Translations under genes and position numbers: made by a program | Shown: piece by piece, positions 1 to 64,000 of the stretch | Numbering within the stretch: the stretch's first letter is position 1 | How the letters are laid out: every line of letters begins with the position of its first letter | Notes under the pieces: generated by a model | Seen by the model: only the letters and a program-made list of their open reading frames with translations | Database searches by the model: none | Told to the model about the DNA's origin: nothing | From: a virus | Taxonomy: Duplodnaviria > Heunggongvirae > Uroviricota > Caudoviricetes | Virus record (IMG/VR): IMGVR_UViG_3300028832_000129 | Location: 11,528 to 75,527 of that record | Direction: 5' to 3' (one strand) | Length of the DNA stretch: 64,000 nucleotides

Positions 1-23
1 GCTACCAGGAATCCTGCCACAAC

Positions 24-1547
24 ATGTCCATGGTTACCCGGCTGTTCCCCATCGCCAGCTACGAGCTTACAGCGACGAGCGAGCCGTCGACTAATGACCC
101 GAACAGGAGCGAACGCGGAAGCGCGAAGAGTATCAAGTACGTAATCCGGATGGACCTGAAGTCCGCATATCAGGGCGTCCGCGCATATCTCGATACTTTG
201 ACTTATCAGAAGAGCGATACCGAAGGGGTTGAGCCGGAAGACATCGCAGTGTATACTTCCAAGAAACCGAACTCTTTCAAGTTCAACCGTATCGGTATTT
301 ACGCGGTTCCCGTCACAATCAGGCATTTCTACAAGGAAGGCGATGCTGCTAACCGTAAGGATTGCAGGGCGACCCATTACCAGATGGAGATTTCCCCGGA
401 TGCGAAGCCCGAACTGTTCGCCGTGATGCAGGTCGACGAAGTGTGCATGTCGGAAGACGGCTCTTTCGGCCTCAGCGACTACAATACGACTTTCGTGCTC
501 AACCTGGAAAACGTATCGGACAATACTTCTCTCTGCACCAACCCGGAAGTGTACTACAACCTTGCCGAGAACGAGGCCATTACCTGGTACCAGAACCAGC
601 TTATCGCTACGGCCGGGTTGTCCGAGGCGGTGACCAACCTTGGCGTGAACATGGCCCACATGATGAACCGTCTGAATACCGGCAACGGAAATTGCGGGCC
701 TTCCGAACTTACCAACGTGACTACAGTGTCGAACGAGACGGCACAGGTTAACTCTGACTGGGAGGCCGACTGCGGTGTCGCGATGATTCTGAATAAGCCG
801 GATGTACCGGTAATAGATTCTGATACGGGTGCAGTCAGCGTGAATGGGACGACCAAGGGGTATGTCATCCCTAACCAGCTTCAGCCTGCTGGTGACACAA
901 CTACCCCAGTATATATTAACGAGCAGAAGCAATTTGTCGCTTGTTCTGACGTTGGTTATAGTGATAGAAATACCATATCAAGCTGGTGTGACAGTTCATT
1001 CAGATTTCAATCAACAAGTACCAGTGATAATTGGAGACAGCTAAGTAGGAATCCTGCGTATTTTAGCAGTCCTTCGGGAATGGCATCACTCCATTATGAT
1101 GGTTATTGGTATGTAATGCTTAACTGCTACTGGCCAGCTTTTTGCCCTGATGGCACAGGTACAATACATGTAGCAGTAGAAATTATTCCAACTAACTGTA
1201 CAATATCTTTTCCCTCCGTGACTGGTGGCGTTATAGGTACCATTAATGACCATCAAGCGATTATTACCGAGAATGTTAATTGCCTGTCGAATGAATGTTT
1301 GAGTGTACTCCATGAATTGATGATGGTGGTCTCGGGTTTTGACAGCGGCGCGAGCGCCATAGCATTCCATTGGTGGTTTAAAATCGTTGGCACGACAACT
1401 GAACGGTGCGATGTTGATGCGTCTGGCCCGTCATCTCCGTCAGGAAATGCTTGGACGGCATTGCCATGGCATGTATATGATGAGCGTAGGGAGTCATTGG
1501 ACGTATATCGCCCAAAGCGCTTGACTATGTATGCACAGCGTATATAA
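24..1547 (+). CDS. Hypothetical virion or tail-fibre-like protein, 507 aa. The C-terminal half is Cys-rich and of lower GC.
   Basis: Long intact ORF at the head of the + strand structural block. The 5' ~850 nt is high-GC and the 3' ~650 nt is clearly AT-richer, suggesting a mosaic. No recognisable catalytic motif. Confidence 0.5.
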   Translation: MSMVTRLFPIASYELTATSEPSTNDPNRSERGSAKSIKYVIRMDLKSAYQGVRAYLDTLTYQKSDTEGVEPEDIAVYTSKKPNSFKFNRIGIYAVPVTIRHFYKEGDAANRKDCRATHYQMEISPDAKPELFAVMQVDEVCMSEDGSFGLSDYNTTFVLNLENVSDNTSLCTNPEVYYNLAENEAITWYQNQLIATAGLSEAVTNLGVNMAHMMNRLNTGNGNCGPSELTNVTTVSNETAQVNSDWEADCGVAMILNKPDVPVIDSDTGAVSVNGTTKGYVIPNQLQPAGDTTTPVYINEQKQFVACSDVGYSDRNTISSWCDSSFRFQSTSTSDNWRQLSRNPAYFSSPSGMASLHYDGYWYVMLNCYWPAFCPDGTGTIHVAVEIIPTNCTISFPSVTGGVIGTINDHQAIITENVNCLSNECLSVLHELMMVVSGFDSGASAIAFHWWFKIVGTTTERCDVDASGPSSPSGNAWTALPWHVYDERRESLDVYRPKRLTMYAQRI

Positions 1548-1642
1548 TTCGGCAATAATGATGTAAATATCGAGTTCAGGCCGTTTTCTGGCCAAATGAT
1601 ATAGTTTTCCTCTCGTAGAACCCTACAGAGAGGAAATTTTAT

Positions 1643-2155
1643 ATGAAAATGACCGTCAAGCACAGCTATCTTATCCAGCTTGCCAACATTCTTGCAAATT
1701 CCGCCAGGATTTTCACCGGCGACTGCCAGGGAAGCGTCGCCTACAAGGTGTACATGAACCGCAATACCGCCAAGACCTACCTTGACGGCTTCATCCAGGC
1801 CTTCCCGGAAGACCCGAAATGGTTCGAATACACCCAGAAGCACGACAGCGTGTATGCCGAGGCCAACGTGCAGACGGCAGCCGAACTCGCCGCCCTTCCC
1901 CAGGAAAAGCAGGCCGAAATCACCGAAGCCGTGGCAAAAATCGATGCCGAATACAAGGACGTCATCGAAAAGAACCGCGCCATGGAGGCAGAACGCCGCA
2001 AGACCCTCGAGGAGATGGTGGAAGTGGACCTCTACACGGTAAAGCCGACCGACATCCATATCAAGGGTGAAAACTCCTGGGAAATCTGGGAAATCCTCTA
2101 CAACGACGGCAACGGCATCATCCGCGATGACGAAGCCAAGCCGATGGAGGCATAA
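1643..2155 (+). CDS. Hypothetical protein, 170 aa.
   Basis: Intact ORF. The AGAGG upstream is the inferred RBS. Coiled-coil-like KQAEITEAVAKIDAEYKD segment. Confidence 0.5.
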   Translation: MKMTVKHSYLIQLANILANSARIFTGDCQGSVAYKVYMNRNTAKTYLDGFIQAFPEDPKWFEYTQKHDSVYAEANVQTAAELAALPQEKQAEITEAVAKIDAEYKDVIEKNRAMEAERRKTLEEMVEVDLYTVKPTDIHIKGENSWEIWEILYNDGNGIIRDDEAKPMEA

Positions 2156-2158
2156 CAT

Positions 2159-3301
2159 ATGGCAACACTGAGTGCTTGCATTGTCGTCAAGAACGGCAAG
2201 GGCAGCATACTCAGGTGCCTGGACGCGTTGCTGCCCATGGCAAATGAGTATGTCGTAGTGGATACCGGCTCAGTTGACGGTACACTGGAACTCATTGCCG
2301 ACTGGCAGAAACACCATCCCAAGCAGAGGCTTATCCTCGACAAGGTTGGGCGGAAGTTCCACGATGCCGACGGGGTGTTTGACTTCGGCGCGGCAAAGGA
2401 CTATGCTATCTCCCTTGCCACTTGCCAATACGTCATGTGGGTGGATGTCAACGACATCCTCCTTGACGGGAAGCACGCCAGGGAGCTGTTCCAGAAAATC
2501 GTCTCGAAGTACCCAACGGCCGGCATCAGCATGCTGACCAAGGTCACTCCGACCCATTCGTTCCCGAGGCTGCGCATCCTCCCGAGGGAAAGTGCTAAGT
2601 TCAAGGGGATTATCCACGAGATGGTGGTCAACACTAACCCGGACGCCCCCACGATACATACCAAGTGCACGTTCGAGAACTACAAGTCCAGCAGGGACAT
2701 CCTCCGCAATATCGCCGGGCTCAAGAAGTCCTGGGAACAGGAACGCACCCAGCGCACGGCGTTCTATTTCGGCAATTCCTATATCGACCTGAAGGACTAC
2801 GGGCACGCATACGAATGGTACAGTGTGGCTGTAGACGCCTTCCCCGACCAGCACAACGAGGACAGGCTGAAGTCGCTGGAACAGATTTGCTCCATGATTG
2901 TGGCCACTAGGACAGACCTGGAGGAACTCGGCGCCCGGTCGCTGCAGCTAATCGAGGAGTTCCCTACCAGGGGCGAAGGGTACTATTACAGGGCCCGGTA
3001 CAATTTCGAGACCGGGAACTACAACATGGCCCTCAAGTGCCTCGACCAGCTGATGACCATCAAGGCGCCCAAGATGCACAACCTCTGGCTCAACTCGAAG
3101 ATATACGACAAGGAGGAAATCCGTTCGATTATCTTCATGGTGAAGGAGGAACTGCAGCGCAACGAGTCGGCCAGCCTAATCGACGCCGACCCGATGCAGC
3201 CCGACATGATAGACGCCGGATACGGGTACGGGGGGTATGACGGGCTGCCCGCCCACCTGAATTTCGGCACTACCGCGCCGGGATACAACGCGTTCATTTA
3301 A
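2159..3301 (+). CDS. Family 2 glycosyltransferase with a C-terminal helical, TPR-like extension.
   Basis: N-terminus CIVVKNGKGSILRCLDAL...YVVVDTGSVDGTLELI matches the GT2 DxGSxDGT nucleotide-sugar binding fold. Followed by a rho-independent terminator. Confidence 0.65.
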   Translation: MATLSACIVVKNGKGSILRCLDALLPMANEYVVVDTGSVDGTLELIADWQKHHPKQRLILDKVGRKFHDADGVFDFGAAKDYAISLATCQYVMWVDVNDILLDGKHARELFQKIVSKYPTAGISMLTKVTPTHSFPRLRILPRESAKFKGIIHEMVVNTNPDAPTIHTKCTFENYKSSRDILRNIAGLKKSWEQERTQRTAFYFGNSYIDLKDYGHAYEWYSVAVDAFPDQHNEDRLKSLEQICSMIVATRTDLEELGARSLQLIEEFPTRGEGYYYRARYNFETGNYNMALKCLDQLMTIKAPKMHNLWLNSKIYDKEEIRSIIFMVKEELQRNESASLIDADPMQPDMIDAGYGYGGYDGLPAHLNFGTTAPGYNAFI

Positions 3302-3303
3302 GC

Positions 3304-3332
3304 GGGGGCGGTGAGGAACCGCCCTTCTTTTT
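3304..3332 (+). terminator. Rho-independent terminator.
   Basis: GGGCGGT-gagga-ACCGCCC hairpin followed by TTCTTTTT. Confidence 0.6.
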
Positions 3333-3383
3333 GGCCCACAACAATCATAAACTACGGAAAACTGACTGTCCAAGGTACTAGCG

Positions 3384-6300
3384 ATGAACACTCTTTACGA
3401 CTTGGTTACTAAAATCGACGCGCTTACGGCAAATTCGCAGCAAGTCCTGAACGCCCTAATCAGGTCATGCGTGGCCTCCGGGTCGTCCAGCGGCTACAAG
3501 GTGAAAAAATACGGCGAGGAGATAGAGCTGGACCGGGCGGACATCTACCATCTTTACGATTTCTACCAGTCATGGGAGGCCGAGGGCTTCCCGTCCGACG
3601 AGTCCGAGTTCAATTCGCTGCTCGCCAGGGCAGATGCCCGCTGGAGGGTCGGCGAGGGCGATACGAGTACCCTGGCCAGCGACGCCGTCGCCAAGCACGC
3701 GAAGATTCTGTACCTCACCAAGGAACAGGCCGCCAAGCTAGAGGACGAGAATACCAGGGAAGCGACCGAGGCTCAGCTGAATACGAGCTACTGGGTCAAC
3801 CGGATTAGGGAATCCGCTACCCCGAAGGGCACCATTTCTAGTGCGCCAATCCCTCTCAACCTGCGTACCCCGCTGTACGACGAGAACCTTTCGGTCAAGT
3901 CTTTCAGTCAGTTCGAGACTTACCTGTTCCCCATGGGCTACCACCGTGCGGAAATCCTCGGGACTCCCGGGAACGGCGAGGACTATGTCGCCGGCGGACG
4001 CAACTGGACTATTGACGTCACTGACTTCCTTACACTCAGCGGGAACCATATCCTGCTCGGCAACAACAGCCTCCCCGTAAACAAGCTAGAAGGATACGGC
4101 GACAAGAGCCTCAATATCAGCTGGGGCAACGAGAGCTACGCCTTCGGTAACCTGTCGCTCGCCTTCGGCGACCATTCCGTGGCGCAGGCTGACGGTTCGC
4201 TCATATTCGGCAACCACTGCTATGGCCAGGGAATAGACTCGTTCATTGCCGGCGGCGACCGCAATCTCACGGTAATGGACAACGCGTTCGCGACGAACCA
4301 GCGCAATACGGCTGTCGCCAAGAACAGCTTTGCGGCAAATTACAACAACTATGCCGGCGGCTGGGGTTATGACTTTACCTTTATCGGGTCCGCCGACCCG
4401 AACGTGGTGAATACCGAGTGCGACGTGACCTATATCGAGTCCGAGGACGTTTGTGTATCGAATAAGACTGTAACCGATGTGCTCGGCGACAGTGCACTAT
4501 ATAAGGTGCTCTGCATTTCTGCTGATGACGTGACGCTTGCCAAGCTTCCGTTTGAGGAAACCATGCAGGTGGGCGACTATGTCGTTATCTATAACATGTG
4601 GGTAAAGAAGGATGGTTTCCAGAATACTGCCACTAGCATAGACGGGTATGCCGCCGATACGGTGATTGCCAAGATTACCAATATTACAAGGGTTAACATC
4701 GAGGGCACTAGTGACCTGGACCACTATGAAGTCACTCTGTCTACTCCGGTTCCTATCAAGAGCAAGAACGGCGTGTTTGGGGGCGGAACGGTTTCCTCAT
4801 ACATGAGGAGGGTTGTCCGGCATGATATCGACGGGAATCTCCTGGACAGGGACGATGTGTTACTTGGACTCAACTCGACTACCTTTGGACATGGCCATTC
4901 GGCAATCGGGCATAACCAGACCGTTGTGGGCCAGATGAGCGTTCCGAACATCGATGCAAAGTTTGTCGTCGGTACAGGCAGCTCCTACATATTCAGCAAG
5001 GACGAGGACGTATACAGGTCAAATTCGCTCGTTATCGGCGATACGTACAGCTATATGAAGCTGGCCAACGGCAGGAGCTATATCGGCGTGTCTACGCATA
5101 GCCAGCAAATCGATGACATGGGGGCGGACGATAATGGGACGGTGACATTGCCTAAGGGAACGGTGATGGCCACCAGGGACAAGTACACTCATGATTCAAC
5201 TAGGGTAGCCACCGATTCGAAGCTTGCATTCATGCAGGCCGAAAACAACCAGGGACCTGTGTCCAGGGTATGTATAGGCAGTACGATGCCTAGCACTGCC
5301 GGAGTCGGAACCTATCCTACCGCGTTGATGCAGAGCGTAAAGGGCACGACGGTAATTGCCGGCGGCGTCACGTATGTCGACGAGGTAACCGAACAGAAGC
5401 GTAACCTTGTGGAGACTCTTATCGATGCATCCCAGGTCATCATTTCCGGGGACGACAACGCTGTCGGAATCTATGCAAAGGATGGAATCGACATCAGGAA
5501 CGTCAACCCGTCCCGAGGCATCAACATCGAGACAAAGAACTGCATTGCGCTCAGGTTCAAGAACCTTGTTCTTGACGGGGATGATACGTTCGGGTCATTG
5601 ACCGCTACCGGTCGGGCACTGTCGTTCATCCTGGACAAGCAGGATGGGTCTGACAATAACGGGGCGCTTGATTCCATCCTCTGGGGTCATACCACGGGCA
5701 AGAGCGGCTTTTACTACATTGACGGTGGCAACAGCAATTCCAGACTGTTCGATGCAGCTGCCATTACCATGGGGACGACATCCAAGTATGACGGGAACCG
5801 GCTCCATCTGTACAACAGCGTACAGGCAAGCATAACCGACAACAAGTATCACGTTGCATCCCTGTCTATCCCGGAAGTCTCTACTGTCGTTCCCAGTGGC
5901 TATGCGTTACGCCCGAAAGTAACTACCGGTATAATTGACGGTGTAGGCGGTGCCGTTGGCAATGTGCTGACCAGCAAGGAAATCCCTTACATGGACGATA
6001 TCGGCGTATGGTCTTCTGCCCCGATGTCATGTTTCGGATTTATTAGGGGAGGCTCGTCGGTTTCGACACTTGACGCGGCATGCGATTTGTCCGATATCGA
6101 CGACTACGTGTATATGCCGTTGTTGCGGTTTGATAGAGATAGTAATGCATGGGTCTATAACCCTAGTAAAATATATGCCAAGATTTCTGCATCCGGTGGC
6201 TCCCGGAATGAATCCTATCTTCTAAGGTACAACGAGGCACGTATTGAATTGATGCATAATGACAACGGCACCACAGTTAAGTTTGGTGAAATGTCGGTAA

Positions 6301-6845
6301 TGTCTACATCTATCAATGATAATGAGGTTGATGTACAGGGAGAACTCACGTTTATAGTTAACGGTGAAACAAGCGAATTTTTAACGCGAATAAGTGATGG
6401 CTTCAGAATACCATTCATACCGGGATTTGCTACCCAGAGTACGGGTGACAAGTTTGTGCAGGCGGGCACTCCGCTGGCGAATAACGCCATATACAAGCGT
6501 ATAGCCGGTCGTCAGCAGTTGGTTACTAGACTCGACGGCGGTTATTATAGTTCATGGGGATGCAGCGGTGACGATGCCGACGACGACAATGTTTCGTATT
6601 ATGGTTTTGGCATTCAGCCGGGAATTCTGTGTATGGAAATACGGCGGCATACTAATTTTGCTACTCACTGGGAAGGCGATAAGCCGTACAGGTTCCGCTT
6701 ACAGGGGAAAGTGCCATTCGAGGCAACCAGCGAATGCATGGGGATGAACATCAACACTAGATGGAATGACGCATTGCGGGCATGTTATAAGAACAGGGTA
6801 TTGTATCCGATAAGTGAACTGGCCGCCATTCTGCAGGGAGTATAA
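3384..6845 (+). CDS. Large tail-fibre or receptor-binding-like protein, 1,153 aa.
   Basis: Repetitive Asn/Gly/Ser-rich beta-helix-like repeats (NISWGNESYAFGNLSLAFGDHSVAQADGSLIFGNH...). The last ~250 codons, from about 6100, are markedly AT-richer than the rest. Confidence 0.55.
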   Translation: MNTLYDLVTKIDALTANSQQVLNALIRSCVASGSSSGYKVKKYGEEIELDRADIYHLYDFYQSWEAEGFPSDESEFNSLLARADARWRVGEGDTSTLASDAVAKHAKILYLTKEQAAKLEDENTREATEAQLNTSYWVNRIRESATPKGTISSAPIPLNLRTPLYDENLSVKSFSQFETYLFPMGYHRAEILGTPGNGEDYVAGGRNWTIDVTDFLTLSGNHILLGNNSLPVNKLEGYGDKSLNISWGNESYAFGNLSLAFGDHSVAQADGSLIFGNHCYGQGIDSFIAGGDRNLTVMDNAFATNQRNTAVAKNSFAANYNNYAGGWGYDFTFIGSADPNVVNTECDVTYIESEDVCVSNKTVTDVLGDSALYKVLCISADDVTLAKLPFEETMQVGDYVVIYNMWVKKDGFQNTATSIDGYAADTVIAKITNITRVNIEGTSDLDHYEVTLSTPVPIKSKNGVFGGGTVSSYMRRVVRHDIDGNLLDRDDVLLGLNSTTFGHGHSAIGHNQTVVGQMSVPNIDAKFVVGTGSSYIFSKDEDVYRSNSLVIGDTYSYMKLANGRSYIGVSTHSQQIDDMGADDNGTVTLPKGTVMATRDKYTHDSTRVATDSKLAFMQAENNQGPVSRVCIGSTMPSTAGVGTYPTALMQSVKGTTVIAGGVTYVDEVTEQKRNLVETLIDASQVIISGDDNAVGIYAKDGIDIRNVNPSRGINIETKNCIALRFKNLVLDGDDTFGSLTATGRALSFILDKQDGSDNNGALDSILWGHTTGKSGFYYIDGGNSNSRLFDAAAITMGTTSKYDGNRLHLYNSVQASITDNKYHVASLSIPEVSTVVPSGYALRPKVTTGIIDGVGGAVGNVLTSKEIPYMDDIGVWSSAPMSCFGFIRGGSSVSTLDAACDLSDIDDYVYMPLLRFDRDSNAWVYNPSKIYAKISASGGSRNESYLLRYNEARIELMHNDNGTTVKFGEMSVMSTSINDNEVDVQGELTFIVNGETSEFLTRISDGFRIPFIPGFATQSTGDKFVQAGTPLANNAIYKRIAGRQQLVTRLDGGYYSSWGCSGDDADDDNVSYYGFGIQPGILCMEIRRHTNFATHWEGDKPYRFRLQGKVPFEATSECMGMNINTRWNDALRACYKNRVLYPISELAAILQGV

Positions 6846-6846
6846 T

Positions 6847-8643
6847 ATGGCCGACAATCAAAAATACATTCGTGCCAACATACGTGACATCAACGCATTG
6901 GAACACATCACTTCCGACGTGGCAAAATCCAGGTCGAACTACGAGTCCATCCTCAACGGCCTCGTCGCCTGGAATACCACGGACAACCCGAACGTCACGG
7001 TCCGCCTTTCGACGGACAACTACCCGTATTTCGTCGACTACACTTTCCCGTCAAGGTCGACCTTCGCTACAGGCGGCGGCACAGTCGCCGAGGAGGGGCT
7101 GTATCCGGGAATCTTTGACTATGCCAACATGATAGACATGGTGGCCACCACTTCGGACGAGGCGACGCTCAGGCTGACGGTCGCGTCGGGAAACCGTGGA
7201 AGCTGGACACTGTTCGAGGAAGCCATGGTCACCGAGGATGGCACCACGGCGTCGATGCCGTACAAGAAGGGGCAGTTCATCCGAAGGCCCAACACCAATA
7301 CGGGAACGTACCTCGTATGCGTCGCCACGGCCGATATAGACGAAGGCACCACGCTCGACGAGTCCAATACCAGGAAAGTAGTGACACGATGGAAAATTGA
7401 CGACTACGCGTCATACGGGGAATATCCCGGTACAGTCACGTTTACTGTCGACACGAGTTCCGACACGGTCAAAATCGTATCGGCCTATGTCCTCCGCGGG
7501 CCCAGTACCAATGCTGCCCCAGGACGCCCGAACAGCGCATGGGAACGTATAGCCGACTCGATTTCGGGAAAAAAGGTAGGCACGATGTTCGAGCCGGGGA
7601 AGCTCTACATCTATTCTTCCCAGGACGACCTTTCCGATGCCGCCCTGTACATGTACATAGGCGACCCCAAGGAGAAGCCTGCGGACAATTCGCTGGTACC
7701 CGTGGACGAACACGGGGAGCTCGATGACAAGGACTGGTACGGCCCGGTAATCATGGTTCCGGTAACCAACATCACCAGGTCAGCGGTGCTGCACCACGTG
7801 CCTACCACGGACATCAACGGGTTCATCCTCAGGTCCAACTCGTACGACACGACGTCCGTATCCGCCATTTCGAACCTGGCTGTACACGAGGGGACTTCCG
7901 AGCCGAACAAGGGCCTCAAGATATTCGGCACTAGCAACTATGCCAGGTGGCCGGATACCGAGTCAAGGATATGGCATACCGGCATTGACTACTCCACTTC
8001 GAGCCACTACACGGCAGAGATGGTGTTCCACCATGCAAGCGACGAGGTGAAGACCTGCAACATCGTCAACTACGACGGGCCTGACCTTGACCGCGGCCTA
8101 GCAATCTACCTCCCGGTAAACGACCGCATCGTCGGCGACAACGGGGAGGATGCTTACGTTGAGCCGAAGGACGGCGCGATGTTCGAGTTCCTGTTCAGGA
8201 TTTGGCCGAACACGGCATACAACGGCGCGACCACGCCCGACCTCATCATCAACAAGGCCCAAATCTACGTGTACAGCGCGAAGCGTTCCGACGAGCTTGA
8301 CAGCGCGAGGGTGCTCGCCAAGTTCAGCATGGCAAGGCTCACCAACTTCTACCTGTGGGCGGAAAACGTGGCCGTCCCGGCTCGTCCCGTGTTCTACAAG
8401 GCTAAGTTCATCTACTCGAGGGACGACAAGGAATGGCGCACCTACGACTATTACCAGGTGCCCGACCATGTGTTCCTGTCCCCGAAGGGCTTCGTCGACC
8501 CGGCAAACCGCAATGACGACACCTACGGCGAGGACGGAGATTTCAGCGGCGTGCAGACGGCGGGCTTCCCGCTCATGCAGGACCCGTTCGCTGAACTGGA
8601 CATGTCTCCCGTGCGGATGAACCGCATCGAGCACAACGACTGA
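6847..8643 (+). CDS. Hypothetical structural protein, ~598 aa.
   Basis: The ATG at 6847 directly after the upstream TAA is the likely start, rather than the track's 6814. Long intact ORF followed by a terminator hairpin. Confidence 0.5.
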   Translation: MADNQKYIRANIRDINALEHITSDVAKSRSNYESILNGLVAWNTTDNPNVTVRLSTDNYPYFVDYTFPSRSTFATGGGTVAEEGLYPGIFDYANMIDMVATTSDEATLRLTVASGNRGSWTLFEEAMVTEDGTTASMPYKKGQFIRRPNTNTGTYLVCVATADIDEGTTLDESNTRKVVTRWKIDDYASYGEYPGTVTFTVDTSSDTVKIVSAYVLRGPSTNAAPGRPNSAWERIADSISGKKVGTMFEPGKLYIYSSQDDLSDAALYMYIGDPKEKPADNSLVPVDEHGELDDKDWYGPVIMVPVTNITRSAVLHHVPTTDINGFILRSNSYDTTSVSAISNLAVHEGTSEPNKGLKIFGTSNYARWPDTESRIWHTGIDYSTSSHYTAEMVFHHASDEVKTCNIVNYDGPDLDRGLAIYLPVNDRIVGDNGEDAYVEPKDGAMFEFLFRIWPNTAYNGATTPDLIINKAQIYVYSAKRSDELDSARVLAKFSMARLTNFYLWAENVAVPARPVFYKAKFIYSRDDKEWRTYDYYQVPDHVFLSPKGFVDPANRNDDTYGEDGDFSGVQTAGFPLMQDPFAELDMSPVRMNRIEHND

Positions 8644-8668
8644 CCGGATACGCGAATGGATTAGTTTA

Positions 8669-8700
8669 GTGGGCGGCCATGCGGCCGTCCACTTGTTTTT
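8669..8700 (+). terminator. Rho-independent terminator.
   Basis: GTGGGCGGCC-atgc-GGCCGTCCAC hairpin plus TTGTTTTTGGG. Confidence 0.6.
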
Positions 8701-8741
8701 GGGCACCCGGGAGCATAAACTACGAAAAACGCGAGAGTCTT

Positions 8742-11700
8742 ATGAGCGAAACGAACCCCTACATTGTCAAGGAACACAAAGGCGATTTCGAGAACACCAT
8801 CCAGTATTTCGTTACTGGCAGGCCTCTTACCACCGATGAGGAAATGCGCCCGGACAGCCACGGGGTGCACCCGGTGAGTCCCCTGGGGTTCATGATTAAG
8901 GAGGACGGCACCACCCTGGCGCCGGCCGAGCCATTGAGCGGGTTCTCCGCGTACGGGGATTCCGGATGTACCGCGCAGGAGGCGTACGACGACTCGTATA
9001 AGGTATCCGGCAAGTACTATATGTACGGCAGCGACGTCATCTCGTTCCCCGTGCTGGACATACACCGCAGCGAGGACGGTACCAAGATTCTGGTTACCGT
9101 GAACGGCCTCCTTCCGCAGCCGGAAAACTCGCAGAGCTTCTATTTCAGGAATATTACTTCCGACGACTATACGCCTACAGGACTCGTCGGCACTACGTTC
9201 AGCAATCTTGACTCGTTGACCCAGGATGTCGGCAGCGGCACCACGGCAATCGCGCTTACGACCGACATCGTCTTTGACGGTACTGTTGGCGAGGGCAAGC
9301 TGGCATTTTGTGTAAACCATGAGGTCAGCGGCCACAAGTTCCTTACTGTCGAGGACCCGGATTCCGATACGCTTAGCGGCATATATGTATGGGGTGAATC
9401 CGAGGGCGAGCCTATCCGCAAGATATTCAACTGGGGAAGCTGCGAAGTCGGCGAGACGGAGGATACCGGCGGGCCGTGCTATGAAGGGAACGGGTACAGC
9501 GATACAGAGGTTGCCAAGTGGGTAAACGAGAAGGTCGGCGCGATGACGCACTACGGGTGCCATCCGTCGAGCGAGCCCGGTGACATCCGCGATGCGGGTG
9601 GACTAGTGAACTGGTTCGTCACCAACGGCGACGTGGACATTACCGGGGGTGCCGGGAATACTTCCGTGATGATTCCGGGGTTCGGACTGGGCCAGGGATT
9701 CCAGGGAAAATATGCCGTGGACACCGGTACCAACGTAAGGACAGAGGACCCGGACGAAACTTCGGAACATAAGTGGCTCACGTTCGGCTACGGCACCAAG
9801 CACGATGCATACGCTGCCGACGTGGGCAAGACTGCACTCCCGCTCGACTGGCCGTTCTCCCATTCGTCTGATTACGCCGACGAGAAGAGGGACAACAACA
9901 TAACACTGATTAAGGACGGGGTGCAGTTCTACGACGGGACTGACACGAGCGTGGTAGGCGGGCTCACCCGGATTTCCCGGGAGTGCCACGTGTGCGACGG
10001 TACTGGGGTCGTAATAGAGGGGCCATGCCATAACTGCGGCGGTACCGGCGAGGAGCCGGATTGCGAGACTTGTGGCGGCTCGGGCAAGGTAATTGACTCC
10101 GTTACTCAAGAGGAACACGAGTGTCCCGATTGCCATGGTATGGGCTTCCTGGGAGGTCACCGCTACGTTATGGACAAGGTACACGTGTGCCTATATAACG
10201 ACTTCAAGCCGAGCGACGGTGCGCATGACCATACTGCCGGCACTACCGTACTGAAGAAGACATTTGTAAATCTCGCCACCCCGATTACCCAGAAGGACGG
10301 CGATACGTTCGAGGTGACCGTGTCCTTGCCGAACGTCAACATCCCTGACGCATATTCCGGCAACGACGCGATGCAGAACCTCAGCGGGTACTATGCATAC
10401 GTATCGCAACCGAGAGTGTATGTCGTAAGCGGTACGTGGGAATTCAGCGACACCAGGGTGTTTTTCGATACCAAGGATTTGCTGACGTATGACCTTGGCG
10501 ACACGATGTTCAAGGCCAGGAAAGGCTTTCAACTCGATAACAATACCGAGGTAAAGGTTAAGATTAGCTTCGACGCTTACAGCAGAAAGAAGTTTGCCGG
10601 CATTGGCATCATTGCGGACGGACGGTATGTCGTGCTGAAAGAAGCACTGAATATTCCGGCTGTACTCCTGCGCAAAATCAAGAGGAGCGCAGATTCGGAC
10701 GGAAACATCAAGGGCTCCATCTGCGGTGCCGCCTACGTGGAGGCAAACAACGATACGCTGACACAGGCAATACAGACCGATATCGGTCTGAATGCCGTGC
10801 GAAATGAAGAGGGTGCTCTTGGAAAGGACATGGGAAATGGTGAGGCAAACTCTCTCCAGCAATACAACAAGCTTTATACGGCCGATATCGAGAATGGTAC
10901 CAGGAAGCATGTCCTGTTTGAAGCCGACGGGACTCCCAGGAAAGACCAGCGGCAGATTGTGGCGACTGTCTACCCGACCACCACGAATACGTTCCCGTGG
11001 GCGCTGACGCACCGACGGAAGCTCGGCTTCCTCGACAAGCTGATGACAATGGAGTCCGACGCCGGGGTCAACGGGATGTTCGCCAGGGTTTACAGGATGA
11101 ACCGGGCAATCCTTGAAAGCATACCGATGTCCGAATCGCTGGCTCCCGAGGACTACCCGCTGGACATGTACAGCACGGCATCCTGGAATTCCCAGGAGAA
11201 CGACAGGCTATCAATCATAGGGGCGCTGCTCACGGTCGTCATGGACCCGGATGTCGACGTTTCCAGGAAATCTCAGGCCCAGCCAGTACGCCGTGCTCTT
11301 GCCGCGGTGAAGATGCTGGCCGAGGACTACAGGAACGCCAGGGTATCCAGGCTCGGGGATGTCGGCGCCGGCGTCACGTCCTATGTGTCTTACGCCAAAA
11401 TTCGCAAGGACGGGTCGGCACTTTCGGACTATTCGAGCCTCGGCAGCACGGTCGACCTGAATTCCCGCAACGACTACGAGGGAATGGCTAACGCCATAAG
11501 GCTGCGGCATCTCCCGGAATTCCTGGCTGCGGCCGGGACGGACGAGTATACCGGGGAACCGCTTTCCCCCAGCCTGGACGCTTATCCGTACAGGGATAAC
11601 TCCAAGTATTCATACTACAGCGGCAACCCGTATGGCTACGGTACATTCGACACGACGACACGCACCGAGGAGGTGCCGTGCGAGGTCGCTTCCTCTACCG

Positions 11701-13172
11701 GAACCGAGGCGTGGCCGATGAGCAACAGCATAGTAAAGGCGTGCATAGGAAAGGTGGATGACACCGTTACCGTGGAGGAGCTGTACCGCTCGGCGGAACT
11801 GCACGCAATCGACTTCAGCGACATAGGCGACATCCTGCAGCCGCAGGCACACCGGTCGGGGACGGACATATCCTGGCTTGACGCAATCGACGCGTTCACG
11901 AAGATTGTATCGCCGGACAACATACCTGTACCGAGCACGGGCGGCATTGATTACACCCTGTTGTTTGACCAGAAGGAAGACCAGCTACCGTTCATCATGG
12001 CCGATGCGTACGGATACTACAGGGTACTTACTGCTATTGACTGGGACGGTGCGGATTACTTCATAGCCACTACGATGCCGACCGACGATTCGCTGGCATT
12101 GTTCCTCAAGGACTACGTTCCTGGCTATGCGGCGCGGCTTGCCGTCAGAAACTGGGACAGTTACCGAGTGAAGGTGACAAGCCCGGCGACGCCGTCACCT
12201 GATACGGCCTATCTTACCAGGATGCACTGGTATGACCCTGAGTGCGACGCGGCGAGCCGCGGTATCTATGCGTCCGACGCGTTCATTGTCGGCAACGAGT
12301 TCTCCGACATGAACATGAACAGGATTGAGTTCAGCAGCGCGGACAAGGCCCGTTCGCTGAACTGCAGCGTCCCTCCGTACAGCGTGAAGGACGACTACAA
12401 TATTCTGGCGCCGTTCGCTACCGAGAACGACCCGTACTCGGTCAGCTACATCCGCGTGTTCATGAAGTTCGCATTCTCCGAGGATGCCGGCCGATGGTAC
12501 TGCATGGACTACAGGCAGGCACCGGTTTCCTACCTGAGCCCGCTTTACGGCGCGAAGGCGCTCGACCAGACTGTCGACGGAAAGAGACTATGGTCTCGCC
12601 CGGAATGCGTGTCCGCGAAGTGGCAGGCCCCGTTGATGCATACGTACGAGGAGTACTGCCCGCTGGACATCAACCCGTCACTAGTCCGCTCGGTGATGCG
12701 CAAGGACGCCAACGGGGAATGCCCGCTGATGTTCCCGTATCTCCCGGTGGATGACGGCGGTCTCGGCCTGAACGCTCCCGTGAACAAGGCGGGGACTTCT
12801 ACGGCGGAGTCAATCGCCTCGATGCCGCACGCGAACTTCTGGAGCGTCCGGGAGTTCCTACGTCCAGCCACGGGCGCCGCGAACGTGGGCGACATACCGA
12901 GATACTACAAGGACCATGGTGAATGGACATGGGGAGAAACCGGAGGTATCATGTCGGATGCGGTCCTTTGGGGACAGTACGACTATCCACACAAGGGAAA
13001 CCCGGAATACCATATTCCGGACACCGATATCCCGGATGCTGACCTCAGCAAGCGCAGCATGGTATATGCACGGCGCAATGGCACTACTCAACTGATGGAC
13101 ACCGGCGATATACAGGTGGGGCCGCATGAGAATACTGTGCTCGCCGTATCGTACGGGGCAGGCCGCGAATAA
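8742..13172 (+). CDS. Giant virion or tail protein, ~1,477 aa, with an internal DnaJ-type CXXCXGXG zinc-finger domain.
   Basis: The ATG at 8742 (MSETNPYIV) lies downstream of the terminator, so the track start at 8679 sits inside the hairpin. Residues CHVCDGTGVV...CHNCGGTGEEPDCETCGGSGKV...CPDCHGMGF (about nt 9982-10150) form four CxxCxGxG repeats. Confidence 0.55.
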   Translation: MSETNPYIVKEHKGDFENTIQYFVTGRPLTTDEEMRPDSHGVHPVSPLGFMIKEDGTTLAPAEPLSGFSAYGDSGCTAQEAYDDSYKVSGKYYMYGSDVISFPVLDIHRSEDGTKILVTVNGLLPQPENSQSFYFRNITSDDYTPTGLVGTTFSNLDSLTQDVGSGTTAIALTTDIVFDGTVGEGKLAFCVNHEVSGHKFLTVEDPDSDTLSGIYVWGESEGEPIRKIFNWGSCEVGETEDTGGPCYEGNGYSDTEVAKWVNEKVGAMTHYGCHPSSEPGDIRDAGGLVNWFVTNGDVDITGGAGNTSVMIPGFGLGQGFQGKYAVDTGTNVRTEDPDETSEHKWLTFGYGTKHDAYAADVGKTALPLDWPFSHSSDYADEKRDNNITLIKDGVQFYDGTDTSVVGGLTRISRECHVCDGTGVVIEGPCHNCGGTGEEPDCETCGGSGKVIDSVTQEEHECPDCHGMGFLGGHRYVMDKVHVCLYNDFKPSDGAHDHTAGTTVLKKTFVNLATPITQKDGDTFEVTVSLPNVNIPDAYSGNDAMQNLSGYYAYVSQPRVYVVSGTWEFSDTRVFFDTKDLLTYDLGDTMFKARKGFQLDNNTEVKVKISFDAYSRKKFAGIGIIADGRYVVLKEALNIPAVLLRKIKRSADSDGNIKGSICGAAYVEANNDTLTQAIQTDIGLNAVRNEEGALGKDMGNGEANSLQQYNKLYTADIENGTRKHVLFEADGTPRKDQRQIVATVYPTTTNTFPWALTHRRKLGFLDKLMTMESDAGVNGMFARVYRMNRAILESIPMSESLAPEDYPLDMYSTASWNSQENDRLSIIGALLTVVMDPDVDVSRKSQAQPVRRALAAVKMLAEDYRNARVSRLGDVGAGVTSYVSYAKIRKDGSALSDYSSLGSTVDLNSRNDYEGMANAIRLRHLPEFLAAAGTDEYTGEPLSPSLDAYPYRDNSKYSYYSGNPYGYGTFDTTTRTEEVPCEVASSTGTEAWPMSNSIVKACIGKVDDTVTVEELYRSAELHAIDFSDIGDILQPQAHRSGTDISWLDAIDAFTKIVSPDNIPVPSTGGIDYTLLFDQKEDQLPFIMADAYGYYRVLTAIDWDGADYFIATTMPTDDSLALFLKDYVPGYAARLAVRNWDSYRVKVTSPATPSPDTAYLTRMHWYDPECDAASRGIYASDAFIVGNEFSDMNMNRIEFSSADKARSLNCSVPPYSVKDDYNILAPFATENDPYSVSYIRVFMKFAFSEDAGRWYCMDYRQAPVSYLSPLYGAKALDQTVDGKRLWSRPECVSAKWQAPLMHTYEEYCPLDINPSLVRSVMRKDANGECPLMFPYLPVDDGGLGLNAPVNKAGTSTAESIASMPHANFWSVREFLRPATGAANVGDIPRYYKDHGEWTWGETGGIMSDAVLWGQYDYPHKGNPEYHIPDTDIPDADLSKRSMVYARRNGTTQLMDTGDIQVGPHENTVLAVSYGAGRE

Positions 13173-13198
13173 ACTTTTAGAGGAATTGACGGTAGAAT

Positions 13199-14821
13199 AT
13201 GGCACAGATTGAACAAGAACGAATTTCCGCGCTGGATAGCTTGGTTACCCAGTCAGCGGACGGCGTTAACGAGCTCATAGAGTCCACTGTTGAAGCAGCA
13301 AAGTGGGCCATGGCGGTGGACTACATTGTCCCCGATAGTGATACCGCCAACCAGGAAGACTTGGTAGACCAGGGTACAAAGCGTATACCGGTAAGCCGAA
13401 TTGGCTTGCTGACTGATAGCCGTACCGTTCCACAGTCCATGTTACCTCACCAGATGGACGAGATTCTTAATGGACGAATGGTGCATGATACAGGTACCGG
13501 AAAATGGACATTCACCACTACCGTCGACGGGGTGCAGGTGGTATATGTATGCCCTGGTCCCCCGGTAGGAGATGAACGGCGGCCGGACATTAGTACTATA
13601 TACCGGGATGTAAGTGACGAAGACCAGGATGGAAACCCAATCTACACTCAGTATAGATATGTGCCGGATGACAATGCTGATGTTGGAACTGCCTCCGAAA
13701 CAGGGAGTTTCGTTCCTATTCCGAGTGACCTAGTCATGATAAATGGTGCCGGGACGGTAGTATCTGATAACGATGGCTCATACACCAGGGCCGTTGATAT
13801 TGTTATCGGTGCCCCTGCGGCGGAAACCAATACACATAATAGTCTCTTAATCAGCAGTGGCAAACTTTCGCATGCTACGAGTGGTGTGGCTGCCGGTACG
13901 TATCCAACCCCTCCGCAATCGTCTCAGTTGACGTTTGGCGGCACATTCGCCGTAGATGCATTTACCGTTAACTCGACTGGCCATGTTACCGCAGTCACTC
14001 CGTATTCGCTGACTGTGCCTAATACGGCGGCTTCACTATCTACCGAGGGATTGGTAAAGATAGGCAGTACCGATGACATACAAAATATAGGCCAGCAAAA
14101 ATCGGCGGGTACAACGACACCGAGTCCTTATGTAAAGGTTGCCGCCGCCGACCATGTCCATGCAGCATCCCATTTGATTCTGGAAAATATCAATGATTCC
14201 ACCAATTTCCAAAATGGGAGATTGGAATATACGGGTGCTGGTTCGGATATTGAATATAGTTTCAAGAATATTTTGAAGGCTACACTTCCGACTAATGGGC
14301 CGACTGCTGCCGGACAACTGTTGGTCAGCGTCGGAAATTCCGTTGCTAATATGCAGGCCGTCTGGAGAAATCCCGATGATGTATTTGCGCCAGAGTATGC
14401 ATTTGTGAAGGTTGCTAGCGGATGTACGTGTGGTACCTCTCCGGTTACCGTTCCATTCGATACATCAACGGAAACCCATGGCGGTAGCATGACGGTTGCA
14501 CAAACCGAATTTGGCGGGCTGAAGGCAGGCAAGGCATATGTCGTGTGCTTTAACTTTGGGTTCTCACATTCGTCAGCGACAACGTTTATTGAAGATGCCG
14601 TTGTAACAGTACAGACCGGCGCCGATTCCCAGTGGACAAGTGCGGCGGAGTATCGTTATTATCTGGACGGCTCAATTACTGGCGTATCAAACTATATAAA
14701 CGGTTGCATCATATTCTCGGTACCCAATGGTCATACATTAGCGAGACTCCGGCTGAATACAGGCCGGTCAACGTGGAACATTACTACTGACAGTAGCGTA
14801 CAAATTGCAGAGGTTAAGTAG
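13199..14821 (+). CDS. Tail-fibre or receptor-binding-like protein, paralog A, 540 aa.
   Basis: Shares a long collinear block with the next ORF: DIVIGAPAAETNTH...TFGGTF..DAFTVNSTGHVTAVTPYSLTVPNTAASLSTEGLVKIG...QQKSAGTTTPSPYVKVAAADHVH. Moderate GC. Ends with TAG. Confidence 0.55.
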   Translation: MAQIEQERISALDSLVTQSADGVNELIESTVEAAKWAMAVDYIVPDSDTANQEDLVDQGTKRIPVSRIGLLTDSRTVPQSMLPHQMDEILNGRMVHDTGTGKWTFTTTVDGVQVVYVCPGPPVGDERRPDISTIYRDVSDEDQDGNPIYTQYRYVPDDNADVGTASETGSFVPIPSDLVMINGAGTVVSDNDGSYTRAVDIVIGAPAAETNTHNSLLISSGKLSHATSGVAAGTYPTPPQSSQLTFGGTFAVDAFTVNSTGHVTAVTPYSLTVPNTAASLSTEGLVKIGSTDDIQNIGQQKSAGTTTPSPYVKVAAADHVHAASHLILENINDSTNFQNGRLEYTGAGSDIEYSFKNILKATLPTNGPTAAGQLLVSVGNSVANMQAVWRNPDDVFAPEYAFVKVASGCTCGTSPVTVPFDTSTETHGGSMTVAQTEFGGLKAGKAYVVCFNFGFSHSSATTFIEDAVVTVQTGADSQWTSAAEYRYYLDGSITGVSNYINGCIIFSVPNGHTLARLRLNTGRSTWNITTDSSVQIAEVK

Positions 14822-14823
14822 GA

Positions 14824-16374
14824 ATGGACCCGATAATCTACAAGAGAACCCACAAGAGGATACGCGAGCTTAATCAGTTCGAGGAAACTCAGGGTGGAGT
14901 TGACCCAATCGGAACACTGATGGGCTCGTCGGTGGCAAGTAAATGGTGTACAGCATTTGATGCGAGTGATTCATCCGTTGAACCTGATGATTCGTATAGC
15001 GTGCCATTAAGCCGATTGATTCTTCTTAGCCCGAACCGGAAAGTTCCGGCTGCGTTTTTGCCATCCTCGGTTTCTTCCGGCGAACTGCTGGTTACCCGCA
15101 CATATTCAGGTAGCGGCGACCCGAGGGAATGTCTACCTAATGTGGGTGAACAATATTACGGCAACATGAACCTTATCTTTAAGGTGGAAAGAACTGGACA
15201 GCCCGATGCATTTTATAGGTACGCATACACTGATTCCATGGATATACAGGAATGGTATGAAGTATACCATTCGCTATCGGACCGGCATGGGTTCTCTAAC
15301 GGTCAGGGTACAGTTGTTAGCGATACCATAAATCCGTCGACTGGAGCATATCATAGGGAAATTGATATCAATATCGGAACACCGGCTGCACATACGGACA
15401 CTATATTATCGATTACGAGTAGCAGTCCGTATAAGCTCGTGCATACGTTGAGCCAGAACACCAATGTCGATGCACCGGTACCTGCATCCGAGCCTGTGTT
15501 GTCGTTTGGGGGGTCATTATATACCCCAACACTAACTGTTGACAGTACAGGACATGTATCTAGCATAGTGTCGCAATCTTATACTTTGCCGAACACCCCC
15601 GCGGAAAAGGGTACGAACACTGATATTGCCGGTCTTGTTCGGATAGGGAACAGCAGTACATCTATAGGAACCCAGAAATCCGCCGGGCATACATCGGTGG
15701 ACAGTGAGCACCCATATATTCTGGTATCGGCCGCCGACCACAAGCATGATATGGCGAAGCTTGCATTTGTCGACAGCAATGATGACATTTCATATCAGGG
15801 CATGACGGATGTACCTGGTGTGGGAACGATAAGATATGATTTCAACCATATCGTGCAGGCCACGCTGCCAAGTGCCCCATTGTCTGCCGGACAGTTTGTC
15901 CTTACTGCCGAGTCGGCAACGACCCAGTCCAATTATGGAAGTACACGATGGACCACTATCGATAATGCGTTGCCGAACCAAGAGGGTATTGGTTCCGGGA
16001 CGGCTGTAATGCGAACCGTAGCTACTTCGCTTGGGTCGATTGCGCCGTTGGTTCAAGGTGGTATCTATCTGGTTACAATGAACATCATGGTTGAAGTTAC
16101 CGGTGGAGTCGGTGCACAGTCGGTTGCGCCTGTGCCTACGTTGCATGAACTTGAACTGACCATAGGAAACCATGTTGAAAAAATTACAATTCCCGGTTCC
16201 TGGACATGCACTGCACTTCCGAATAGTGGCATGCGATGGCTTGGCATGGCGACATTTATAATGATGGCGGCCGGTACAGCTGCACCAATGTCTGGCCGTA
16301 TGCCGGCACCGGACACCACTTATGATGGCGTATTTAAAGTAACGTGCGGTGCAATAGCCGAGCGTCTCAGGTAG
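14824..16374 (+). CDS. Tail-fibre or receptor-binding-like protein, paralog B, 516 aa.
   Basis: Tandem paralog of 13199..14821: DINIGTPAAHTDT...SFGGSLYTPTLTVDSTGHVSSIVSQSYTLPNTPAEKGTNTDIAGLVRIG...TQKSAGHTSV...ILVSAADHKH. Confidence 0.55.
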   Translation: MDPIIYKRTHKRIRELNQFEETQGGVDPIGTLMGSSVASKWCTAFDASDSSVEPDDSYSVPLSRLILLSPNRKVPAAFLPSSVSSGELLVTRTYSGSGDPRECLPNVGEQYYGNMNLIFKVERTGQPDAFYRYAYTDSMDIQEWYEVYHSLSDRHGFSNGQGTVVSDTINPSTGAYHREIDINIGTPAAHTDTILSITSSSPYKLVHTLSQNTNVDAPVPASEPVLSFGGSLYTPTLTVDSTGHVSSIVSQSYTLPNTPAEKGTNTDIAGLVRIGNSSTSIGTQKSAGHTSVDSEHPYILVSAADHKHDMAKLAFVDSNDDISYQGMTDVPGVGTIRYDFNHIVQATLPSAPLSAGQFVLTAESATTQSNYGSTRWTTIDNALPNQEGIGSGTAVMRTVATSLGSIAPLVQGGIYLVTMNIMVEVTGGVGAQSVAPVPTLHELELTIGNHVEKITIPGSWTCTALPNSGMRWLGMATFIMMAAGTAAPMSGRMPAPDTTYDGVFKVTCGAIAERLR

Positions 16375-16666
16375 GCGTCCCGCCGAATTTTACCATGTTG
16401 TGAATGAAGAACCTGATTCCGCAGTCACTGCATTCGCGGAAGGTTCCCTTTATGTCCCTCCCGGAAATCCCGGGACCTCCCGTGGGTTCCCCGCAGGACG
16501 GACAGGTGAACTGCCCGAGGAACGAGTCGAGCGTAACCGACTTGGGAAGGGTTATGTCGACCGTGCCGTCATCCCAGAAGCGCACGGTGCATTCCGGGTG
16601 CTCCTTCATGAAGGAGGCCACCTTTACCAGCTTCGGGTTGATTTCCAGCAGCTTCTCGGGTGTCAT
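16367..16666 (-). CDS. Small zinc-ribbon protein, 99 aa.
   Basis: Minus-strand ORF with CPSCGEP...CSDCG Cys pairs. Part of a four-gene minus-strand island. Confidence 0.4.
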   Translation of the reverse strand: MTPEKLLEINPKLVKVASFMKEHPECTVRFWDDGTVDITLPKSVTLDSFLGQFTCPSCGEPTGGPGISGRDIKGTFRECSDCGIRFFIHNMVKFGGTPT

Positions 16667-16670
16667 GGCT

Positions 16671-16901
16671 CTACCACAGGTACTTTATCGCGGCGAACGT
16701 GGCGAACGCGCAGCTCGCCAGGACCGGGATTGTGAGGCATATCCCGACGACGGCCCAGAAGATTCTCCGGTAGTGCCATTCGTCAGTGTCGATGTCGTAC
16801 AGCCTGAGGAAGTTCATCGATATGATGAACTCGGCCGCGAGGAACAGCCAAACCACCTCGAAGATGTTGAGGTACTGGTCGTCTTTGACTCTAGCAATCA
16901 T
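16671..16901 (-). CDS. Small membrane protein, 76 aa.
   Basis: Two hydrophobic helices (WLFLAAEFIISMNF, AVVGICLTIPVLASCAF). Confidence 0.4.
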   Translation of the reverse strand: MIARVKDDQYLNIFEVVWLFLAAEFIISMNFLRLYDIDTDEWHYRRIFWAVVGICLTIPVLASCAFATFAAIKYLW

Positions 16902-16905
16902 GCTA

Positions 16906-17595
16906 CTAAATTACATCAAAACTGTCCGGAACTTCAGGTTCCTCGCCCTGTTCGTTGGGTTCTTCCCCCGCGTTGTCTACCCACAGCTGGACCGGATACT
17001 TGGCGGTCTCGTCGTCCACCTGGGCGATGAACTGGTACCCGCTCTTCGCCAGGCCCTCGATGCAGTCCTTGTCGGTGGTGTCCACGACGATGAAAGTGGG
17101 GGTGTCCAGGGCGTTAATCTGGGCCCTGAGCTCCTCCCCCAGGCCGTGGTTGCGGTATTCCTCGGCCACGGCGAAGAATTCCTGCTGGACGCGCCCGTCG
17201 AGGTTGTAGCCGCTCAGGAGGCTGTAGTACTTGATTGGCACCACGCCACGGTAGTCCTCCCTGGTCGGGTCGATGAGGTTGGCGGCGGCCACCGGGAAGT
17301 CGTTGTCGGTGATGTACACGATGGTGACGGAGTTGAGCAGCCTGTCCACCGTGCTTGGGGTCGCCACGGGGACGGTGTTGTCCGGCGGCGGGGTAATGTC
17401 GTTCTTCCCGTCGATGACCGCGGCGATGTCGCGGAGGGTTCCCTCCTCGATGTCGGAGGGGGACTTGACGTAGGCCTTGAACCTCTCCGGGTCAAGCGAC
17501 GGCTGTTCCGCCGGGGCTTCCTGGGTGTCGCCTATCGCCTCGCACAGGACGAGGGCGGCATCCATCTTGTTGATGCTCTCGAAAAGGTTCCGCAT
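16906..17595 (-). CDS. Hypothetical protein, possibly a GNAT-like acetyltransferase.
   Basis: The C-terminal segment EEYRNHGLGEELRAQI resembles the GNAT acetyl-CoA motif R/Q-x-x-G-x-G/A. Weak. Confidence 0.4.
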   Translation of the reverse strand: MRNLFESINKMDAALVLCEAIGDTQEAPAEQPSLDPERFKAYVKSPSDIEEGTLRDIAAVIDGKNDITPPPDNTVPVATPSTVDRLLNSVTIVYITDNDFPVAAANLIDPTREDYRGVVPIKYYSLLSGYNLDGRVQQEFFAVAEEYRNHGLGEELRAQINALDTPTFIVVDTTDKDCIEGLAKSGYQFIAQVDDETAKYPVQLWVDNAGEEPNEQGEEPEVPDSFDVI

Positions 17596-18143
17596 TAGTT
17601 GTACTCCAGCATGCCGGTCTCCTCGTTGTACACGGGGCCGCGGTACTCGTAGTTCTGAAGGTCGTTGTTGTTGTACTCCTTGTCGTCGCAGCAGGGAGGG
17701 GCGTTGAACAGCTCGTTCTTCTTCCGGTTGATTGTCCTGGCGAACATGTCAGCCAGGTCCTTGCGGTTGTCCTTCACGAGCTTGCCGTAGATGTCCTTGG
17801 CGGCCTTCCACGACTGGGTGGACGTGACACTGTTGGAGTCGGCCATCTCGTCGACGATGCCGTTGGCGATGTCCAGGGCCAGCTGGTTGACAGAATCCGC
17901 GTTCACCGGGACGTTTTCCGGGATGGTCAGGACATGTTCGTGGGAACCGGGCTTCTGGACGTTGCCGGCGCAGCCGGAGAATATCGTGCCGGCCACCAGG
18001 GCGCCAATCGTCATGAGTTTGCCGAGGACTCCCTCCTCGAGGGGCCTGCCTGTCGAGGCCGTGCCAAGGCCGGCGAACAGCGCTTCGGCCAGGGCCTTGT
18101 CCTTGGTTCCACTCATCCTCTGTATGTCTTCGATAGTGTACAT
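17595..18143 (-). CDS. Putative lipoprotein. The real start may be the internal Met near 18017.
   Basis: Internal MTIGALVAGTIFSGCAGN signal peptide with an FSGC lipobox. The upstream 42 codons may not be translated. Confidence 0.45.
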   Translation of the reverse strand: MYTIEDIQRMSGTKDKALAEALFAGLGTASTGRPLEEGVLGKLMTIGALVAGTIFSGCAGNVQKPGSHEHVLTIPENVPVNADSVNQLALDIANGIVDEMADSNSVTSTQSWKAAKDIYGKLVKDNRKDLADMFARTINRKKNELFNAPPCCDDKEYNNNDLQNYEYRGPVYNEETGMLEYN

Positions 18144-18204
18144 AAGGTACCCAACTTTTCACTTTTTCGTAAGTTTATACCGTATTTCCGACGCCAATAA
18201 ACTA

Positions 18205-18223
18205 GATTTATGCTATATTTACC
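18205..18223 (+). promoter_or_regulatory. Phage promoter motif, variant TTTATGCTATATTTACC.
   Basis: Member of the recurrent TTTTGCTATATTTGG family. Lies in the AT-rich divergent intergenic region upstream of the + strand early-type genes. Confidence 0.5.
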
Positions 18224-18238
18224 AGAGAGGGTTCATCT

Positions 18239-18505
18239 ATGAATGCCAGGATTGAAGACTTTGCAGCAGATTACGTGGTCGTCCCGCTCTTCTCGGCGGG
18301 CAGTTACGGAATCGTCAACGTGAACCGCGGCGACATGACCGACAAGGAATGGGCCGTATGGAACCGCGCACGCACTGCCCCGGAAATCAAGGAAGCCATC
18401 AACAAGGCAGCTCGCCCGTCGGAAATCCCGGGAAGGGTGATTGCTGTCCTAGACGAAAGAGGAATACCGAGATGCCTTACAAATCAGGAACGTCCTATTA
18501 TGTAA
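18239..18505 (+). CDS. Hypothetical protein, 88 aa.
   Basis: First ORF after the promoter motif. Overlaps the start of the next gene. Confidence 0.35.
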   Translation: MNARIEDFAADYVVVPLFSAGSYGIVNVNRGDMTDKEWAVWNRARTAPEIKEAINKAARPSEIPGRVIAVLDERGIPRCLTNQERPIM

Positions 18506-19311
18506 CCGACAAGGACTGCGAGACTGCCTTCGCGCAGTGCAAGGCGTGCGAGTTCGTGTCCGACAACAAGAACTACAGGTCCATTGTCGAGAGCACGTAC
18601 CTAACTGTCCGCGATACGGATGACATCAACGCGTCGTGCGGAAGGCTCACCGATGCTGTCAGGAACCACCTGAACCAGTATTACCCAGTGGTGGACTGGA
18701 ACCAGTACACGCATATCCTGTCGGTATACGCCGGGATGCTCCGGTGGGTCAACATGGTCGCACACGTGTGCGAGTACATCGACCGCACGCACAGGATTGG
18801 CGAGGCGAAGAAGATGCTCGCCTGGTCGGCCACAAGGCTCACCTCGTTCGAGGCCGGCAGCGACTTCGTGCAGAGGTTCCTCGACGAGTTCCACATCCAG
18901 TGCGACGGGCATCGCGAGGAAGTTGTCAGGATGTACGCAATCGCCATCCTTGTCGGCCTCATCGGCCACGAGCTCGGCCACGCGTGCCTCGGTCACTACG
19001 GCCAGCCGGACCAGAACTCGATTTCCAGGAACAACGAGCGCTGCGCCGACATGTTCGCCTCCTCGGTCGCCCAGTCAATCGGCAACGGGTACGCCGGCGC
19101 AATCGGCGCCGTGGTGCTCGACGTGTCGTTCATGTGGCTCGCCGGGAAGCATTCCGCATACGTGACCAACGGCAGCGCCAAGGACAACAAGTTCATGTCG
19201 CACCCGGTGTCCATCGACCGAGTGAAGGCTTTCGTCGAGTCCTTCAACACGGTGCTGGTAACGTCGCCCGTGACGGCCAAGATGCTCATGAAGCTCACGA
19301 AGGATGCATAG
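18471..19311 (+). CDS. Putative Zn-dependent metallopeptidase with an HExxH motif.
   Basis: ATG at 18471 (MPYKSGTSYY) preceded by GAGGAATA. LIGHELGHACLGH is an HExxH zinc-binding motif, as in ImmA/IrrE-like peptidases. Confidence 0.55.
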
Positions 19312-19789
19312 CATGGCTTTCGCCGACGTAACAGTAAGCAAGTTCACCGTACAGTACATGCTCAAGGACCTTGAGAGGGACATGCCGACCATGCTCCCGC
19401 TCAAGGCGTATTCCGTCGACTTGACCCTGGAAGTTCCCGACGAGCTTTCCCAGTATCTCCCGGCGTACGTCAAGGGTTTCCAGGGGTTGGACCCGAACGC
19501 CGCGGAGGCCAGGGTAATCCCCGAATACAGCGCACCGTCGGAAGTGGTGAAGAAGTGGAAGAAGATTCTCACCAAGGAGTACCCGGACGCGTTCAACGCC
19601 AAGCAGACCAAGCCCGACATGGTAATCGACTGCGCCATCAGCTGTACGCTGGAGGACGCAATCAAGGACGCCCTGGAGGAACTGTGGGACAAGAGCCTGG
19701 CCGAGTCGCTCAAGGCGGTACCCGACGTACCTGACGGATACAGGATAGGGGCCAGGTACATCCACCTGGTCGATTGGAACGTGAAATGA
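19304..19789 (+). CDS. Hypothetical protein, 161 aa.
   Basis: Intact ORF. A terminator follows. Confidence 0.5.
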   Translation: MHSMAFADVTVSKFTVQYMLKDLERDMPTMLPLKAYSVDLTLEVPDELSQYLPAYVKGFQGLDPNAAEARVIPEYSAPSEVVKKWKKILTKEYPDAFNAKQTKPDMVIDCAISCTLEDAIKDALEELWDKSLAESLKAVPDVPDGYRIGARYIHLVDWNVK

Positions 19790-19812
19790 CACAAGGCCGC
19801 CCCGGGACGGCC
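19784..19812 (+). terminator. Rho-independent terminator.
   Basis: GGCCG-ccccggga-CGGCC hairpin plus TTTTGATTT. Confidence 0.55.
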
Positions 19813-19844
19813 TTTTGATTTAGTTTAAATGGAGAGGAAATCCG

Positions 19845-20672
19845 ATGCACGAATTTTTCGAAAGAGTTGACAACGCGTTCGGCATGATTAAGGCCGATAC
19901 GAAGTGGAATACGTTCACCATCAACGCGGTGAAGCTGCTTGGCGTGAACAAGCTGGTGGAGTCATACATTCCGCCGTTTGATTCTGATGCGCAGGCACCG
20001 ATAACCGCACAGAAGATGTCTGCCGAGCAAGGCAAGACGGTAACCGCCGAGGAAGTGAAGGCCATGTGGAAGCGCAAGGCAAAGATTTCCACCGAGCTCG
20101 GCGTCAGGGTACACTCGTACATCGAAGCCGCCATGGCAAACAAGTTCTACAGGTACGACGATGCTTCCATCAAGGAGGCATTCCCTAACGATACGGAAGA
20201 CCCCATAAGGGAACGCTACAACCGCATCATTCTCCAGGTAGACCAGTTCCGCGAGTCTATCCGGGGCAAGCTGATTCCTGTTGTTTCCGAACAGGTCATC
20301 GGTTCTCCCAAGTACATGGTGTGCGGAATCGTCGACCAGATTTTCTGGAACAAGAAGGCGAACGAGTTCCAGATTTGGGACTGGAAGTCCAACGAGAAGT
20401 TCAACCTCGACTCGAATTTCAAGTTCAATCCGCCGTTCGGGCATCTCGCCAACTGCGAATACCACAAGTATTCCATGCAGCTCTGCATGTACAAGCACCT
20501 GTTCACCGAAGCCACGGGCATTCCTATCGGCAAGTGCTACCTGTGCTGGTTCTCCAGCGAGGCACCCACGCAGCAGATGTTCCCGGTGCAGGACTTCAGC
20601 AACGAGGTGACGCAGATGCTGGCCATGCGTGCGCAGCAGCTCGGCCTAGTCGACCAGGGGAGTGTGTTCTAA
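19845..20672 (+). CDS. PD-(D/E)XK superfamily nuclease, RecB/Cas4/YqaJ-like.
   Basis: CGIVDQIF (motif II Asp), IWDWK (D-x-K) and QLCMYK (QxxxY) in canonical order. Confidence 0.55.
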   Translation: MHEFFERVDNAFGMIKADTKWNTFTINAVKLLGVNKLVESYIPPFDSDAQAPITAQKMSAEQGKTVTAEEVKAMWKRKAKISTELGVRVHSYIEAAMANKFYRYDDASIKEAFPNDTEDPIRERYNRIILQVDQFRESIRGKLIPVVSEQVIGSPKYMVCGIVDQIFWNKKANEFQIWDWKSNEKFNLDSNFKFNPPFGHLANCEYHKYSMQLCMYKHLFTEATGIPIGKCYLCWFSSEAPTQQMFPVQDFSNEVTQMLAMRAQQLGLVDQGSVF

Positions 20673-20977
20673 TGGACATGAAGAAGATTGAAAAGATTAA
20701 GGCGTCCTTCACCGACGAACAGTACAACCTGTACAACGTGCTGCTCGGCGACAAGGACAAGCTGAAGGCGGAATGGATGCTTTGCCGCCGCATGTACGAC
20801 CAGGCGGTCGCAATCATCAAGGCGAAGGAGACCGGTCCTGAAGTGCGGCTCCTCCTGATGAAGGCGTCCACCGACTACTGGAGCCGCCGCCGGCTGGCCC
20901 TGGAAAGGACGATGGAGGAAGTAGGCATGAACGCCGACCTCGCCGAATGGAGGAAGGAAGCAGATGCCAAGAGCTAA
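20672..20977 (+). CDS. Hypothetical protein, ~101 aa.
   Basis: ATG at 20672 (MDMKKIEKIK) overlapping the upstream stop. The longer 20321 ORF in the track is an out-of-context extension. Confidence 0.45.
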   Translation: MDMKKIEKIKASFTDEQYNLYNVLLGDKDKLKAEWMLCRRMYDQAVAIIKAKETGPEVRLLLMKASTDYWSRRRLALERTMEEVGMNADLAEWRKEADAKS

Positions 20978-21386
20978 GAAGCCGTTGGGACACATCCAGG
21001 TAGAACTGCTGGTCGCCGGGCAACCGACCAGGAGCGGCCACGTGTATACCCCGGAGGCCATAGAGAAGCTGTGCGCCGACATCAAGGAAACCCCGGTGAC
21101 CATCGAGGAGGTTTCCCCGCTGGAGCGCAGGGCCCGCAAGATTCCTGTCTGCAATTCCTGGCCGGAGCACGCAATGGCGGTATCCACGGATGCCTCCGTC
21201 GAGAACGGCGTCCTCAAGGTGGATTTCGACATCAAGAACAACAAGTACGGCTCCCTCCTCATGAAAAGCATCGAGGCGGGCGAGGTGGTGTACAAGCCGG
21301 TCGGCGTGACGACGGACGAGGGCGACGTTATTTCCAACTACAGGATGAACTACGTAACTATTGACGTGAAGTATGGGACAAATTAA
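20964..21386 (+). CDS. Hypothetical protein, 140 aa.
   Basis: Intact ORF in operon-like tight spacing. Confidence 0.5.
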   Translation: MPRAKKPLGHIQVELLVAGQPTRSGHVYTPEAIEKLCADIKETPVTIEEVSPLERRARKIPVCNSWPEHAMAVSTDASVENGVLKVDFDIKNNKYGSLLMKSIEAGEVVYKPVGVTTDEGDVISNYRMNYVTIDVKYGTN

Positions 21387-22500
21387 CATCATAATGAGCT
21401 ATGACTGCGAGAAGCAGGACTTTGACGACGCCAACATCTTCTGCAGGAAGAAACTGTGGGATACGGCCGAACTGACGGACGTGTTCTACGGGCAGGTGGC
21501 CGTAATGACTGACACGATGGCCGAATCCGGGGCGATTCCCGGTATCCTCGCCCTGTGCCCCACGGTAGTCCCGATTACCGGGAACTGGCTGTTCCGCCGC
21601 GTGGTCGAGCGTCTCGGCGAGAGCGGCAGCGGCATAAAGACTAGCGTCTTCCTTGACAGCAAGAACTACAAGTCGGTGCTTGACTGCGACGGGATATCGA
21701 GCTTCTACGTCGTCCTGTGCGGATGCTCCGCGTCGGAATGCGAGTCCAAGGTGCCGTCCTTCCGCGGATGGGTCTACGACAAGTATACCGAAATCTACCC
21801 GGACATGTTCCTGGTGGGCATGAAGAAGAATGCCGGCCTATCCATCAGCGACGCCGACCTGGACGACGAAATCAGCCGCATGGAGGTGGAGATGAACGAG
21901 CCCACCGAGGACGAGCTCACGTCGAACTCCCAGAAGGAACTCGAGCGCCTCATCAACACCATCCTGCAGAGCTGGGAGGTTTTCGGCAAGTACGACTACG
22001 ACATGCCGAAGTTCCTGTCGCAGACCGATGGACTCGGAGCATGCGGCTCGATAGAGGTGGGAGAGGACGGGCTCGACGGCATGTTCGAAGGCGCTGCCGA
22101 CATGATGTCCGGCGACGACGACCTGCGCGAGCAGATGAACGGGCCGAACGGGGAAGCCCTGGAAGCCCCGGCGTCACTACGCGTGGTCAAGGTGATGGCG
22201 AACACCATCAGCAGGATTTCGGACTTCAGCATGAAGGTCCACGGCGCGGCCGTGCAGGCCCTGGCGAAGGCCAACTCCAACGAGAAGAAGCTGGCCGAGA
22301 TGGACGCGATGGTCGTCGACGCGATGAAGGCGATGGACGAGAAGTGTGACAGCGTCAGGGACTACAGCGACGAGCGCATTTCCGGGCTTCGCCACCAGAT
22401 TGCCATCCTCGTCATGCACGACAGGGCGAAGCAGTATATCCCCCTGGCCGTATCCCTGCTGTCGCTGGTAGTTGTCGTGCTCTCGCTGATACTTCGCTGA
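21373..22500 (+). CDS. Hypothetical protein, 375 aa, with a C-terminal transmembrane anchor.
   Basis: Acidic central region and terminal hydrophobic helix PLAVSLLSLVVVVLSLIL. A terminator follows. Confidence 0.5.
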   Translation: MGQINIIMSYDCEKQDFDDANIFCRKKLWDTAELTDVFYGQVAVMTDTMAESGAIPGILALCPTVVPITGNWLFRRVVERLGESGSGIKTSVFLDSKNYKSVLDCDGISSFYVVLCGCSASECESKVPSFRGWVYDKYTEIYPDMFLVGMKKNAGLSISDADLDDEISRMEVEMNEPTEDELTSNSQKELERLINTILQSWEVFGKYDYDMPKFLSQTDGLGACGSIEVGEDGLDGMFEGAADMMSGDDDLREQMNGPNGEALEAPASLRVVKVMANTISRISDFSMKVHGAAVQALAKANSNEKKLAEMDAMVVDAMKAMDEKCDSVRDYSDERISGLRHQIAILVMHDRAKQYIPLAVSLLSLVVVVLSLILR

Positions 22501-22522
22501 TTTTGGCGGTACGTCCCTTAAA

Positions 22523-22549
22523 GGCCCCCGGTACGTGGGGCCTTTCTCT
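22523..22549 (+). terminator. Rho-independent terminator.
   Basis: GGCCCC-cggtacgt-GGGGCC plus TTTCTCT. Confidence 0.55.
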
Positions 22550-22578
22550 ATAAACTGTTCCAGTAAGGGGGATGAACC

Positions 22579-22893
22579 ATGCTCAGAAACATCGATGTAC
22601 TCCATAGGGCCGTAGTCAAGTCATGCGGGGATGCCCCGGGTTATTTCGCCGAGAGCGTATCGGCCGCGTTCACCGCAATGTTCGAGGATGGAGAGACCAT
22701 CCCGGTAAACGTGGACAACCTCGTCAAGAGCGACGAGGCCGACACCATCCCTGCCCAGCTCAAGAGCGCACAGGATGCGGCAAAGACGGCCGACGACAAG
22801 GTGCGGAACCTCCGGGATACTCTCGGTATTGCATCCAAGGATACGAACGGGGTGACTGGCACTCAGCAGGGGACTACGAATGCAACGGCATAA
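22579..22893 (+). CDS. Hypothetical protein, 104 aa.
   Basis: Intact ORF with a GGGGGA RBS-like sequence upstream. Confidence 0.45.
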   Translation: MLRNIDVLHRAVVKSCGDAPGYFAESVSAAFTAMFEDGETIPVNVDNLVKSDEADTIPAQLKSAQDAAKTADDKVRNLRDTLGIASKDTNGVTGTQQGTTNATA

Positions 22894-23464
22894 CGCCATA
22901 CTCAAGTTCATGGACGACATGTACCGGGAAACCCAGTCCCCGACCGTGCTCGAGGCAGCGAAGATTTACCGGAAGCTGTTCATGGAACAGCAGTTCATGC
23001 CCGCGTCCGCCACCAGGCAGACCCCGGCAATCGACTACAAGGGATTCATGCACGTTGTTCCCCATGCGGCTTCCGGTACGAACCAGCCAGATGTATGTCC
23101 GGCACAGGTGAACACCATCATCAACGGCACTTGCACCAGGGACACCGGCGAGGAAACAGCGAAGGAAAAATGGGAAGTCCCGGACTTTGCCCAGTTCAAG
23201 AAGGGACAGCTCAACAGTGCGCTTCTCCACGGCAGGACTGCAGGTACGCCTACCCCAGCAAACTTCGGGAAGTACAACAACGCAGTCATGGATGAACTTT
23301 CGAAGACCGGCAAGAAGAACCAGCGGGACCGCCTGTTCATGGGTGTCCCGAACTGCACAATGCCGATGCGCTGCGGGTACACGATTACCAATCCTCTGGA
23401 CTACCAGGGAACCGACGTCGGATATGCCGATGGCGGAGGTGGTGCCGGGGGAGCGGCCCAATAA
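22880..23464 (+). CDS. Hypothetical protein, 194 aa.
   Basis: Intact ORF ending at a bidirectional terminator. Confidence 0.5.
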   Translation: MQRHNAILKFMDDMYRETQSPTVLEAAKIYRKLFMEQQFMPASATRQTPAIDYKGFMHVVPHAASGTNQPDVCPAQVNTIINGTCTRDTGEETAKEKWEVPDFAQFKKGQLNSALLHGRTAGTPTPANFGKYNNAVMDELSKTGKKNQRDRLFMGVPNCTMPMRCGYTITNPLDYQGTDVGYADGGGGAGGAAQ

Positions 23465-23471
23465 TTTAAAA

Positions 23472-23500
23472 GGCGGTGGAAATCCACCGCCTTTCTTTTT
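23472..23500. terminator. Bidirectional rho-independent terminator between convergent genes.
   Basis: GGCGGTGGA-aat-TCCACCGCC hairpin flanked by A-run and T-run. Confidence 0.6.
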
Positions 23501-23522
23501 GGCATGCAGGAAGCATGCGATA

Positions 23523-24431
23523 TCAACCTGTAATGAATCCAATGAAGTATCGTTTGTTTTCTTCATAATATTTTTCCCATATATCGATAACTGCCTGCAC
23601 ATGTTTCTTTTCTACGTTATCCATCTTATGGATACAATCGGTGTATGGTGATGCGAGTGCAACATTATCGGCTCCTATATCAGCTATTACCTCATATTCG
23701 TTGCTTTTGCCTGCGCGAGCTACCCATTCGGTTAACATATAGTCTGCCCATCCAAGCAAGGTTTTGTTTTCAATCTTGTTGTTTGGGTGGTCCATGCCAG
23801 TATTGAAAGCCAGAATCTTAAGATTTCCATTATATTCTGACCGTTTTAGACCGGCGTTCAGCACGGCGATTGGCGAATTTGCCCAGCATCCACCGTCAAT
23901 ATATGATTGTCCATCCTTTATGACAACGTCAAAATAGGACGGAGCGGCAGTGCTGGTCAGAATAGCCAACCATTTGTCCGTATCGGTATCACCTAAATCC
24001 CATACTTTTTCTACGCTTTTTCCATTGGTGTGTGTAGTTGGAATAAATATAGGTTTTTTCCAATCGGAAACTTTCCCAGTAAACTTAGATTTTAGTATTT
24101 TAATGAGATTAGTGTTGTCATATGTTGGACATGTAGGTTGTACCCGTTTGTACCATGGATATTTTGTGAATATCTTCCCTAGGTTATTGTAATACAGGTC
24201 GAATAGGTCATGCGCTGAATATCCCTCGTCTAGTCCACCCGCAATGATGGCCCCGGTTGATGTACCGGCAAATGCGATTGCAATATCACCCAGCTTTTTG
24301 CCGATGTCCTGTTCGAGCCTACACATGAAGGCAAGTGGGCCGATACCCAGTGCGCCGCCACCGTTTACGCTGATAGCTATATTCTTCATAATTATACCCC
24401 TGTTTTCTTGCAGTTTATTCGGGTGCCGCAT
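23523..24431 (-). CDS. Patatin-like phospholipase (PNPLA family).
   Basis: GGGALGIG oxyanion motif, AGTSTGAIIAG (GxSxG nucleophile elbow) and DGGCWANSP (catalytic DGG). Alternative start at the internal Met (24389). It is the only minus-strand gene here. Confidence 0.75.
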   Translation of the reverse strand: MRHPNKLQENRGIIMKNIAISVNGGGALGIGPLAFMCRLEQDIGKKLGDIAIAFAGTSTGAIIAGGLDEGYSAHDLFDLYYNNLGKIFTKYPWYKRVQPTCPTYDNTNLIKILKSKFTGKVSDWKKPIFIPTTHTNGKSVEKVWDLGDTDTDKWLAILTSTAAPSYFDVVIKDGQSYIDGGCWANSPIAVLNAGLKRSEYNGNLKILAFNTGMDHPNNKIENKTLLGWADYMLTEWVARAGKSNEYEVIADIGADNVALASPYTDCIHKMDNVEKKHVQAVIDIWEKYYEENKRYFIGFITG

Positions 24432-24461
24432 AAACTATGGATATCGAAGTGGACGGTTGCC

Positions 24462-25922
24462 ATGGACGTATTGAGAGAATTGCTGAGTGAAATCCCGGGA
24501 AACACATTGTGCCGCAATGTACTTACCGAGGCATACTGCGCCCTGTTCGAGGACGTGGCCTCAGTAGCCACACACAAGTCCAAGAACGTTATCCGCAGCC
24601 TGTTCCCGCAGCTTGCATCCAGATGGGATGACATTGCCGTGGACGACGCCGGGAACCCCGTGCTGACCATGAGCGGGAAGCAGCAGACATACATCGAGTA
24701 TTTCGAGCGCACAATCAGGAACATGTTCTTCCATGACGGTGCGAACCAGAAGTTCGAACCGGGGGTCACCAGGATTGCATACGGGGAACTCAAGCTGGAG
24801 AATCGTGGACAGGACAGCCGGAAGCTGGCTTCACTCAAGAAGATTGTCAAGCTGATTTCCGAAGGGCACGCCGGCGAGTATGACGGCGACCTCAACGGCA
24901 TGTCCTACGATGAACTGGAGACGCGGTTCGGCACTGTCGTGCAGAAGGCCGACGACGAACTCAAGGAGAAACTCGCATCGGCTGATTACCAGGCAAGCGA
25001 CTACGTAATCAAGGAGATTCCGGATTACAAAAGCGCGACGAAATTCTTCAAGTACACTAACCCGGATTCCCCGTGGTGCATCACCCACATGGAGAACATG
25101 TGGCGTTCGTACACCGCCGACGGGATGAACAGGGTATATTTCGCGTACAGGCCGAACTTCAGGCGGATGAAACCCGTAAAGGGCCCGGACGCGCCGCTAG
25201 ACAGCTACGGATTGTCGCTCATATCCATCATAGTAGACCCGTGGGGCACGCTGCGGGCGGTGACGACCCGGTGGAACCATGCCAACGGCGGTTCGGACCA
25301 GGCGATGGACGCCACCCAGCTGTCCAACGTCCTCGGGGGGAACGTGTTCGAGCTGTGCCCGCCCACGGCAATGCCGGAACGGCATGTCGAGCGCATCGAC
25401 AACGATTCGATACGCATCGGCGACCAGGTATGGATGAGCCACAACCTGCAGATGCGCACGAACAGGAGGCGCGGGATAGTCCACGTCGGCGACGAGACCT
25501 ACTTTACCTGGAATGCCGCAATGGAAGTGGCTGCCGCGTACGGAAACGGCTGGCGGCTCCCTACCATGGACGACTGGGACAAGCTCATAGAGACATGCGG
25601 CGGTTATAAAAAGGCGGGGCTCAACCTCAAGTCGACCGAAGGATGGAGACCGGGCGTCGATGACGAAAACGGAAACGGGTTCGACACGTACGGGTTCGAC
25701 GCGAAACCGGCCGGAAAGTACAACCGCTATCATGGTCGTAGGGGCGTGGGATGTAAGCGGCACTTCGCCTTCTTCTGGACCAGTGACAGGTGTGAAGACA
25801 GTTTCGAGTGGGCCCGCTATGTTGAATTAAATTACCTTGACACTGGGGCCAGTACTAGCATAGGGAAACTCAGTGGTACGGACATGGTCGGACTGTCGGT
25901 CCGTCTTGTCAGGAATGCGTAG
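24462..25922 (+). CDS. FISUMP-domain protein, paralog 1.
   Basis: C-terminus ...YFTWNAAM...GWRLPTMDDWDKLIE..GG..AGLNLKSTEGW..NGNGFDTYGFDAKPAGKY...FFWTSD...GLSVRLVRNA matches the Fibrobacter succinogenes major paralogous (FISUMP) domain. The N-terminal ~300 aa are paralogous to 29042..31648 (RIAYGEL, RWNHAN, ELCPP). The start is moved to the ATG at 24462 to avoid overlap with the patatin gene. Confidence 0.6.
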   Translation: MDVLRELLSEIPGNTLCRNVLTEAYCALFEDVASVATHKSKNVIRSLFPQLASRWDDIAVDDAGNPVLTMSGKQQTYIEYFERTIRNMFFHDGANQKFEPGVTRIAYGELKLENRGQDSRKLASLKKIVKLISEGHAGEYDGDLNGMSYDELETRFGTVVQKADDELKEKLASADYQASDYVIKEIPDYKSATKFFKYTNPDSPWCITHMENMWRSYTADGMNRVYFAYRPNFRRMKPVKGPDAPLDSYGLSLISIIVDPWGTLRAVTTRWNHANGGSDQAMDATQLSNVLGGNVFELCPPTAMPERHVERIDNDSIRIGDQVWMSHNLQMRTNRRRGIVHVGDETYFTWNAAMEVAAAYGNGWRLPTMDDWDKLIETCGGYKKAGLNLKSTEGWRPGVDDENGNGFDTYGFDAKPAGKYNRYHGRRGVGCKRHFAFFWTSDRCEDSFEWARYVELNYLDTGASTSIGKLSGTDMVGLSVRLVRNA

Positions 25923-25947
25923 TCCGCCCGTCATGAAATTATGGAAG

Positions 25948-25970
25948 GTCGCCGCCGGGCGGCCTTTTTG
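25948..25970 (+). terminator. Rho-independent terminator fused to the promoter motif.
   Basis: GC palindrome GCCGCCgGGCGGCC plus TTTTT, running directly into TGCTATATTTGG. Confidence 0.55.
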
Positions 25971-25980
25971 CTATATTTGG
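25964..25980 (+). promoter_or_regulatory. Phage promoter motif CTTTTTGCTATATTTGG.
   Basis: Exact family member, 5 nt upstream of the ligA start. Confidence 0.55.
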
Positions 25981-25984
25981 GGAT

Positions 25985-28093
25985 ATGATAGACTTCAAGC
26001 AGTATGCAGAGATGTGCGACGTTCTCACCCAATGGGCAAGGGAATACGCCGCTGGCACGCCGTCCGTACCGGACGACGTATACGACAAGAATTACATCCT
26101 CCTCAAGGAATTCGAGGCGGCAAACCCCAGTGTCATCCTGGATACCTCGCCAACGCGCCACGTGGAGGACGGGGCTGACGGATTCCGCAAGGTGAAGCAC
26201 GAAATCCCGATGATTTCAATCGCCAACTCCAACGGTATCGAGGAGACCCGCGAATGGGCCACCATGATGTTCAACAACGGAGTCAAGCGTCTGGAAGGCG
26301 AATACAAGCTGGACGGCCTGAGCCTAGCATTGAAGTTCAAGGATGGCCAGCTGGTCGATGCCGTTACCCGCGGCAAGGACAACATCGGCGACTCCGTGTT
26401 CGAGAATGCGCTCCGCGTCAAGGGTGTGCTCACTAAGATTCCCTGGCTCGGCGAGGTGGAAATCCGTGGCGAGACCGTATGGAAATACGCTGACTTCGAA
26501 CCAATCAACGACCAGCTCATTGCCGAGGGGAAGAAGGCCTTCGCCAACCCCAGGAACGGCGCATCGGGTACGCTGAAGTCCCATGACCCGGACGAGGTAG
26601 AATCCCGTGGTCTGTCGTTCGTTGCATATCTCATCGTCAAGGGAAGCCCCAACCGCTTCCAGGATACCGACATCATGCAGTTGCAGGAGTTCGGTTTTGA
26701 AGTACCGGAACACTGGGTTGCCGAGACTGTAGACGAAGTAGTTGAGCTTGCCGAGAGGATGCGCGAGAAGCGTTTCGAACAGCCCTATCCCATTGACGGC
26801 GTAGTGCTGAAGGTGGACGACAAGGAAGACCAGAAGCGCTTCGGATACACCGCGAAGTCCCCGAACTTCTACCGTGCATACAAGTTCCCGCCGGAGGAAA
26901 AGGAGACCGAGCTGCTTGACATCGAGCAGTCCATCGGCATGTCCGGCGCAATCACTCCCGTCGCCATCATCAAGCCGGTGCATCTGGCAATGACGACGGT
27001 ATCGCGCTGTTCCCTGCACAACTGGGACCTCGTCGACTATCTCGGCCTGCACAAGGGTTGCCATGTAGTAATCCGTAAGGCCGGCGAGATTATCCCGGAA
27101 CTGGTCAAGTGTACGGAGACCGACCGTTCCAAGGATACCTACGAAGTCGAACGTACCAAGTGCGACAAGGACAAGATTCCGCATGTCAAGCCGTGGGTTC
27201 CCACGAATGATACGGAGAAGGCATATGAACGCTACCTCCGTCCGGTTACCTGCCCGTGCTGCGGCGGGGAACTGAAGTGCCAGGTGAACAATGAAGGCAA
27301 GGAACTGGTCGCCTGGGTATGCTCCAACGAGGAATGCCGTACACAGATTGGCGGCAAGCTCGCCAACTTCGTATCCCGTGAATGCATGAACATCATGGGT
27401 ATCGGCGAGTCGATAGTGGAACAGCTGCTGGAGGCAGGCAAGCTCCGCTTCTTTACGGACTTCTATACGTTGACCATACAGGACATCATGGACGCATGCG
27501 GCAAGACTGAAGCCGGTGCGAAGAAACTCCTGCAGAGCATCGACAAGTCGAAGGGAAACTACCTCCATCAGCTTATCGAGGGCTTCTCCATTCCTGGCCT
27601 AGGTCACCAGGTAGCCCCGGCCGTGGCCAAGTGTGTCCATGATGCCGGTGGCTTCATCCGTATCTATCAGGATGGCGACCCTACCGGGTTCATCGACGAC
27701 TTCTGCTACCGTGCCCAGAAGGCCGGCATCTCCCCGGTAATCGTCGGAAAGTTCTGTGAGTTCGTCACCAAGTATGAGGGTGCCCTTACCGAGTTCGCTA
27801 CATGGGGTGTCGCCCAGAACGTGAAGGAAGTGCAGTCCGCGAAGCTCGCCGGGAAGGTGTGCATCATGACCGGCACGTTCGAGAAGCTCGACCGAGACGT
27901 GTTCAAGGACATGGTCGTTGCCAACGGCGGCACCATCTGTTCTTCCATTACAAAGAAGTGCAACGTGGTGCTCATGGGAGACAACGCCGGGCCGTCCAAG
28001 GTACAGAAGATTGACGAGCTCAGGAAGGCCGGCCAGGAGATTACGGTGTACACCCCGGAAACCCTGCAGCAGTTCCTGGACCTGCTCAAGTGA
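25985..28093 (+). CDS. ligA: NAD-dependent DNA ligase.
   Basis: Adenylation motif EYKLDGLS (KxDG). Cys4 zinc finger CPCCGG...CSNEEC. C-terminal BRCT-like segment KVCIMTGTF...VVLMGDNAGPSKVQKIDELRKAGQEI. 702 aa. Confidence 0.9.
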   Translation: MIDFKQYAEMCDVLTQWAREYAAGTPSVPDDVYDKNYILLKEFEAANPSVILDTSPTRHVEDGADGFRKVKHEIPMISIANSNGIEETREWATMMFNNGVKRLEGEYKLDGLSLALKFKDGQLVDAVTRGKDNIGDSVFENALRVKGVLTKIPWLGEVEIRGETVWKYADFEPINDQLIAEGKKAFANPRNGASGTLKSHDPDEVESRGLSFVAYLIVKGSPNRFQDTDIMQLQEFGFEVPEHWVAETVDEVVELAERMREKRFEQPYPIDGVVLKVDDKEDQKRFGYTAKSPNFYRAYKFPPEEKETELLDIEQSIGMSGAITPVAIIKPVHLAMTTVSRCSLHNWDLVDYLGLHKGCHVVIRKAGEIIPELVKCTETDRSKDTYEVERTKCDKDKIPHVKPWVPTNDTEKAYERYLRPVTCPCCGGELKCQVNNEGKELVAWVCSNEECRTQIGGKLANFVSRECMNIMGIGESIVEQLLEAGKLRFFTDFYTLTIQDIMDACGKTEAGAKKLLQSIDKSKGNYLHQLIEGFSIPGLGHQVAPAVAKCVHDAGGFIRIYQDGDPTGFIDDFCYRAQKAGISPVIVGKFCEFVTKYEGALTEFATWGVAQNVKEVQSAKLAGKVCIMTGTFEKLDRDVFKDMVVANGGTICSSITKKCNVVLMGDNAGPSKVQKIDELRKAGQEITVYTPETLQQFLDLLK

Positions 28094-28100
28094 GTGCGCC

Positions 28101-28262
28101 ATGAAGGGATACATAATTGCGATTGTCCTGGTGCTCCTGCTCGCCGTGATGAACGTCTGTTTTCTCGGGTGCTCCACCGGAGAGACCGGCGCTGACGCGT
28201 GGTGTACGTCGACCGACTCGACTGCAACCTGCGGAGACGTGCAGTACGAGATACATCGGTGA
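28101..28262 (+). CDS. Small putative lipoprotein, 53 aa.
   Basis: MKGYIIAIVLVLLLAVMNVCFLGCSTGE has a signal peptide and a FLGC lipobox. Followed by a strong terminator hairpin at 28283-28314. Confidence 0.4.
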   Translation: MKGYIIAIVLVLLLAVMNVCFLGCSTGETGADAWCTSTDSTATCGDVQYEIHR

Positions 28263-28342
28263 CATGTATTGAATCATACGGAATGCCGCCCCTAGCGGGC
28301 GGCATTTTGTGTTTCGCTAAACTTACAATTGGAGATAATGAT

Positions 28343-28570
28343 ATGAAGAAGATTCTGATTGTATTGGCACTGCTCGCATGTTCAGTATTCGCCGGGAAGC
28401 CCGTCAAGGTGGAGGTGTGCCGCCCGAGCTTCTGCTACACCTACGTGTTCAACGACGTGAGGAAGGCGGAGTACAGCGTAGACCTGACCGGGAAGAGGTT
28501 CGTCCGGGTGTATTTCATCAACGGGAAAATCCTGGATATCACCGGGGACGTTAAAATCCTGAAGAAATAA
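28343..28570 (+). CDS. Small secreted protein or lipoprotein, 75 aa.
   Basis: GGAGATAAT RBS-like. MKKILIVLALLACSVFAG has a signal peptide and an LLAC lipobox. Confidence 0.45.
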   Translation: MKKILIVLALLACSVFAGKPVKVEVCRPSFCYTYVFNDVRKAEYSVDLTGKRFVRVYFINGKILDITGDVKILKK

Positions 28571-28604
28571 TTCACTTTTTTCGCGGTACCCGCCTCCACG
28601 CCAG

Positions 28605-28624
28605 GAGTTTTTTGCTATATTTGG
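28605..28624 (+). promoter_or_regulatory. Phage promoter motif TTTTTTGCTATATTTGG directly upstream of a tRNA.
   Basis: Exact motif. tRNA-Gly(CCC) begins 8 nt downstream. Confidence 0.55.
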
Positions 28625-28631
28625 TATATCA

Positions 28632-28704
28632 GCGGGAATAGCTCAGTTGGTAGAGCGCGACCTTCCCAAGGTCGATGTCGAGGGTTCGAGCCCCTTTTCC
28701 CGCT
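28632..28704 (+). tRNA. tRNA-Gly(CCC).
   Basis: GCGGGAATAGCTCAGTTGGTAGAGCG..CGACC-TTCCCAA-GGTCG..GGTTCGAGCC..TTCCCGC. Clean cloverleaf. The CCA is not encoded. Confidence 0.85.
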
Positions 28705-28964
28705 CTAACAAGTTGGCGTACATGCGCCGCATCACGCGGAGTTGGCCATTCGAATGTTCCTAGGTTCGAAACTGGGGACAGGAGAGCCACCTAGGGCTCC
28801 GTGAAACGTGCGGGTCGGGCCTGGCGCTGCGCTTGGTTTGATGCTGTCCTGTGCTGTGGCCCTCCGCGAGGAGTCTAAACGGCTTGCGGTGCGGTCGACG
28901 GTGTCGCCTCCGTCGCGGTGCGTGCAAAACCCGGTCTGCACAGATGTTGCGCATGAACGCCAAC

Positions 28965-28980
28965 TTTTTGCTATATTTGG
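28965..28980 (+). promoter_or_regulatory. Phage promoter motif TTTTTGCTATATTTGG.
   Basis: Exact motif ~60 nt upstream of the 29042 gene. Confidence 0.5.
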
Positions 28981-29041
28981 GGTAGGCCATACGTGCCTAC
29001 CCTTTATTATATTGTCAACACCATAACTATCAAGGTTATAA

Positions 29042-31648
29042 ATGAGCGAAAAGGAACTTGGCCCGGGAAGCGAGGGCGACGCATACAGGTACACCAAGAA
29101 GGTGCTTCTTTCCCTTCCGAACTTGAACGAAATCCGCCGCATCTATACCGAGATTGCGTTCAACAGGAATATATCGTCCTGGACCCGTGCATGCTACGAG
29201 GAACTCCGCAGGCAGTTCTTCCGTGACGGCCAGTGCAAGATTAAGTTCGCCCCGGGGCTTGCCCGTATCGCATACGGGGAGCTCCTCTTCGGTACGGGCG
29301 ACGAGGACTTCCGCCAGCTTGCCGACCTCCGCGACTTCGTGCGCATCATCTCTATCGCGCACTTTACAGAATTTACCCGCCACATCGCAATCGACGGCAA
29401 GGAACTCTCGTTCAAGGACCTCGTCGACCGCTTTGGCAGCACCGTGTCCGGTAACTGGAAGGAACTGAAGCGCGAGCTTGGCAAAATCCAGTACGGCCCG
29501 CGTCGATACAAGGTAATCTGGCTGGATTCGTTTGCCACTGCCAACAAGTATTACCAGTACACCGCCCCGCATAACTGGTGCCATCTAGGTTCCAAGAGCA
29601 TGTTCAAGTCGTATTCCTACAGCCGGAAGACCGATTCCAAGGGAAACTCCAGGATTTCCGTGGTGAAGCTGTACCTTGCCGTGCTTCCCGGTTTCGAGAC
29701 GATGACGGAAGACGACCCGCTGTATGGCGAGTCCATGCTCGGCATCGATATCGGTCCCGATGGCCGTCTCATGCACGTGAACAACCGCTGGAACCACGCG
29801 CACGACAATATCGACGAACGCAAGGGCGACAACAAGTATTCCGAGAGGGAACTGTCCGAACTCATGGGCGGCCCGTTCTATAAGCTTTGCCCTCCGTTCA
29901 GCAAGAGGGACTACCAGCACATCGAGAGTGTAATGAAACGCGCCCGCCAGAAGGACAACAGGGTATGCCTCAGCTGGGCAAAGAAGCTCGCCAACAAGAT
30001 AACCAATGCGGTGACTGCAAAGTGCAGTACTCGTGAACGCAAGTTCGTCGACGATAGGGATGGCCGCGCATACCGCACGGCGGTAATCGGTAATCGCGAA
30101 TGGATGCTTGACCCGGTATCCTATATCTCGGTCCCGGATATCCGTGAGAGCACCGGGGTTGCCGACAACCGCAAGGCTCTTGAATATGACTGGTATTGTT
30201 TCGATGAACTGCATTCGAAGAAGGGTCTCCGCTATGAGTCCGAAGGTCGCATCACTGTAGGCAACAGAGGAGTTGTCTATCACCCGGAGGGAGATACTGA
30301 CATCGATATGGATGGGGACATGGTTGAGGGCTGTGTACAGGACGAGGAAATCATTCCGGACCCGGTGTGTCTCAACAAGTTCATGCCGCTTACATCCATT
30401 GACATCGACCGTAACGGTCACGCAAAGGTGTACCTGTCTTCCGACGTGTACAAGATGAGCGACTCCGGCAACTACGACTCGTACGAGAGCCATGCCTATC
30501 AGCAGGCATGCGATAATTACCGTCAATGGCGTGCAGACACAATCGACCCCGGCGAGAACAAGCTGGACAAGGACGGAAAGTATGTCATGTACAGTGACGA
30601 CAATTACTGCGGCGTGTTTGTTGATGAGTACAGCGCCCTTGAGATGATTACCCCGCTTGGCTTTGACAAGACTCGCTGGAAAACTCTCAATGAAGGCAAG
30701 CAGAGGATTCTGGTGAACGACCTGGATGCCGATAGGAACTTTGTATTCTACAGTGCAAGGACTGTGCTGCATGCAATCCCCGCAGGCTGGCGTGTCCCTA
30801 CCTTGTTCGAGTTCTTGGGCATGGCTATTGCGAAGGGAGCCAAGTTCAGGTTCAGCCATGGAATCGGTGTATCCAAGGACGAGAACGCTGTCCTGGTTAC
30901 ACGTGAAGGTGTCGTGTCAAAGGAAGATGCGGTCGATGACCTGAAGGGCCTTGTATTCGAGGAACTTATTGAAGGCAAGATTGAACGCAAGTACGATACC
31001 CAGACGACGAATGCGTTGCGTGAGCGTATCACTGCTGCACCCAGGATAGTTGATGCCGGGCAGGACGCGGATGAAGACATCGAGGAAACCGTTGAAGACC
31101 CGGGAGATACGGACGATGCACAGCAACGGCAGCCGCAGCAAGATGACGGCTTCGGGTTTGACCTCAACTCTGCAGTACCTCCCCTGAATATCCGTCTTCC
31201 GGCTATGGAATTCGCAATGAAAAAGTTCGGGTTCGCATTCCCGGAAGAGATTAGGCAAGAGGCCAAGCCGTTCGCTATTGATGAAGCCACGCCGATGCTT
31301 GCAAGGCCTATCCTCCTGTCTCTCGACGGAGTGGACAAGATGAATGAAACAGAGGTAAAGAAGTTCTGCCGCAAGTTCGGGAAGGATGGTTCCTTCAAGT
31401 ATTGGCATGACGATGACTATACGGAAGAACTGGAAAATGCCGTGCATGACCTTCTTGACGCAGTAGATGCCGAGACTGCACACGCAAATGGTGCGGATGA
31501 TGTCCCAAAGAAACCGTATGCGTGCGCTACCTGGAGCGAATCCGACAATACGTTTACCATTTCGGTAAAGGACCGGTTCGACACGAGCGACAGTTACTTC
31601 ATGCTCTACTGCGTGAAGGACAGCAAGCAACTGATGCCTACCATTTAG
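29042..31648 (+). CDS. FISUMP-domain protein, paralog 2, 868 aa.
   Basis: N-terminal ~300 aa collinear with 24462..25922 (RIAYGELLFG, NNRWNHAHD, KLCPPF). Internal FISUMP-like segment (AGWRVPTLFEFLGMAIAKGAKFRF). Acidic Gln/Asp-rich C-terminal region. Confidence 0.6.
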   Translation: MSEKELGPGSEGDAYRYTKKVLLSLPNLNEIRRIYTEIAFNRNISSWTRACYEELRRQFFRDGQCKIKFAPGLARIAYGELLFGTGDEDFRQLADLRDFVRIISIAHFTEFTRHIAIDGKELSFKDLVDRFGSTVSGNWKELKRELGKIQYGPRRYKVIWLDSFATANKYYQYTAPHNWCHLGSKSMFKSYSYSRKTDSKGNSRISVVKLYLAVLPGFETMTEDDPLYGESMLGIDIGPDGRLMHVNNRWNHAHDNIDERKGDNKYSERELSELMGGPFYKLCPPFSKRDYQHIESVMKRARQKDNRVCLSWAKKLANKITNAVTAKCSTRERKFVDDRDGRAYRTAVIGNREWMLDPVSYISVPDIRESTGVADNRKALEYDWYCFDELHSKKGLRYESEGRITVGNRGVVYHPEGDTDIDMDGDMVEGCVQDEEIIPDPVCLNKFMPLTSIDIDRNGHAKVYLSSDVYKMSDSGNYDSYESHAYQQACDNYRQWRADTIDPGENKLDKDGKYVMYSDDNYCGVFVDEYSALEMITPLGFDKTRWKTLNEGKQRILVNDLDADRNFVFYSARTVLHAIPAGWRVPTLFEFLGMAIAKGAKFRFSHGIGVSKDENAVLVTREGVVSKEDAVDDLKGLVFEELIEGKIERKYDTQTTNALRERITAAPRIVDAGQDADEDIEETVEDPGDTDDAQQRQPQQDDGFGFDLNSAVPPLNIRLPAMEFAMKKFGFAFPEEIRQEAKPFAIDEATPMLARPILLSLDGVDKMNETEVKKFCRKFGKDGSFKYWHDDDYTEELENAVHDLLDAVDAETAHANGADDVPKKPYACATWSESDNTFTISVKDRFDTSDSYFMLYCVKDSKQLMPTI

Positions 31649-31664
31649 TACAAAGGAGTACCAT

Positions 31665-32015
31665 ATGCTTGTATATGTACCGAATTTTATTACCCTATTG
31701 CGACAGAGGTATTCTACTCTGAAGTTGCCTGGCGGCATCCATTATGATAATTCTGCAGTGCTGTGTCGCATGCAGTATGAGGTGCGCCTTGAGAAGAAGG
31801 TAGGCTCGAAAACTATCGTCGTGGAACTCGTGGCAAGATACGGTAAAGTCGAATTCCGGAAGCCGTTCACCGAGGATTTCTTGACAACTGGAGACCCGTC
31901 AAAGGTGATGGAGAAAATCAACGAGTATGCTGACGATGGATACGTCGTGTCGCATCAGACGCTGATGTACGGGGCGTCTGACAGCTGCGCCTATACACCA
32001 ACGAGTAGAATGTAA
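31665..32015 (+). CDS. Hypothetical protein, 116 aa.
   Basis: Intact ORF immediately after the paralog. Confidence 0.45.
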   Translation: MLVYVPNFITLLRQRYSTLKLPGGIHYDNSAVLCRMQYEVRLEKKVGSKTIVVELVARYGKVEFRKPFTEDFLTTGDPSKVMEKINEYADDGYVVSHQTLMYGASDSCAYTPTSRM

Positions 32016-32431
32016 CGAAAATTTTACACATTTTTCTTGCATTTTCCCTTGCCATTTCATTCGTTTTTATCTACTATTGCTATAAACATTACGTCAAAGG
32101 AATTAAAGATGCTAAAGCAACTCAACAATCTGTGCAAATTAACAGCTGCGGCCCAGGACGCACGTTATTTTGGCATTTTGGGTTTCGCAGGAAAAGCGGA
32201 GGCTGATGCAACTTAGTTCCAGGTAGACGAAAAGGTTTACGAGAGACGAAAAGGGCGGTTGCATCAGCAGGCAACCGCCCTTTCCGTTTAACCATTCGGG
32301 GGCGCATGTTCCAAGGTGGCGAATGATGCTGGCAGCATCGTTGAGAAGGATTCGATTTCCTTCGCTTCCATTAAAGCAAGGCTCGAGCAGCCTTGCGGTA
32401 GATTGACAGTTCGGATGCGATATGTTTTATG

Positions 32432-32504
32432 GGCCATTAGCTCAGTTGGTAGAGCGCCTGATTTGCACTCAGGAGGTCATCGGTTCGACCCCGATATGTG
32501 TCCA
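32432..32504 (+). tRNA. tRNA-Ala(TGC)-like. The acceptor stem is imperfect.
   Basis: GGGCCATTAGCTCAGTTGGTAGAGCG CCTGA-TTTGCAC-TCAGG ..ATCGG-TTCGACC-CCGAT. The 3' acceptor ATGTGTC pairs poorly with the 5' GGGCCAT. Preceded by the repeated 20-mer AGATTGACAGTTCGGATGCG. Confidence 0.5.
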
Positions 32505-32595
32505 GTATAATATGGGCTGCTAGAAGCAAGGGTAGCCAGCAACTACCCGATGGGCACTGCCTGGACAGATAGTAATCTATCCGTATTCCTAGGAA

Positions 32596-32697
32596 CCAAC
32601 CGTCGCCGTTGCCGGCGGCAGTGTTCCGACATGATGGGATAAGGACATTACGGGACTGGGGTCCATGCGAGGCCGGTTCGATTCCGGTGCGGTCCAC
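32596..32697 (+). ncRNA. tRNA-like element: canonical T-arm plus 3' acceptor, with the 5' partner unresolved.
   Basis: ...GCCGG-TTCGATT-CCGGT-GCGGTCC-A. No clean complementary 5' acceptor was found by eye. May be a degenerate or split tRNA. Confidence 0.25.
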
Positions 32698-32704
32698 TAT
32701 TTCG

Positions 32705-32775
32705 GGTCATTAGTTCAATGGTAGAATTCCCGGTCCGCATCCGGGGGATACCGGTTCGACCCCGGTATGTATCCA
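32705..32775 (+). tRNA. tRNA with an atypical anticodon loop TCCGCAT (anticodon CGC?). The acceptor stem is imperfect.
   Basis: GGGTCATTAGTTCAATGGTAGAAT..CCCGG-TCCGCAT-CCGGG..ACCGG-TTCGACC-CCGGT-ATGTATC. Shares the same acceptor oddity as 32432. Confidence 0.4.
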
Positions 32776-32791
32776 TTAGTTTGTTTGTATT

Positions 32792-32865
32792 CTCATCTAT
32801 ATCAACTGGTTAGATAGTCGCTCTGATAAGGCGGAGGTTCTTGGTTCGAGTCCAAGGGTGAGAAC
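32792..32865 (+). tRNA. tRNA-Ile(GAT).
   Basis: Acceptor TCTCATC/GGTGAGA, anticodon arm TCGCT-CTGATAA-GGCGG, T-arm CTTGG-TTCGAGT-CCAAG. Confidence 0.75.
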
Positions 32866-32872
32866 TATCATG

Positions 32873-32946
32873 CCACTGTAGCTCAGTCCGGTAGAGCGGG
32901 GGCCTGAAGAGCCCCGCGTCGAAGGTTCGATTCCTCCCGGTGGCAC
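32873..32946 (+). tRNA. tRNA-Phe(GAA).
   Basis: GCCACTGTAGCTCAGTCCGGTAGAGC G GGGGC-CTGAAGA-GCCCC ..GAAGG-TTCGATT-CCTCC-CGGTGGC. Confidence 0.85.
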
Positions 32947-33029
32947 TAAAATATGTTCGACAAATATATGAATGACATAATGAACAAAATTATGTATTTT
33001 TATATAAGGTTTATCGAAGAGTTGACAAT

Positions 33030-33767
33030 ATGAACTATAGACATATTTACTTAAACATTATCTTCCGTGCGCAAAATGATTATTTATCACGGTTAAAATT
33101 GAAGAAACATGGGATGTATTTTGAAAAGCACCATGTTCTCCCGCGGTCATTAGGTGGTAAAAATATCGCAAGTAATATAGTCTTATTGACGGGGAGAGAA
33201 CATTTTATTTGCCATTGGTTGTTGTTTAAAATGTTTAATAAGGGGACTATAGAGAGGAGCAAGATGCTATTTGCTTTATGGTGTATGAAATCGATTGAAC
33301 GCGGTCATACAGGAAGATATATTAATGCGAGAACATATGAATATATTCGGGCCGAGTTTGCGAGTATGGTAGGCCAGCTTAACTCAAAGCTGCAATCAGG
33401 TAGCCAAAATTCGCAATATGGAAAAATATGGTATACTAATGCATACACTGGTGCATCCACGTCATCCATAATTCCGTTAAAATATCCTTGGTATAAAGGC
33501 CGTAGACTGTTTCGCGGGGAAACAATGGTACTATTTAATAAAACCCAGCAATGTAGTATGATTCTGGCCAAACAAATATGGGACTTATTTCATAGTGGAA
33601 ACTACACATCATTTAGTGAGTTTACCAGCATGACTAATTTGCCGTTAAAGCGGCCTGGTATTCTGGCATTATTTAATAAATATGTGCCAATATCACGAAC
33701 TTTATGGAAGGATTCCACTAAGCCAAAACAGTCGGACAGTGCATATGTTGGACGATACTATAAATAA
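33030..33767 (+). CDS. HNH homing endonuclease.
   Basis: EKHHVLPRSLGGKNIASNIVLLTGREHFICH is an HNH motif. The gene sits in an AT-rich islet (32950-33890) inside the tRNA array. Confidence 0.75.
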   Translation: MNYRHIYLNIIFRAQNDYLSRLKLKKHGMYFEKHHVLPRSLGGKNIASNIVLLTGREHFICHWLLFKMFNKGTIERSKMLFALWCMKSIERGHTGRYINARTYEYIRAEFASMVGQLNSKLQSGSQNSQYGKIWYTNAYTGASTSSIIPLKYPWYKGRRLFRGETMVLFNKTQQCSMILAKQIWDLFHSGNYTSFSEFTSMTNLPLKRPGILALFNKYVPISRTLWKDSTKPKQSDSAYVGRYYK

Positions 33768-33892
33768 GAATTCCAGCATTATATAATAGGTATTAATATA
33801 TTTAGGGTGAATGTCACGATGAACGCAGCGTGTCATCCCGTAATACTGACTCGTTTGACTAACCAATATAAGTTTAACCCAGTAATTATTAT

Positions 33893-33965
33893 TCCACCTT
33901 AGCTCAGTTGGTAGAGCACCCGACTGTTAATCGGGTCGTCCCTGGTTCGAGTCCAGGAGGTGGAG
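33893..33965 (+). tRNA. tRNA-Asn(GTT).
   Basis: TCCACCTTAGCTCAGTTGGTAGAGCA CCCGA-CTGTTAA-TCGGG..CCTGG-TTCGAGT-CCAGG-AGGTGGA. Confidence 0.85.
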
Positions 33966-33969
33966 CTAT

Positions 33970-34055
33970 GCCGGTTTCGCCTAGCGGTCAATGGCAGGAG
34001 GCTGTAACCCTCCCGTTCTCACGAACTTCCGGTGGTTCGAATCCATCAGCCGGCA
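33970..34055 (+). tRNA. tRNA-Tyr(GTA), class II with a long variable arm.
   Basis: Acceptor GCCGGTT/AGCCGGC. Anticodon arm GGAGG-CTGTAAC-CCTCC. Variable stem-loop CGTTC-TCAC-GAAC. Confidence 0.8.
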
Positions 34056-34069
34056 CTATATATTCTTAT

Positions 34070-34144
34070 GCGGCATTAGCTCAGTTGGCTTAGAGCGCAA
34101 CCTTGCCATGGTTGAGGTCACGAGTTCGATTCTCGTATGCCGCT
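34070..34144 (+). tRNA. tRNA-Gly(GCC).
   Basis: GCGGCATTAGCTCAGTTGGCTTAGAGCG CAACC-TTGCCAT-GGTTG..ACGAG-TTCGATT-CTCGT-ATGCCGC. Confidence 0.85.
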
Positions 34145-34147
34145 TAC

Positions 34148-34220
34148 TGCCCGTTCGCCAAGTTGGTAAGGCACACGACTCTGACTCGCGCATTCGGTGG
34201 TTCGAGTCCATCACGGGCAA
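34148..34220 (+). tRNA. tRNA-Gln(CTG).
   Basis: Very close to the E. coli tRNA-Gln architecture: TGCCCGTTCGCCAAGTTGGTAAGGCA CACGA-CTCTGAC-TCGCG CATTC GGTGG-TTCGAGT-CCATC ACGGGCA. Confidence 0.75.
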
Positions 34221-34224
34221 CTAC

Positions 34225-34304
34225 CTCGACGTGGGGGAACTGGTAGACCCGCCGGCTTCAGGAGCCGGTGCATTTGCGTGCAAGTCCGAGTCTTGCCGTC
34301 GAGA
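34225..34304 (+). tRNA. tRNA-Leu(CAG).
   Basis: Acceptor CTCGACG/CGTCGAG. Anticodon arm CCGGC-TTCAGGA-GCCGG. T-arm GCAAG-TCCGAGT-CTTGC. Extra arm present. Confidence 0.75.
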
Positions 34305-34317
34305 CTAATGGAAACTC

Positions 34318-34401
34318 CGGCGATTGCTGGAATAGGTAGACAACCCGGTCTTAAAAACCGGGGCACTTGCGTGCGTATCGGTTCGAGCCCGATATCGCCG
34401 A
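34318..34401 (+). tRNA. tRNA-Leu(TAA).
   Basis: Acceptor CGGCGAT/ATCGCCG. Anticodon arm CCCGG-TCTTAAA-CCGGG. Long variable arm. T-arm ATCGG-TTCGAGC-CCGAT. Confidence 0.8.
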
Positions 34402-34485
34402 TAGGAGGTACACACGATGAAGAAGATTCTTAAACGCACCCGATTATGATGGTTGCAGTTGCCATGCTCTTATCAACTGCACTCT

Positions 34486-34557
34486 GCGGGTGTAGCTCAG
34501 AGGAAGAGCAACGTACTTTTAATACGTGGGTCGGGATTTCGAAATTCCCCACCCGCA
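34486..34557 (+). tRNA. tRNA-Lys(TTT).
   Basis: GCGGGTGTAGCTCAGAGGAAGAGCA ACGTA-CTTTTAA-TACGT..TTCGAAA..CACCCGC. Confidence 0.8.
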
Positions 34558-34561
34558 CTAT

Positions 34562-34633
34562 GCGAATATGGTGTAATTGGCAACACGACAGCCCTCCAAG
34601 CTGTAGTTTCCGAATCGTTGTCGGATATTCGCT
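34562..34633 (+). tRNA. tRNA-Gly(TCC) with a non-canonical T-loop.
   Basis: Acceptor GCGAATA/TATTCGC. Anticodon arm ACAGC-CCTCCAA-GCTGT. T-arm TCCGA-ATCGTTG-TCGGA has a perfect stem but an unusual loop. Confidence 0.65.
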
Positions 34634-34639
34634 TATCAT

Positions 34640-34715
34640 CCCCGGGTAGCCGAACTGGCATAGGCGGGCGATTCAAAATCGCCGACATCTGAAGGTTCGA
34701 TTCCTTCTCCGGGGA
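34640..34715 (+). tRNA. tRNA with anticodon CAA (Leu-type anticodon) but a short variable loop, which is atypical.
   Basis: Acceptor CCCCGGG/TCCGGGG. Anticodon arm GGCGA-TTCAAAA-TCGCC. 7-nt variable region. T-arm GAAGG-TTCGATT-CCTTC. Confidence 0.55.
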
Positions 34716-34725
34716 CTAAACGATT

Positions 34726-34799
34726 GGCGGCATAGCTCAATGGATTAGAGCGACAGATTTCTAATCTGTTGGTTCCAAGTTCGAGTCTTGGTGTCGTCA
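34726..34799 (+). tRNA. tRNA-Arg(TCT).
   Basis: GGCGGCATAGCTCAATGGATTAGAGCG ACAGA-TTTCTAA-TCTGT..CCAAG-TTCGAGT-CTTGG-TGTCGTC. Confidence 0.8.
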
Positions 34800-34803
34800 T
34801 AAT

Positions 34804-34874
34804 TGGCTTATGGTGTAGAGGTAGCACGGGTGGTTTTGAGCCATCAGGGCTGGGTTCGAGGCCTGGTTGGCCAA
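34804..34874 (+). tRNA. tRNA-Gln(TTG).
   Basis: Acceptor TGGCTTA/TTGGCCA with one mismatch. Anticodon arm GGTGG-TTTTGAG-CCATC. T-arm CTGGG-TTCGAGG-CCTGG. Confidence 0.6.
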
Positions 34875-34877
34875 TAT

Positions 34878-34959
34878 CCCGCAGTGGCGGAACTGGTAGA
34901 CGCGTGCGCCTTAGGAGCGCATGCCGAAAGGTGTGCAGGTTCGAGTCCTGCCTGCGGGA
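34878..34959 (+). tRNA. tRNA-Leu(TAG).
   Basis: Perfect acceptor CCCGCAG/CTGCGGG. Anticodon arm TGCGC-CTTAGGA-GCGCA. Long variable arm. T-arm GCAGG-TTCGAGT-CCTGC. Confidence 0.85.
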
Positions 34960-34978
34960 CTAAACAAAGGAGGAATAT

Positions 34979-35416
34979 ATGAGAAGACTGTTCATCATTC
35001 GCAAGGACCTGGACTTGTCCAAGGGAAAGCTTTCGGCGATGGTAGCCCATTGCGCCGAAGGTTTCTGGACACGCCTCATCTCCCGAAGTGCGACGAAGGA
35101 AGGCGACTCATACTCCGTCAAGTTCGAACTGGATTCAGCCACGATGGACGAGTATGTCCGCGGGCTGTTCGTTAAGACCGTGTGCGAGGCGAAGAACCTC
35201 ACCCACCTCATGAAGGTGGAGGAAGTCGCCAAGGGGTTCGGCCTTGTCGAGAATGTAGACTACGGCTTCATCGACGACGCGTGTCTTACCGAGCTTACCC
35301 CGGAGTCGACCGACGAGAACGGCAACGGCTACTGTAGGGTGGGCATCTGGTTCAGGCCGCTGCCGGACGACGTGAGCCATGCCCTCAGCAGGAAGTACCA
35401 GCTTTTCCGGGGATGA
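34979..35416 (+). CDS. Peptidyl-tRNA hydrolase, PTH2 family.
   Basis: Strong AAAGGAGGAATATATG RBS. N-terminus RLFIIRKDLDLSKGKLSAMVAHCAEG matches the Pth2 signature (..vvR.Dl.mgkGKiaAQ.aHAa). Collinear mid and C-terminal blocks. Embedded between tRNA genes. Confidence 0.7.
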   Translation: MRRLFIIRKDLDLSKGKLSAMVAHCAEGFWTRLISRSATKEGDSYSVKFELDSATMDEYVRGLFVKTVCEAKNLTHLMKVEEVAKGFGLVENVDYGFIDDACLTELTPESTDENGNGYCRVGIWFRPLPDDVSHALSRKYQLFRG

Positions 35417-35425
35417 CCCGGGATA

Positions 35426-35507
35426 TGTCGGGGTGGTGGAATTGGTAGACGCGCTGGTCTGAGAGGCCAGTGGGGAGACCCGTGCAGGTTCAAGTCCTGT
35501 TCCCGAC
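35426..35507 (+). tRNA. tRNA-Leu(GAG).
   Basis: Acceptor GTCGGGG/TCCCGAC. Anticodon arm CTGGT-CTGAGAG-GCCAG. Long variable arm TGGGGAGACCCGTG. T-arm GCAGG-TTCAAGT-CCTGT. Confidence 0.85.
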
Positions 35508-35513
35508 ACTATA

Positions 35514-35587
35514 CGCACTCGTAGCCAAGTGGATTAAGGCGGGGGCCTGCAAAGCCCCCATGCGGGGGTTCGAGTCCCTCCGAGTGC
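35514..35587 (+). tRNA. tRNA-Cys(GCA).
   Basis: GCACTCGTAGCCAAGTGGATTAAGGCG GGGGC-CTGCAAA-GCCCC..GGGGG-TTCGAGT-CCCTC-CGAGTGC. Confidence 0.85.
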
Positions 35588-35629
35588 TCTATTTGACCAT
35601 GTTTAGCAGAAAGGACTCCACTCGGGTCG

Positions 35630-35645
35630 ATTTTTGCTATATTTG
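35630..35645 (+). promoter_or_regulatory. Phage promoter motif TTTTTGCTATATTTGG.
   Basis: Exact motif at the start of a ~450-nt ORF-free structured region. Confidence 0.5.
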
Positions 35646-35703
35646 GTTAGCAAGAATTTCGTGCCAAGATATAAACAAAAACCACCAGGTTGACGTTTTT
35701 GCA

Positions 35704-35720
35704 GAAAATTGCTATATTTG
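35704..35720 (+). promoter_or_regulatory. Phage promoter motif AAAATTGCTATATTTGG.
   Basis: Second motif copy 60 nt downstream of the first. Followed by the repeated 20-mer AGATTGACAGTTCGGATGCG at 35751. Confidence 0.5.
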
Positions 35721-36088
35721 GTACACCGGGAAGCCCGTGAGGTTCCCCAGAAGATTGACAGTTCGGATGCGTTTCCTTTGCAGTTCGGGTTAAACTGCGC
35801 GTTGCAACCAACGATAGGTTGCTCGCATTTTGAAGATTTTACGAAATCTTACCCCGGCGGGAGGCGTCCCGCCCGAAGCCACGCGCTTTGGCGTGGTGGA
35901 ATACCTTTAGCATAAACGTGAGTGCGCCCGGGTTCGCAACCGGGAGGTGTCTTCTGCTCAGGAAGGCAAGGGAAATTAACTAATGAGTTCGGCGTGAGCC
36001 GGGACGGGCGGACGTATAGGGCTAGTTCCATTGCCCTTCTCCTTTTTGGTTGTGTCGAGGTCCCCCGTCCCGCTCGCGCCGTTCGCAT

Positions 36089-36161
36089 GGCGATGTCGTC
36101 TAGAGGCCTAGGACACAGGATTTTCATTCCTGGAACTCGGGTTCGAATCCCGGCATCGCTA
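36089..36161 (+). tRNA. tRNA-Glu(TTC).
   Basis: Glu-type D-arm TCGTCTAGAGGCCTAGGAC. Anticodon arm CAGGA-TTTTCAT-TCCTG. T-arm TCGGG-TTCGAAT-CCCGG. Acceptor GGCGATG/CATCGCT with G1·U72. Confidence 0.75.
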
Positions 36162-36169
36162 CTAATCAT

Positions 36170-36242
36170 CGCGGGATGGAGCAGTTGGTAGCTCGCGAGG
36201 CCCATAACCTCGAGGTCGTCGGTTCGAGTCCGACTCCCGCTA
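36170..36242 (+). tRNA. tRNA-Met(CAT), initiator-like.
   Basis: CGCGGGATGGAGCAGTTGGTAGCTCG CGAGG-CCCATAA-CCTCG AGGTC GTCGG-TTCGAGT-CCGAC TCCCGCT. Closely parallels E. coli tRNA-fMet, including an unpaired position 1-72. Confidence 0.75.
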
Positions 36243-36250
36243 CGAAACAT

Positions 36251-36355
36251 TGCCAAATGGCGGAAAGTGCATCGACGATGCCGTTAGACGCAGGGGAATC
36301 TAAGTCCCCGGCCCTCGCGCGAAAGGGTGTCCAGGTTCGAGTCCTGGTTTGGTAA
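36251..36355 (+). tRNA. Atypical long tRNA-like gene with a CUA (amber-reading) anticodon arm.
   Basis: Acceptor TGCCAAA/TTTGGTA (7 bp incl. G·U). T-arm CCAGG-TTCGAGT-CCTGG. Perfect anticodon arm GGGGA-ATCTAAG-TCCCC (anticodon CTA at 36300-36302). A ~16-nt palindromic hairpin (GCATCGACGATGC) is inserted in the D-region. Total ~105 nt. Confidence 0.4.
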
Positions 36356-36380
36356 CTATGATTTTGCCGTCGCTAAGACT

Positions 36381-36454
36381 GGGTGGGTAAGCTCAGGTGG
36401 TAGAGCTCGGGTGGAAAACAACCCGGGACACCGGTTCGAGTCCGGTTCTGTCCT
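36381..36454 (+). tRNA. tRNA-like or pseudo-tRNA with a possible 8-nt anticodon loop.
   Basis: D-arm TAAGCTCAGGTGGTAGAGCT and T-arm ACCGG-TTCGAGT-CCGGT are canonical. The acceptor GGGTGGG/TCTGTCC is mostly G·U. The anticodon stem CGGGT/ACCCG encloses GGAAAACA. Confidence 0.3.
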
Positions 36455-36579
36455 GTTGATTGCGGCGGAAGTGCCGGGAAGACGTCCCCGGCGCGGCGCT
36501 ATTAAGTCATTTTCGGATTAGGGCCCCGACGCACCAGCAAAACCGTTTGGTACCTATAGAAAATGACCGCCGTTCCCAT

Positions 36580-36668
36580 GGCCACGTAGCTTAGCAAGGT
36601 GGACGAGGCCTCGTCAGAGCGCCCGGCTAACCAGGCCGGGAGACGCCGGTTCGATTCCGGCCGTAGAT
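36580..36668 (+). tRNA. tRNA-like element with a hairpin insertion. Not resolvable by eye.
   Basis: 5' GGCCACG-TA-GCT..., a perfect inserted palindrome GACGAGG/CCTCGTC, CCCGGC-TAACCAG-GCCGGG arm and T-arm GCCGG-TTCGATT-CCGGC. The 3' acceptor does not pair cleanly. Confidence 0.25.
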
Positions 36669-37273
36669 TGGGACGGCAAACCTTTAACGACACAGTCGCC
36701 TGTTAGGCGAACCGCCCGAGAGCATGTTCCTGCTGCCGTATAATTTTCCGGCGGACGCTCTAGGGGGTCAGCAAAATGATGCCGTGTGTTAGGACGCACT
36801 TGGCAGCATAGAGAAGGTGGTCTCCGGAGGCCGGCGGACTCAGTCCCTGTTTCCGGTATGTGCTCTAGGGTAACGGCCGAACATGAAATCCCGTGGGCCG
36901 ACCCGTGACGGGGAATTAACGAAAGTCACGGAAGGCCCGGCGTGATTCTCGCGGGAGACGGCTGTGTCATACGTTTAGGCGCAAAGGGAGTTCCTATTGA
37001 AACTTCCAACAACAGTGACTTACTCCCAGCGCTTGCTTTTAGACACCAAGGCGGTTCCTACCCAAAGCTTGGTCTGCAAAACCGATTTACCGCCAGTGTC
37101 GCTTTTAAATGTGTACCCGGACGTATTTTTCGTTGTGGGTTGATGATTTGTGCCAATCCGAGTACATGAATTTGCGTGCCCAAACGAAGTTCCTCGTTTG
37201 ATGGTTGACTTACTTCCCGGGCACGCATTTTGTTTGATGAGTGCTAGAACGGTTGCTGATTTAGTTCATCTTT

Positions 37274-37348
37274 GCTCTCGTCGTCTAATGGAATTAGGAT
37301 TACGAGAATCCGAATCTTGTGATAGCAGTTCGAATCTGCTCGAGAGTA
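37274..37348 (+). tRNA. tRNA-Arg(CCG)-like.
   Basis: Acceptor GCTCTCG/CGAGAGT (G1·U72). Glu-like D-arm. Anticodon arm CGAGA-ATCCGAA-TCTTG. T-arm AGCAG-TTCGAAT-CTGCT. Confidence 0.55.
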
Positions 37349-37371
37349 CTATATTACCGTAGGAGATTTCA

Positions 37372-38232
37372 ATGAAGCGGAAATATATGCAAGTTACCAA
37401 GCAGCATCCCAAATTTAGGGCACTGATTACGCCATATGATGACTATCATTCGGCTGGCCCACGATTAAAATCTGATGGCCGGATGTATATAGATATACTA
37501 AAGAATGAAACGGATTGCTTTCTCGGTATGCTATATGCTCGGTATTTATTGGAAGTGAAGTTAGGACGGCGCTTGAGGGATGGTTATGTAGTAGACCATA
37601 TCGATGGGTGTAGCTGGAATGATGATATGACGAATTTACAGGAAATTCCTGCTGCTGATAACGAAAGAAAGGGAATATCTGGAATTAGGCTAGACATGCA
37701 ACACGCTCGCACGTTCATACAGATAAAATGCCCTTGGTGTGGTACATGGTTTGAAAAGCAGAAAACATCTATTAACGGTAAATTATCGTTTTGCTCAAGG
37801 GCATGCGTGTCGAAATATTATAGGTCGGACCGGGCATGCAAAAATGAAACGCGTACTATGCGGGCCGTGCCTGCACCGGATAGCAGCATAGTTCCTAAAC
37901 GCTATTCTGTTCCGTTCGAACAAGTATCTACTGTGTATTTTTATAGTGTCCGTGTTCCGACGTGTCTATGCGGTAATCCGATTTCTTCGAAGTCAAGCAT
38001 ATACTGTGACCAATGCTTGGATATGAAGGTAAAAGCTACCGTGGAACAAGCTGATATGGAAAGAAAAGCTATTGCGGACCGTATACGGTTGATATATCAA
38101 GAAGAAGGCAAAGTGCCTATGTGCAAGCTAGCTGGATACATGGGTTATAGTGACAAAGGACTTGCGAAGGCAATACTTAGGTTATTCGGTAAGCCGCATA
38201 AAGAGGTAATCAATTCGATATGCGGAAAATGA
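37372..38232 (+). CDS. HNH endonuclease (AP2/HNH_3-like homing endonuclease).
   Basis: YVVDHIDGCSWNDDMTNLQEIPAADNERKG is an HNH motif. Multiple CxxC pairs follow. AT-rich gene adjacent to tRNAs. Confidence 0.65.
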   Translation: MKRKYMQVTKQHPKFRALITPYDDYHSAGPRLKSDGRMYIDILKNETDCFLGMLYARYLLEVKLGRRLRDGYVVDHIDGCSWNDDMTNLQEIPAADNERKGISGIRLDMQHARTFIQIKCPWCGTWFEKQKTSINGKLSFCSRACVSKYYRSDRACKNETRTMRAVPAPDSSIVPKRYSVPFEQVSTVYFYSVRVPTCLCGNPISSKSSIYCDQCLDMKVKATVEQADMERKAIADRIRLIYQEEGKVPMCKLAGYMGYSDKGLAKAILRLFGKPHKEVINSICGK

Positions 38233-38255
38233 TGACAAATAAAATTTTGGCGTAA

Positions 38256-38418
38256 GCAAGGCCGCTTGTACATGTATCCAGGTTCAGGTACTTCCTGCTC
38301 GAACATCAAGAACCGGGGCATACGCCATTACCATTAGAAAGGGTTGACATTGGCAAGGCCGCTTGTTCTGCATCCAGGTTCAGGTACTTCCTGCGAACAT
38401 CAAAATACGGGGCATGTG
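38256..38418. repeat. Pair of ~65-nt direct repeats (38256-38323 and 38353-38418) separated by a TTGACA-containing spacer.
   Basis: GCAAGGCCGCTTGT(A/T)C(A/T)TG(T/C)ATCCAGGTTCAGGTACTTCCTGC(TC)GAACATCAA(G/A)A..CGGGGCAT occurs twice. Confidence 0.6.
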
Positions 38419-38606
38419 TCACCAGTCCAGCCGGGAGGACGCTCCCGGACGTAGCTCCACCCTGACGCCGTTACCTCCCCTGGTAGAAAACACGGCTATA
38501 CGGGTTCCGACCCGCCTAAGGTACAATATGGCGGGGTGCCGGGCAACACCGGTATCGTATGGTGCGGACGGATTTCCGCTCTCCGGGTGTGTGAGCGGAA
38601 CCTTTT

Positions 38607-38679
38607 TCCGGCTTAGCTCAGCTGGTAGAGCACATCATTCGTAATGATGGGGTCCGCCGTTCGAGCCGGCGAGCCGGAG
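38607..38679 (+). tRNA. tRNA-Thr(CGT).
   Basis: TCCGGCTTAGCTCAGCTGGTAGAGCA CATCA-TTCGTAA-TGATG GGGTC CGCCG-TTCGAGC-CGGCG AGCCGGA. Confidence 0.85.
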
Positions 38680-38776
38680 CGAACATTGAGATAGAATGGC
38701 TACCGCGCGTCTGAGATTTCTGGATATTCGCGTGGCAAGTTCCTTGGCCCGACAGGAATCTAGGGTCATGCTCTTC

Positions 38777-39135
38777 GGGGGTGCTTGGTTTCGACTGGGC
38801 ATCGGACTGTGGAGACCTCACACGAAGTTGGTCTGTGGCTTCGTAAAAACGGACCGAAAAGATAAATGCTGACAATGCATTCGCCTACGCCGTTGCTGCT
38901 TAATCGGTAGCACGCCGTTGCCCGGGTCAAGTGGGATGAATAAAGCCCGGGACCAAGTAGATAAGTCCCGAATTTAGCCGTGAGTTACTGGTCGTAGACC
39001 GGCTATCTTACACTGGACCAGGACCCCTCAAGGATACATCTCCCCGGGCAACAGGTCAGGGCCCAAAACGATGGATTGTGATACGGTTGAAACGGAATGG
39101 CGTTTAGGACAGGGGTTCGACTCCCCTCACCTCCA
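38777..39135 (+). ncRNA. ssrA: tmRNA (transfer-messenger RNA).
   Basis: 5' GGGGGTGCTTGGTTTCGACTGGGC parallels E. coli GGGGCTGATTCTGGATTCGACGGG. 3' tRNA-like domain GGACAGGGGTTCGACTCCCCTCACCTCCA (T-arm plus acceptor pairing with the 5' GGGGGTG). Internal tag reading frame GCT GAC AAT GCA TTC GCC TAC GCC GTT GCT GCT TAA = ADNAFAYAVAA-stop at 38868-38903. Length 359 nt. Confidence 0.8.
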
Positions 39136-39380
39136 CGAAATTTACGTCCTGCTGCCGGTAGGACCGCCCTTCAGCACGGGGTAGAACGCGAGTACGACCA
39201 TGGGTGTGGCCGGCTTGCGCGAAGGCGGTGGACTAAAATCTTGGCACGATGCCATATCACCAATCCCACTCCGGGAAAGGTTGCAGGCGTGTAGCCGCGT
39301 ACCGGCCACGCGAGCGTAAAGCGGTAAGGGCCCGCTAATAGGCCCAGTGTGTTTGAAAAGTCTCGACGGTGATGAGGTAA

Positions 39381-39397
39381 TTGTCCTATATTTGAAT
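39381..39397 (+). promoter_or_regulatory. Promoter motif variant TTGTCCTATATTTGAAT.
   Basis: Matches the TATATTTG core inside the ORF-free region between the tmRNA and the next tRNA block. Confidence 0.35.
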
Positions 39398-39847
39398 ATG
39401 GCGTAGTCTGGCTCATTTAGAAGCCATAAAACATACCAAATCAACACTTTGGGTGGACATCGCCTAGCATAAGTTGCGGAACAGTGGCTAGGGTAACTTT
39501 CTGGTAATCCTAGTAATGCGCCGTCGAGACTCTTAGTTTGGGTGTACCCGTGATTAGCCTAGGTTTAAATTGCGGGAGCCCATTAGGGACGCGCCGGGTA
39601 TGCACCGGCAAGCCCCGACGTCGGGTGCGCCCGTCGAAACGACGTAAAACAAGACAGAGTGCGGCTACGTCCTGGTAACGTGGAGCATTAAGGACCCGTT
39701 GGCCACACTGGTTACAGTGGCCTAGCCGGCTGGGAGTTAGCCGGATGGTTTCCGCATCGGCGGAATGAGTACAGTCCCCGCAAGGACACCGAGAGGGAAC
39801 TGGGCGATGACGCGTTCTAGAAGCTAGGATATCGCCGTTCCCACCAT

Positions 39848-39924
39848 GTTGCGGTAGCTTAATGGTTAGCGCATGCCTGGACTGCAGCCGGCATGAGATG
39901 GTGGTCCGAATCCACCCCGTGACA
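39848..39924 (+). tRNA. tRNA-like gene with an extended or bulged anticodon stem. Identity unresolved.
   Basis: Acceptor GTTGCGG/CCGTGAC (two G·U). D-arm TAGCTTAATGGTTAGC. T-arm GGTGG-TCCGAAT-CCACC. Central CATGCC(T)GG-ACTGCAG-CCGGCATG helix. Confidence 0.35.
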
Positions 39925-39938
39925 CTAACAGAAATTTT

Positions 39939-40014
39939 GGACCGGTAGCTCAGTTGGTCTTAGAGCAGCTGACTCATAACCAGCGGGTCCCTGGTTCAAA
40001 TCCAGGCCGGTCCA
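39939..40014 (+). tRNA. tRNA-Met(CAT), elongator or lysidine-Ile type.
   Basis: Perfect acceptor GGACCGG/CCGGTCC. Anticodon arm GCTGA-CTCATAA-CCAGC. T-arm CCTGG-TTCAAAT-CCAGG. Confidence 0.8.
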
Positions 40015-40024
40015 CTACTGTTTC

Positions 40025-40100
40025 GCCTCCTTAGCTCAGTAGGATTTAGAGCGTCGCGCTACGAACGCGGAGGTCCCAGGTTCGAGCCCTGGAGGAGGTA
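40025..40100 (+). tRNA. tRNA-Arg(ACG).
   Basis: GCCTCCTTAGCTCAGTAGGATTTAGAGCG TCGCG-CTACGAA-CGCGG AGGTC CCAGG-TTCGAGC-CCTGG AGGAGGT. Confidence 0.8.
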
Positions 40101-40313
40101 CTAAAATCCTGGTCTTCTAAATGAGCCTACGCTAAAAACGGGGGTGCTTAGGAATCCGGCGGCAGATGGGCGGGCGACGGCCGGCCAAATACCGCGGGCG
40201 ATGCTGGTTCTACTAACTCCAGCGCAGGTCGCGTTTCATGGTGCGCATAGCTCAACTGGTAGAGCCACGGCTTGTGGAGCCGTACGTTGTCGGTTCGAAA
40301 CCGGCTGTGCACC
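40040..40313 (+). tRNA. tRNA-His(GTG), with an encoded G-1.
   Basis: G-GTGCGCA TA GCTC AACTGGTA GAGC C ACGGC-TTGTGGA-GCCGT ... GTCGG-TTCGAAA-CCGGC TGTGCAC C. The extra 5' G pairs with the C73 discriminator, as is typical of tRNA-His. Confidence 0.85.
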
Positions 40314-40329
40314 CTACACTTCTCATCTT

Positions 40330-40402
40330 GTCTCGATAGTTAAACAGGATATAACTAGTCCCTCCTAAGGACTGATTCCACGTTCGAGTCGTGGTCGGGA
40401 TA
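40330..40402 (+). tRNA. tRNA-Arg(CCT).
   Basis: Acceptor GTCTCGA/TCGGGAT (two G·U). Anticodon arm AGTCC-CTCCTAA-GGACT. T-arm CCACG-TTCGAGT-CGTGG. Confidence 0.75.
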
Positions 40403-40413
40403 CTAAGACATAA

Positions 40414-40502
40414 GGAGGGTTGGCAGAGTTGGTCTATCGCACCCCGGTGCTAACGGGGAGGGGCCCAAAAAGCCCCCACAGGTTCGAATCCTGTACCCTC
40501 CT
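40414..40502 (+). tRNA. tRNA-Ser(GCT), class II.
   Basis: Acceptor GGAGGGT/ACCCTCC. Anticodon arm CCCCG-GTGCTAA-CGGGG. Long variable arm AGGGGCCCAAAAAGCCCCC. T-arm ACAGG-TTCGAAT-CCTGT. Confidence 0.85.
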
Positions 40503-40534
40503 CTACAGAATAAACTTCGTAACTGGAGTAAATT

Positions 40535-40831
40535 ATGGACATCACGTCGTTTTCTATATGGAAATTCAGGTTTATCGAAGGGTACCTGCAGGATATGCAC
40601 GCGTACGACGTGCATACCACGAAGTATGTCGACCACCGGACGTCGGATACAGCATGGATTAGGTATGACACCGCCAAGGATGTCGCCACTATCGAGCGGG
40701 AGGGCCTCACGCTGGACTGCAAGTTCGGCGAACTTGAAAAGACACTGAAGGACCTCGGGATGTACCGGGAGCGGCCATTGGGCGAGAGACACAGCCTGGC
40801 CGGACCGCAGCATGACGAGGAGAAACCGTAG
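40535..40831 (+). CDS. Hypothetical protein, 98 aa.
   Basis: Intact ORF following the tRNA block. Two further tiny ORFs (28-aa basic peptide at 40850-40936; ~53-aa Cys-rich zinc-ribbon-like peptide from ~40953) follow and are not listed separately. Confidence 0.4.
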   Translation: MDITSFSIWKFRFIEGYLQDMHAYDVHTTKYVDHRTSDTAWIRYDTAKDVATIEREGLTLDCKFGELEKTLKDLGMYRERPLGERHSLAGPQHDEEKP

Positions 40832-41124
40832 AGGTATCAATGAAAGGCGTATCACTAAAGTCAAACCCCGCGTTCGAGCGGGCTTTGAAGCGTTTCCTGC
40901 GGGAGCAGAAACGGAAGAAAAAGTAGCATGGCGGAGGACCTATGGTAACATGCGATATTTGCGGGGAACCGCGTGAGTGCAAGATGTACAGGTGCACGTT
41001 CGGCCAGTATACCGAATTCATGTGCCTCTGTGACGATTGCGTGAAGGTGCAGGAGAAGGAAGGCCCGGTTGTCGAGGACAAGTCGTGCAGCCCGGGATAT
41101 TAACCAATCAAAAAGGAGTCTACC

Positions 41125-41382
41125 ATGACCAAAGAAGAAGTTTCCAAGAAGGTTATCGCGCACATCGCACGACTTCTCGGCATGCAACAGCATGAAGTGA
41201 AGCCCGAGAGCCTCGTAGGAGCTGACCTCGGGGCCGATTCACTCGACCTGGTAGAGATTGTCATGGCGGTCGAGGACGAATTCGAAATCGAGGTTCTCGA
41301 CAGCGAGATGGCAATGCTTTCGACCGTGCAGGACTGGATTAACCTGGCCGCCGAAAAGGTCGGCGCACAAAATAAAGATTAA
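41125..41382 (+). CDS. Acyl carrier protein.
   Basis: AAAAGGAG RBS. DLGADSLDLVEIVMAVEDEFEIE is the canonical ACP helix II with the phosphopantetheinylated Ser in the DSL motif. 85 aa. Confidence 0.8.
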   Translation: MTKEEVSKKVIAHIARLLGMQQHEVKPESLVGADLGADSLDLVEIVMAVEDEFEIEVLDSEMAMLSTVQDWINLAAEKVGAQNKD

Positions 41383-41387
41383 GGACG

Positions 41388-41461
41388 CGGGGTGTAGCTC
41401 AGCCTGGTAGAGCGCATGCCTTGGGCGCATGAGGCCGTGGGTTCGAATCCCGCTACCCCGA
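41388..41461 (+). tRNA. tRNA-Pro(TGG).
   Basis: C1-G72 acceptor CGGGGTG/TACCCCG. Anticodon arm CATGC-CTTGGGC-GCATG. T-arm GTGGG-TTCGAAT-CCCGC. Confidence 0.8.
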
Positions 41462-41753
41462 GTATCCCACAGAATTTTCGCGCCGATTCCCCTAGAATAT
41501 TCACCCGGCGCGAACATGGGAGCCCGACCATGGATAAGACGGGCAGCATTGAGATTGCCGCCGCATTGATTAAATTGGGTTCAAGTCCCGGCGGTCGGGA
41601 AAGTGTACGCGAGTCCACCGGTACCGGCAGCCAAGAAGGAAACAGGATTCCCGGCGGCATGGCACTAAACTGTCTGCCACAGAAATGACGGTGAGACCTT
41701 CGGCAGTTAATACGGGAAAGTCCAGGAGATGTCTTTTGGTAAAGCTGCCATTT

Positions 41754-41826
41754 TCCGGTGTAGCTCAGTTGGTAGAGCACCCGATTTGTAATCGGGCGGT
41801 CGGGAGTTCGAGCCTCTCCACCGGAG
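41754..41826 (+). tRNA. tRNA-Thr(TGT).
   Basis: TCCGGTGTAGCTCAGTTGGTAGAGCA CCCGA-TTTGTAA-TCGGG CGGTC GGGAG-TTCGAGC-CTCTC CACCGGA. Confidence 0.85.
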
Positions 41827-41835
41827 CTAACTTAT

Positions 41836-41908
41836 GGCCTCGTCGAATAATGGCTAGTTCGCTGCCCTCTCAAGGCGGAAATTCGGGTTCGAAACCCGAC
41901 GTGGCTAC
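41836..41908 (+). tRNA. tRNA-Glu(CTC), copy 1.
   Basis: Glu-type D-arm TCGAATAATGGCTAGTTC. Anticodon arm CTGCC-CTCTCAA-GGCGG. T-arm TCGGG-TTCGAAA-CCCGA. Acceptor GGCCTCG/CGTGGCT with one mismatch. Confidence 0.6.
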
Positions 41909-41931
41909 TACAGGAAAACAAGCTAATTTAT

Positions 41932-42004
41932 GGCTCCGTCGAATAACGGTTCAGTTCGTCGCCCTCTCAAGGCGGAAATTCGGGTTCGAGTCCCGACGGG
42001 GCTA
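41932..42004 (+). tRNA. tRNA-Glu(CTC), copy 2 (tandem near-duplicate).
   Basis: GGCTCCGTCGAATAACGGTTCAGTTCG TCGCC-CTCTCAA-GGCGG AAAT TCGGG-TTCGAGT-CCCGA CGGGGCT. Confidence 0.6.
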
Positions 42005-42020
42005 CTAAGGAGAAAACACG

Positions 42021-42494
42021 ATGCATACATTGCACTTGATGATTGGCATTCCCGGGTGCGGCAAGTCTACGTACGCCAGGAAACTCGCGGAGTATACCGG
42101 GGGACGCATAGTGTCGTCCGACGGAATCCGCAAGGAGCTCACGGGTACCGAAGAATACCTGTATCCCGAGCTGAACACGAAGGTGTTCGGCATTTTCGAG
42201 TCCCGGGTCGCGGAATGGATTAAGGACACCGACGTGATAGCGGACGCCACCAACATACACGTGAAGGACTGGAAGAAGTACGTCGGCCTGTGCCCGGAAG
42301 GGACCGTGGCCAAGGCTTACTGGTTCCTCGTAGGTCCGGACATAGCCATGGAGAGGATGGAAGGGCGCGACCGCAAGGTCCCGAGGGAAGTCGTTGAGCG
42401 CATGTGGGAAACCATGTTCCAGAACAGGAAGTACCTCCCGGAATATTTCAAGGAAGGCTGCATACAGATAATCAATCCGGACGAAAAGATATAG
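42021..42494 (+). CDS. P-loop polynucleotide-kinase-like protein (AAA_33/PNK family).
   Basis: AGGAGAAAACACGATG RBS. Walker A MIGIPGCGKSTYA followed by SSDGIRKEL, as in the T4 Pnk kinase domain. 157 aa kinase-only architecture. Adjacent to the tRNA genes. Confidence 0.55.
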   Translation: MHTLHLMIGIPGCGKSTYARKLAEYTGGRIVSSDGIRKELTGTEEYLYPELNTKVFGIFESRVAEWIKDTDVIADATNIHVKDWKKYVGLCPEGTVAKAYWFLVGPDIAMERMEGRDRKVPREVVERMWETMFQNRKYLPEYFKEGCIQIINPDEKI

Positions 42495-42518
42495 TTTGTT
42501 GGCAAAAGAGAGGTTACA

Positions 42519-42707
42519 ATGAAGAAGCACAAGACGGAATTCGTGGAAGAGACAGAAGAACAGAAGCAGGCCCGCTGGGACAAGCAGAAGAAGGCTGCCA
42601 GGGGCATGGCCAAGCTGTGCGGCATCGACCTCAAGAAGCTCGCCAAGGAACGTGAACGCAATTACCGGGAGAAGATGTCCCTGAACGGCTCCCGATACAG
42701 TTACTAG
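42519..42707 (+). CDS. Small basic hypothetical protein, 62 aa.
   Basis: AGAGAGGTTACAATG RBS. Lys/Arg-rich. Confidence 0.35.
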   Translation: MKKHKTEFVEETEEQKQARWDKQKKAARGMAKLCGIDLKKLAKERERNYREKMSLNGSRYSY

Positions 42708-42715
42708 GGACTACC

Positions 42716-42798
42716 GGAGGGTTAGGCTAACTGGTAAGTCAGCGGTCTTGAAAACCGCCGCGGGAAACTGCTTGGGGGTTCGAGTCCCTCACCCTCCG
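42716..42798 (+). tRNA. tRNA-Ser(TGA), class II.
   Basis: Acceptor GGAGGGT/ACCCTCC. Anticodon arm GCGGT-CTTGAAA-ACCGC. Long variable arm. T-arm GGGGG-TTCGAGT-CCCTC. Confidence 0.8.
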
Positions 42799-42835
42799 CG
42801 AATTTTACGCATCCGGAACTGTCCGTAAATTTCCA

Positions 42836-43669
42836 ATGAAAGTCCTATTCATATCAGACCTGCACCTCGACTCATATACGTGTCTTACCGACAACGAGTC
42901 CATACTGCAGACGGCCTACGCCGTATTCGTCAACCGGTTCCTTACTCCGGCTGACGCTATTTGTATAGCGGGGGACCTGGCAAACTATGAAGGACTCGAG
43001 GTATCGTTCCTCAAATTCATCGCTCCACTTTACAAGAAGGTATATTTCGTACACGGTAACCATGACCTTGTAGTCAAGAGGGAATATCCCGGTAGACGCT
43101 TTGATACAAGCGAGGAACGCAAGGCATACGTGCAGGAAAACCTATCAGGACTAAAGAATGTCTTTATACTTGATGGCACCGTGTCCAATGATGGGATTGT
43201 TGGCGGAACAATGGGCATGTGCGACCTGTCCTATCGGCCACCCGAGGAGGAATCGTTCGACGCGTACGATTTCTGGTGCAAGAGATGGTTCGACGGACGC
43301 ACGTGGAACTACTGCAACCAGGTGCTCCCGGATATCATGCGACGGGAATTCGACAACCTGGAACGGATATGCATGGCGAAGCCGAAGATAGTCATGACCC
43401 ATTTTTGCCCGATGCAGATGGGCGTGGCGGACGAGTTCAAGGCGGACCCGAAGACCTCGCTGTTCTATTTCGAGGCTGCGAAATACCTGGACATGCTCGA
43501 TGACGGAACGATATGGGTATGCGGCCATACCCATGGGCAGCATGACGTTACGCATGTCAATTCCAGCGGTAACCGCATCAGAATCATATGCAATCCACTG
43601 GGCATGCCGGAGGAAAAGAACGCATTTGCCCTATGCAGGGATGCTGGAGTGTATCTTGTGGACGTCTAA
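42836..43669 (+). CDS. Calcineurin-like metallophosphoesterase.
   Basis: Motifs FISDLHLD (DxH), IAGDLAN (GD) and FVHGNHD (GNHD/E) in canonical order. 277 aa. An RNA-end healing role is inferred from the neighbouring genes only. Confidence 0.7.
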   Translation: MKVLFISDLHLDSYTCLTDNESILQTAYAVFVNRFLTPADAICIAGDLANYEGLEVSFLKFIAPLYKKVYFVHGNHDLVVKREYPGRRFDTSEERKAYVQENLSGLKNVFILDGTVSNDGIVGGTMGMCDLSYRPPEEESFDAYDFWCKRWFDGRTWNYCNQVLPDIMRREFDNLERICMAKPKIVMTHFCPMQMGVADEFKADPKTSLFYFEAAKYLDMLDDGTIWVCGHTHGQHDVTHVNSSGNRIRIICNPLGMPEEKNAFALCRDAGVYLVDV

Positions 43670-43677
43670 CGGCGTCC

Positions 43678-43695
43678 ATTTTTGCTATATTTGTA
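43678..43695 (+). promoter_or_regulatory. Phage promoter motif ATTTTTGCTATATTTGTAG.
   Basis: Follows the weak hairpin GGACGTC-taac-GGCGTCC. Lies 14 nt upstream of the 43709 gene. Confidence 0.5.
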
Positions 43696-43708
43696 GACGG
43701 AGAAACCA

Positions 43709-43978
43709 ATGAAGAAGATGCTGGACTTTCTTGACCGCGCAGAGACATTTCTTGAACAGGCGTTCATAATTTTCGTTGCATGTGCAATGTTCGTAGCCAT
43801 ACTTACCGGGTGTGACTGTAATTGCGGCCCGAAGGGAACACTGATGCTTCGCGATGGGAACGGGGGCTACAGCTACGTATGCCATGGACGCTATTATGCA
43901 GTCAAACATAACCCGAGATTCAGGTGTGACGACGGACGAGAAATCCTGAACCCAACAAACTTCATATTGGAGAAATAG
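43709..43978 (+). CDS. Small secreted or membrane-anchored Cys-rich protein, 89 aa.
   Basis: Hydrophobic N-terminus FIIFVACAMFVAILTGCDCNCG. Confidence 0.4.
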   Translation: MKKMLDFLDRAETFLEQAFIIFVACAMFVAILTGCDCNCGPKGTLMLRDGNGGYSYVCHGRYYAVKHNPRFRCDDGREILNPTNFILEK

Positions 43979-43988
43979 AGGATAGCTT

Positions 43989-44333
43989 ATGGATATCAAC
44001 GTATTACAACTTTCGTTCTGGATTCTGGCCGTCGTATATCTGGTTGCCGCATTCGTTGCTGTACTGAAGAAGGGCAAGGAAGCCGAATTCATTACGAAGA
44101 AGCAGGTAGTTCTTTTGAAAGTGACTGCCGCAGTTATCAACCTGGCATTTTGCGTGGTCATGATAGTTCTATCTATATACCACGACACCATGGCCGGGAC
44201 TATAGGTGGGGTATTGTTCGCAATACTTACCGGGTTTGCGGTTTCGGAGGCTCGGCAGAAAGGTTCTATGTGGCAAGCCGTTGGGTACTTGCTGGTGCTG
44301 GTGCTCATTGTAGCCGGACTTCTTCAACATTAA
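43989..44333 (+). CDS. Integral membrane protein, 114 aa.
   Basis: Four predicted TM helices (ILAVVYLVAAFVAVL, VTAAVINLAFCVVMIVL, IGGVLFAILTGFAV, AVGYLLVLVLIVAGLL). Confidence 0.5.
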   Translation: MDINVLQLSFWILAVVYLVAAFVAVLKKGKEAEFITKKQVVLLKVTAAVINLAFCVVMIVLSIYHDTMAGTIGGVLFAILTGFAVSEARQKGSMWQAVGYLLVLVLIVAGLLQH

Positions 44334-44355
44334 CAAATAAAACCAAGGAATAACT

Positions 44356-45159
44356 ATGAAAAAAATCAAACTCATTCTCGCCATCGCAATCTTCGCACTC
44401 GCAGGTTGCTCCCAGGTTGACCAGACAGACCGCGCCGTCGTTAAGGTGTGGGGTGAAGTCGACGGGGTCGCCGGTCCCGGCCTGATATGGTACAACCCGA
44501 TTTCGACATCTTTGCACAAGATGCCCATTACCAACCAGCAGGCGAAGGGCCACATGGAGGCAAGCTCGAAGGACATGCAGAAGGTCAATACCGATGTGCT
44601 TGTTAACTTCCATTATGTACCCAATAAGGTGGACAGCATCTACTCAAGGTTTGGTGACGATTTTTGCCACGGCTTCCTTGACGCTCGCATCATCGAGGCA
44701 ATCGGTATCGTGATTTCGCAATACAAGGCCGACACTATTCTCGCAATGCGTGACAGGATGCAGCATGAAATGAAGGCTGCGATAAAGGCTAAGATGGATT
44801 CTGCCAACGTTCCGGCAATTATTGATGGTTTCGTGATTGCAAATATCCGTTTCTCCGACGAATACAGCAGGGCAATCGAAGCCAAGCAGGTGGCTGAACA
44901 GGAAGCCGCGAGGGCCGAAAAGATTTTGGACAAGGTCGATAAGGAAAACCAACAGAAAGTTATCGCTGCAAAGGCTGATTCCTCGGCTAAGGTCATTAAC
45001 GCCATCGCTGACTCTATCGAGACTGCCATCAAGCTCAAGGTGCTCAAGATGTCCAACGTCAAGGAATACATCACCTTGAAGTGGATTGAGAGCTGGGACG
45101 GCAAGCTCCCGAGCGTCATTGGCAACGACAAGATGATGCCCATTGTCGACATCAAGTGA
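44356..45159 (+). CDS. SPFH/band-7 (prohibitin/HflK-like) domain lipoprotein.
   Basis: Signal peptide with LAGCS lipobox. Core VLVNFHYVP...SRFGDD...ARIIEAIGIVISQYKADTILAMRDRMQHEM followed by an Ala/Lys/Glu-rich coiled coil, typical of the SPFH family. Confidence 0.6.
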   Translation: MKKIKLILAIAIFALAGCSQVDQTDRAVVKVWGEVDGVAGPGLIWYNPISTSLHKMPITNQQAKGHMEASSKDMQKVNTDVLVNFHYVPNKVDSIYSRFGDDFCHGFLDARIIEAIGIVISQYKADTILAMRDRMQHEMKAAIKAKMDSANVPAIIDGFVIANIRFSDEYSRAIEAKQVAEQEAARAEKILDKVDKENQQKVIAAKADSSAKVINAIADSIETAIKLKVLKMSNVKEYITLKWIESWDGKLPSVIGNDKMMPIVDIK

Positions 45160-45580
45160 AGGGACCGGGGAACCTATGGAACACGACAAACGGTACAAAG
45201 TTACCAGGAGAATCCTGGACGAAATCATCAAGGCATCGGACTCCCGGATAGTGGATACGATGGACTACAAGCTGGCCAAGGCTATCGAGAAGGCCAAGGC
45301 ACAGCTGGAAGTATTGGACGAACTGGCGGACGACAGTCTGACTATGGACCTTACCGCGCCGGGACCGAAGACTATACCGACGCCGCATCAGGGACCCAAT
45401 ACGATTACAGTCCCTATACCGGGTCAACCCCAGCCTATCCCCTGTGAGCCGTATATCGGCTCCTCGTCTCCGTGGATTAAGCCGACCATCTGCGAGTTTA
45501 CTGAAGCGAAGGACCAGAACGTATGGCCTCCCAGGCAAGAGATTGCACCACACCTAGAACCATTGCAGACAGGAAGGTAG
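45143..45580 (+). CDS. Hypothetical protein, 145 aa.
   Basis: Intact ORF. Pro-rich C-terminus. Confidence 0.45.
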   Translation: MSTSSEGTGEPMEHDKRYKVTRRILDEIIKASDSRIVDTMDYKLAKAIEKAKAQLEVLDELADDSLTMDLTAPGPKTIPTPHQGPNTITVPIPGQPQPIPCEPYIGSSSPWIKPTICEFTEAKDQNVWPPRQEIAPHLEPLQTGR

Positions 45581-45583
45581 GAC

Positions 45584-45868
45584 ATGATATCAGTACAGGA
45601 AGTAGCCGACTCGTTTGCCGGGCATCACGGAAGCGTTGGTGACGCGAACACCCTACGCGATTGCATTATCGAGTCCCTGGTGTCGCTCGGGGCATCCCCG
45701 AACGCCGGGTGGGATTTCGACGGCCCCCGCCGCAAGACGGTGTATACGCTTGACGATGCCGCCGAACAGCTCGTAGAGCGTTACCTCGGGGGAATACCCC
45801 ACGTTGGCGAGGTGGACGTCATCAAGGAAGGAATCGTACGCGGGTTGAAGAAAATAGGCCGTCTGTAA
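45584..45868 (+). CDS. Hypothetical protein, 94 aa.
   Basis: GGAAGGTAGGACATG RBS. Intact ORF. Confidence 0.45.
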   Translation: MISVQEVADSFAGHHGSVGDANTLRDCIIESLVSLGASPNAGWDFDGPRRKTVYTLDDAAEQLVERYLGGIPHVGEVDVIKEGIVRGLKKIGRL

Positions 45869-45893
45869 GGCGCCGGTAAGCAACGCCTAAGCG

Positions 45894-45913
45894 AAAAATA
45901 TACTATATTTGGG
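45894..45913 (+). promoter_or_regulatory. Promoter motif variant AAAAATATACTATATTTGGG.
   Basis: ACTATATTTGG core. A second degenerate copy TTTGCTTTTATATGG lies at 45936-45950, just before the ATG at 45961. Confidence 0.4.
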
Positions 45914-45960
45914 ATGTGCACCATGCGCACACCCCTTTGCTTTTATATGGAATTTACGAC

Positions 45961-46281
45961 ATGATTAAGGAAAAGATTTACAGGCTGATGTTCCATAACT
46001 TTATCAGTAACCGAATCCGCCAGATTGCGTGCGGGTGGCGCCGAGAGCTCCGCCACGGCGTGTCCATCTGGTACAAGCCGGTGAAGCACTATCCGGGCTA
46101 CGGGGACTACGACTACGAGCCGATGTTCGAGCGCGCCGTGCGCACCGTCAGGCAGAACCGGAAGAAGTTCCCGGGAAAGCGCGTGGCCGTCGAGGTCGAG
46201 GTGTTCTACTCGGGCGGACGCCCGGGCATCGGTACCAGGCTGGTACAGTACAGAATCAAGCCGTACAGGAAAGTGTTCTAG
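45961..46281 (+). CDS. Hypothetical protein, ~106 aa.
   Basis: ATG at 45961 (MIKEKIYRL). The track's GTG at 45916 overlaps the promoter motif. Confidence 0.4.
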   Translation: MIKEKIYRLMFHNFISNRIRQIACGWRRELRHGVSIWYKPVKHYPGYGDYDYEPMFERAVRTVRQNRKKFPGKRVAVEVEVFYSGGRPGIGTRLVQYRIKPYRKVF

Positions 46282-46331
46282 TGGACTACCGCAAGGAACA
46301 GCTGGCAGGACAGGCCCTCAGGAAGGCCGTC

Positions 46332-48119
46332 ATGATGATGCAGAAGACCGCCCCCGGTCTCCTGCCCGTCTACATGGGTATCACCGGGATTCCCACGGAC
46401 AACCCGAACGTGGCCGTGCGTGTCGGGGTCAACGGCGGCACCCCGGTCATGGAATACAACGTGGACTTCGTCGCCGCCCTGGAGCCGTCGCTTCTCGGGG
46501 CGATAGTCTACATGGAGTGCGAGCGCATAGCCCTGCACCACTGCGACAGGCGCAAGCAGGAGCCGCTCGACATGCTGAAGCTGGCGAGCGACGTGGTCGT
46601 CGCCGAATACGCCAGGAAGCTCGTGGACACTTCCGTGGGCAAGAACCTGGAGATTGTCAACAGGCTGTTCCCCAGCTACTGGAACTACTGGCCGGTGCTG
46701 CAGAAGCACGGGTTCAACCCGGAGACCGACCTCACCCTCGAGAAGCTCTTCAAGATATTCAAGGAAGAGTACGCCACGATGAAGCCCGAGGAGGAAGAGG
46801 AGGACGGGGAACAGGAGAAGGGGCAGTCCGACGGCAAGTCCAAGGACGAGCACGAGACACAGTCGAAGGGCACCAAGGACGACGCCAGGCAGCGGGAAGA
46901 TAGCAAGGAAGGCAGCAAGAACGGCAGCGAGAATGCCGAAACTTCCGGTTCCCCCGGTGAATCCGGCGAGCAGGGCGACGGCAAGGAAGACGGCAGTTCC
47001 GGCGAGGACGGCAAGGACAAGGGAGAGGAAGATTCCGGCGAGGACGGCGACGGCGGCGAGGGAGAATCCGGTGAGGGCGAAAGCGAATCCGGAGAGAATT
47101 CGGACAAGGATTCCTCCGGGGAACCCGGCGACGGGGAGAGCGACGGGCAGGACGGAAGCCAGGACGGCACCCCCGAAGAAAGCGACGACGACCCGGGAAC
47201 TCCCGGGAAAGGCGGAGGCGACGGCTCGAGCGGCGAAGGTGCCGACGGCGGTTCCGAACCGGGAAACGACCCGGGCGACGGGGCCGACGGCGACGGGGAA
47301 GGAAATGACGGCGACGGCAACTGCGAGGACGGCTCCGAGGGTGATTCCGGGAGCCCGTCCGAAGACATAGACGGCGGTTCCGGGCAGGGCGAACAGAAGA
47401 AGGACGATTTCGACAGCATGTCAAGGTACTTCTCCCTGACGAACGCCGGAAGCGACCTTTCCCGATGGGGGCAGGACGACGTGGCGAGGGACGCTGTCAC
47501 CGCCACGGTCAATGACGCACTGGACAAGGGTATGTTCGACAGGGTGCGCGGGCAGCTGCCGGTAATGCTCAGGAACGCCAACCGGGTGAAGGTCGACAAG
47601 GAGGCCATGTTCAGGAAGTTCATGACCAGCCTGCAAGACGACGAGCGTGAGGAGACCTGGAGCAGGCGCAACAGGAAGTTCATCCACTACGGAATGATTG
47701 CCCCGGGCCACGTATACAGGGAGACCCAGAGGATACTGTTCTGCGTCGACGTGTCCGGCTCGATGTACCAGGGGGACTCCATAGTCAACTGCCTTACAGT
47801 CATGGAGAACGTCGTGAACGGGCTGTCCATCGACCTCGTCTACTGGGACGCGGTGTGCAGCCCGGTGTTCACCGCGCCGAAGAGCATAAGGGACATGGCG
47901 ATATACGGCGGGGGCCGCACCGACCCGGAATGCGTCCTGCGGAAGCTGGGGCCCGACAGGTACAAGTACGACGGGCTGATATTCCTCACGGACTGCATAT
48001 TCACCTGGAGGCGTCCGCCGAGACACAAGCAGATTATGATTCTGCGCACTCACGGGGAGCAGGAGTTCCCGGAATGGTGCGTATACAAGGACGACCTGGA
48101 GAAGTTCATTGGACATTAG
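46332..48119 (+). CDS. VWA-domain protein with a ~200-aa acidic D/E/G/S-rich low-complexity spacer.
   Basis: ATGATGATG at 46332 preceded by AGGAAGG. The track's 46029 start overlaps the previous gene. C-terminal ILFCVDVSGSM is a MIDAS DxSxS motif of von Willebrand A domains. The central region encoded at about nt 46800-47400 is almost pure E/D/G/S. Confidence 0.6.
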   Translation: MMMQKTAPGLLPVYMGITGIPTDNPNVAVRVGVNGGTPVMEYNVDFVAALEPSLLGAIVYMECERIALHHCDRRKQEPLDMLKLASDVVVAEYARKLVDTSVGKNLEIVNRLFPSYWNYWPVLQKHGFNPETDLTLEKLFKIFKEEYATMKPEEEEEDGEQEKGQSDGKSKDEHETQSKGTKDDARQREDSKEGSKNGSENAETSGSPGESGEQGDGKEDGSSGEDGKDKGEEDSGEDGDGGEGESGEGESESGENSDKDSSGEPGDGESDGQDGSQDGTPEESDDDPGTPGKGGGDGSSGEGADGGSEPGNDPGDGADGDGEGNDGDGNCEDGSEGDSGSPSEDIDGGSGQGEQKKDDFDSMSRYFSLTNAGSDLSRWGQDDVARDAVTATVNDALDKGMFDRVRGQLPVMLRNANRVKVDKEAMFRKFMTSLQDDEREETWSRRNRKFIHYGMIAPGHVYRETQRILFCVDVSGSMYQGDSIVNCLTVMENVVNGLSIDLVYWDAVCSPVFTAPKSIRDMAIYGGGRTDPECVLRKLGPDRYKYDGLIFLTDCIFTWRRPPRHKQIMILRTHGEQEFPEWCVYKDDLEKFIGH

Positions 48120-48171
48120 CGGTTGGATGGACTAAACTGAACCATACCGCAGAAAAGAAACGGTGTAGCTG

Positions 48172-49428
48172 ATGGAAGAAATGGTTATCAAGGAAGCGGC
48201 CGAGCTGCCGCAGGTTGCAGAAGGATTGAAGCTCGCCAGGGCCATTAACGACCTTGGTTACGAGGCATACCTTGTTGGCGGTTGCGTAAGGGACCTTGCC
48301 CGCTGGAAGCTCGGGCTGGACTCCGAGCCGGGAATCCACGACGTTGACCTGGCAACGAACATGCCGGCGGACGAGATGGCGAAACACTTCAGGACGGCCA
48401 GCAACAACGGCGAGAAGCACGGTACGATACTGGTGTTCATGGACGGCGAGCCTTTCGAGGTGACGAGGTTCCGTGCGGACGGGGACTACAGCGACGGGAG
48501 GCACCCGGACTCGGTGGCGTTCGCCGATACATTCGAGGAGGACACCAGACGGCGCGACTTCACTATGAACGCCATGGGCATGGACGCCGACTGCAGGATA
48601 GTCGACTATCACGGCGGAGTGGAGTCGATACGCTCGGGGGTCCTTTCTACCGTGGGCGACCCGGTGGACCGTTTCAACGAGGACGCGCTGAGGATACTCC
48701 GTGCAGGCAGGTTTTCCTCCAAGTTCGGTATGAAGCCCGACCTGGTGATGAACTCGGCATGCCACGCGCTTGCCACGCGGCTGAAGTTCCTTTCGATGGA
48801 GCGGGTACACGACGAGTTCACCAAGTGTTCCACGGCGAAGGCGTTCGCCGGCATGATGCACTTCCTCGAGGACGGCATAGGCAAGGTGCTATCCGACGCT
48901 ATAGACTGGAAGGCCGCCGCCAGGGCCGTGGACAACTGGGCGGTATACCACCAGAAGCCATGGGACACGGTGACGGGTATGGCGATACTGTTCATGTCGT
49001 GCAGGTCGATGGCCGAGTTCGAGATGCGCAAGTTCAAGTGCACCGTAGAGGAAATAGACGCGTACAAGTACGCCAAGGTCATGACGATGGAATACCAGTC
49101 CGGGAGGATGGACCTTGTCGGGATGGTGGACCTGGTCGAGAACCGCAGGTGGCCGTATTTCGTCGGCGTGGTCAACGCGTATGGCGGGAAGTGTGCAATC
49201 GACTCCGCGCAGGAGGAGAAGCTCCTGTCGATGGGGAGGTCGTACCCTACGCCCAAGGACATATCGTCGGCGATGAAGGATGCCGGTGTCGAACAGGGGC
49301 CGCTGTTCGGCCGGATACTCCGCCGGGTGCGGCTCTGCGTCTACAAGCGGAAGGTGGCTGGACGCGGCGCGGTAGACCGGGAGTATCTCGATAAACTGGT
49401 TGCCGAAGTAATAAAAGAGTGCAGCTAA
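48172..49428 (+). CDS. cca: tRNA nucleotidyltransferase (CCA-adding enzyme).
   Basis: Head-domain motifs LVGGCVRDL and HDVDLAT, plus the class II signature RRDFTMNA. 418 aa. Confidence 0.8.
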   Translation: MEEMVIKEAAELPQVAEGLKLARAINDLGYEAYLVGGCVRDLARWKLGLDSEPGIHDVDLATNMPADEMAKHFRTASNNGEKHGTILVFMDGEPFEVTRFRADGDYSDGRHPDSVAFADTFEEDTRRRDFTMNAMGMDADCRIVDYHGGVESIRSGVLSTVGDPVDRFNEDALRILRAGRFSSKFGMKPDLVMNSACHALATRLKFLSMERVHDEFTKCSTAKAFAGMMHFLEDGIGKVLSDAIDWKAAARAVDNWAVYHQKPWDTVTGMAILFMSCRSMAEFEMRKFKCTVEEIDAYKYAKVMTMEYQSGRMDLVGMVDLVENRRWPYFVGVVNAYGGKCAIDSAQEEKLLSMGRSYPTPKDISSAMKDAGVEQGPLFGRILRRVRLCVYKRKVAGRGAVDREYLDKLVAEVIKECS

Positions 49429-49432
49429 CCGT

Positions 49433-49717
49433 ATGACACCCGTCGGCATCGCCTGTTGGATAATGGGAATCCTTTCCGCAATTTCGTTCGCGTTCAACCT
49501 GTATCCGCAGTACCGTCTCGCGAAGAGGACACACAAGACAGGGCTCGCATACGGCTTCTTCGTACTCGCCTACGTAGGCAACATCGGGGCCGCCATATTC
49601 GTGCTCTACACGAACCTGCAGACCGGGGATTTCCAGTGGCCGCTGTACGGCAACTACGGGGTTGCGACCTACTTCACGACCCGCCTGTTGATAATGAGGA
49701 TAAGGTTCGGGAAATAA
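49433..49717 (+). CDS. Small membrane protein, 94 aa.
   Basis: Three hydrophobic helices (IACWIMGILSAISFAF, FFVLAYVGNIGAAIFVLY, YGVATYFTTRLLIM). Confidence 0.45.
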   Translation: MTPVGIACWIMGILSAISFAFNLYPQYRLAKRTHKTGLAYGFFVLAYVGNIGAAIFVLYTNLQTGDFQWPLYGNYGVATYFTTRLLIMRIRFGK

Positions 49718-49767
49718 TCCACGAAAGATGCAATTTTCTTACACGGAGGCCGTCACGGTAGCCGCGT

Positions 49768-49785
49768 CTTTTACTATATTTGCTG
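49768..49785 (+). promoter_or_regulatory. Phage promoter motif variant CTTTTACTATATTTGCTG, placed to drive the IscB leader RNA.
   Basis: ACTATATTTG core ~300 nt upstream of the iscB ATG with no ORF in between. Confidence 0.5.
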
Positions 49786-50088
49786 TAGGACCCATGGAGT
49801 AATCAACTACTCACCGGCTAAAGACTGGTGGGTTTGAGGAAACCCCTCGAACCCATAGTTGATTAGGCTAAGTGATAGGAGGCAACTCCTTGAACTACGT
49901 TGATAGAATCATGGCACCCCGGAATGTTTGTCCAAGTTCCCCGCTCTGCCGTATGTCATTAAAAGTCCTGATGGGTAGGGACGGTGTGGCATACCTAGTA
50001 AGTTCTTCCAACATTGCCGATGGACACCCACAGGGAGAAATCCCTGCATTACCTATTAAGTTAGGTTAAGACAAAAAGGAAACGATAG
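49786..50088 (+). ncRNA. Putative omega-RNA (OMEGA guide RNA) scaffold upstream of iscB.
   Basis: ~300-nt ORF-free, promoter-preceded leader with multiple stable stem-loops (e.g. AATCAACTA...TAGTTGATT; GGGTTTGAGGAAACCCC) immediately 5' of and abutting iscB. This is the canonical position of IscB omega-RNAs. Confidence 0.5.
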
Positions 50089-51357
50089 ATGGTATATGTT
50101 TTGAGCATTGATGGCAAACCGCTGATGCCAACCGAACGGTTTGGCAGGGTTCGCCGTCTGTTGAAAGCACGTAAGGCCTTTATCGTAAACTACCACCCGT
50201 TCACAATCAAGCTAACCTACAAGTGTCCCGACCGGACACAGGAGGTATCACTGGGTGTAGATGCAGGCAGCAAGCACGTAGGCCTGTCTGCTACCACAAA
50301 GAAGAAAGTATTGTTCGAGGCTCAACTGGAATTACGGAATGACATCGTAAAGAAGCTGGCTACCAGACGCGAGTTCCGTAGGACTAGACGCTACCGGAAA
50401 ACTAGATATCGTAAAGATAGATTTCTTAACCGTACCAAGAAGGAAGGATGGCTCGCTCCATCTGTTAAGCACAAGGTATGGGCACACCTATGGAACATCG
50501 TTAGAATCAAACGAATACTGCCTATAAGCAAGATAACCATAGAGGTGGCACAGTTCGATACCCAGTTGCTCAAGGCTCAAGAACTAGGCTTGCCGGTACC
50601 CCAAGGCACGGACTACCAGAGAGGCGAACAGCTTGGATTCTGGAATGTAAGGGAGTACGTGCTGTTCCGTGATGACCACAAATGCCAATGCTGCAAGGGA
50701 AAGTCGGGAGATTCCGTTCTCAACGTGCATCATATAGAGTCTCGGAAGACCGGAGGGAATGCGCCCAACAACCTTGTGACTCTTTGTGAGACTTGCCACA
50801 AGAAATATCATAAGGGTGAAATCAGGCTCCCTGCATCTATCAGGCGTGGTGCAAGTTATAAGGATGCTGCATTTATGGGCATTATCCGAAAGGAAGTATA
50901 CCGAATGTCTCGGATAGTGAACAATACGCTTACATGTCCTGTAGACATTACCTATGGCTACATCACCAAGAATACCAGAATCCGGTGTGGATTGCCTAAA
51001 GAACATACTATTGATGCTAGATGCATCAGCGGAAATCCGATGGCTAAAAGCAATGGAACAACTTATATAATTAAGCCTTTGAGACACAATAACCGACAGC
51101 TACACAAGGCATCTATCTTATCTGGAGGCATACGTAAGAACAACCAGGCTCCTAAAGAAGTGTTCGGTTTCCGCATTATGGATACCGTACTATACAATGG
51201 ACAGGTATGCTATGTCAATGGCCGTAGGGCGTCCGGCTATTTCTCCCTGGTAGATATCTACGGGAAAGTTTTAACCAACTCTGTCAGTTACAGGAAACTG
51301 GCCAGAATCAACCACAATAACTACATCATAGGAGGCGCAATTCCTCTCACCCACTAA
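50089..51357 (+). CDS. iscB: IscB, RNA-guided RuvC/HNH nuclease (OMEGA system; IS200/IS605-type Cas9 ancestor).
   Basis: N-terminal PLMP domain MVYVLSIDGKPLMPTERFGRVRRLLKARKAFIV. RuvC-I LGVDAGSKHVGLS. Arg-rich bridge RREFRRTRRYRKTRYRKDR. RuvC-II ITIEVAQFD. HNH CQCCKG...VHHIESRKTGGNAPNNLVTLCETCHKKYH. RuvC-III HTIDARCISGN. 422 aa. Confidence 0.85.
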   Translation: MVYVLSIDGKPLMPTERFGRVRRLLKARKAFIVNYHPFTIKLTYKCPDRTQEVSLGVDAGSKHVGLSATTKKKVLFEAQLELRNDIVKKLATRREFRRTRRYRKTRYRKDRFLNRTKKEGWLAPSVKHKVWAHLWNIVRIKRILPISKITIEVAQFDTQLLKAQELGLPVPQGTDYQRGEQLGFWNVREYVLFRDDHKCQCCKGKSGDSVLNVHHIESRKTGGNAPNNLVTLCETCHKKYHKGEIRLPASIRRGASYKDAAFMGIIRKEVYRMSRIVNNTLTCPVDITYGYITKNTRIRCGLPKEHTIDARCISGNPMAKSNGTTYIIKPLRHNNRQLHKASILSGGIRKNNQAPKEVFGFRIMDTVLYNGQVCYVNGRRASGYFSLVDIYGKVLTNSVSYRKLARINHNNYIIGGAIPLTH

Positions 51358-51363
51358 AGATGG

Positions 51364-52650
51364 GTGAGTTTCCTTGCGTATTTTATTATGATTACTGACA
51401 AGACAGGCATAAGCTTTGCCCAGTTCTTTGACTTGATGGTATGCTGCGGCCCTGATTCGGCCGTATTGCTGGAAGGTGACACCGGTATAGGCAAGACGAC
51501 CATTTCCAGGTACTTCGCAGAGAAGATTGTGAAGCTTCCTTTCTGCGTGATACAGGTTTCCGAGAACACCGACATGACCGACGTGTTCGGGCTACCAGAC
51601 TTCGCCAACGGCCGCACCGTATACAAGCCGCCCTCATGGTATCTCGGGCCCGACACCAAGTGCGTGCTGCTCCTTGACGAGGTCAACCGTAACAAGACGG
51701 TCATGAAGGGCCTGATGCGTCTCGCCACCGACCACAGGATTGGCGACCTTACGTTACCTGACGGCAGCTACGTCCTTGGTGCAATCAACCCGGAATACGG
51801 CTCGCTCTACCAGGTCGTCGAGATGGACCCGGCACACAGGGCCCGTTTCCAGGTTGCACAGCTGAACCCGACCATGCCCGAATGGGTGAAGTTCGCCCGA
51901 GAGGAAGGGCTGCCGAACGTGGTAATCGAGTACGTCCAATCGCACGAACTCGACCTGGACACCTTCAAGAACCAGGAGAACGTGAACCAGGCCGAGGGAC
52001 AGTTCTACCACCACGTGCTGCCGTGCCGCCGCCAGTGGCACCAGTTCGCCAAGCAGGTCGTACGCGGCGAGAACTTCAAGGGCACCGGCATATCCCGCTT
52101 CGACCCGAAGCACTTCGACGACGCCGAGAACTTCATGTACGCGATGGCTGCAGGCCGTCTCGGCACCGGTGTAGCCGAGCGTTTCACCAAGTTCTACTAC
52201 AATTTCAAGTTCAGGAACGACGACTGCTGGATTACGGCTGAGCAGCTCCTTTTCGGAACGGACAAGGACTGGGCACCCGGCGGGAAGATGGTCAAGGAGC
52301 TCAAGCGGATGGCGGACAAGGATATCCCGGGGCTCACCAGTCTCGGCGAGGAGCTGCTCGACCTGACCGCACGCAACGAGGACAAGATGTGGAACGACTT
52401 CCACAGCGGTCCCAGCTCCACCGCGAAGGCATACGGGACCAACATATTCAAGTTCATGTACACCTGCCCGCACGAAGTCGTGTGCAGCCTGTACTATTCT
52501 AAGATTGCCCCGGCGAACCAGGAGGCCAAGCGCAGGAAGGCGCTGGCCAAGCAGGGAGTCGGCAAGGACGACGGGCCGAAGTGGGAGAACCTGATGTGTC
52601 TCGGGTTCCCCAAGCTGGCCGAGCTACTCAAGGACATAGTCAACCCGTAA
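51364..52650 (+). CDS. AAA+ ATPase, MoxR/AAA_5-like.
   Basis: Walker A GDTGIGKTT and Walker B VLLLDEVNRN. GTG start at 51364 (alternative ATG at 51388). 428 aa. Confidence 0.65.
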   Translation: MSFLAYFIMITDKTGISFAQFFDLMVCCGPDSAVLLEGDTGIGKTTISRYFAEKIVKLPFCVIQVSENTDMTDVFGLPDFANGRTVYKPPSWYLGPDTKCVLLLDEVNRNKTVMKGLMRLATDHRIGDLTLPDGSYVLGAINPEYGSLYQVVEMDPAHRARFQVAQLNPTMPEWVKFAREEGLPNVVIEYVQSHELDLDTFKNQENVNQAEGQFYHHVLPCRRQWHQFAKQVVRGENFKGTGISRFDPKHFDDAENFMYAMAAGRLGTGVAERFTKFYYNFKFRNDDCWITAEQLLFGTDKDWAPGGKMVKELKRMADKDIPGLTSLGEELLDLTARNEDKMWNDFHSGPSSTAKAYGTNIFKFMYTCPHEVVCSLYYSKIAPANQEAKRRKALAKQGVGKDDGPKWENLMCLGFPKLAELLKDIVNP

Positions 52651-52664
52651 CGAAGGAGAAAACG

Positions 52665-53096
52665 ATGCAGCAGGATGGACAGGCGGAAAACGCCAAGCCT
52701 ACCAGGGAAGAGATAATGGCCGACAGGGAGGCCATCAGGGCGAAGTACAGCAAGCCCGTTGCCGAAAGGTACGACGAGGCGTGCGACCGCGACGAGGACT
52801 ACGGCGCGAACATAGTAATGTTCGACGAAATGGAGGCCGCCATGGTCGGCACCACGGTCAACGCGGCCGGCGTAGTGGTGCCGGTGTACGAGCGCGAGCT
52901 GTGCATCAAGGCGCTCGCCAAGAAGTACATGGCGAGCGGCGACTACAAGGACGATGACGAGGCATACACCGCGGCTACCGAGTGGTTCGAGTTCAACACG
53001 GAGCGCACCCTTCCCTACCTGAAGGAACAGGCCCCGGTCATAATCGACGGGTTCTTGAGGGACGCCGGACTGTGGGAGGGCTTCCTCGATGAATAG
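52665..53096 (+). CDS. Hypothetical protein, 144 aa.
   Basis: GAAGGAGAAAACGATG RBS. Intact ORF. Confidence 0.45.
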   Translation: MQQDGQAENAKPTREEIMADREAIRAKYSKPVAERYDEACDRDEDYGANIVMFDEMEAAMVGTTVNAAGVVVPVYERELCIKALAKKYMASGDYKDDDEAYTAATEWFEFNTERTLPYLKEQAPVIIDGFLRDAGLWEGFLDE

Positions 53097-53634
53097 CACT
53101 ACGGTTTCGACCAAAGACGTTCTCCTGATGGCGTCGCGCCTCGGGTTCAAGCACGGGAAGAACGACAAGGGAATCCCGGCGTTGACCTATTCCTCCGCCA
53201 ACGGGTTCGTCATGGAGTTCCTGGTGCCGTGGCTCAAGGATGACGGTACCTACCTGTATGACCAGGTGTGCACCCAACTCAACGCGATGAAGACGTCGGC
53301 CAGGATGGACGAGGAAGTGTACGACTTCCTGCGGAACAAGGACAACCAGGAGAAGATTAACAGGGCGTGCCTCGACTTCGGCATGGTGTACGACAACAAC
53401 GACCACATGTTCTACTACGTGAAGGGCGGGAAGGCGCTGTTCGGCGTGGACCACGACTACATCGCGAGCCTGATATGCACCGGGAAGGCGAGCATCGACC
53501 ACCTGGACGACATGCTGGCCACTTTCCTCGACACGTCGGAGTTCGAACACGAACAGAGCGCCAAGGCGTCTGGAAAACAGCTTCTGGAAAAGGGAAAGAA
53601 GGGGAAGAAAGGTGGAAGAAAGAAAGCGGGCTAG
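53089..53634 (+). CDS. Hypothetical protein, 181 aa.
   Basis: Overlapping-start operon arrangement. Lys-rich C-terminus. Confidence 0.45.
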   Translation: MNSTTVSTKDVLLMASRLGFKHGKNDKGIPALTYSSANGFVMEFLVPWLKDDGTYLYDQVCTQLNAMKTSARMDEEVYDFLRNKDNQEKINRACLDFGMVYDNNDHMFYYVKGGKALFGVDHDYIASLICTGKASIDHLDDMLATFLDTSEFEHEQSAKASGKQLLEKGKKGKKGGRKKAG

Positions 53635-54064
53635 GATAGCGGTGGACTTCGACGGGACCCTCGCCAGGAAGTCATGGCCGTCAATCGACAAGGATACCGT
53701 ATGGAACGACGTGCTGTGCGCGTGGCTCCAGAAAAGGAAGGCCATGGGCGACTACGTCATGCTGTGGACCTGCCGGGAGAACTACGGGGGAATACGTTTC
53801 CCTGACCACGAATACCTCAACGACGCGGTCAGGATGTGCACCAGGCACATGCTGTTCTTCGACGGGGTCAACCGGAACGTCGGCGAGGCGTTCGGGGAGT
53901 ACCTGTCCGGGACCGAGAGGTATGGCAGGAAGCTATGCGCCGACATTTACATCGACGACAGGTCGCTCCCGTTCAGCCCGGACGGCAGGTTCGCCAGGCT
54001 CTACTGGAAGGTATACCTGTGGCTGATGGACAGGAAACTGGCCAAAATGGAGAAAATCGACTAA
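53612..54064 (+). CDS. HAD-superfamily phosphatase-like protein; possibly a polynucleotide 3'-phosphatase.
   Basis: N-terminal RIAVDFDGTLARKS is the HAD motif I (DxDGT), as in the T4 Pnkp phosphatase domain. 150 aa. Confidence 0.5.
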   Translation: MEERKRARIAVDFDGTLARKSWPSIDKDTVWNDVLCAWLQKRKAMGDYVMLWTCRENYGGIRFPDHEYLNDAVRMCTRHMLFFDGVNRNVGEAFGEYLSGTERYGRKLCADIYIDDRSLPFSPDGRFARLYWKVYLWLMDRKLAKMEKID

Positions 54065-54073
54065 GAATCCTGG

Positions 54074-54099
54074 ACCCGCGCCGCACGCGCGGGTTTTTG
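54074..54099 (+). terminator. Rho-independent terminator fused to the promoter motif.
   Basis: ACCCGCGCC-gcac-GCGCGGGT plus TTTTT, running into TGCTATATTTGGC (motif at 54094-54110). Confidence 0.6.
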
Positions 54100-54152
54100 C
54101 TATATTTGGCATAACGATACAATACAATTCACGCCCTTCAGGGCGTGGGTAG

Positions 54153-54491
54153 TTGACCATATCAGTCAAGGAGTTACACATGTACGCAATCATTCGTTCC
54201 ACCACAAAGCATGGGACGCATGCGCAGGAGCGCCCCCAGATGATATGCCACGGGGACTTCAAGAGCCTCCTGGTTCCGCGCCTCTGCGAGCAGATTGAGG
54301 GTTGCCTCAAGAAGGGGGCGTCGCTCTATGCCAGTATTCCCGGCGCTGCCGAGGAGAGGATTACTCCATCCAACAATATCTACGGGGTTATCTCGGCAAT
54401 CGACCGCGGATGCGACCATATCGTCATTGATGTTCCCGGTGAATACGAGAGACAGTCGTACAGCGTGCATTTCGTAATCGAGGAACTATAG
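54153..54491 (+). CDS. Hypothetical protein, 112 aa.
   Basis: Intact ORF after the promoter motif at 54094-54110. Confidence 0.45.
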   Translation: MTISVKELHMYAIIRSTTKHGTHAQERPQMICHGDFKSLLVPRLCEQIEGCLKKGASLYASIPGAAEERITPSNNIYGVISAIDRGCDHIVIDVPGEYERQSYSVHFVIEEL

Positions 54492-54515
54492 TTCTGCAGA
54501 CACCGTCCTGCGGGA

Positions 54516-54531
54516 CTTTTGCTATATTTGC
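54516..54531 (+). promoter_or_regulatory. Phage promoter motif CTTTTGCTATATTTGC.
   Basis: Exact core. The 54571 gene starts ~40 nt downstream. Confidence 0.5.
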
Positions 54532-54570
54532 AATACAATAAGTATACCACCATACAGAAGGACATACACA

Positions 54571-55527
54571 ATGAATAACGCATACGAAGCGGCCATGACC
54601 GCACTACAGAAAGCACACCTCGATTTTGAGGCAGTGATGCGCCCGGTCTCGTTCCTCGGGGTTGATGGCGAATACCACGAAACCAAGATGTTCACTCCTG
54701 TCCGCAGCGACAACGGAACCATCATTTCCGACCACACCTTTACCAAGGCCTACCATCCCATCCAGAACAGCGACGCGTTCAAGGTCATTGCCGACATCGC
54801 CAGCGTCACCGACATCGAATTCAAGAATGTCGGGTGCTGGGGCAACGGTGCCGGCGTCTATGCCCAGATTGCCCTCGGCGACGATATGGTTGTCGGCGGC
54901 GGAGACGACCGCGTCGGCCGCTACCTGTCCGTGGTGAACTCCCATGACGGGACCCGCGGATGCACTATCCTCATTACACCGTTCCGTTTCTTCTGTCAGA
55001 ACCAGATTGCGGCCGCACTCAGTCATGCTGACAGGGACAACCTGTTCCGCGTCCGCCACAATTCCCTCGCGGAAGGCCGCCTCCGTATTCTCGGCGAAAG
55101 CCTCAAGATTGCCGAAGGCGTTTTCGTGAAGACCGCTGAAGTATACAACCGCCTTGCGGACAAGATTATCGACATGGATTTCGTCCGCGAAGGCATCGCC
55201 CGTAGCCTCCCGTTCAAGGGCGAAGAGGAGACCCCGGAAGAACCGACGACGCATTTCGAGAACATGCTCACGGGCATGATTAACCGCTTCAATTCCGCGG
55301 ACCACGGCAACGTGGAGAAGATGACCGCCTGGAACCTCTACAACGCTATCCAGGGCACCTTCCAGCACGACAGCCGCAACACCGCGAACAAGAACTTCTC
55401 TGTTCTGTGTGGCGGTATCGCCGGCAAGAGCCAGACCGCCCTCAACCATATCATCGAGATGGTTGACCGCGGGTATGAAAAGACCAGCACCACCCTGTTC
55501 GACAGGGCATTCGCACGAGTTGCATAA
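54571..55527 (+). CDS. Hypothetical protein, 318 aa (DUF932-like?).
   Basis: Contains SVVNSHDGTRG, reminiscent of the NSHDGS motif of phage/ICE DUF932 proteins. Tentative. Confidence 0.45.
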   Translation: MNNAYEAAMTALQKAHLDFEAVMRPVSFLGVDGEYHETKMFTPVRSDNGTIISDHTFTKAYHPIQNSDAFKVIADIASVTDIEFKNVGCWGNGAGVYAQIALGDDMVVGGGDDRVGRYLSVVNSHDGTRGCTILITPFRFFCQNQIAAALSHADRDNLFRVRHNSLAEGRLRILGESLKIAEGVFVKTAEVYNRLADKIIDMDFVREGIARSLPFKGEEETPEEPTTHFENMLTGMINRFNSADHGNVEKMTAWNLYNAIQGTFQHDSRNTANKNFSVLCGGIAGKSQTALNHIIEMVDRGYEKTSTTLFDRAFARVA

Positions 55528-55871
55528 TGACAAAGACAGTAAGGAACGAACGCGGCCACGAGGTGGACCGCCTCCGCAAGGAGGTGGAGCGCCTGGCCGC
55601 AGCCCTCGCCTCGGTGAAGAACCAGAAGGACGCATACGTGCTCGAGGTCCGCAAGGAGGACGGGGAAAGTTTCTCTATCACCCGCACCTACTACCACGCC
55701 AAGAAGGACGCCATGAACGACCTTTGCGTGGAGCGGGCGAAGTTCGCGGGGGACGACAAGGAGCTCATGAGCAAGGAACCGAGACAGGTCACCCGCGGCA
55801 ACACCGAACTTACAATATCGACGGAAGACCGGGTATTCCGGGGAACCGTCAGCAGGATTAAGATAATCTAG
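55527..55871 (+). CDS. Hypothetical protein, 114 aa.
   Basis: Intact ORF with a start overlapping the upstream stop. Confidence 0.45.
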   Translation: MTKTVRNERGHEVDRLRKEVERLAAALASVKNQKDAYVLEVRKEDGESFSITRTYYHAKKDAMNDLCVERAKFAGDDKELMSKEPRQVTRGNTELTISTEDRVFRGTVSRIKII

Positions 55872-55880
55872 GAGAATACA

Positions 55881-56420
55881 ATGCCAGTAGCAGTCAACCG
55901 CATACGCAAGCTCGGCACGCCGAGACTTGACCTTGAACCCGGGGCATACCCGGCACATATCGTCGGGATGGTATACCCCAAGGAAGTCAACGGCGAATGC
56001 CGCCACACGTTCGGCGAGTACCTCCTGCAGGTTCACAAGGGGGACCTGGTGTGCTATCTCGCCACCAAGCCGTTCGACGTGAGCATCAACGAGGAGAGCC
56101 CCCTCAGCAAGCTCCTGCAGGGCCTGACCGGTACGAAGAACAGCGACGAGCTGTTCAAGTGGCTTGAAGGAAATGGATACTTCGAAGACGGAGTGTTCGA
56201 CGAGCGCGACTTCATCGGCGTGCCTCTCATGGCGCATGTGGAGAGATTCTGCCGCAGGTCGGACGCGACCGCCAGGTACAACGTGGTAACCGGCTTCGCC
56301 CCAATCCCGGAATCGGCGGTGCCTACGCTGAACACGACCCGTCTCATCCCGTACAGCTTCGCCCGTCCCCACAAGTACGAACTCGTCAAGCTCGACGCGC
56401 TCTCCATCGACGAGGCGTAG
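55881..56420 (+). CDS. Hypothetical protein, 179 aa.
   Basis: GGAGAATACAATG RBS. Intact ORF. Confidence 0.45.
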   Translation: MPVAVNRIRKLGTPRLDLEPGAYPAHIVGMVYPKEVNGECRHTFGEYLLQVHKGDLVCYLATKPFDVSINEESPLSKLLQGLTGTKNSDELFKWLEGNGYFEDGVFDERDFIGVPLMAHVERFCRRSDATARYNVVTGFAPIPESAVPTLNTTRLIPYSFARPHKYELVKLDALSIDEA

Positions 56421-56438
56421 CTTTGCTATATTTGAACT
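56421..56438 (+). promoter_or_regulatory. Phage promoter motif GCTTTGCTATATTTGAAC.
   Basis: Core TGCTATATTTG 12 nt upstream of the 56450 gene. Confidence 0.5.
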
Positions 56439-56449
56439 GAGGAACTACC

Positions 56450-57202
56450 ATGCCAAACAATTCCGGTATAATACTGAACCTGATTACGGGAAAAAACGGG
56501 GCCGGCAAGAGCACGGTCTCCAAGCGACTGAGAGAGCTGGGGTATTCCGTCCTGGATACAGACGTACTGTTCAAGGACATCATCAGTAACGACACGATGG
56601 TCAGGACGGCACTGTATGCCAGGCTAGGCATGCCGGTGACTGACGATAAAGGCAACCTCTCCGGCGAGATTACATCCAAGTACATCAACGACAAGGCAAC
56701 CTACGACATGGTGTGGGCAGAAGTGTCCCACCGCATGGCAGAGGTAATCGGGTCCATCCGGGCAAGCTTTGTCGAGGTTCCCGTGCTGTACCCGTGGCTG
56801 AACGCATGGCTGGAATCCCAGGGAAGGATGCGCCAGCCGCCATGGTCGCCCGGTTCCATGGTACACCAGTTTACCGTGCGGGAGTTCCGCATCGAGGTGA
56901 GCAACGACGCCGAACGAATCGAACGACTTGTATCCGACTTCGTGAAGAAGGAAGACCTGTACCTGGGAGGAGGCGGTTCCACCATGGACCTGCTGTTCCA
57001 TTCGAGGGAAGAGATTGAACGCAACAAGAATGCGGTGACCGCATACCGAACGGTAATCAAGACCCTGGATGAACGGCAGTCCGCATGCTCGGTTGCCGAA
57101 AACAACTGCTTCACGGAAATCGAGCTCCATACATACAGGAACGACAACCCGGATTCACCGGTACTGATTGCAGAGAAGATAGTAGAGGAGATAAACGGAT
57201 GA
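56450..57202 (+). CDS. P-loop kinase, dephospho-CoA kinase (CoaE)-like.
   Basis: ILNLITGKNGAGKSTVSKRL...GYSVLDTDVL mirrors the CoaE N-terminus (GxxxxGKST...viDaD). 250 aa. Confidence 0.5.
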   Translation: MPNNSGIILNLITGKNGAGKSTVSKRLRELGYSVLDTDVLFKDIISNDTMVRTALYARLGMPVTDDKGNLSGEITSKYINDKATYDMVWAEVSHRMAEVIGSIRASFVEVPVLYPWLNAWLESQGRMRQPPWSPGSMVHQFTVREFRIEVSNDAERIERLVSDFVKKEDLYLGGGGSTMDLLFHSREEIERNKNAVTAYRTVIKTLDERQSACSVAENNCFTEIELHTYRNDNPDSPVLIAEKIVEEING

Positions 57203-57492
57203 ACCGAGAGATGGTGTTCGGCGATGCGCTGATGCAGATGTGCGACGGTATCCACCGTCCGCATTCCTTTATGTACGTAGTTGACGATAAGGTCACCTAC
57301 CGCAACATCCGCGACGCCAAGGAGCTCCTCCGCGTCGAAATCAAGAAGATGCACCGGGACGAGTTCCTGGAATACCTCGAGTCGATAGGCGCTGACTTCT
57401 GCGACATGGAGAAGGTGTACGGCGAGTACAACTCGTTTGCCAAGGCATTCGACGGAAAGTCATATTTCGCCTGGTACAATAACGACATGTAG
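57199..57492 (+). CDS. Hypothetical protein, ~97 aa.
   Basis: ATG at 57199 overlapping the upstream TGA (ATGA). Confidence 0.4.
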   Translation: MNREMVFGDALMQMCDGIHRPHSFMYVVDDKVTYRNIRDAKELLRVEIKKMHRDEFLEYLESIGADFCDMEKVYGEYNSFAKAFDGKSYFAWYNNDM

Positions 57493-57500
57493 GATATGCT

Positions 57501-58109
57501 ATGTTTGGAATAACTGGAAGAAAACCCGTCAACAAGCAGGCCCCGAAGGACGCCACCGACAAGGCCAAGGAAATACTGGCACGTGCACACGAGATGTGGA
57601 GGGAAATTTCCCCGGTGTGCACGGTGGACGCCACGAAGGACGACGAGTGGAACACCTACCTGATGTGGCGAGGCAACAAGATGGCCATGCTCACGCTCGG
57701 CGTGAACGAGGTCGCTATTACGTACAAGATGGAGATAAACCCTCCGACGATTAGGCTGTCCGGCGTGAGCATGCTCGACGAGGAGGCCGGCCAGAAGAAG
57801 TACGGGAAGTTCTGCGGCGAGGTCGCTTACGTGGAGAACATCATCAGGACGTGGCCGACCGTCCTGTCCGACACGGTCGGCAACCTGAGGCTGATGGTGG
57901 ACAAGGGCGAGTACGGACGCATAGAGTTCTGCTCCACCGAGGTGAAGTACGCCAGGATAACCCAGTATTCCGACAAGGAGAAGCACGGCAGATGGGGATA
58001 CGTAGATTCAAGAGAAATGCTGAAGTACACCCTGAAGATAACGGGTCAGATAGACAGCATCGACGACAGGAAGCTCGAGAAGGAGCTGGACAGCCTGATG
58101 GAGCTGTGA
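57501..58109 (+). CDS. Hypothetical protein, 202 aa.
   Basis: Intact ORF. Confidence 0.5.
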   Translation: MFGITGRKPVNKQAPKDATDKAKEILARAHEMWREISPVCTVDATKDDEWNTYLMWRGNKMAMLTLGVNEVAITYKMEINPPTIRLSGVSMLDEEAGQKKYGKFCGEVAYVENIIRTWPTVLSDTVGNLRLMVDKGEYGRIEFCSTEVKYARITQYSDKEKHGRWGYVDSREMLKYTLKITGQIDSIDDRKLEKELDSLMEL

Positions 58110-58381
58110 GCTGGGTAAACGGCGAGCTGGAGACGGCCGAGAAGGAACTCGAGGAACGTGCGACGCCGTTGAGGCTGCGCGACGCGAGGGCCGCAAGCGA
58201 CGACGGCTACGAGGACTACCTGACAATGGCCGAGGAACTTACGCGGTCGGTGCGGGTGGCAGTAAGCAAGGAGAAGATTAAGATACTTAGGGATTGCAAG
58301 GACATCCTAGAGGAGATTGATGGACATGATAATGGACTTGGATTCATACCTGGAGATGATGAGGGGGAGACCGTTCCCTGA
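58108..58381 (+). CDS. Hypothetical protein, ~91 aa, with a GTG start overlapping the upstream stop.
   Basis: GTGAGCTGG start inferred. Acidic coiled-coil-like sequence. Confidence 0.3.
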
Positions 58382-58613
58382 AGTCGAACGTGAACTAGTG
58401 GCAGACGGGTACGTCAGGGGCAAGGCCGTCAAGGACAGGACGAGCGGGGGCGCGAAGGTGCGCTTCTCCAAGGGCCACCACGAGGACGCCATCGTACTGG
58501 ACGTGACGCATGCCTGGGACGTGGACCATTACGGAATAGGGAAGCCCGGCAAGGTGATATCCGGGACGATAGTCGATACAGGAGCAAGGTATGACAATCT
58601 CAGAAGCTTTTGA
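58317..58613 (+). CDS. Hypothetical protein, 98 aa.
   Basis: Intact ORF overlapping its neighbours by a few codons. Confidence 0.4.
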   Translation: MMDMIMDLDSYLEMMRGRPFPEVERELVADGYVRGKAVKDRTSGGAKVRFSKGHHEDAIVLDVTHAWDVDHYGIGKPGKVISGTIVDTGARYDNLRSF

Positions 58614-58902
58614 CGAAGTGCTCGCCTCGTGCGAGGAAACGGATGAACTGAAGAACATCATGGATGCCCTCGGGGTTGCCCTTCCGGAGGACGAGTACGG
58701 GCCCGACACGTCCCTGATACAGCCGGAAATCAAGGTAATCGCCGGTATCCTCCTGGTTGACAACAAGAGCGGCGACCCGTCCCACGACGCAAAGAAGACG
58801 CTCAAGGACGCGCTGGCGAAGATATGCGACGGAAAGCCCGTGGAGGGAGTATCGGAGACCGCGATGGACGGCGAGGTGGAAAATAACCTGGACCTGTTCT
58901 AG
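58591..58902 (+). CDS. Hypothetical protein, 103 aa.
   Basis: Intact ORF. Confidence 0.4.
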   Translation: MTISEAFDEVLASCEETDELKNIMDALGVALPEDEYGPDTSLIQPEIKVIAGILLVDNKSGDPSHDAKKTLKDALAKICDGKPVEGVSETAMDGEVENNLDLF

Positions 58903-58906
58903 TGGA

Positions 58907-59365
58907 CTATTTCTTCTTGCGCCGCTGTTCCTGGTAGCGCTGCCGGTAATCGTCGCGGGAATCCCGCATGTAGTCCAGCTTGTCACTGTAGCTGTCGCGG
59001 GTCTTGTAAGCCTTCTCCTTGTCCTTTACGGCGCGGTCGAACAGCTTGCCGTACTTGGTTATCTCCCGGAGAATCGCCATGCGCATGCTGTCGATGCGGT
59101 CCATGGTAGCCCGGTCCAGACCCTGGGAGAACGACGGCGTGTAGCCGGTGGTCATCCTGTTGTTGAAGCGCTGTCTGCGGACGCCTTCCGACTCGTAGAA
59201 CTTCTCGAAGATGCCGTTCACCTTGTTGGCCAGCTCCTGCGAAGGAGTCTGCTTGCGGCCGAACAACCAGCTCAGCAGTCCCTCCTGGAGGGGCTTCCCG
59301 GAAACGGCGGCATATCCTTCGATAAGTGCCTGTTCTGTGTTGTTGTCCATGCTGTCGGTGTCCAT
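58907..59365 (-). CDS. Hypothetical protein, 152 aa, on the minus strand.
   Basis: One of few minus-strand genes. Basic RQRYQEQRRKKK C-terminus. Confidence 0.5.
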   Translation of the reverse strand: MDTDSMDNNTEQALIEGYAAVSGKPLQEGLLSWLFGRKQTPSQELANKVNGIFEKFYESEGVRRQRFNNRMTTGYTPSFSQGLDRATMDRIDSMRMAILREITKYGKLFDRAVKDKEKAYKTRDSYSDKLDYMRDSRDDYRQRYQEQRRKKK

Positions 59366-59415
59366 CTGAGTACCTTGGGGTCGGTTAACCGGTAGTTTAT
59401 GCCGCCGGAGAATCT

Positions 59416-59433
59416 ATTTTTTGCTATATTTGG
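59416..59433 (+). promoter_or_regulatory. Phage promoter motif ATTTTTTGCTATATTTGG.
   Basis: Exact motif ~30 nt upstream of the 59466 gene. Confidence 0.5.
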
Positions 59434-59465
59434 TTTAACACAATCTTTCTAAGAGGATATTCACT

Positions 59466-59696
59466 ATGAAAATCAACCTTATCAATACAGCAAAGGCCGC
59501 CGCAATCGTCACGGCCGTCGTAATCACAGTCAAGGCGGTCAAGGCCGTAGTGGCCAAGCTCAAGGCCAAGAAGGTCACCTCCGAGGATATCGAGGAAGAG
59601 TCCATCACTTCCGCCAAGATTTTCTCCGGCAACGAACGCGAGGACTGCGACTGCGGAGCCTGCGACTGCGCCGCAGAGGAAGCATTCGGCCGCTAG
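59466..59696 (+). CDS. Small protein, 76 aa, with an N-terminal hydrophobic helix and a C-terminal Cys cluster.
   Basis: AGAGGATATTCACTATG RBS. AAAIVTAVVITVKAV helix. CDCGACDC. Confidence 0.4.
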   Translation: MKINLINTAKAAAIVTAVVITVKAVKAVVAKLKAKKVTSEDIEEESITSAKIFSGNEREDCDCGACDCAAEEAFGR

Positions 59697-59778
59697 CGGG
59701 TACCTCCTGCAGTGCAGGAAACTGGACGGGACCGCTTCTGCGGTCCCTTCATGATAAACTATGCAATAAGAGGACAAT

Positions 59779-60588
59779 ATGGCTATAACCGTTATCTATT
59801 CCGACATGGGCGACGTAGACTGCGCCAGCATCCCCCTTCTCTGGAAGGACGTACCGGACGTTCACGTAATGCGCCTGGCACGCGACACCGACTACACCAA
59901 GGACGACATCAGGGAAGCAATCCGTAACGAGGACGACACCCTCATCATGTGCGGCCACGGGACTCCCCGGGGCCTCCTGGGCTACGTCTGCGAGGAGCGC
60001 GAGGAGCGCATCCCGACCGCCGGCTCCTGGGGCTACACGCCCGGCAGCAGGCAGCGCGGCAGCCTGACATCCCGTTACGGGAGCGGCAGGATGATGAGCA
60101 TGTCCGAGATGTACGCTAGGCTCAAGCACGACGAGAATCTGCCGGGTGCAATCGGCCCGATGGTCGACCGCAAGCCGGCCCCCAAGCCAGTGGACAAGCC
60201 GGCCGAGAAGCCGGAACAGAAGACCCGCATCGTGAAGTACCGCCACATGGACAACGCCGTCGACGCGTCCATGGTGAACGACATCCACGCCGAGAGGGTT
60301 ATCGCCGTATGGTGCCACGCCACCTCGTTCGCCGAGGCGCACCACCTGTACGGGTTCTGGTCCTCGATGTTCATCTCCAACAGCGGAGAGGCCCGCATGT
60401 GCGGGTACAACGGGGTGACCCAGGAGACAATCGTCGCCGAGACCTACAAGTTCTGGCGCGACGCGAACACCCTCCTGAAGAACGACGTGCCGCTCGACGA
60501 GTGGATTGACCGCCTGATGGAGATGGGCAACCTGAACTACCCGACCACCAGGTTCAACTACGAGGGGCTCCGGTACTACCCGCGCTAA
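59779..60588 (+). CDS. Hypothetical protein, 269 aa.
   Basis: Intact ORF. A terminator follows. Confidence 0.5.
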   Translation: MAITVIYSDMGDVDCASIPLLWKDVPDVHVMRLARDTDYTKDDIREAIRNEDDTLIMCGHGTPRGLLGYVCEEREERIPTAGSWGYTPGSRQRGSLTSRYGSGRMMSMSEMYARLKHDENLPGAIGPMVDRKPAPKPVDKPAEKPEQKTRIVKYRHMDNAVDASMVNDIHAERVIAVWCHATSFAEAHHLYGFWSSMFISNSGEARMCGYNGVTQETIVAETYKFWRDANTLLKNDVPLDEWIDRLMEMGNLNYPTTRFNYEGLRYYPR

Positions 60589-60612
60589 AGTAAATTGAAA
60601 GTTTACAACAAA

Positions 60613-60650
60613 ATGCCTGACGAAAGTCGGGCATTTTTGCTATATTTGGG
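60613..60650 (+). terminator. Rho-independent terminator fused to the promoter motif.
   Basis: ATGCCTGAC-gaaa-GTCGGGCAT plus TTTTT, running into TGCTATATTTGGG (motif at 60634-60650). Confidence 0.6.
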
Positions 60651-60670
60651 TTACAACCAAAGGGAAAACT

Positions 60671-61231
60671 ATGTACGAGAAGAATTCACATACCGGACTG
60701 GACCTGTTCCTGCTCATAGTAATACTGGCCGGCTCTTTCGTGATTACGCGATGCGAGAACGTCCTAGCGGACGCCGACTTGCAGAAGGTGTCGCCTACCG
60801 CCAAGTCCGACTACCTGGAGTACAACACGGAGACCTGGTTCGAGCAGAAGGTAAAGGGTGGCAACCGCATGAAGAAGGCTGTGTACGCCACGTATACCTC
60901 CATAGCGAAGGAGAACGGCATTACCGTCTATGATGCGGTGAAGGGAAGCAGGGCGAAGTTCGCGGGGCAGTTTAGGAACAGCTTCCGCAGCTTCAGTAAC
61001 TTCCTTTCGTTACCCAACGTGCAGAACGTGTACCGCACGGAAAGCTTTGGTACTCCCGCGGTAATCGTGCATTTCACCTGGGAGGAATGCAGCGGCTCCG
61101 GGGATGACCGGCACTGTCACACTGAGCACGACGAAGTTACCATCCCGGAAGTCAATCTCCCGGAACAGGAAGTGGAGCACGACGGACAGGTCGACATCGA
61201 TTACGAAGGATTCGACATGGTGGTAAATTAA
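60671..61231 (+). CDS. Hypothetical protein, 186 aa.
   Basis: Intact ORF after the promoter motif. Confidence 0.5.
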   Translation: MYEKNSHTGLDLFLLIVILAGSFVITRCENVLADADLQKVSPTAKSDYLEYNTETWFEQKVKGGNRMKKAVYATYTSIAKENGITVYDAVKGSRAKFAGQFRNSFRSFSNFLSLPNVQNVYRTESFGTPAVIVHFTWEECSGSGDDRHCHTEHDEVTIPEVNLPEQEVEHDGQVDIDYEGFDMVVN

Positions 61232-61248
61232 TTTTTACAATAAATCTA

Positions 61249-61284
61249 TTGACAACGTCCGTAGATTAGGGTATATTTGTAGTT
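61249..61284 (+). promoter_or_regulatory. Promoter: TTGACA-N17-TATATT overlapping the GGGTATATTTGTAG motif variant.
   Basis: TTGACA at 61249-61254, a 17-nt spacer, TATATTTG at 61272-61279. The 61317 gene lies downstream. Confidence 0.4.
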
Positions 61285-61316
61285 GTAAAAGAAACGATAC
61301 AACCAAGGAGTACACC

Positions 61317-62006
61317 ATGTCCTACAAGAATTTTCTCGGCCGCTTTGGCCACCGCTGGTTCACGGATTACGACCGCAAGATGGTACTTATCGACTTTTCC
61401 GCAGACGAATACGATGTCGAGGTGACGTTCACCGACGACAAGCCGGACACTCCGCTCAAGGACTGCACCGGCACGGAAACCAACGTGGACGCCATCATGA
61501 TTTACTACAAGGATGGCACCGGACGCCGTGACCCCGAGCCGTTCCGTTGGCAGGTCACCGGCGTGTTCCACTGGAGCGACTTCTCCACTACTGTCGGGGA
61601 CAGCAATCCGAGAACCTACTTCTGGAACAGGAGCAAGAACCGCAAGCTGTTCCCGCAGACGAGGAACGAACCGGTCGCTGATATCGCCAAGTACCGCCGT
61701 GCAGTACGCGAGAAGTTCGTCAACTTCCTGCACATGAACGGAATCGACGACAACAGGGAAGGCGTGCTCCGTGTGCCCGTCAACGTGTTCAACGACGACG
61801 CCAGGAAGAACCTGATGCGTTTCCTGGGCACGCTGGATATGGACGGGATACAGACCTTCGTCACGGTGCATTTCGAACGCAGCACAATCGACCAGCTTAC
61901 CCGTCTCGACACCGAGATTGAACTCGGCGACCTCGGGGAAGTACTGGAAATTGCCGAAGAACGTAACCACGGAAACACCGATGATTCTGCAGACTACGGA
62001 AATTAA
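61317..62006 (+). CDS. Hypothetical protein, 229 aa.
   Basis: CCAAGGAGTACACCATG RBS. Intact ORF. Confidence 0.5.
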   Translation: MSYKNFLGRFGHRWFTDYDRKMVLIDFSADEYDVEVTFTDDKPDTPLKDCTGTETNVDAIMIYYKDGTGRRDPEPFRWQVTGVFHWSDFSTTVGDSNPRTYFWNRSKNRKLFPQTRNEPVADIAKYRRAVREKFVNFLHMNGIDDNREGVLRVPVNVFNDDARKNLMRFLGTLDMDGIQTFVTVHFERSTIDQLTRLDTEIELGDLGEVLEIAEERNHGNTDDSADYGN

Positions 62007-62017
62007 GGAGACATATC

Positions 62018-62560
62018 ATGGGAAGGCATTTCAAGAAACGAGAATACCGGTACTGGACCGAGCCCGAAATCGAGAAGCTACGCAACGGGCAGATTCCGGA
62101 AGGCCGCACCTACGTGCAGTGCTGCGCGAAGGCGGACTTGCTCGGTTTCCCTCGCCCGGATTCCCCTACTGGACGCCACAAGTGGACGAAGGAAGACCTG
62201 GAAACCATGAAGAGCGGGAAGGTGCCGCCGGGACGCACGGCGACTGCCTGCATCACCAAGGGATACGGCCTCGGCTACCGCGTGGCGGACCTGGGGGACG
62301 GCAACCTGCAGGTGGAATCGATGCGCGACGAGACTCCGTCTGAGGTCGCGACGATGACTAAGGCCGCCCTGCTGTCCAAGATGAGGGACGAGGGGCTCAC
62401 CTACCCACAGATAGCCGAGCTCGCCGGGATTTCCAAGCAGTACGCATGCGACCTGGTGAACAGGTACCGCAGGAGCGCACGGTATGCGGCCAAGAAGGCC
62501 AAGTCCGGCAACCGGGTGGAAGACCTGGTACGGAAATTCAACGAGGCCAGGAAACGCTAG
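62018..62560 (+). CDS. Putative DNA-binding protein with two tandem ~30-aa repeats and a C-terminal helix-turn-helix.
   Basis: Repeats YWTEPEIEKLRNGQIPEGRT and KWTKEDLETMKSGKVPPGRT. HTH-like LTYPQIAELAGISKQYACDLVNRY. Confidence 0.5.
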   Translation: MGRHFKKREYRYWTEPEIEKLRNGQIPEGRTYVQCCAKADLLGFPRPDSPTGRHKWTKEDLETMKSGKVPPGRTATACITKGYGLGYRVADLGDGNLQVESMRDETPSEVATMTKAALLSKMRDEGLTYPQIAELAGISKQYACDLVNRYRRSARYAAKKAKSGNRVEDLVRKFNEARKR

Positions 62561-62587
62561 TATTGCAAAAAGAAGGCACCCTTACGG

Positions 62588-62746
62588 GTTGAATACCTCG
62601 ACACCGTACTCGGCACATCGTTCGAGTCTGACCTGGTGAAGGACATCCTGTCAATCATTATGGTGTTCTCAGCCAAGCTGTACGGTAAGCGAAGCAAGGA
62701 AAACAAGCTGAAAATGAAGGAACTCAACCAGATAGGCGTTGCCTAA
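62588..62746 (+). pseudogene. Remnant of the C-terminus of an IS607-family TnpA (serine recombinase).
   Basis: In-frame translation ...EYLDTVLGTSFESDLVKDILSIIMVFSAKLYGKRSKENKLKMKELNQIGVA* closely parallels the IS607 TnpA C-terminal block (..EDLLAIVTSFSGRLYGMRSHK..). There is no start codon or N-terminal catalytic domain. The AT-richer region begins here. Confidence 0.5.
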
Positions 62747-63104
62747 AGGAGATATGAATATGGCATCAGCTGCGTTTAAGTCAGAAGTACGGTCGCAGAT
62801 ATATAATCGTCTTATGAAAGACAAAAATGCGATGAACATTGCGTCGCACTTGGTCAACGAATGTAGTGAGTTTGTTGAATACTGTGCCGAGCATTTTGCA
62901 GAAGAGCACAATGAAGCATATCGCTGCGCCGTGGGCATAATGGCAAAGCTGGATTCGCAAAATCACCCGGAACGGTACAAGGGATATAACATGAGTTCGA
63001 TGTTTGAAGTTCATCTGTGTGCCGGTCGCATCATTGAGCACGAGGACATAGTTGCTATTAGTCAGCTGGAAGATGAGGTCATTGCATCTCTTGGGAAAGG
63101 ATAA
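62739..63104 (+). CDS. Hypothetical protein, ~121 aa, AT-rich.
   Basis: Intact ORF of lower GC than the phage backbone. Confidence 0.4.
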   Translation: MPKGDMNMASAAFKSEVRSQIYNRLMKDKNAMNIASHLVNECSEFVEYCAEHFAEEHNEAYRCAVGIMAKLDSQNHPERYKGYNMSSMFEVHLCAGRIIEHEDIVAISQLEDEVIASLGKG

Positions 63105-63264
63105 TGGTATGGAGCCACTCGTATGTCGTATGAAACTTGCTGATGGCAGCATTCTTCGTTGCCCTAAACGATTTATGGACTGGTGGCGTAGCACTCCTGT
63201 TAATGAACGGGAACCCAAGTTTATGCGAGAACAATTAGAATGGTATAGGCAAATGGATAATGAG

Positions 63265-64000
63265 TAAACACTGTTGGACATTGAAAGATAGGTACGAATC
63301 GCAGTTCTCCGCTGCGTTCTATCCTATCATGCTGTCCGACACTAAGCGAGCCGAAATCATCCATAGGGCAGAGGAAATCCGTGCTGTAAGGAACGACATA
63401 TCGGAAGTGTTCTTCTCGGATATGCTCGGCTTCCAGGACATGTCCAAGTTCGAGGCGTTCAACTACTTCAATCCGACATTCAACACCCGGCTTTCCAGCC
63501 ACTACTTGAAGAAGGCAGTAGAAGATGTATGGAGAGCCTATCAGTTGAGGTTCGATGCCATCCGCAAGAAGATTGAGTTCACCAAGGTTGAAAAACTTGT
63601 ACCGTCCTTCTACAAGATAAACGTCAAGGGACACAAGAAAGGTGAACTTAAATCCATTGAAGTTCATATCAAGAAGACAGAACTTACCAAGGTACTGACT
63701 TGGCTTGCACGATACGGCAAGGATGAAACTGTTTACTGGCTTGAATCCGTCATCCCTACCGCTGTAGAATCCAAGCAGAAGTTCTATCGAGCGATACTAG
63801 ATAAGATTCGCAAGTTCGGGGTCGACCGTCTCATGAGGTTAGCCCTATCTAGGAGAACCACCGTATTTTCTGAATACGAGAAGCGCGGAAAGATTACCTT
63901 TGAATCACTTACATTCAGCGGTCGCAGCCGAATCAAGCGTCCTATCGTGGACGCTAGAAGAAATGAGCATGGTAAGTTCGACTACTTTATCGAGATTTCA
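63265..64000 (+). CDS. Hypothetical protein, 5' partial, running off the window end.
   Basis: ATG at 63265 (MSKHCWTLKDRYESQF...) with an open frame to position 64000. AT-rich. Not in the supplied track, presumably because no stop lies inside the window. Confidence 0.35.

Follow-up and report, generated by a model that had tools for sequence, protein, structure and literature searches.

A complete one-piece tmRNA gene in the tRNA array of a putative jumbo phage, with conserved structured flanks

The window analysed here, a stretch of 64,000 nucleotides from the IMG/VR virus record IMGVR_UViG_3300028832_000129 (Caudoviricetes), contains at 38777-39135 a complete one-piece tmRNA (ssrA) gene, which was confirmed by two concurring detectors. 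ARAGORN called a tmRNA at 38777-39136 (+) with the tag ADNAFAYAVAA* and the coding part at 92-127 of the gene (38868-38903), and the Rfam model RF00023 matched 38777-39138 (+) over its full length (1-374 of 374) with 101 bits and an E value of 2.6e-38, the gathering cut-off being 47 bits. This agreement is far beyond chance. An earlier note on this DNA, which had described a complete tmRNA with this tag inside a tRNA array and had named ARAGORN and the Rfam covariance model as checks, was borne out by the strong matches from both. Its coordinates were exact to the base (nucleotide 1 at 38777, discriminator A at 39135), the 5' and 3' end sequences it quoted were found with the acceptor pairing of 38777-38783 with 39128-39134, and the frame ending in AVAA-TAA that it had placed at 38868-38903 coincides with the coding part called by ARAGORN. 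The pseudoknot and resume-codon context on which it had made this frame depend are both present, the context being GAUAAAU-GCU. A further ARAGORN call, a permuted two-piece tmRNA* at 39044-39558, was discarded as an artefact: it overlaps the 3' end of the true gene and re-uses the real T arm, its tag (39423-39467) lies within a patch that is unconserved in the closest relative, and the permuted model RF04321 gave 23.7 and 22.9 bits against a cut-off of 47, which places the window below the threshold and outside that class. The features of the locus and its surroundings are collected in Table 1.

Table 1. Positions, within the window, of the tmRNA gene, its structural elements, its flanking RNA modules and the neighbouring genes.
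Feature	Position	Strand	Basis	Remarks
Homing/HNH endonuclease ORFs, other	33030-33767; 46029-48119		Family searches	
Pth2-type peptidyl-tRNA hydrolase	34979-35416	+	Weak, below the NCBIfam curated cut-off; above the Pfam cut-off	Within the tRNA array
HNH homing-endonuclease ORF	37372-38232	+	Family searches	545 nt upstream of the tmRNA
tRNA-Thr(CGU)	38607-38680	+	ARAGORN	Upstream neighbour; common to L007, L006 and L017
Leader	38700-38772	+	Covariation	Two hairpins and a 9-bp loop-loop pairing; ends 4 nt 5' of tmRNA nucleotide 1
tmRNA gene	38777-39135	+	ARAGORN; Rfam RF00023; sequence	Nucleotide 1 to discriminator A
Acceptor stem, 5' strand	38777-38783	+	Folding; family alignment	GGGGGUG, pairs with 39128-39134 (CACCUCC)
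Helix 2, 5' strand	38795-38822	+	Alignment	Pairs with 39077-39107; joins the tRNA-like domain to the pseudoknot ring
PK1	38823-38855	+	Alignment	CGAAG/CUUCG (5 bp) and GGUCUG/CGGACC (6 bp); just 5' of the resume codon
Tag frame ADNAFAYAVAA	38868-38903	+	ARAGORN; RF00023	11 codons; resume GCU 38868-38870, stop UAA 38901-38903
Helix 5 hairpin	38887-38918	+	Alignment	3' codons of the tag; stop codon in the loop
PK2	38921-38969	+	Alignment	CCCGGG/CCCGGG and GGGAU/GUCCC
PK3	38975-39021	+	Alignment	UAGCCG/CGGCUA and CUGGUC/GACCAG
PK4 region	39037-39073	+	Folding; alignment	Nested hairpins the only model obtained
T arm	39111-39127	+	RF00023; folding; alignment	5 bp, loop UUCGACU; gene nt 335-351
Trailer A	39147-39239	+	Covariation	Closed multi-branch structure, about 95-100 nt, directly 3' of the tmRNA
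Module B	39245-39375	+	Alignment	Conserved, covarying structured non-coding block
Class II nucleotidyltransferase	48172-49428	+	NF009814, 217 bits, below the 290 cut-off	Best match CCA tRNA nucleotidyltransferase
IscB with HEARO guide RNA	49802-51357			HEARO itself 49802-50031

The acceptor stem is formed by 7 bp between nucleotides 1-7 and 352-358 of the gene, all of them standard pairs, and this pairing is kept across the family of related tmRNAs treated below. It contains G3:U70, a G:U pair invariant in all 14 family sequences; G3:U70 is the identity pair by which alanyl-tRNA synthetase (AlaRS) recognises its substrate. The discriminator is a purine, A39135, and is followed in the gene by CGA (39136-39138) instead of CCA, as the relatives have CGA or CTA. 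Because the gene reads A-CGA, the CCA end must, on the evidence of the sequence, be added post-transcriptionally. Many bacteria likewise lack an encoded CCA (PMC5143459). Helix 2 is paired in 100% of the cells of the family alignment, with compensatory changes in two pairs. All 11 pairs of PK1 form in 14 of the 14 sequences, the region being nearly invariant, hence its support comes from pairing and position and not from covariation. The resume codon GCU is preceded by GAAAAGAUAAAU and aligns with the Rfam consensus ...AUAAnUGCn. Two pairs of helix 5 show compensatory changes, and its opposite strand changes alongside the differing 3' codons of the tag. PK2 is 100% paired, with two compensatory pairs in stem 2, and in stem 1 of PK3 two pairs exchange C-G and G-C in 7 of the 14 sequences; PK3 stem 2 scores lower, as its second allele (UGGAU/AUCCA) is misregistered in the alignment. 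PK2-4 of tmRNAs are replaceable elements.

The same tmRNA family was found by pattern scans at 16 further loci, 14 of them from metagenomes and 2 from IMG/VR, the latter being viral contigs of 224 and 203 kb (L008, L009). The 17 loci, the window included, gave 14 distinct sequences with 79-96% identity to the window (alignment A4), all of which scored above the RF00023 threshold, at 101-112 bits. On this alignment the fold, including PK1-PK3, was paired in 97.1% of 1225 cells, as compared with 33-50% when the partners were slid by 1-3 columns, and 10 pairs were altered on both sides. None of 500 shuffles reached the observed values, a statistic which overstates independence since the family members are kin; firmer support is given by the slid controls and by the number of distinct compensatory pair types. 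The T arm, like PK1, is invariant in the family, and for both it is the pairing that counts. These results establish what the RNA is, how it folds and that structural constraint has kept it conserved. The RNA was further shown to have every sequence and structural element predicted to be needed for alanylation and trans-translation, apparently maintained by selection.

The tags of the family (ANDAFACRMAA, ADNAFACRMAA, ANNAYACRMAA, ADNAFAYAAAA and ADNAFAYAVAA) have in common a length of 11 residues, a beginning A[DN][DN]A[FY]A and an end in AA. The end of the tag drifts among VAA, AAA and MAA while the fold of the RNA is kept, and that of the window is AVAA and not the canonical LAA. A degenerate pattern scan of IMG/VR for the exact tag peptide gave no match. 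The family tmRNAs also show a mosaic allele structure.

The window has a G+C content of about 55%, and of the 70 ORFs given by a simple non-overlapping call, 45 were on the + strand, most ORFs being without a family match. It carries 34 tRNA genes (33 found by ARAGORN and 1 by Rfam alone), every one of which lies on the + strand, in the interval 28.6-42.8 kb. None of them encodes CCA; like the tmRNA, they mostly have C-T-A or C-G-A after the discriminator. The CCA-transferase-like gene lies 9 kb downstream of the tmRNA, and its product probably supplies the tmRNA and the tRNAs with their CCA ends. The Pth2 gene represents a second gene of the tRNA array related to translation rescue. The lack of CCA in the tRNA and tmRNA genes, together with the phage's own putative CCA-adding enzyme and Pth2, points to a coordinated maturation and rescue module under phage control. 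The other genes recognised in the window encode an NAD-dependent ligase, an exonuclease, an SPFH protein and two FISUMP-domain proteins, with additional matches to PHROGs.

Homologues of the ligase and of the neighbouring 868-aa protein, 43-87% identical, were found on IMG/VR contigs 52-260 kb in length, and on most of these the ligase is likewise followed by a tRNA array; this ligase-tRNA-array layout is shared by the IMG/VR relatives of 117-260 kb. Exact-sequence look-up of the IscB and CCA-enzyme proteins led to several metagenome contigs, that of the ligase protein returned no record, and tblastn of the two large ORFs tried gave no homologue among GenBank phages. PHROGs, Pfam, tblastn against phages and PDB sequence searches of the large ORFs revealed no capsid, portal or terminase gene in the 64-kb window. 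We infer from the IMG/VR classification and the gene content that the carrier belongs to an uncultured jumbo-phage lineage; the phage origin that the earlier note had assigned to the gene is thus supported by its IMG/VR relatives and by gene content, and it lacks the backing of a recognised virion gene in the window. The contention that the gene does not occupy a host-type ssrA locus agrees with its position inside the phage tRNA array, with no smpB beside it: tblastn with two SmpB sequences found none in the window or in the phage loci, and the bacterial control loci gave smpB next to the tmRNA. Scans for sigma-70 promoters and intrinsic terminators around the tmRNA found no more than in shuffles.

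The gene had also been described as flanked by a homing endonuclease and direct repeats. The endonuclease is real, with the tRNA-Thr lying between it and the tmRNA, and is absent, together with tRNA-Arg(CCG), from the closest relative (L007). The direct repeats did not hold up: they are matches of just 10-22 nt with 77-100% identity, of a size often produced by chance, and both members of the best pair fall within the tmRNA itself. The actual flanks are a structured leader on the 5' side and a structured trailer on the 3' side.

In 11 sequences the leader was paired in 96.4% of the cells, and 12 of its 23 pairs showed compensatory changes; none of 500 shuffles reached the observed values, and slid partners gave 31-43%. 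A covariance model of the leader (R1), run on 38 sources, gave a single strong match (62-96 bits) in each of 18, one per phage locus. What follows this copy immediately downstream is always the tmRNA or a remnant of it, except in L007 and L006, where module B takes that place. The leader sequence is unique within the window, and a search of Rfam with it gave nothing. For trailer A, 29 pairs are predicted, of which 11 have compensatory changes. It accompanies every family tmRNA whose contig extends that far, and L007 and L006 have neither of the two; in most relatives an extra insert of about 105 nt separates it from the tmRNA. The single-sequence folding energies of leader and trailer were not better than those of shuffles, and it is covariation that supports both structures. 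Module B ends in a terminator-like hairpin (39328-39345) and is kept in the tmRNA-less relatives, where it is joined straight to the leader. The leader and the co-inherited trailer, which are absent from Rfam and from the literature compared, are potentially new and may be regarded as candidate RNA motifs.

In the relative closest by ligase (87% identity; L001/L007) the alignment to the window runs past tRNA-Thr(CGU) for about 95 nt and resumes at about 39234. What L007 misses is thus exactly the tmRNA and its trailer, from 38777 to about 39233, and L006 is arranged alike; the 19-mer of PK1 that is invariant in the family occurs nowhere on the contigs of L007 or L006. Because these close relatives are without the gene at the same site, the tmRNA gene is accessory and dispensable. 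Loss by deletion would be slightly more parsimonious than gain, since the tmRNA is present in more distant relatives and absent from two nearer ones, and the data fit recombination of a cassette between conserved flanks equally well.

In four relatives (L008, L015, L022 and L031) a HEARO scaffold without an adjacent IscB ORF was found about 140 nt upstream of an intact tmRNA, an arrangement that is potentially new. In IscB guide RNAs the guide sits immediately 5' of the scaffold. In the three loci readable at this position (L008, L031 and L015) the unit of HEARO, spacer and tmRNA has three different 5' flanks. In L008 the guide position is occupied by the leader and, after it, by a copy of tmRNA nt ~1-34; of this copy the final 22 nt (TTTCGACTGGGCATCGGACCAT) are intact and match the tmRNA allele of L033, L010, L026 and L023, and L008's own tmRNA differs at the guide-matching stretch (GGACATCTGACCTCATAG). 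L031 has at the guide position the leader and ~13 nt, and L015 an unrelated sequence. These observations suggest a mobile HEARO-tmRNA unit that may home on the tmRNA gene. The idea that the HEARO-linked tmRNA allele is a dedicated 'immune' allele was weakened, as this allele is also found in L014 and L019, where HEARO is absent. The window's HEARO has an unrelated 5' flank, and none lies beside the window tmRNA.

It is tempting to speculate that the kissing-loop leader, the tmRNA and the multi-branch trailer make up a modular, clade-specific cassette which is gained and lost as a whole by recombination between conserved flanking RNA modules and which in some relatives is the target or cargo of an ORF-less HEARO with tmRNA nt ~14-34 at its guide position. 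We hold this reading only tentatively and think it rather doubtful as a whole. If true, it would amount to RNA-guided homing aimed at a ribosome-rescue gene, and in the leader and trailer one would have new cis-acting RNAs that serve the processing or regulation of a phage tmRNA.

The window tmRNA resembles the bacterial one-piece tmRNA (SsrA, RF00023) in its Ala-type tRNA-like domain with G3:U70, helix 2, PK1 and GCN resume codon, as well as in its short tag with a terminal AA, in a helix 5 whose loop holds the stop codon and in the downstream pseudoknots. It differs in lying in a phage tRNA array with smpB unlinked and CCA unencoded, in its tag end (AVAA against the common ALAA), in the PK4 region, modelled as nested hairpins, and in its conserved structured leader and trailer. 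One pattern scan of bacterial genomes, with a motif spanning the D-loop analogue and PK1 (GGTTTCGAC...CTTCGTAAAAAC), found mainly tmRNAs of Chloroflexota and two of Bacillota, which were 48-53% identical to the phage tmRNA. These have faintly similar tags ((A)DNNQFAYAA) and encode CCA, unlike the phage family. An origin from Chloroflexota was dropped, as the identity to the phage tmRNA was no higher than that between the bacterial phyla themselves. Within this pattern-limited scan, which leaves room for a closer bacterial relative, nothing pointed to a recent acquisition from a host.

The earlier note had called tmRNAs uncommon in phages. This is contradicted by those catalogued for eight mycobacteriophages, for DS6A (tRNA-like domain only) and for Bacillus phage G (PMC4131195; PMC12484599), and by those reported in metagenomic huge phages, in some genomes alongside SmpB, in the portions of Al-Shayeb et al. 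(2020; PMC7162821) compared here. As in the window, the tmRNAs of the cluster C mycobacteriophages (Bxz1, Cali, Catera and others), of Wildcat and of phage G occur in large phages with many tRNA genes. Unlike in these cultured phages, the tmRNA of the window belongs to a different, uncultured clade. A blastn search of 50,697 GenBank phage records gave no match beyond the T-arm/acceptor end of about 35 nt, and the tag of phage G is AKLNITNNELQVA (PMC12484599), that of the window ADNAFAYAVAA. The carrier resembles the huge phages, which in the same portions of PMC7162821 are described as uncultured, larger than 200 kb and endowed with tRNA arrays, tmRNA detected by ARAGORN and translation genes; SmpB is reported there for some of them, and none was seen in the window. 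The structural, family-level and flank analysis presented here was not met with in those portions of the paper. The gene type is therefore already known in phages (Bxz1, phage G, huge phages), and the clade is without a cultured or GenBank representative.

The 34 tRNAs, the CCA-adding enzyme and Pth2 clearly suggest an investment of the phage in productive ribosomes. We consider it likely that the gene produces a functional one-piece tmRNA which belongs to this translation toolkit of an uncultured jumbo phage and adds capacity for ribosome rescue. The steps from processing to phage benefit are deduced by analogy. The tmRNA would be transcribed together with the tRNA array, host RNase P would sever its 5' end from the structured leader, and the 3' end would be trimmed to A39135 and receive CCA from the phage or host CCA-adding enzyme. 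Alanylated by the AlaRS of the host via G3:U70, the RNA would be brought into stalled ribosomes by SmpB, either that of the host or one encoded outside the window. Translation would resume at GCU 38868, append A-DNAFAYAVAA and stop at UAA, whereby the ribosome would be freed, and the non-polar ...VAA end may mark the truncated protein for proteases of the ClpXP or Tsp type. The benefit for the phage would be a greater rescue capacity when its takeover (mRNA decay, heavy late translation) or the host defences yield many non-stop complexes.

The same RNA could instead manipulate the trans-translation of the host, by competing with the host tmRNA for SmpB and stalled ribosomes and providing a divergent tag (…AVAA, …RMAA) that host adaptors or proteases handle differently, so that the fate of the proteins synthesised in the infected cell, degradation or escape from it, would suit the phage. 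Or it could replace a host tmRNA inactivated by a defence system or by the phage. The tag unlike the canonical …ALAA and the variation of tag ends (YAVAA, YAAAA, CRMAA) on a kept fold would agree with this, as would the fact that no phage SmpB was seen by tblastn in the window and phage loci, so that the RNA would presumably use that of the host. In its favour, too, the tmRNA of phage DS6A, which consists of the tRNA-like domain only, has been discussed as an SmpB titrator (PMC4131195). A pure sponge, however, would have no need of a full-length gene with intact resume context, frame and stop, and natural tmRNA tags include ends of a non-polar residue and AA, e.g. …AVAA in Caulobacter, a range within which the ends of the family lie. 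On balance we regard such manipulation as plausible but unlikely.

It is less probable still that the tmRNA is mainly the selfish cargo of a recombining cassette (tmRNA and trailer A, sometimes with the IscB guide RNA) with little or no benefit to the phage. Such a role would account for presence and absence exactly at the module boundaries, the mosaic alleles, the HEARO-spacer-tmRNA unit with its three 5' flanks, the tmRNA remnant (nt ~1-34) in the guide place of L008 and a neighbourhood rich in homing endonucleases. Yet the compensatory changes in most helices and the kept tag frame argue for selection on the function of the tmRNA itself, and no HEARO adjoins the copy in the window; moreover, mobility and usefulness are compatible. 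Least credible of all is a non-viral window that comes from a bacterial chromosome, from a megaplasmid or from some other large extrachromosomal element, with the tmRNA as the ssrA of that replicon. The want of a recognised virion or packaging gene in 64 kb would fit this, and some large putative plasmids have similar suites of translation genes, according to the portions of Al-Shayeb et al. (PMC7162821) compared. The related contigs, on the other hand, are IMG/VR viral genomes of 117-260 kb, the gene has no neighbouring smpB, unlike the bacterial loci L055 and L040, and the sampled bacterial tmRNAs are just ~50% identical. The 34 co-oriented tRNA genes in one array, with no encoded CCA and interspersed homing endonucleases, and the prevalence of orphan ORFs also speak against it. 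The preferred reading remains that of a functional tmRNA adding rescue capacity to a phage.

To our knowledge, the benefit that a phage derives from a tmRNA has never been experimentally tested in any phage. The leads concerning the leader, the trailer and HEARO leave the basic classification of the gene as a tmRNA unchanged. The closely related jumbo phages that differ by exactly the tmRNA and its trailer offer a natural comparison, and the 14 variants show a fold that is kept while the degradation-signal end of the tag drifts. The juxtaposition of the tmRNA with an IscB guide RNA in the relatives may serve as a lead on RNA-guided nucleases that move RNA genes between phages.

The tmRNA gene is flanked by conserved, covarying RNA blocks on both sides. 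The leader, lying just 5' of it, covaries strongly, is present in one copy per phage locus, and is retained also by relatives that have no tmRNA. Of the two non-coding blocks downstream, trailer A is always inherited jointly with the tmRNA; module B, which ends in a terminator-like hairpin (39328-39345), is found without a tmRNA as well. The leader has no counterpart in Rfam, and neither trailer A nor module B matched any Rfam family.

Coordinates of the features in the window and in related loci (L-numbers)
Feature	Locus	Position	Strand	Remarks
FISUMP-domain protein, large	window	24408-25922		
FISUMP-domain protein, large	window	29042-31648		
Homing-endonuclease ORF	window	33030-33767		
Pth2-type (archaeal/eukaryotic-type) peptidyl-tRNA hydrolase ORF	window	34979-35416		Pfam PF01981, 38 bits, above cut-off
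Leader RNA motif	window	38700-38772		two hairpins and a 9-bp loop-loop pairing
Trailer A	window	39147-39239		conserved, covarying, non-coding
Module B	window	39245-39375		conserved, covarying, non-coding
tRNA-like gene	window	39848-39924		Rfam, 48 bits; missed by ARAGORN
Homing-endonuclease ORF	window	46029-48119		
CCA-transferase-like gene	window	48172-49428		
HEARO RNA	window	49802-50031		RF02033, 122 bits
IscB gene	window	50089-51357		NF040563, 342 bits; RRXRR and HNH
ORF-less HEARO scaffold and tmRNA site	L008	2629-3465		
ORF-less HEARO scaffold and tmRNA site	L031	7827-8638		
ORF-less HEARO scaffold and tmRNA site	L015	2943-3700	(-)	
ORF-less HEARO scaffold and tmRNA site	L022	1941-2596	(-)	
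Insert between tmRNA and trailer A	L017	325-430	(-)	
Group I intron	L023	4117-4381		RF00028, 55 bits; tRNA region of related metagenome contig

A second ARAGORN call in this region, a permuted tmRNA at 39044-39558 with the tag AIKHTKSTLWVDIA, borrows its T arm from the real tmRNA. It was rejected as an artefact because its score with the Rfam permuted model was 23 bits versus 47 and its tag region is not conserved.

The tRNA genes all lie between 28632 and 42799, and none of the 33 called by ARAGORN encodes CCA; in most of these the discriminator is followed by C-T-A or C-G-A, so that only the middle C is replaced. The tRNA-like gene showed, when folded, an unusually long anticodon stem (about 8 bp), and its homologue in L007, the closest relative, was called as a 78-nt tRNA-Ala(CGC). 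Two tRNA-Glu(CUC) genes stand in tandem (41836-41908 and 41932-42005), 24 nt apart. The Pth2-type ORF sits within the tRNA array, its NCBIfam score being below the cut-off.

The tRNA region of the window is an indel hotspot, since it contains, as well as the homing-endonuclease ORFs, a stretch (36247-38602) in which tRNA-Arg(CCG) and an HNH ORF at 37372-38232 are inserted when compared with the closest relative, where the gap measures 280 nt. The two FISUMP-domain (Fibrobacter succinogenes major paralogous) proteins may be receptor-binding proteins; they hint weakly at the host group, to which they are the only pointer.

In most relatives an extra insert of about 100-110 nt, bounded by ATGCATGCATG...CATGCAT, separates the tmRNA 3' end from trailer A; besides L017, it is carried by L009, L010, L014, L015, L019, L022, L023, L026, L028, L031 and L033, and it is missing in the window, L008, L011 and L030. 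The insert may represent a miniature element.

The window's own HEARO RNA, directly followed by the IscB gene, constitutes an RNA-guided nuclease element carried by the phage genome. Its guide position, the 5' flank ...GCTGTAGGACCCATGGAGTA, bears no relation to the tmRNA, and an identical IscB protein occurs on contigs of at least five other samples. Four relatives possess an ORF-less HEARO scaffold that precedes the tmRNA by about 140 nt, and in all three readable loci (L008, L031 and L015) the 5' flanks of these scaffolds are unlike one another. That of L008 holds, in the guide position, a remnant of tmRNA nucleotides ~1-34 which corresponds to the tmRNA allele of other phages and is mismatched to the tmRNA of L008 itself. 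The scaffolds beside the tmRNA may reflect RNA-guided homing on the tmRNA gene, or its mobilisation.

Follow-up and report, generated by a model that had tools for sequence, protein, structure and literature searches.

In the window, by which we mean the whole 64,000-nucleotide stretch of phage DNA that was analysed, we identified a region that is best read, with a probability of about 0.8, as a mobile ISC2-type IscB/omega RNA element whose nuclease would cut element-free alleles, leading to homing and retention. An omega RNA gene, an iscB gene and two subterminal hairpins make up the element. Comparison with other copies and with empty sites places its insertion, without target-site duplication, directly 5' of an ATGA-type motif that is the start codon of a gene for an AAA_5 (MoxR-like) ATPase. 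IscB/omega RNA elements of this type are already known; the locus described here is a natural filled/empty system. The positions of its features are given in Table 1.

Table 1. Features of the IscB/omega RNA locus and its neighbourhood, in window coordinates.
Feature	Position	Strand	Basis or remark
CCA/poly(A)-polymerase-type gene	48172-49428		PolyA_pol match; between 612-aa protein gene and iscB
PQ-loop gene	49433-49717		between 612-aa protein gene and iscB
Phage promoter motif TTTTACTATATTTG	49769..49782	+	19 nt 5' of omega RNA scaffold; pre-existing AAA_5 promoter
Putative guide segment TAGGACCCATGGAGTA, 16 nt of phage DNA	49786..49801	+	abuts HEARO model position 1
Non-autonomous ISC2 element (IS200/IS605 superfamily), 1586 bp	49802..51387	+	boundaries from other copies and empty sites
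Omega RNA scaffold, HEARO RF02033	49802..50031	+	Rfam, model positions 1-211/211
Omega-RNA-side hairpin CACCGG-CTAAAGA-CTGGTG	49812..49830	+	sequence reading; stem covariation, alignment columns 14-30
iscB gene, 422 aa	50089..51357	+	ORF list; Pfam and solved-structure matches
iscB-side hairpin CTCACCCA-CTAAAGA-TGGGTGAG, overlapping iscB stop codon	51346..51368	+	terminator-like scan
Putative transposon-adjacent motif (TAM) ATGAT	51388..51392	+	right flanks of eight insertions
AAA_5 (MoxR-like) ATPase gene	51388..52650	+	Pfam AAA_5 2.5e-11

At the level of its sequence, the protein is confirmed as an intact IscB, predicted to be an RNA-guided nuclease. A Pfam search matched RRXRR (PF14239) on residues 2-179 (1.2e-59) and an HNH domain (PF01844; 1.9e-08). 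All the hallmarks named in the preliminary description are present: the PLMP motif (residues 11-14), RuvC-I (D58), RuvC-II (E152), RuvC-III (H306/D309) and the HNH residues C199, C202, H214, H215, C233, C236 and H237, every one of them invariant across the family. An arginine-rich bridge helix is present as well, and the C-terminal domain is predicted to be rich in beta strands. Both D58 and the HH pair are the catalytic residues that were mutated in GstIscB (PMC10055086). The comparison with IscB, IsrB and Cas9 proposed in the same description put solved IscB chains far ahead: 11hr, 7utn and 7xht (OgeuIscB) matched at 1e-45 to 1e-47 with the single sequence and at about 1e-61 to 5e-64 in a profile search covering residues 1-345, with weaker matches to IsrB (6e-22) and Cas9d (1e-8 to 1e-12). 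OgeuIscB (7utn, 7xht, 8csz) is the best structural-database match and has the same domain order over residues 1-345; it differs in its length of 496 aa vs 422 aa here and in its C-terminal TAM-interacting domain (TID), to which residues 346-422 do not align by sequence or profile. The AF2 model, built from a 33-sequence alignment, is of too low a quality for conclusions on the fold (mean pLDDT of 53, pTM of 0.40), and only the beta-rich residues 360-410 approach a pLDDT of 75. Measured against the seven other family copies described below, the dN/dS of iscB is 0.07-0.12.

The leader upstream of the gene, which had been suspected of encoding an omega RNA, matches the HEARO model over its full length in an Rfam covariance search, with 122.2 bits (E=3e-26; gathering threshold 83 bits), a score on par with that of its relatives. 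Among 12 homologues, 36 of the 54 predicted base pairs are retained by compensatory change, and the covarying pairs include an extra hairpin in alignment columns 272-287. The RNA probably extends to about 50075 through two more conserved hairpins, and downstream structural elements are known to be missing from the RF02033 model (Meers et al., PMC10055086). Matches to the RF_site5 and DUF2815 RNA families (Rfam, E = 0.24-0.35) were below threshold and were dismissed.

Immediately 5' of the scaffold lies the segment that would serve as the guide, whose length we take to be 16 nt by analogy with OgeuIscB. The segment TAGGACCCATGGAGTA is single-copy in the 64-kb window when up to three mismatches are allowed, its only match being its own insertion site, and the corresponding left flank is different in every other family copy. 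A 20-mer spanning the guide had no match in the viral_contigs and metagenome_contigs collections, both of which exclude the window's own contig.

The boundaries of the element are sharp. Seven other copies, 82-88% identical, were found in phage-like contigs (L002, L023, L024, L026, L061, L062 and L065), and identity among the copies starts at 49802, which is HEARO position 1, and stops at 51387, just 5' of ATGR. The GC content of the element is 0.464 vs 0.58-0.59 in its flanks. A scan of IMG/VR for the conserved iscB 3' motif returned 29 loci, of which the only family member was L046, on the same contig as L002. Contigs related to the phage derive from bovine-gut and rumen data. The preliminary description had seen no IS200/605 ends, a statement that has to be revised given the boundaries defined by the other copies and the empty sites and the similar hairpins with a common CTAAAGA loop at both ends. 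In terms of TnpA, the omega-RNA-side hairpin is the transposon right end and the iscB-side hairpin the left end; the omega RNA is situated at the right end of such transposons (Meers et al., PMC10055086). Across copies, 96.9% of the cells of the iscB-side hairpin are paired and two pairs show compensatory change, vs 23-45% paired in a control with slid partners; as DNA, it folds at -12.2 kcal/mol (z = -5.76). The omega-RNA-side hairpin of the window copy contains one G-T pair and has a weak stem as DNA, which might weaken recognition by TnpA.

A tblastn search with two Y1_Tnp queries, both validated against Pfam, found no Y1 TnpA in either the window or the related loci fetched. The absence of tnpA from the window had already been pointed out in the preliminary description. 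We class the element as non-autonomous, which fits the reports that most ISC elements are of this kind (PMC4810608; PMC9755519). Neither a second IscB copy nor protein-less element ends were found elsewhere in the window.

The right flanks of the eight independent insertions are ATGAT, ATGAA (four times), ATGAC and ATGGA (twice); thus all eight read ATGR, none of the insertions has a target-site duplication, and in six of the eight the target ATG is the start codon of a gene. These flanks agree with the insertion of ISC elements between N and ATGA (PMC4810608) and with the reverse complement, ATGAA, of the GstIscB TAM, TTCAT (PMC10055086). The TAM of OgeuIscB is NWRRNA (PMC12660989), and its NWRR portion is satisfied by 8/8 right flanks of the family.

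The insertion suspected in the preliminary description is confirmed by phages that lack the element: five sister strains (L079, L082, L083, L085 and L088), 96-97% identical to the window, and a relative (L001) with the same gene order. The empty alleles of the five sister strains match the guide segment at 16/16 positions and continue with ATGAC, and they carry a GGAG Shine-Dalgarno sequence 9 nt 5' of the AAA_5 ATG. All five also hold 7 nt, ATGACGA, between two tandem ATGA motifs, and these are missing from the filled allele, so filled and empty alleles differ by more than the simple gain of the element. A post-insertion deletion, recombination between two insertions or a prior polymorphism may lie behind this difference, with GGAGTA-IS-ATGACGAATGATT and GGAGTAATGACGA-IS-ATGATT as conceivable alleles. 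Our reconstructed empty junction, CCATGGAGTAATGATTAC, had nine matches, none of which proved homologous to the phage by blastn or tblastx, and we dismissed these as chance. The true empty sites carry the 7 extra nt and were located only through the PQ-loop protein encoded next to them. With identities of 99.6-99.98%, the filled contigs belong to a single near-clonal lineage, which gives no direct sign of recent homing spread, and several samples have an identical IscB protein at this site. Filled and empty alleles come from different samples and their flanks differ by 3-4%. One or the other allele is present in the bovine and rumen samples ERZ27257207, ERZ27256849, ERZ27257203, ERZ28019088, ERZ28653831, SRR33127809, SRR33127811, SRR8543131, ERZ909607, JGI 3300028797 and 3300033463. 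The phage is tRNA-rich, and the element is found in one strain lineage and is absent from its sister strains.

The phage promoter that had been noted directly before the leader, together with the co-orientation of iscB with phage genes, proved to be real. Its motif, TTTTNCTANATTTG, occurs 12 times in the window, always on the + strand, vs 0.15 copies expected, and the other copies lie 8-45 nt 5' of genes or a tRNA. The tRNA-Gly at 28632 starts 9 nt past one copy, a spacing that fits a transcription start a few nucleotides after the motif. A sigma-70 promoter scan around the element gave no matches above chance. The motif is at the same place in the five element-free sister strains and in L001; its adjacency to the leader results from the element having landed in the AAA_5 5' UTR, downstream of an existing promoter, and the element now separates the AAA_5 gene from its own promoter and Shine-Dalgarno sequence, leaving the A/T-rich end of the element in front of its ATG. 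Such adjacency is absent at several other family copies, and the motif had no match in L002, so it is not general to the family. With regard to the neighbouring genes, the ATPase had been assigned a GTG start at 51364, which L001 and gene calls correct to ATG 51388. The gene at 46332 had been described as encoding a VWA protein normally adjacent to the ATPase; its 612-aa product has only a sub-threshold DUF2201_N match, and two genes separate the pair, in element-free phages as well.

Taken with known IscB biology, these observations make homing and retention, brought about by RNA-guided cleavage of alleles that lack the element, its most likely role. At the window locus, we infer where transcription starts, how long the guide is and which TAM is used. 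In the proposed mechanism, the captured phage promoter would start transcription near 49787, and about 15 nt of phage flank at the 5' end of the transcript would serve as the guide, with the omega RNA scaffold and the iscB mRNA behind them. The IscB-RNA complex would recognise the uninterrupted allele, in which the 16 nt of TAGGACCCATGGAGTA are followed by the TAM ATGA, and would spare its own filled locus, where the target runs into ATCA. An element-free genome in the same cell, be it that of a co-infecting sister strain or a copy losing the element via a host TnpA, would be cut, and recombinational repair from an element-bearing genome would copy the element in. Moves to new ATGA sites would require a Y1 TnpA in trans, since none is found in the window. 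IscB has been reported to cleave donor joints and promote retention, and homing/retention has been demonstrated for IscB and TnpB (Meers et al., PMC10055086); the homing of OMEGA systems into co-infecting phages or plasmids has been listed as a conceptual category (PMC13565253).

Besides OgeuIscB, the element resembles four known systems, each with differences. The first is the group of ISC2 non-autonomous transposons (Kapitonov, Makarova and Koonin 2016, PMC4810608), with which it shares a single iscB without tnpA, a length within about 1.3-1.7 kb, subterminal imperfect hairpins, the lack of a target-site duplication, insertion directly 5' of ATGA and a (G/A)TCA-type 5' terminus; unlike them, it resides in a phage genome, belongs to a family whose target ATG is mostly a start codon, and lacks 7 nt relative to the empty alleles. 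The second is ISGst5 of Geobacillus stearothermophilus (Meers et al. 2023, PMC10055086), where HEARO also precedes iscB at the right end, the guide comes from the flank, the TAM is the reverse complement of ATGAA, the catalytic residues D58 and HH are the same, and the proposed role is likewise the cutting of the element-free joint to restore the element. However, ISGst5 is chromosomal, has a cognate TnpA in its genome and has a measured activity, whereas the window lacks TnpA, the activity of its IscB is predicted, and the DNA it would cut most likely belongs to a co-infecting sister phage, not to a sister chromosome. The third comprises CST143 of Clostridium phage c-st and gp57 of Ralstonia phage Claudette, IscB homologues 31-40% identical that are preceded by a full-length HEARO, co-oriented with phage genes and annotated just as 'HNH endonuclease'; they are distant family members, and a truncated transposase ORF lies beside the c-st gene. 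Finally, the T-even free-standing homing endonucleases (SegF, SegB, Mob) also have a nuclease gene between conserved phage genes and are likened to our case by the predicted cutting of a co-infecting relative's nuclease-less allele and spread by recombinational repair, but recognition by the window IscB would depend on an RNA guide and a TAM instead of on protein, and the element has transposon ends and is in principle able to transpose.

Three other explanations were weighed against homing. It is unlikely that the element is an inert passenger, one that inserted recently, is neutral or does slight harm, is unexpressed or inactive, and hitch-hikes in one lineage. Such a reading would accommodate the near-clonality of the filled contigs, the lack of evidence of between-strain spread, the hairpin weakened as DNA, the 7 nt lost at the site and the separation of the downstream gene from its Shine-Dalgarno sequence. 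It sits poorly with an iscB that is intact and retains all its catalytic residues, with a family dN/dS as low as that given above, with an omega RNA that scores equal to its relatives, and with a strong phage promoter directly upstream.

We regard it as quite improbable that the module is a domesticated phage weapon, no longer a transposon, in which a co-opted IscB is used under a phage promoter against competing phages, plasmids or the host. The preliminary description had preferred domestication to a passing transposon, and a genuine upstream promoter, co-orientation with phage genes, a window devoid of tnpA, purifying selection on iscB and the recurrence of the exact protein at one site in several samples are all compatible with that preference. 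Nevertheless, the guide is 16 nt of flank whose one match in the window is the insertion site itself, the TAM and the two transposon ends are all intact, closely related strains differ in whether they carry the element, L001 lacks it, the same family occupies seven other sites with other guides and the ATGA target, and its GC content (46% vs 58%) is foreign to the phage; the location next to a promoter follows from insertion into a 5' UTR and is not shared by several other copies. We thus found neither a guide against a foreign replicon, nor lost ends, nor fixation in the lineage, by which domestication would be recognised. The cutting of an element-free sister strain would also amount to the exclusion of a competitor, so that this explanation partly overlaps with homing. 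Among the roles originally suggested, homing stands as the most likely one, and the use against competing elements is unsupported by a guide with no match in the window beyond its own site. As for an HNH homing endonuclease that works as protein alone, without a guide RNA, and whose leader is just a structured 5' UTR, the GenBank label 'HNH endonuclease' of phage homologues and the frequency of free-standing HNH genes in phages (PMC13565253) speak for it, but the PLMP/RRXRR region, the split RuvC, the match to solved IscB over residues 1-345 and the covarying full-length HEARO leader make it extremely improbable.

Cas9 descends from IscB/omega RNA elements, which also serve as compact genome editors. 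To our knowledge, the natural role of these elements, in which cutting of the element-free allele leads to restoration or spread, has been demonstrated only in engineered E. coli systems. The locus offers a natural test case for RNA-guided homing, with one phage lineage filled and sister strains whose empty site has a perfect guide match and a TAM, and its defined phage promoter should yield the guide without processing. The family is a source of numerous closely related natural versions of a 422-aa IscB with what appears to be an ATGA-type TAM, and the only annotation that phage records give to iscB genes is 'HNH endonuclease'. We put forward, as a tentative idea to which we give somewhat less than even odds, that this ISC2 family persists in phages chiefly through RNA-guided homing and so acts as a natural gene drive among strains that infect the same cell: the ATGA target would put the element exactly where a co-oriented gene starts or where one gene's stop meets the next one's start, the borrowed promoter would give a guide-plus-scaffold transcript, the downstream ORF would stay intact, and TnpA would rarely be needed. 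Homing between co-infecting phages, if demonstrated, would connect OMEGA systems with marker exclusion and with the homing endonucleases long known from phages.

Our analyses bear out the identification of an IscB with its omega RNA, which the preliminary description had argued well. In Pfam, the 422-aa protein matches RRXRR (PF14239; 1.2e-59, residues 2-179) and HNH (1.9e-08), and its best solved-structure matches are IscB chains (11hr, 7utn, 7xht OgeuIscB; 1e-45 to 1e-47), with IsrB (6e-22) and Cas9d-type proteins far behind; with a family profile, the IscB structure match rises to 5e-64 and spans residues 1-345. The catalytic and zinc residues D58, E152, C199/C202, H214/H215, C233/C236/H237 and H306/D309 show no variation in alignments of 15 and of 33 relatives, and D58 and H214/H215 are the counterparts of D58 and H209/H210 of GstIscB, which is inactivated by the mutations D58A/H209A/H210A (PMC10055086). 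The dN/dS of iscB against seven copies is 0.07-0.12, with dS reaching 0.5-1.2; the gene is therefore, on its sequence, under purifying selection. For the C-terminal 77 residues, profile comparison gave no sequence alignment to the TAM-interacting domain of OgeuIscB, and the AlphaFold model is of poor quality (mean pLDDT 53).

The hairpin-rich leader of about 300 nt that had been proposed to encode the guide RNA measures 287 nt, and a covariance-model search places in it a full-length HEARO, the RNA now recognized as the IscB omega RNA (PMC10055086; PMC13565253). In an alignment of 12 homologues, pairing is kept through two-sided changes in 36 of the 54 predicted pairs. Two more hairpins at 50035-50075, kept in the close family, more probably belong to the 3' portion of the omega RNA, omitted by the Rfam model, than to the DUF2815 RNA to which 50032-50091 has a sub-threshold match (22 bits vs 41, E = 0.35).

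Features of the IscB element and its promoter in the window
Feature	Position	Strand	Remarks
Promoter motif copy spotted in the preliminary description	49769-49782	+	copy of TTTTGCTATATTTG
Omega RNA, Rfam HEARO (RF02033)	49802-50031	+	full-length match, 122.2 bits vs gathering score 83
Hairpin, 5' end	49812-49830	+	loop CTAAAGA; within first omega RNA stem
iscB ORF	50089-51357	+	422 aa
Hairpin, 3' end	51346-51368	+	loop CTAAAGA; overlaps iscB stop codon

The earlier statement that IS200/605 ends are missing was wrong, as both ends can be defined from other copies and bear similar hairpins. GC content is 0.464 over 49802-51387 and about 0.58-0.59 in the flanks, and an element 88% identical lies at an unrelated site of a different 186-kb viral contig (L002), where identity with the window begins at 49802 (HEARO position 1) and stops at 51387. 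Starting from close relatives of the protein (85-91% identity), we obtained copies 82-87% identical at six additional separate sites, on phage-like contigs (L023, L024, L026, L061, L062 and L065). The left flanks of all copies diverge from the first base beyond ATCAACTAC, and at all eight sites the right flank starts with ATGR (ATGAT, ATGAA four times, ATGAC, and ATGGA twice), which corresponds to the N|ATGA target of ISC2 elements (PMC4810608), the ATGA type being the reverse complement of TTCAT, the measured TAM of GstIscB (ISGst5) (PMC10055086). The terminal hairpins are alike and share the loop CTAAAGA; in the 3' one, 96.9% of cells are paired, with two compensatory pairs, vs 23-45% when partners are slid, and its DNA fold reaches -12.2 kcal/mol (z = -5.8), while the 5' one covaries among copies and has one G-T pair in the window copy. 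As the preliminary description had noted for tnpA, a Y1 transposase was not found in the window or related loci with two query sequences whose identity Pfam confirmed; the element is thus non-autonomous, as are most ISC elements (PMC4810608; PMC9755519). Judged by sequence, the defining traits that can be tested in silico, both for a non-autonomous ISC2 element and for an IscB with its omega RNA, are present, the IscB match covering residues 1-345.

Several further arrangements were seen in this family. One copy (L064:1-1400, Logan SRR16020839_90744) has its 3' hairpin and end deleted, similarity ending 43 nt early, and the next gene overlaps its 427-aa IscB ORF; this copy may be immobilized. 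Contigs L028 and L026 (compared at L028:1-24 and L026:4658-4717) have the same element and right flank with different left flanks, and hence different guides; either the element was a site of recombination or the assembly may be chimeric. TnpB genes (OrfB_IS605/Cas12f1-like_TNB) lie a few kb from IscB in L026 (1-852, 8382-9788) and equivalently in L027/L028, so those phages host several OMEGA elements.

That the iscB segment is an insertion is confirmed by element-free relatives. L001, a related viral contig of 222 kb whose ATPase is 73% identical, lacks IscB and shares the gene order of the window: a large protein, a PolyA_pol-type nucleotidyltransferase, a 94-aa PQ-loop protein and the AAA_5 ATPase. 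The supposed interruption of a VWA-MoxR pair is thus wrong in detail, as two genes separate the large protein from the ATPase, and the VWA status of the 612-aa protein was not confirmed (sub-threshold DUF2201_N match only). This protein (46281-48119) has a long acidic, Gly/Ser/Asp/Glu-rich low-complexity center and is called as two ORFs (191 and 233 aa) in L079 and L083, so its repeat region is strain-variable. In L001, a hairpin comes after the PQ-loop gene, then the promoter motif and, 8 nt further on, the ATG of the ATPase gene. An identical PQ-loop protein with the ATPase directly next was found in five element-free sister contigs of the same phage species (L079, L082, L083, L085, and L088 from a bovine gut metagenome), whose flanks show 96-97% identity with the window. 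The exact IscB protein was recovered from several samples, nowhere but at this site of this phage, on contigs 99.6-99.98% identical to the window. From the intergenic sequence of the empty alleles, ...TTTTACTATATTTG(CAC or TCC)TAGGACCCATGGAGTA ATGACGA ATGATTACTG..., which has a Shine-Dalgarno GGAG 9 nt before the ATPase ATG, it follows that the promoter belongs to the ATPase gene and that the element landed between Shine-Dalgarno sequence and start codon. The comparison is not perfectly clean, since ATGACGA, between two tandem ATGA motifs, is present in 5/5 empty alleles and absent from the filled one (L079:4369-4375 vs the 49802/51387 junction); the loss could stem from slippage across the ATGA repeats, whether it preceded or followed the insertion, from recombination involving insertions at the two adjacent targets, or from a transposase using the alternative motif.

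The 14-nt promoter motif has 12 copies in the window, all on the + strand, vs 0.15 expected, usually with a terminator-like hairpin 5' and a start codon or tRNA within 8-45 nt; we take its 3' half to fit the Bacteroidota -7 box TAnnTTTG. It has no match in L002, and no obvious promoter lies near several other copies of the element, so promoter adjacency is particular to the window site; the suggested domestication of IscB by the phage is not supported. Two motif copies (54095-54108 and 54517-54530) flank a 409-bp cassette (54109-54516; 103-aa ORF 54180-54491) found in the window, L082 and L085 and missing from L079 and L083, where one copy stays; recombination of the promoter repeats seems to have added or removed it. 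The window is phage-like, with an unusual set of 34 tRNA genes for most amino acids (28632-42799) and a tmRNA (38777-39138, tag ADNAFAYAVAA), unusually large for a phage and fitting a huge-phage genome.

The geometry of the window site is favorable, as transcription starting about 5 nt past the motif, near 49787, would give about 15 nt of guide and then scaffold; a tRNA-Gly beginning 9 nt past another motif copy is consistent with this, as presumably are Bacteroidota promoters. The putative 16-nt guide (49786-49801), directly 5' of the scaffold, is unchanged in the empty alleles and followed there by ATGAC, the native TAM of the L024 copy, so element-free strains are predicted substrates. By analogy with published systems (Meers et al., PMC10055086; OMEGA review, PMC13565253), IscB/omega RNA would cut the element-free allele and spare its own locus, where ATCA, not ATGA, comes after the target, and recombination with an element-bearing genome would install or restore the element; for a lytic phage, the relevant partner would come from co-infection by a sister strain or be a genome whose element a host TnpA has excised. 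Our data establish the identity of protein and RNA, the element ends, target-motif use, presence/absence polymorphism and guide-target match; we give the homing step roughly even odds, because the two alleles did not turn up together in any sample and the filled contigs are all one lineage.

In GenBank, 32 phage records contain IscB homologues, and at least Clostridium phage c-st and Ralstonia phage Claudette, as in the window, have a full-length HEARO RNA upstream of a homologue annotated solely as an HNH endonuclease. Phage c-st also has a truncated transposase ORF after IscB; about 1 kb 5' of its IscB/HEARO module, a RAGATH-18 RNA (guide RNA of IS607-type TnpB; L089:179-239, 64 bits) closely follows an annotated transposase ORF. 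The literature searched contained no paper analyzing IscB homing in phages; a table of a 2026 review lists the idea (PMC13565253), and a TnpB gene drive in plasmids has been published (PMC11870625).

At six of the eight independent sites, the target-motif ATG doubles as start codon for a co-oriented ORF (55-420 aa); at the other two it is intergenic. We infer that an element needing ATGA without gene destruction would survive mainly at start codons in densely coding phage genomes, which would explain why iscB looks syntenic with phage genes. The present case adds modestly to what is known, through a natural filled/empty pair and this start-codon and promoter placement.
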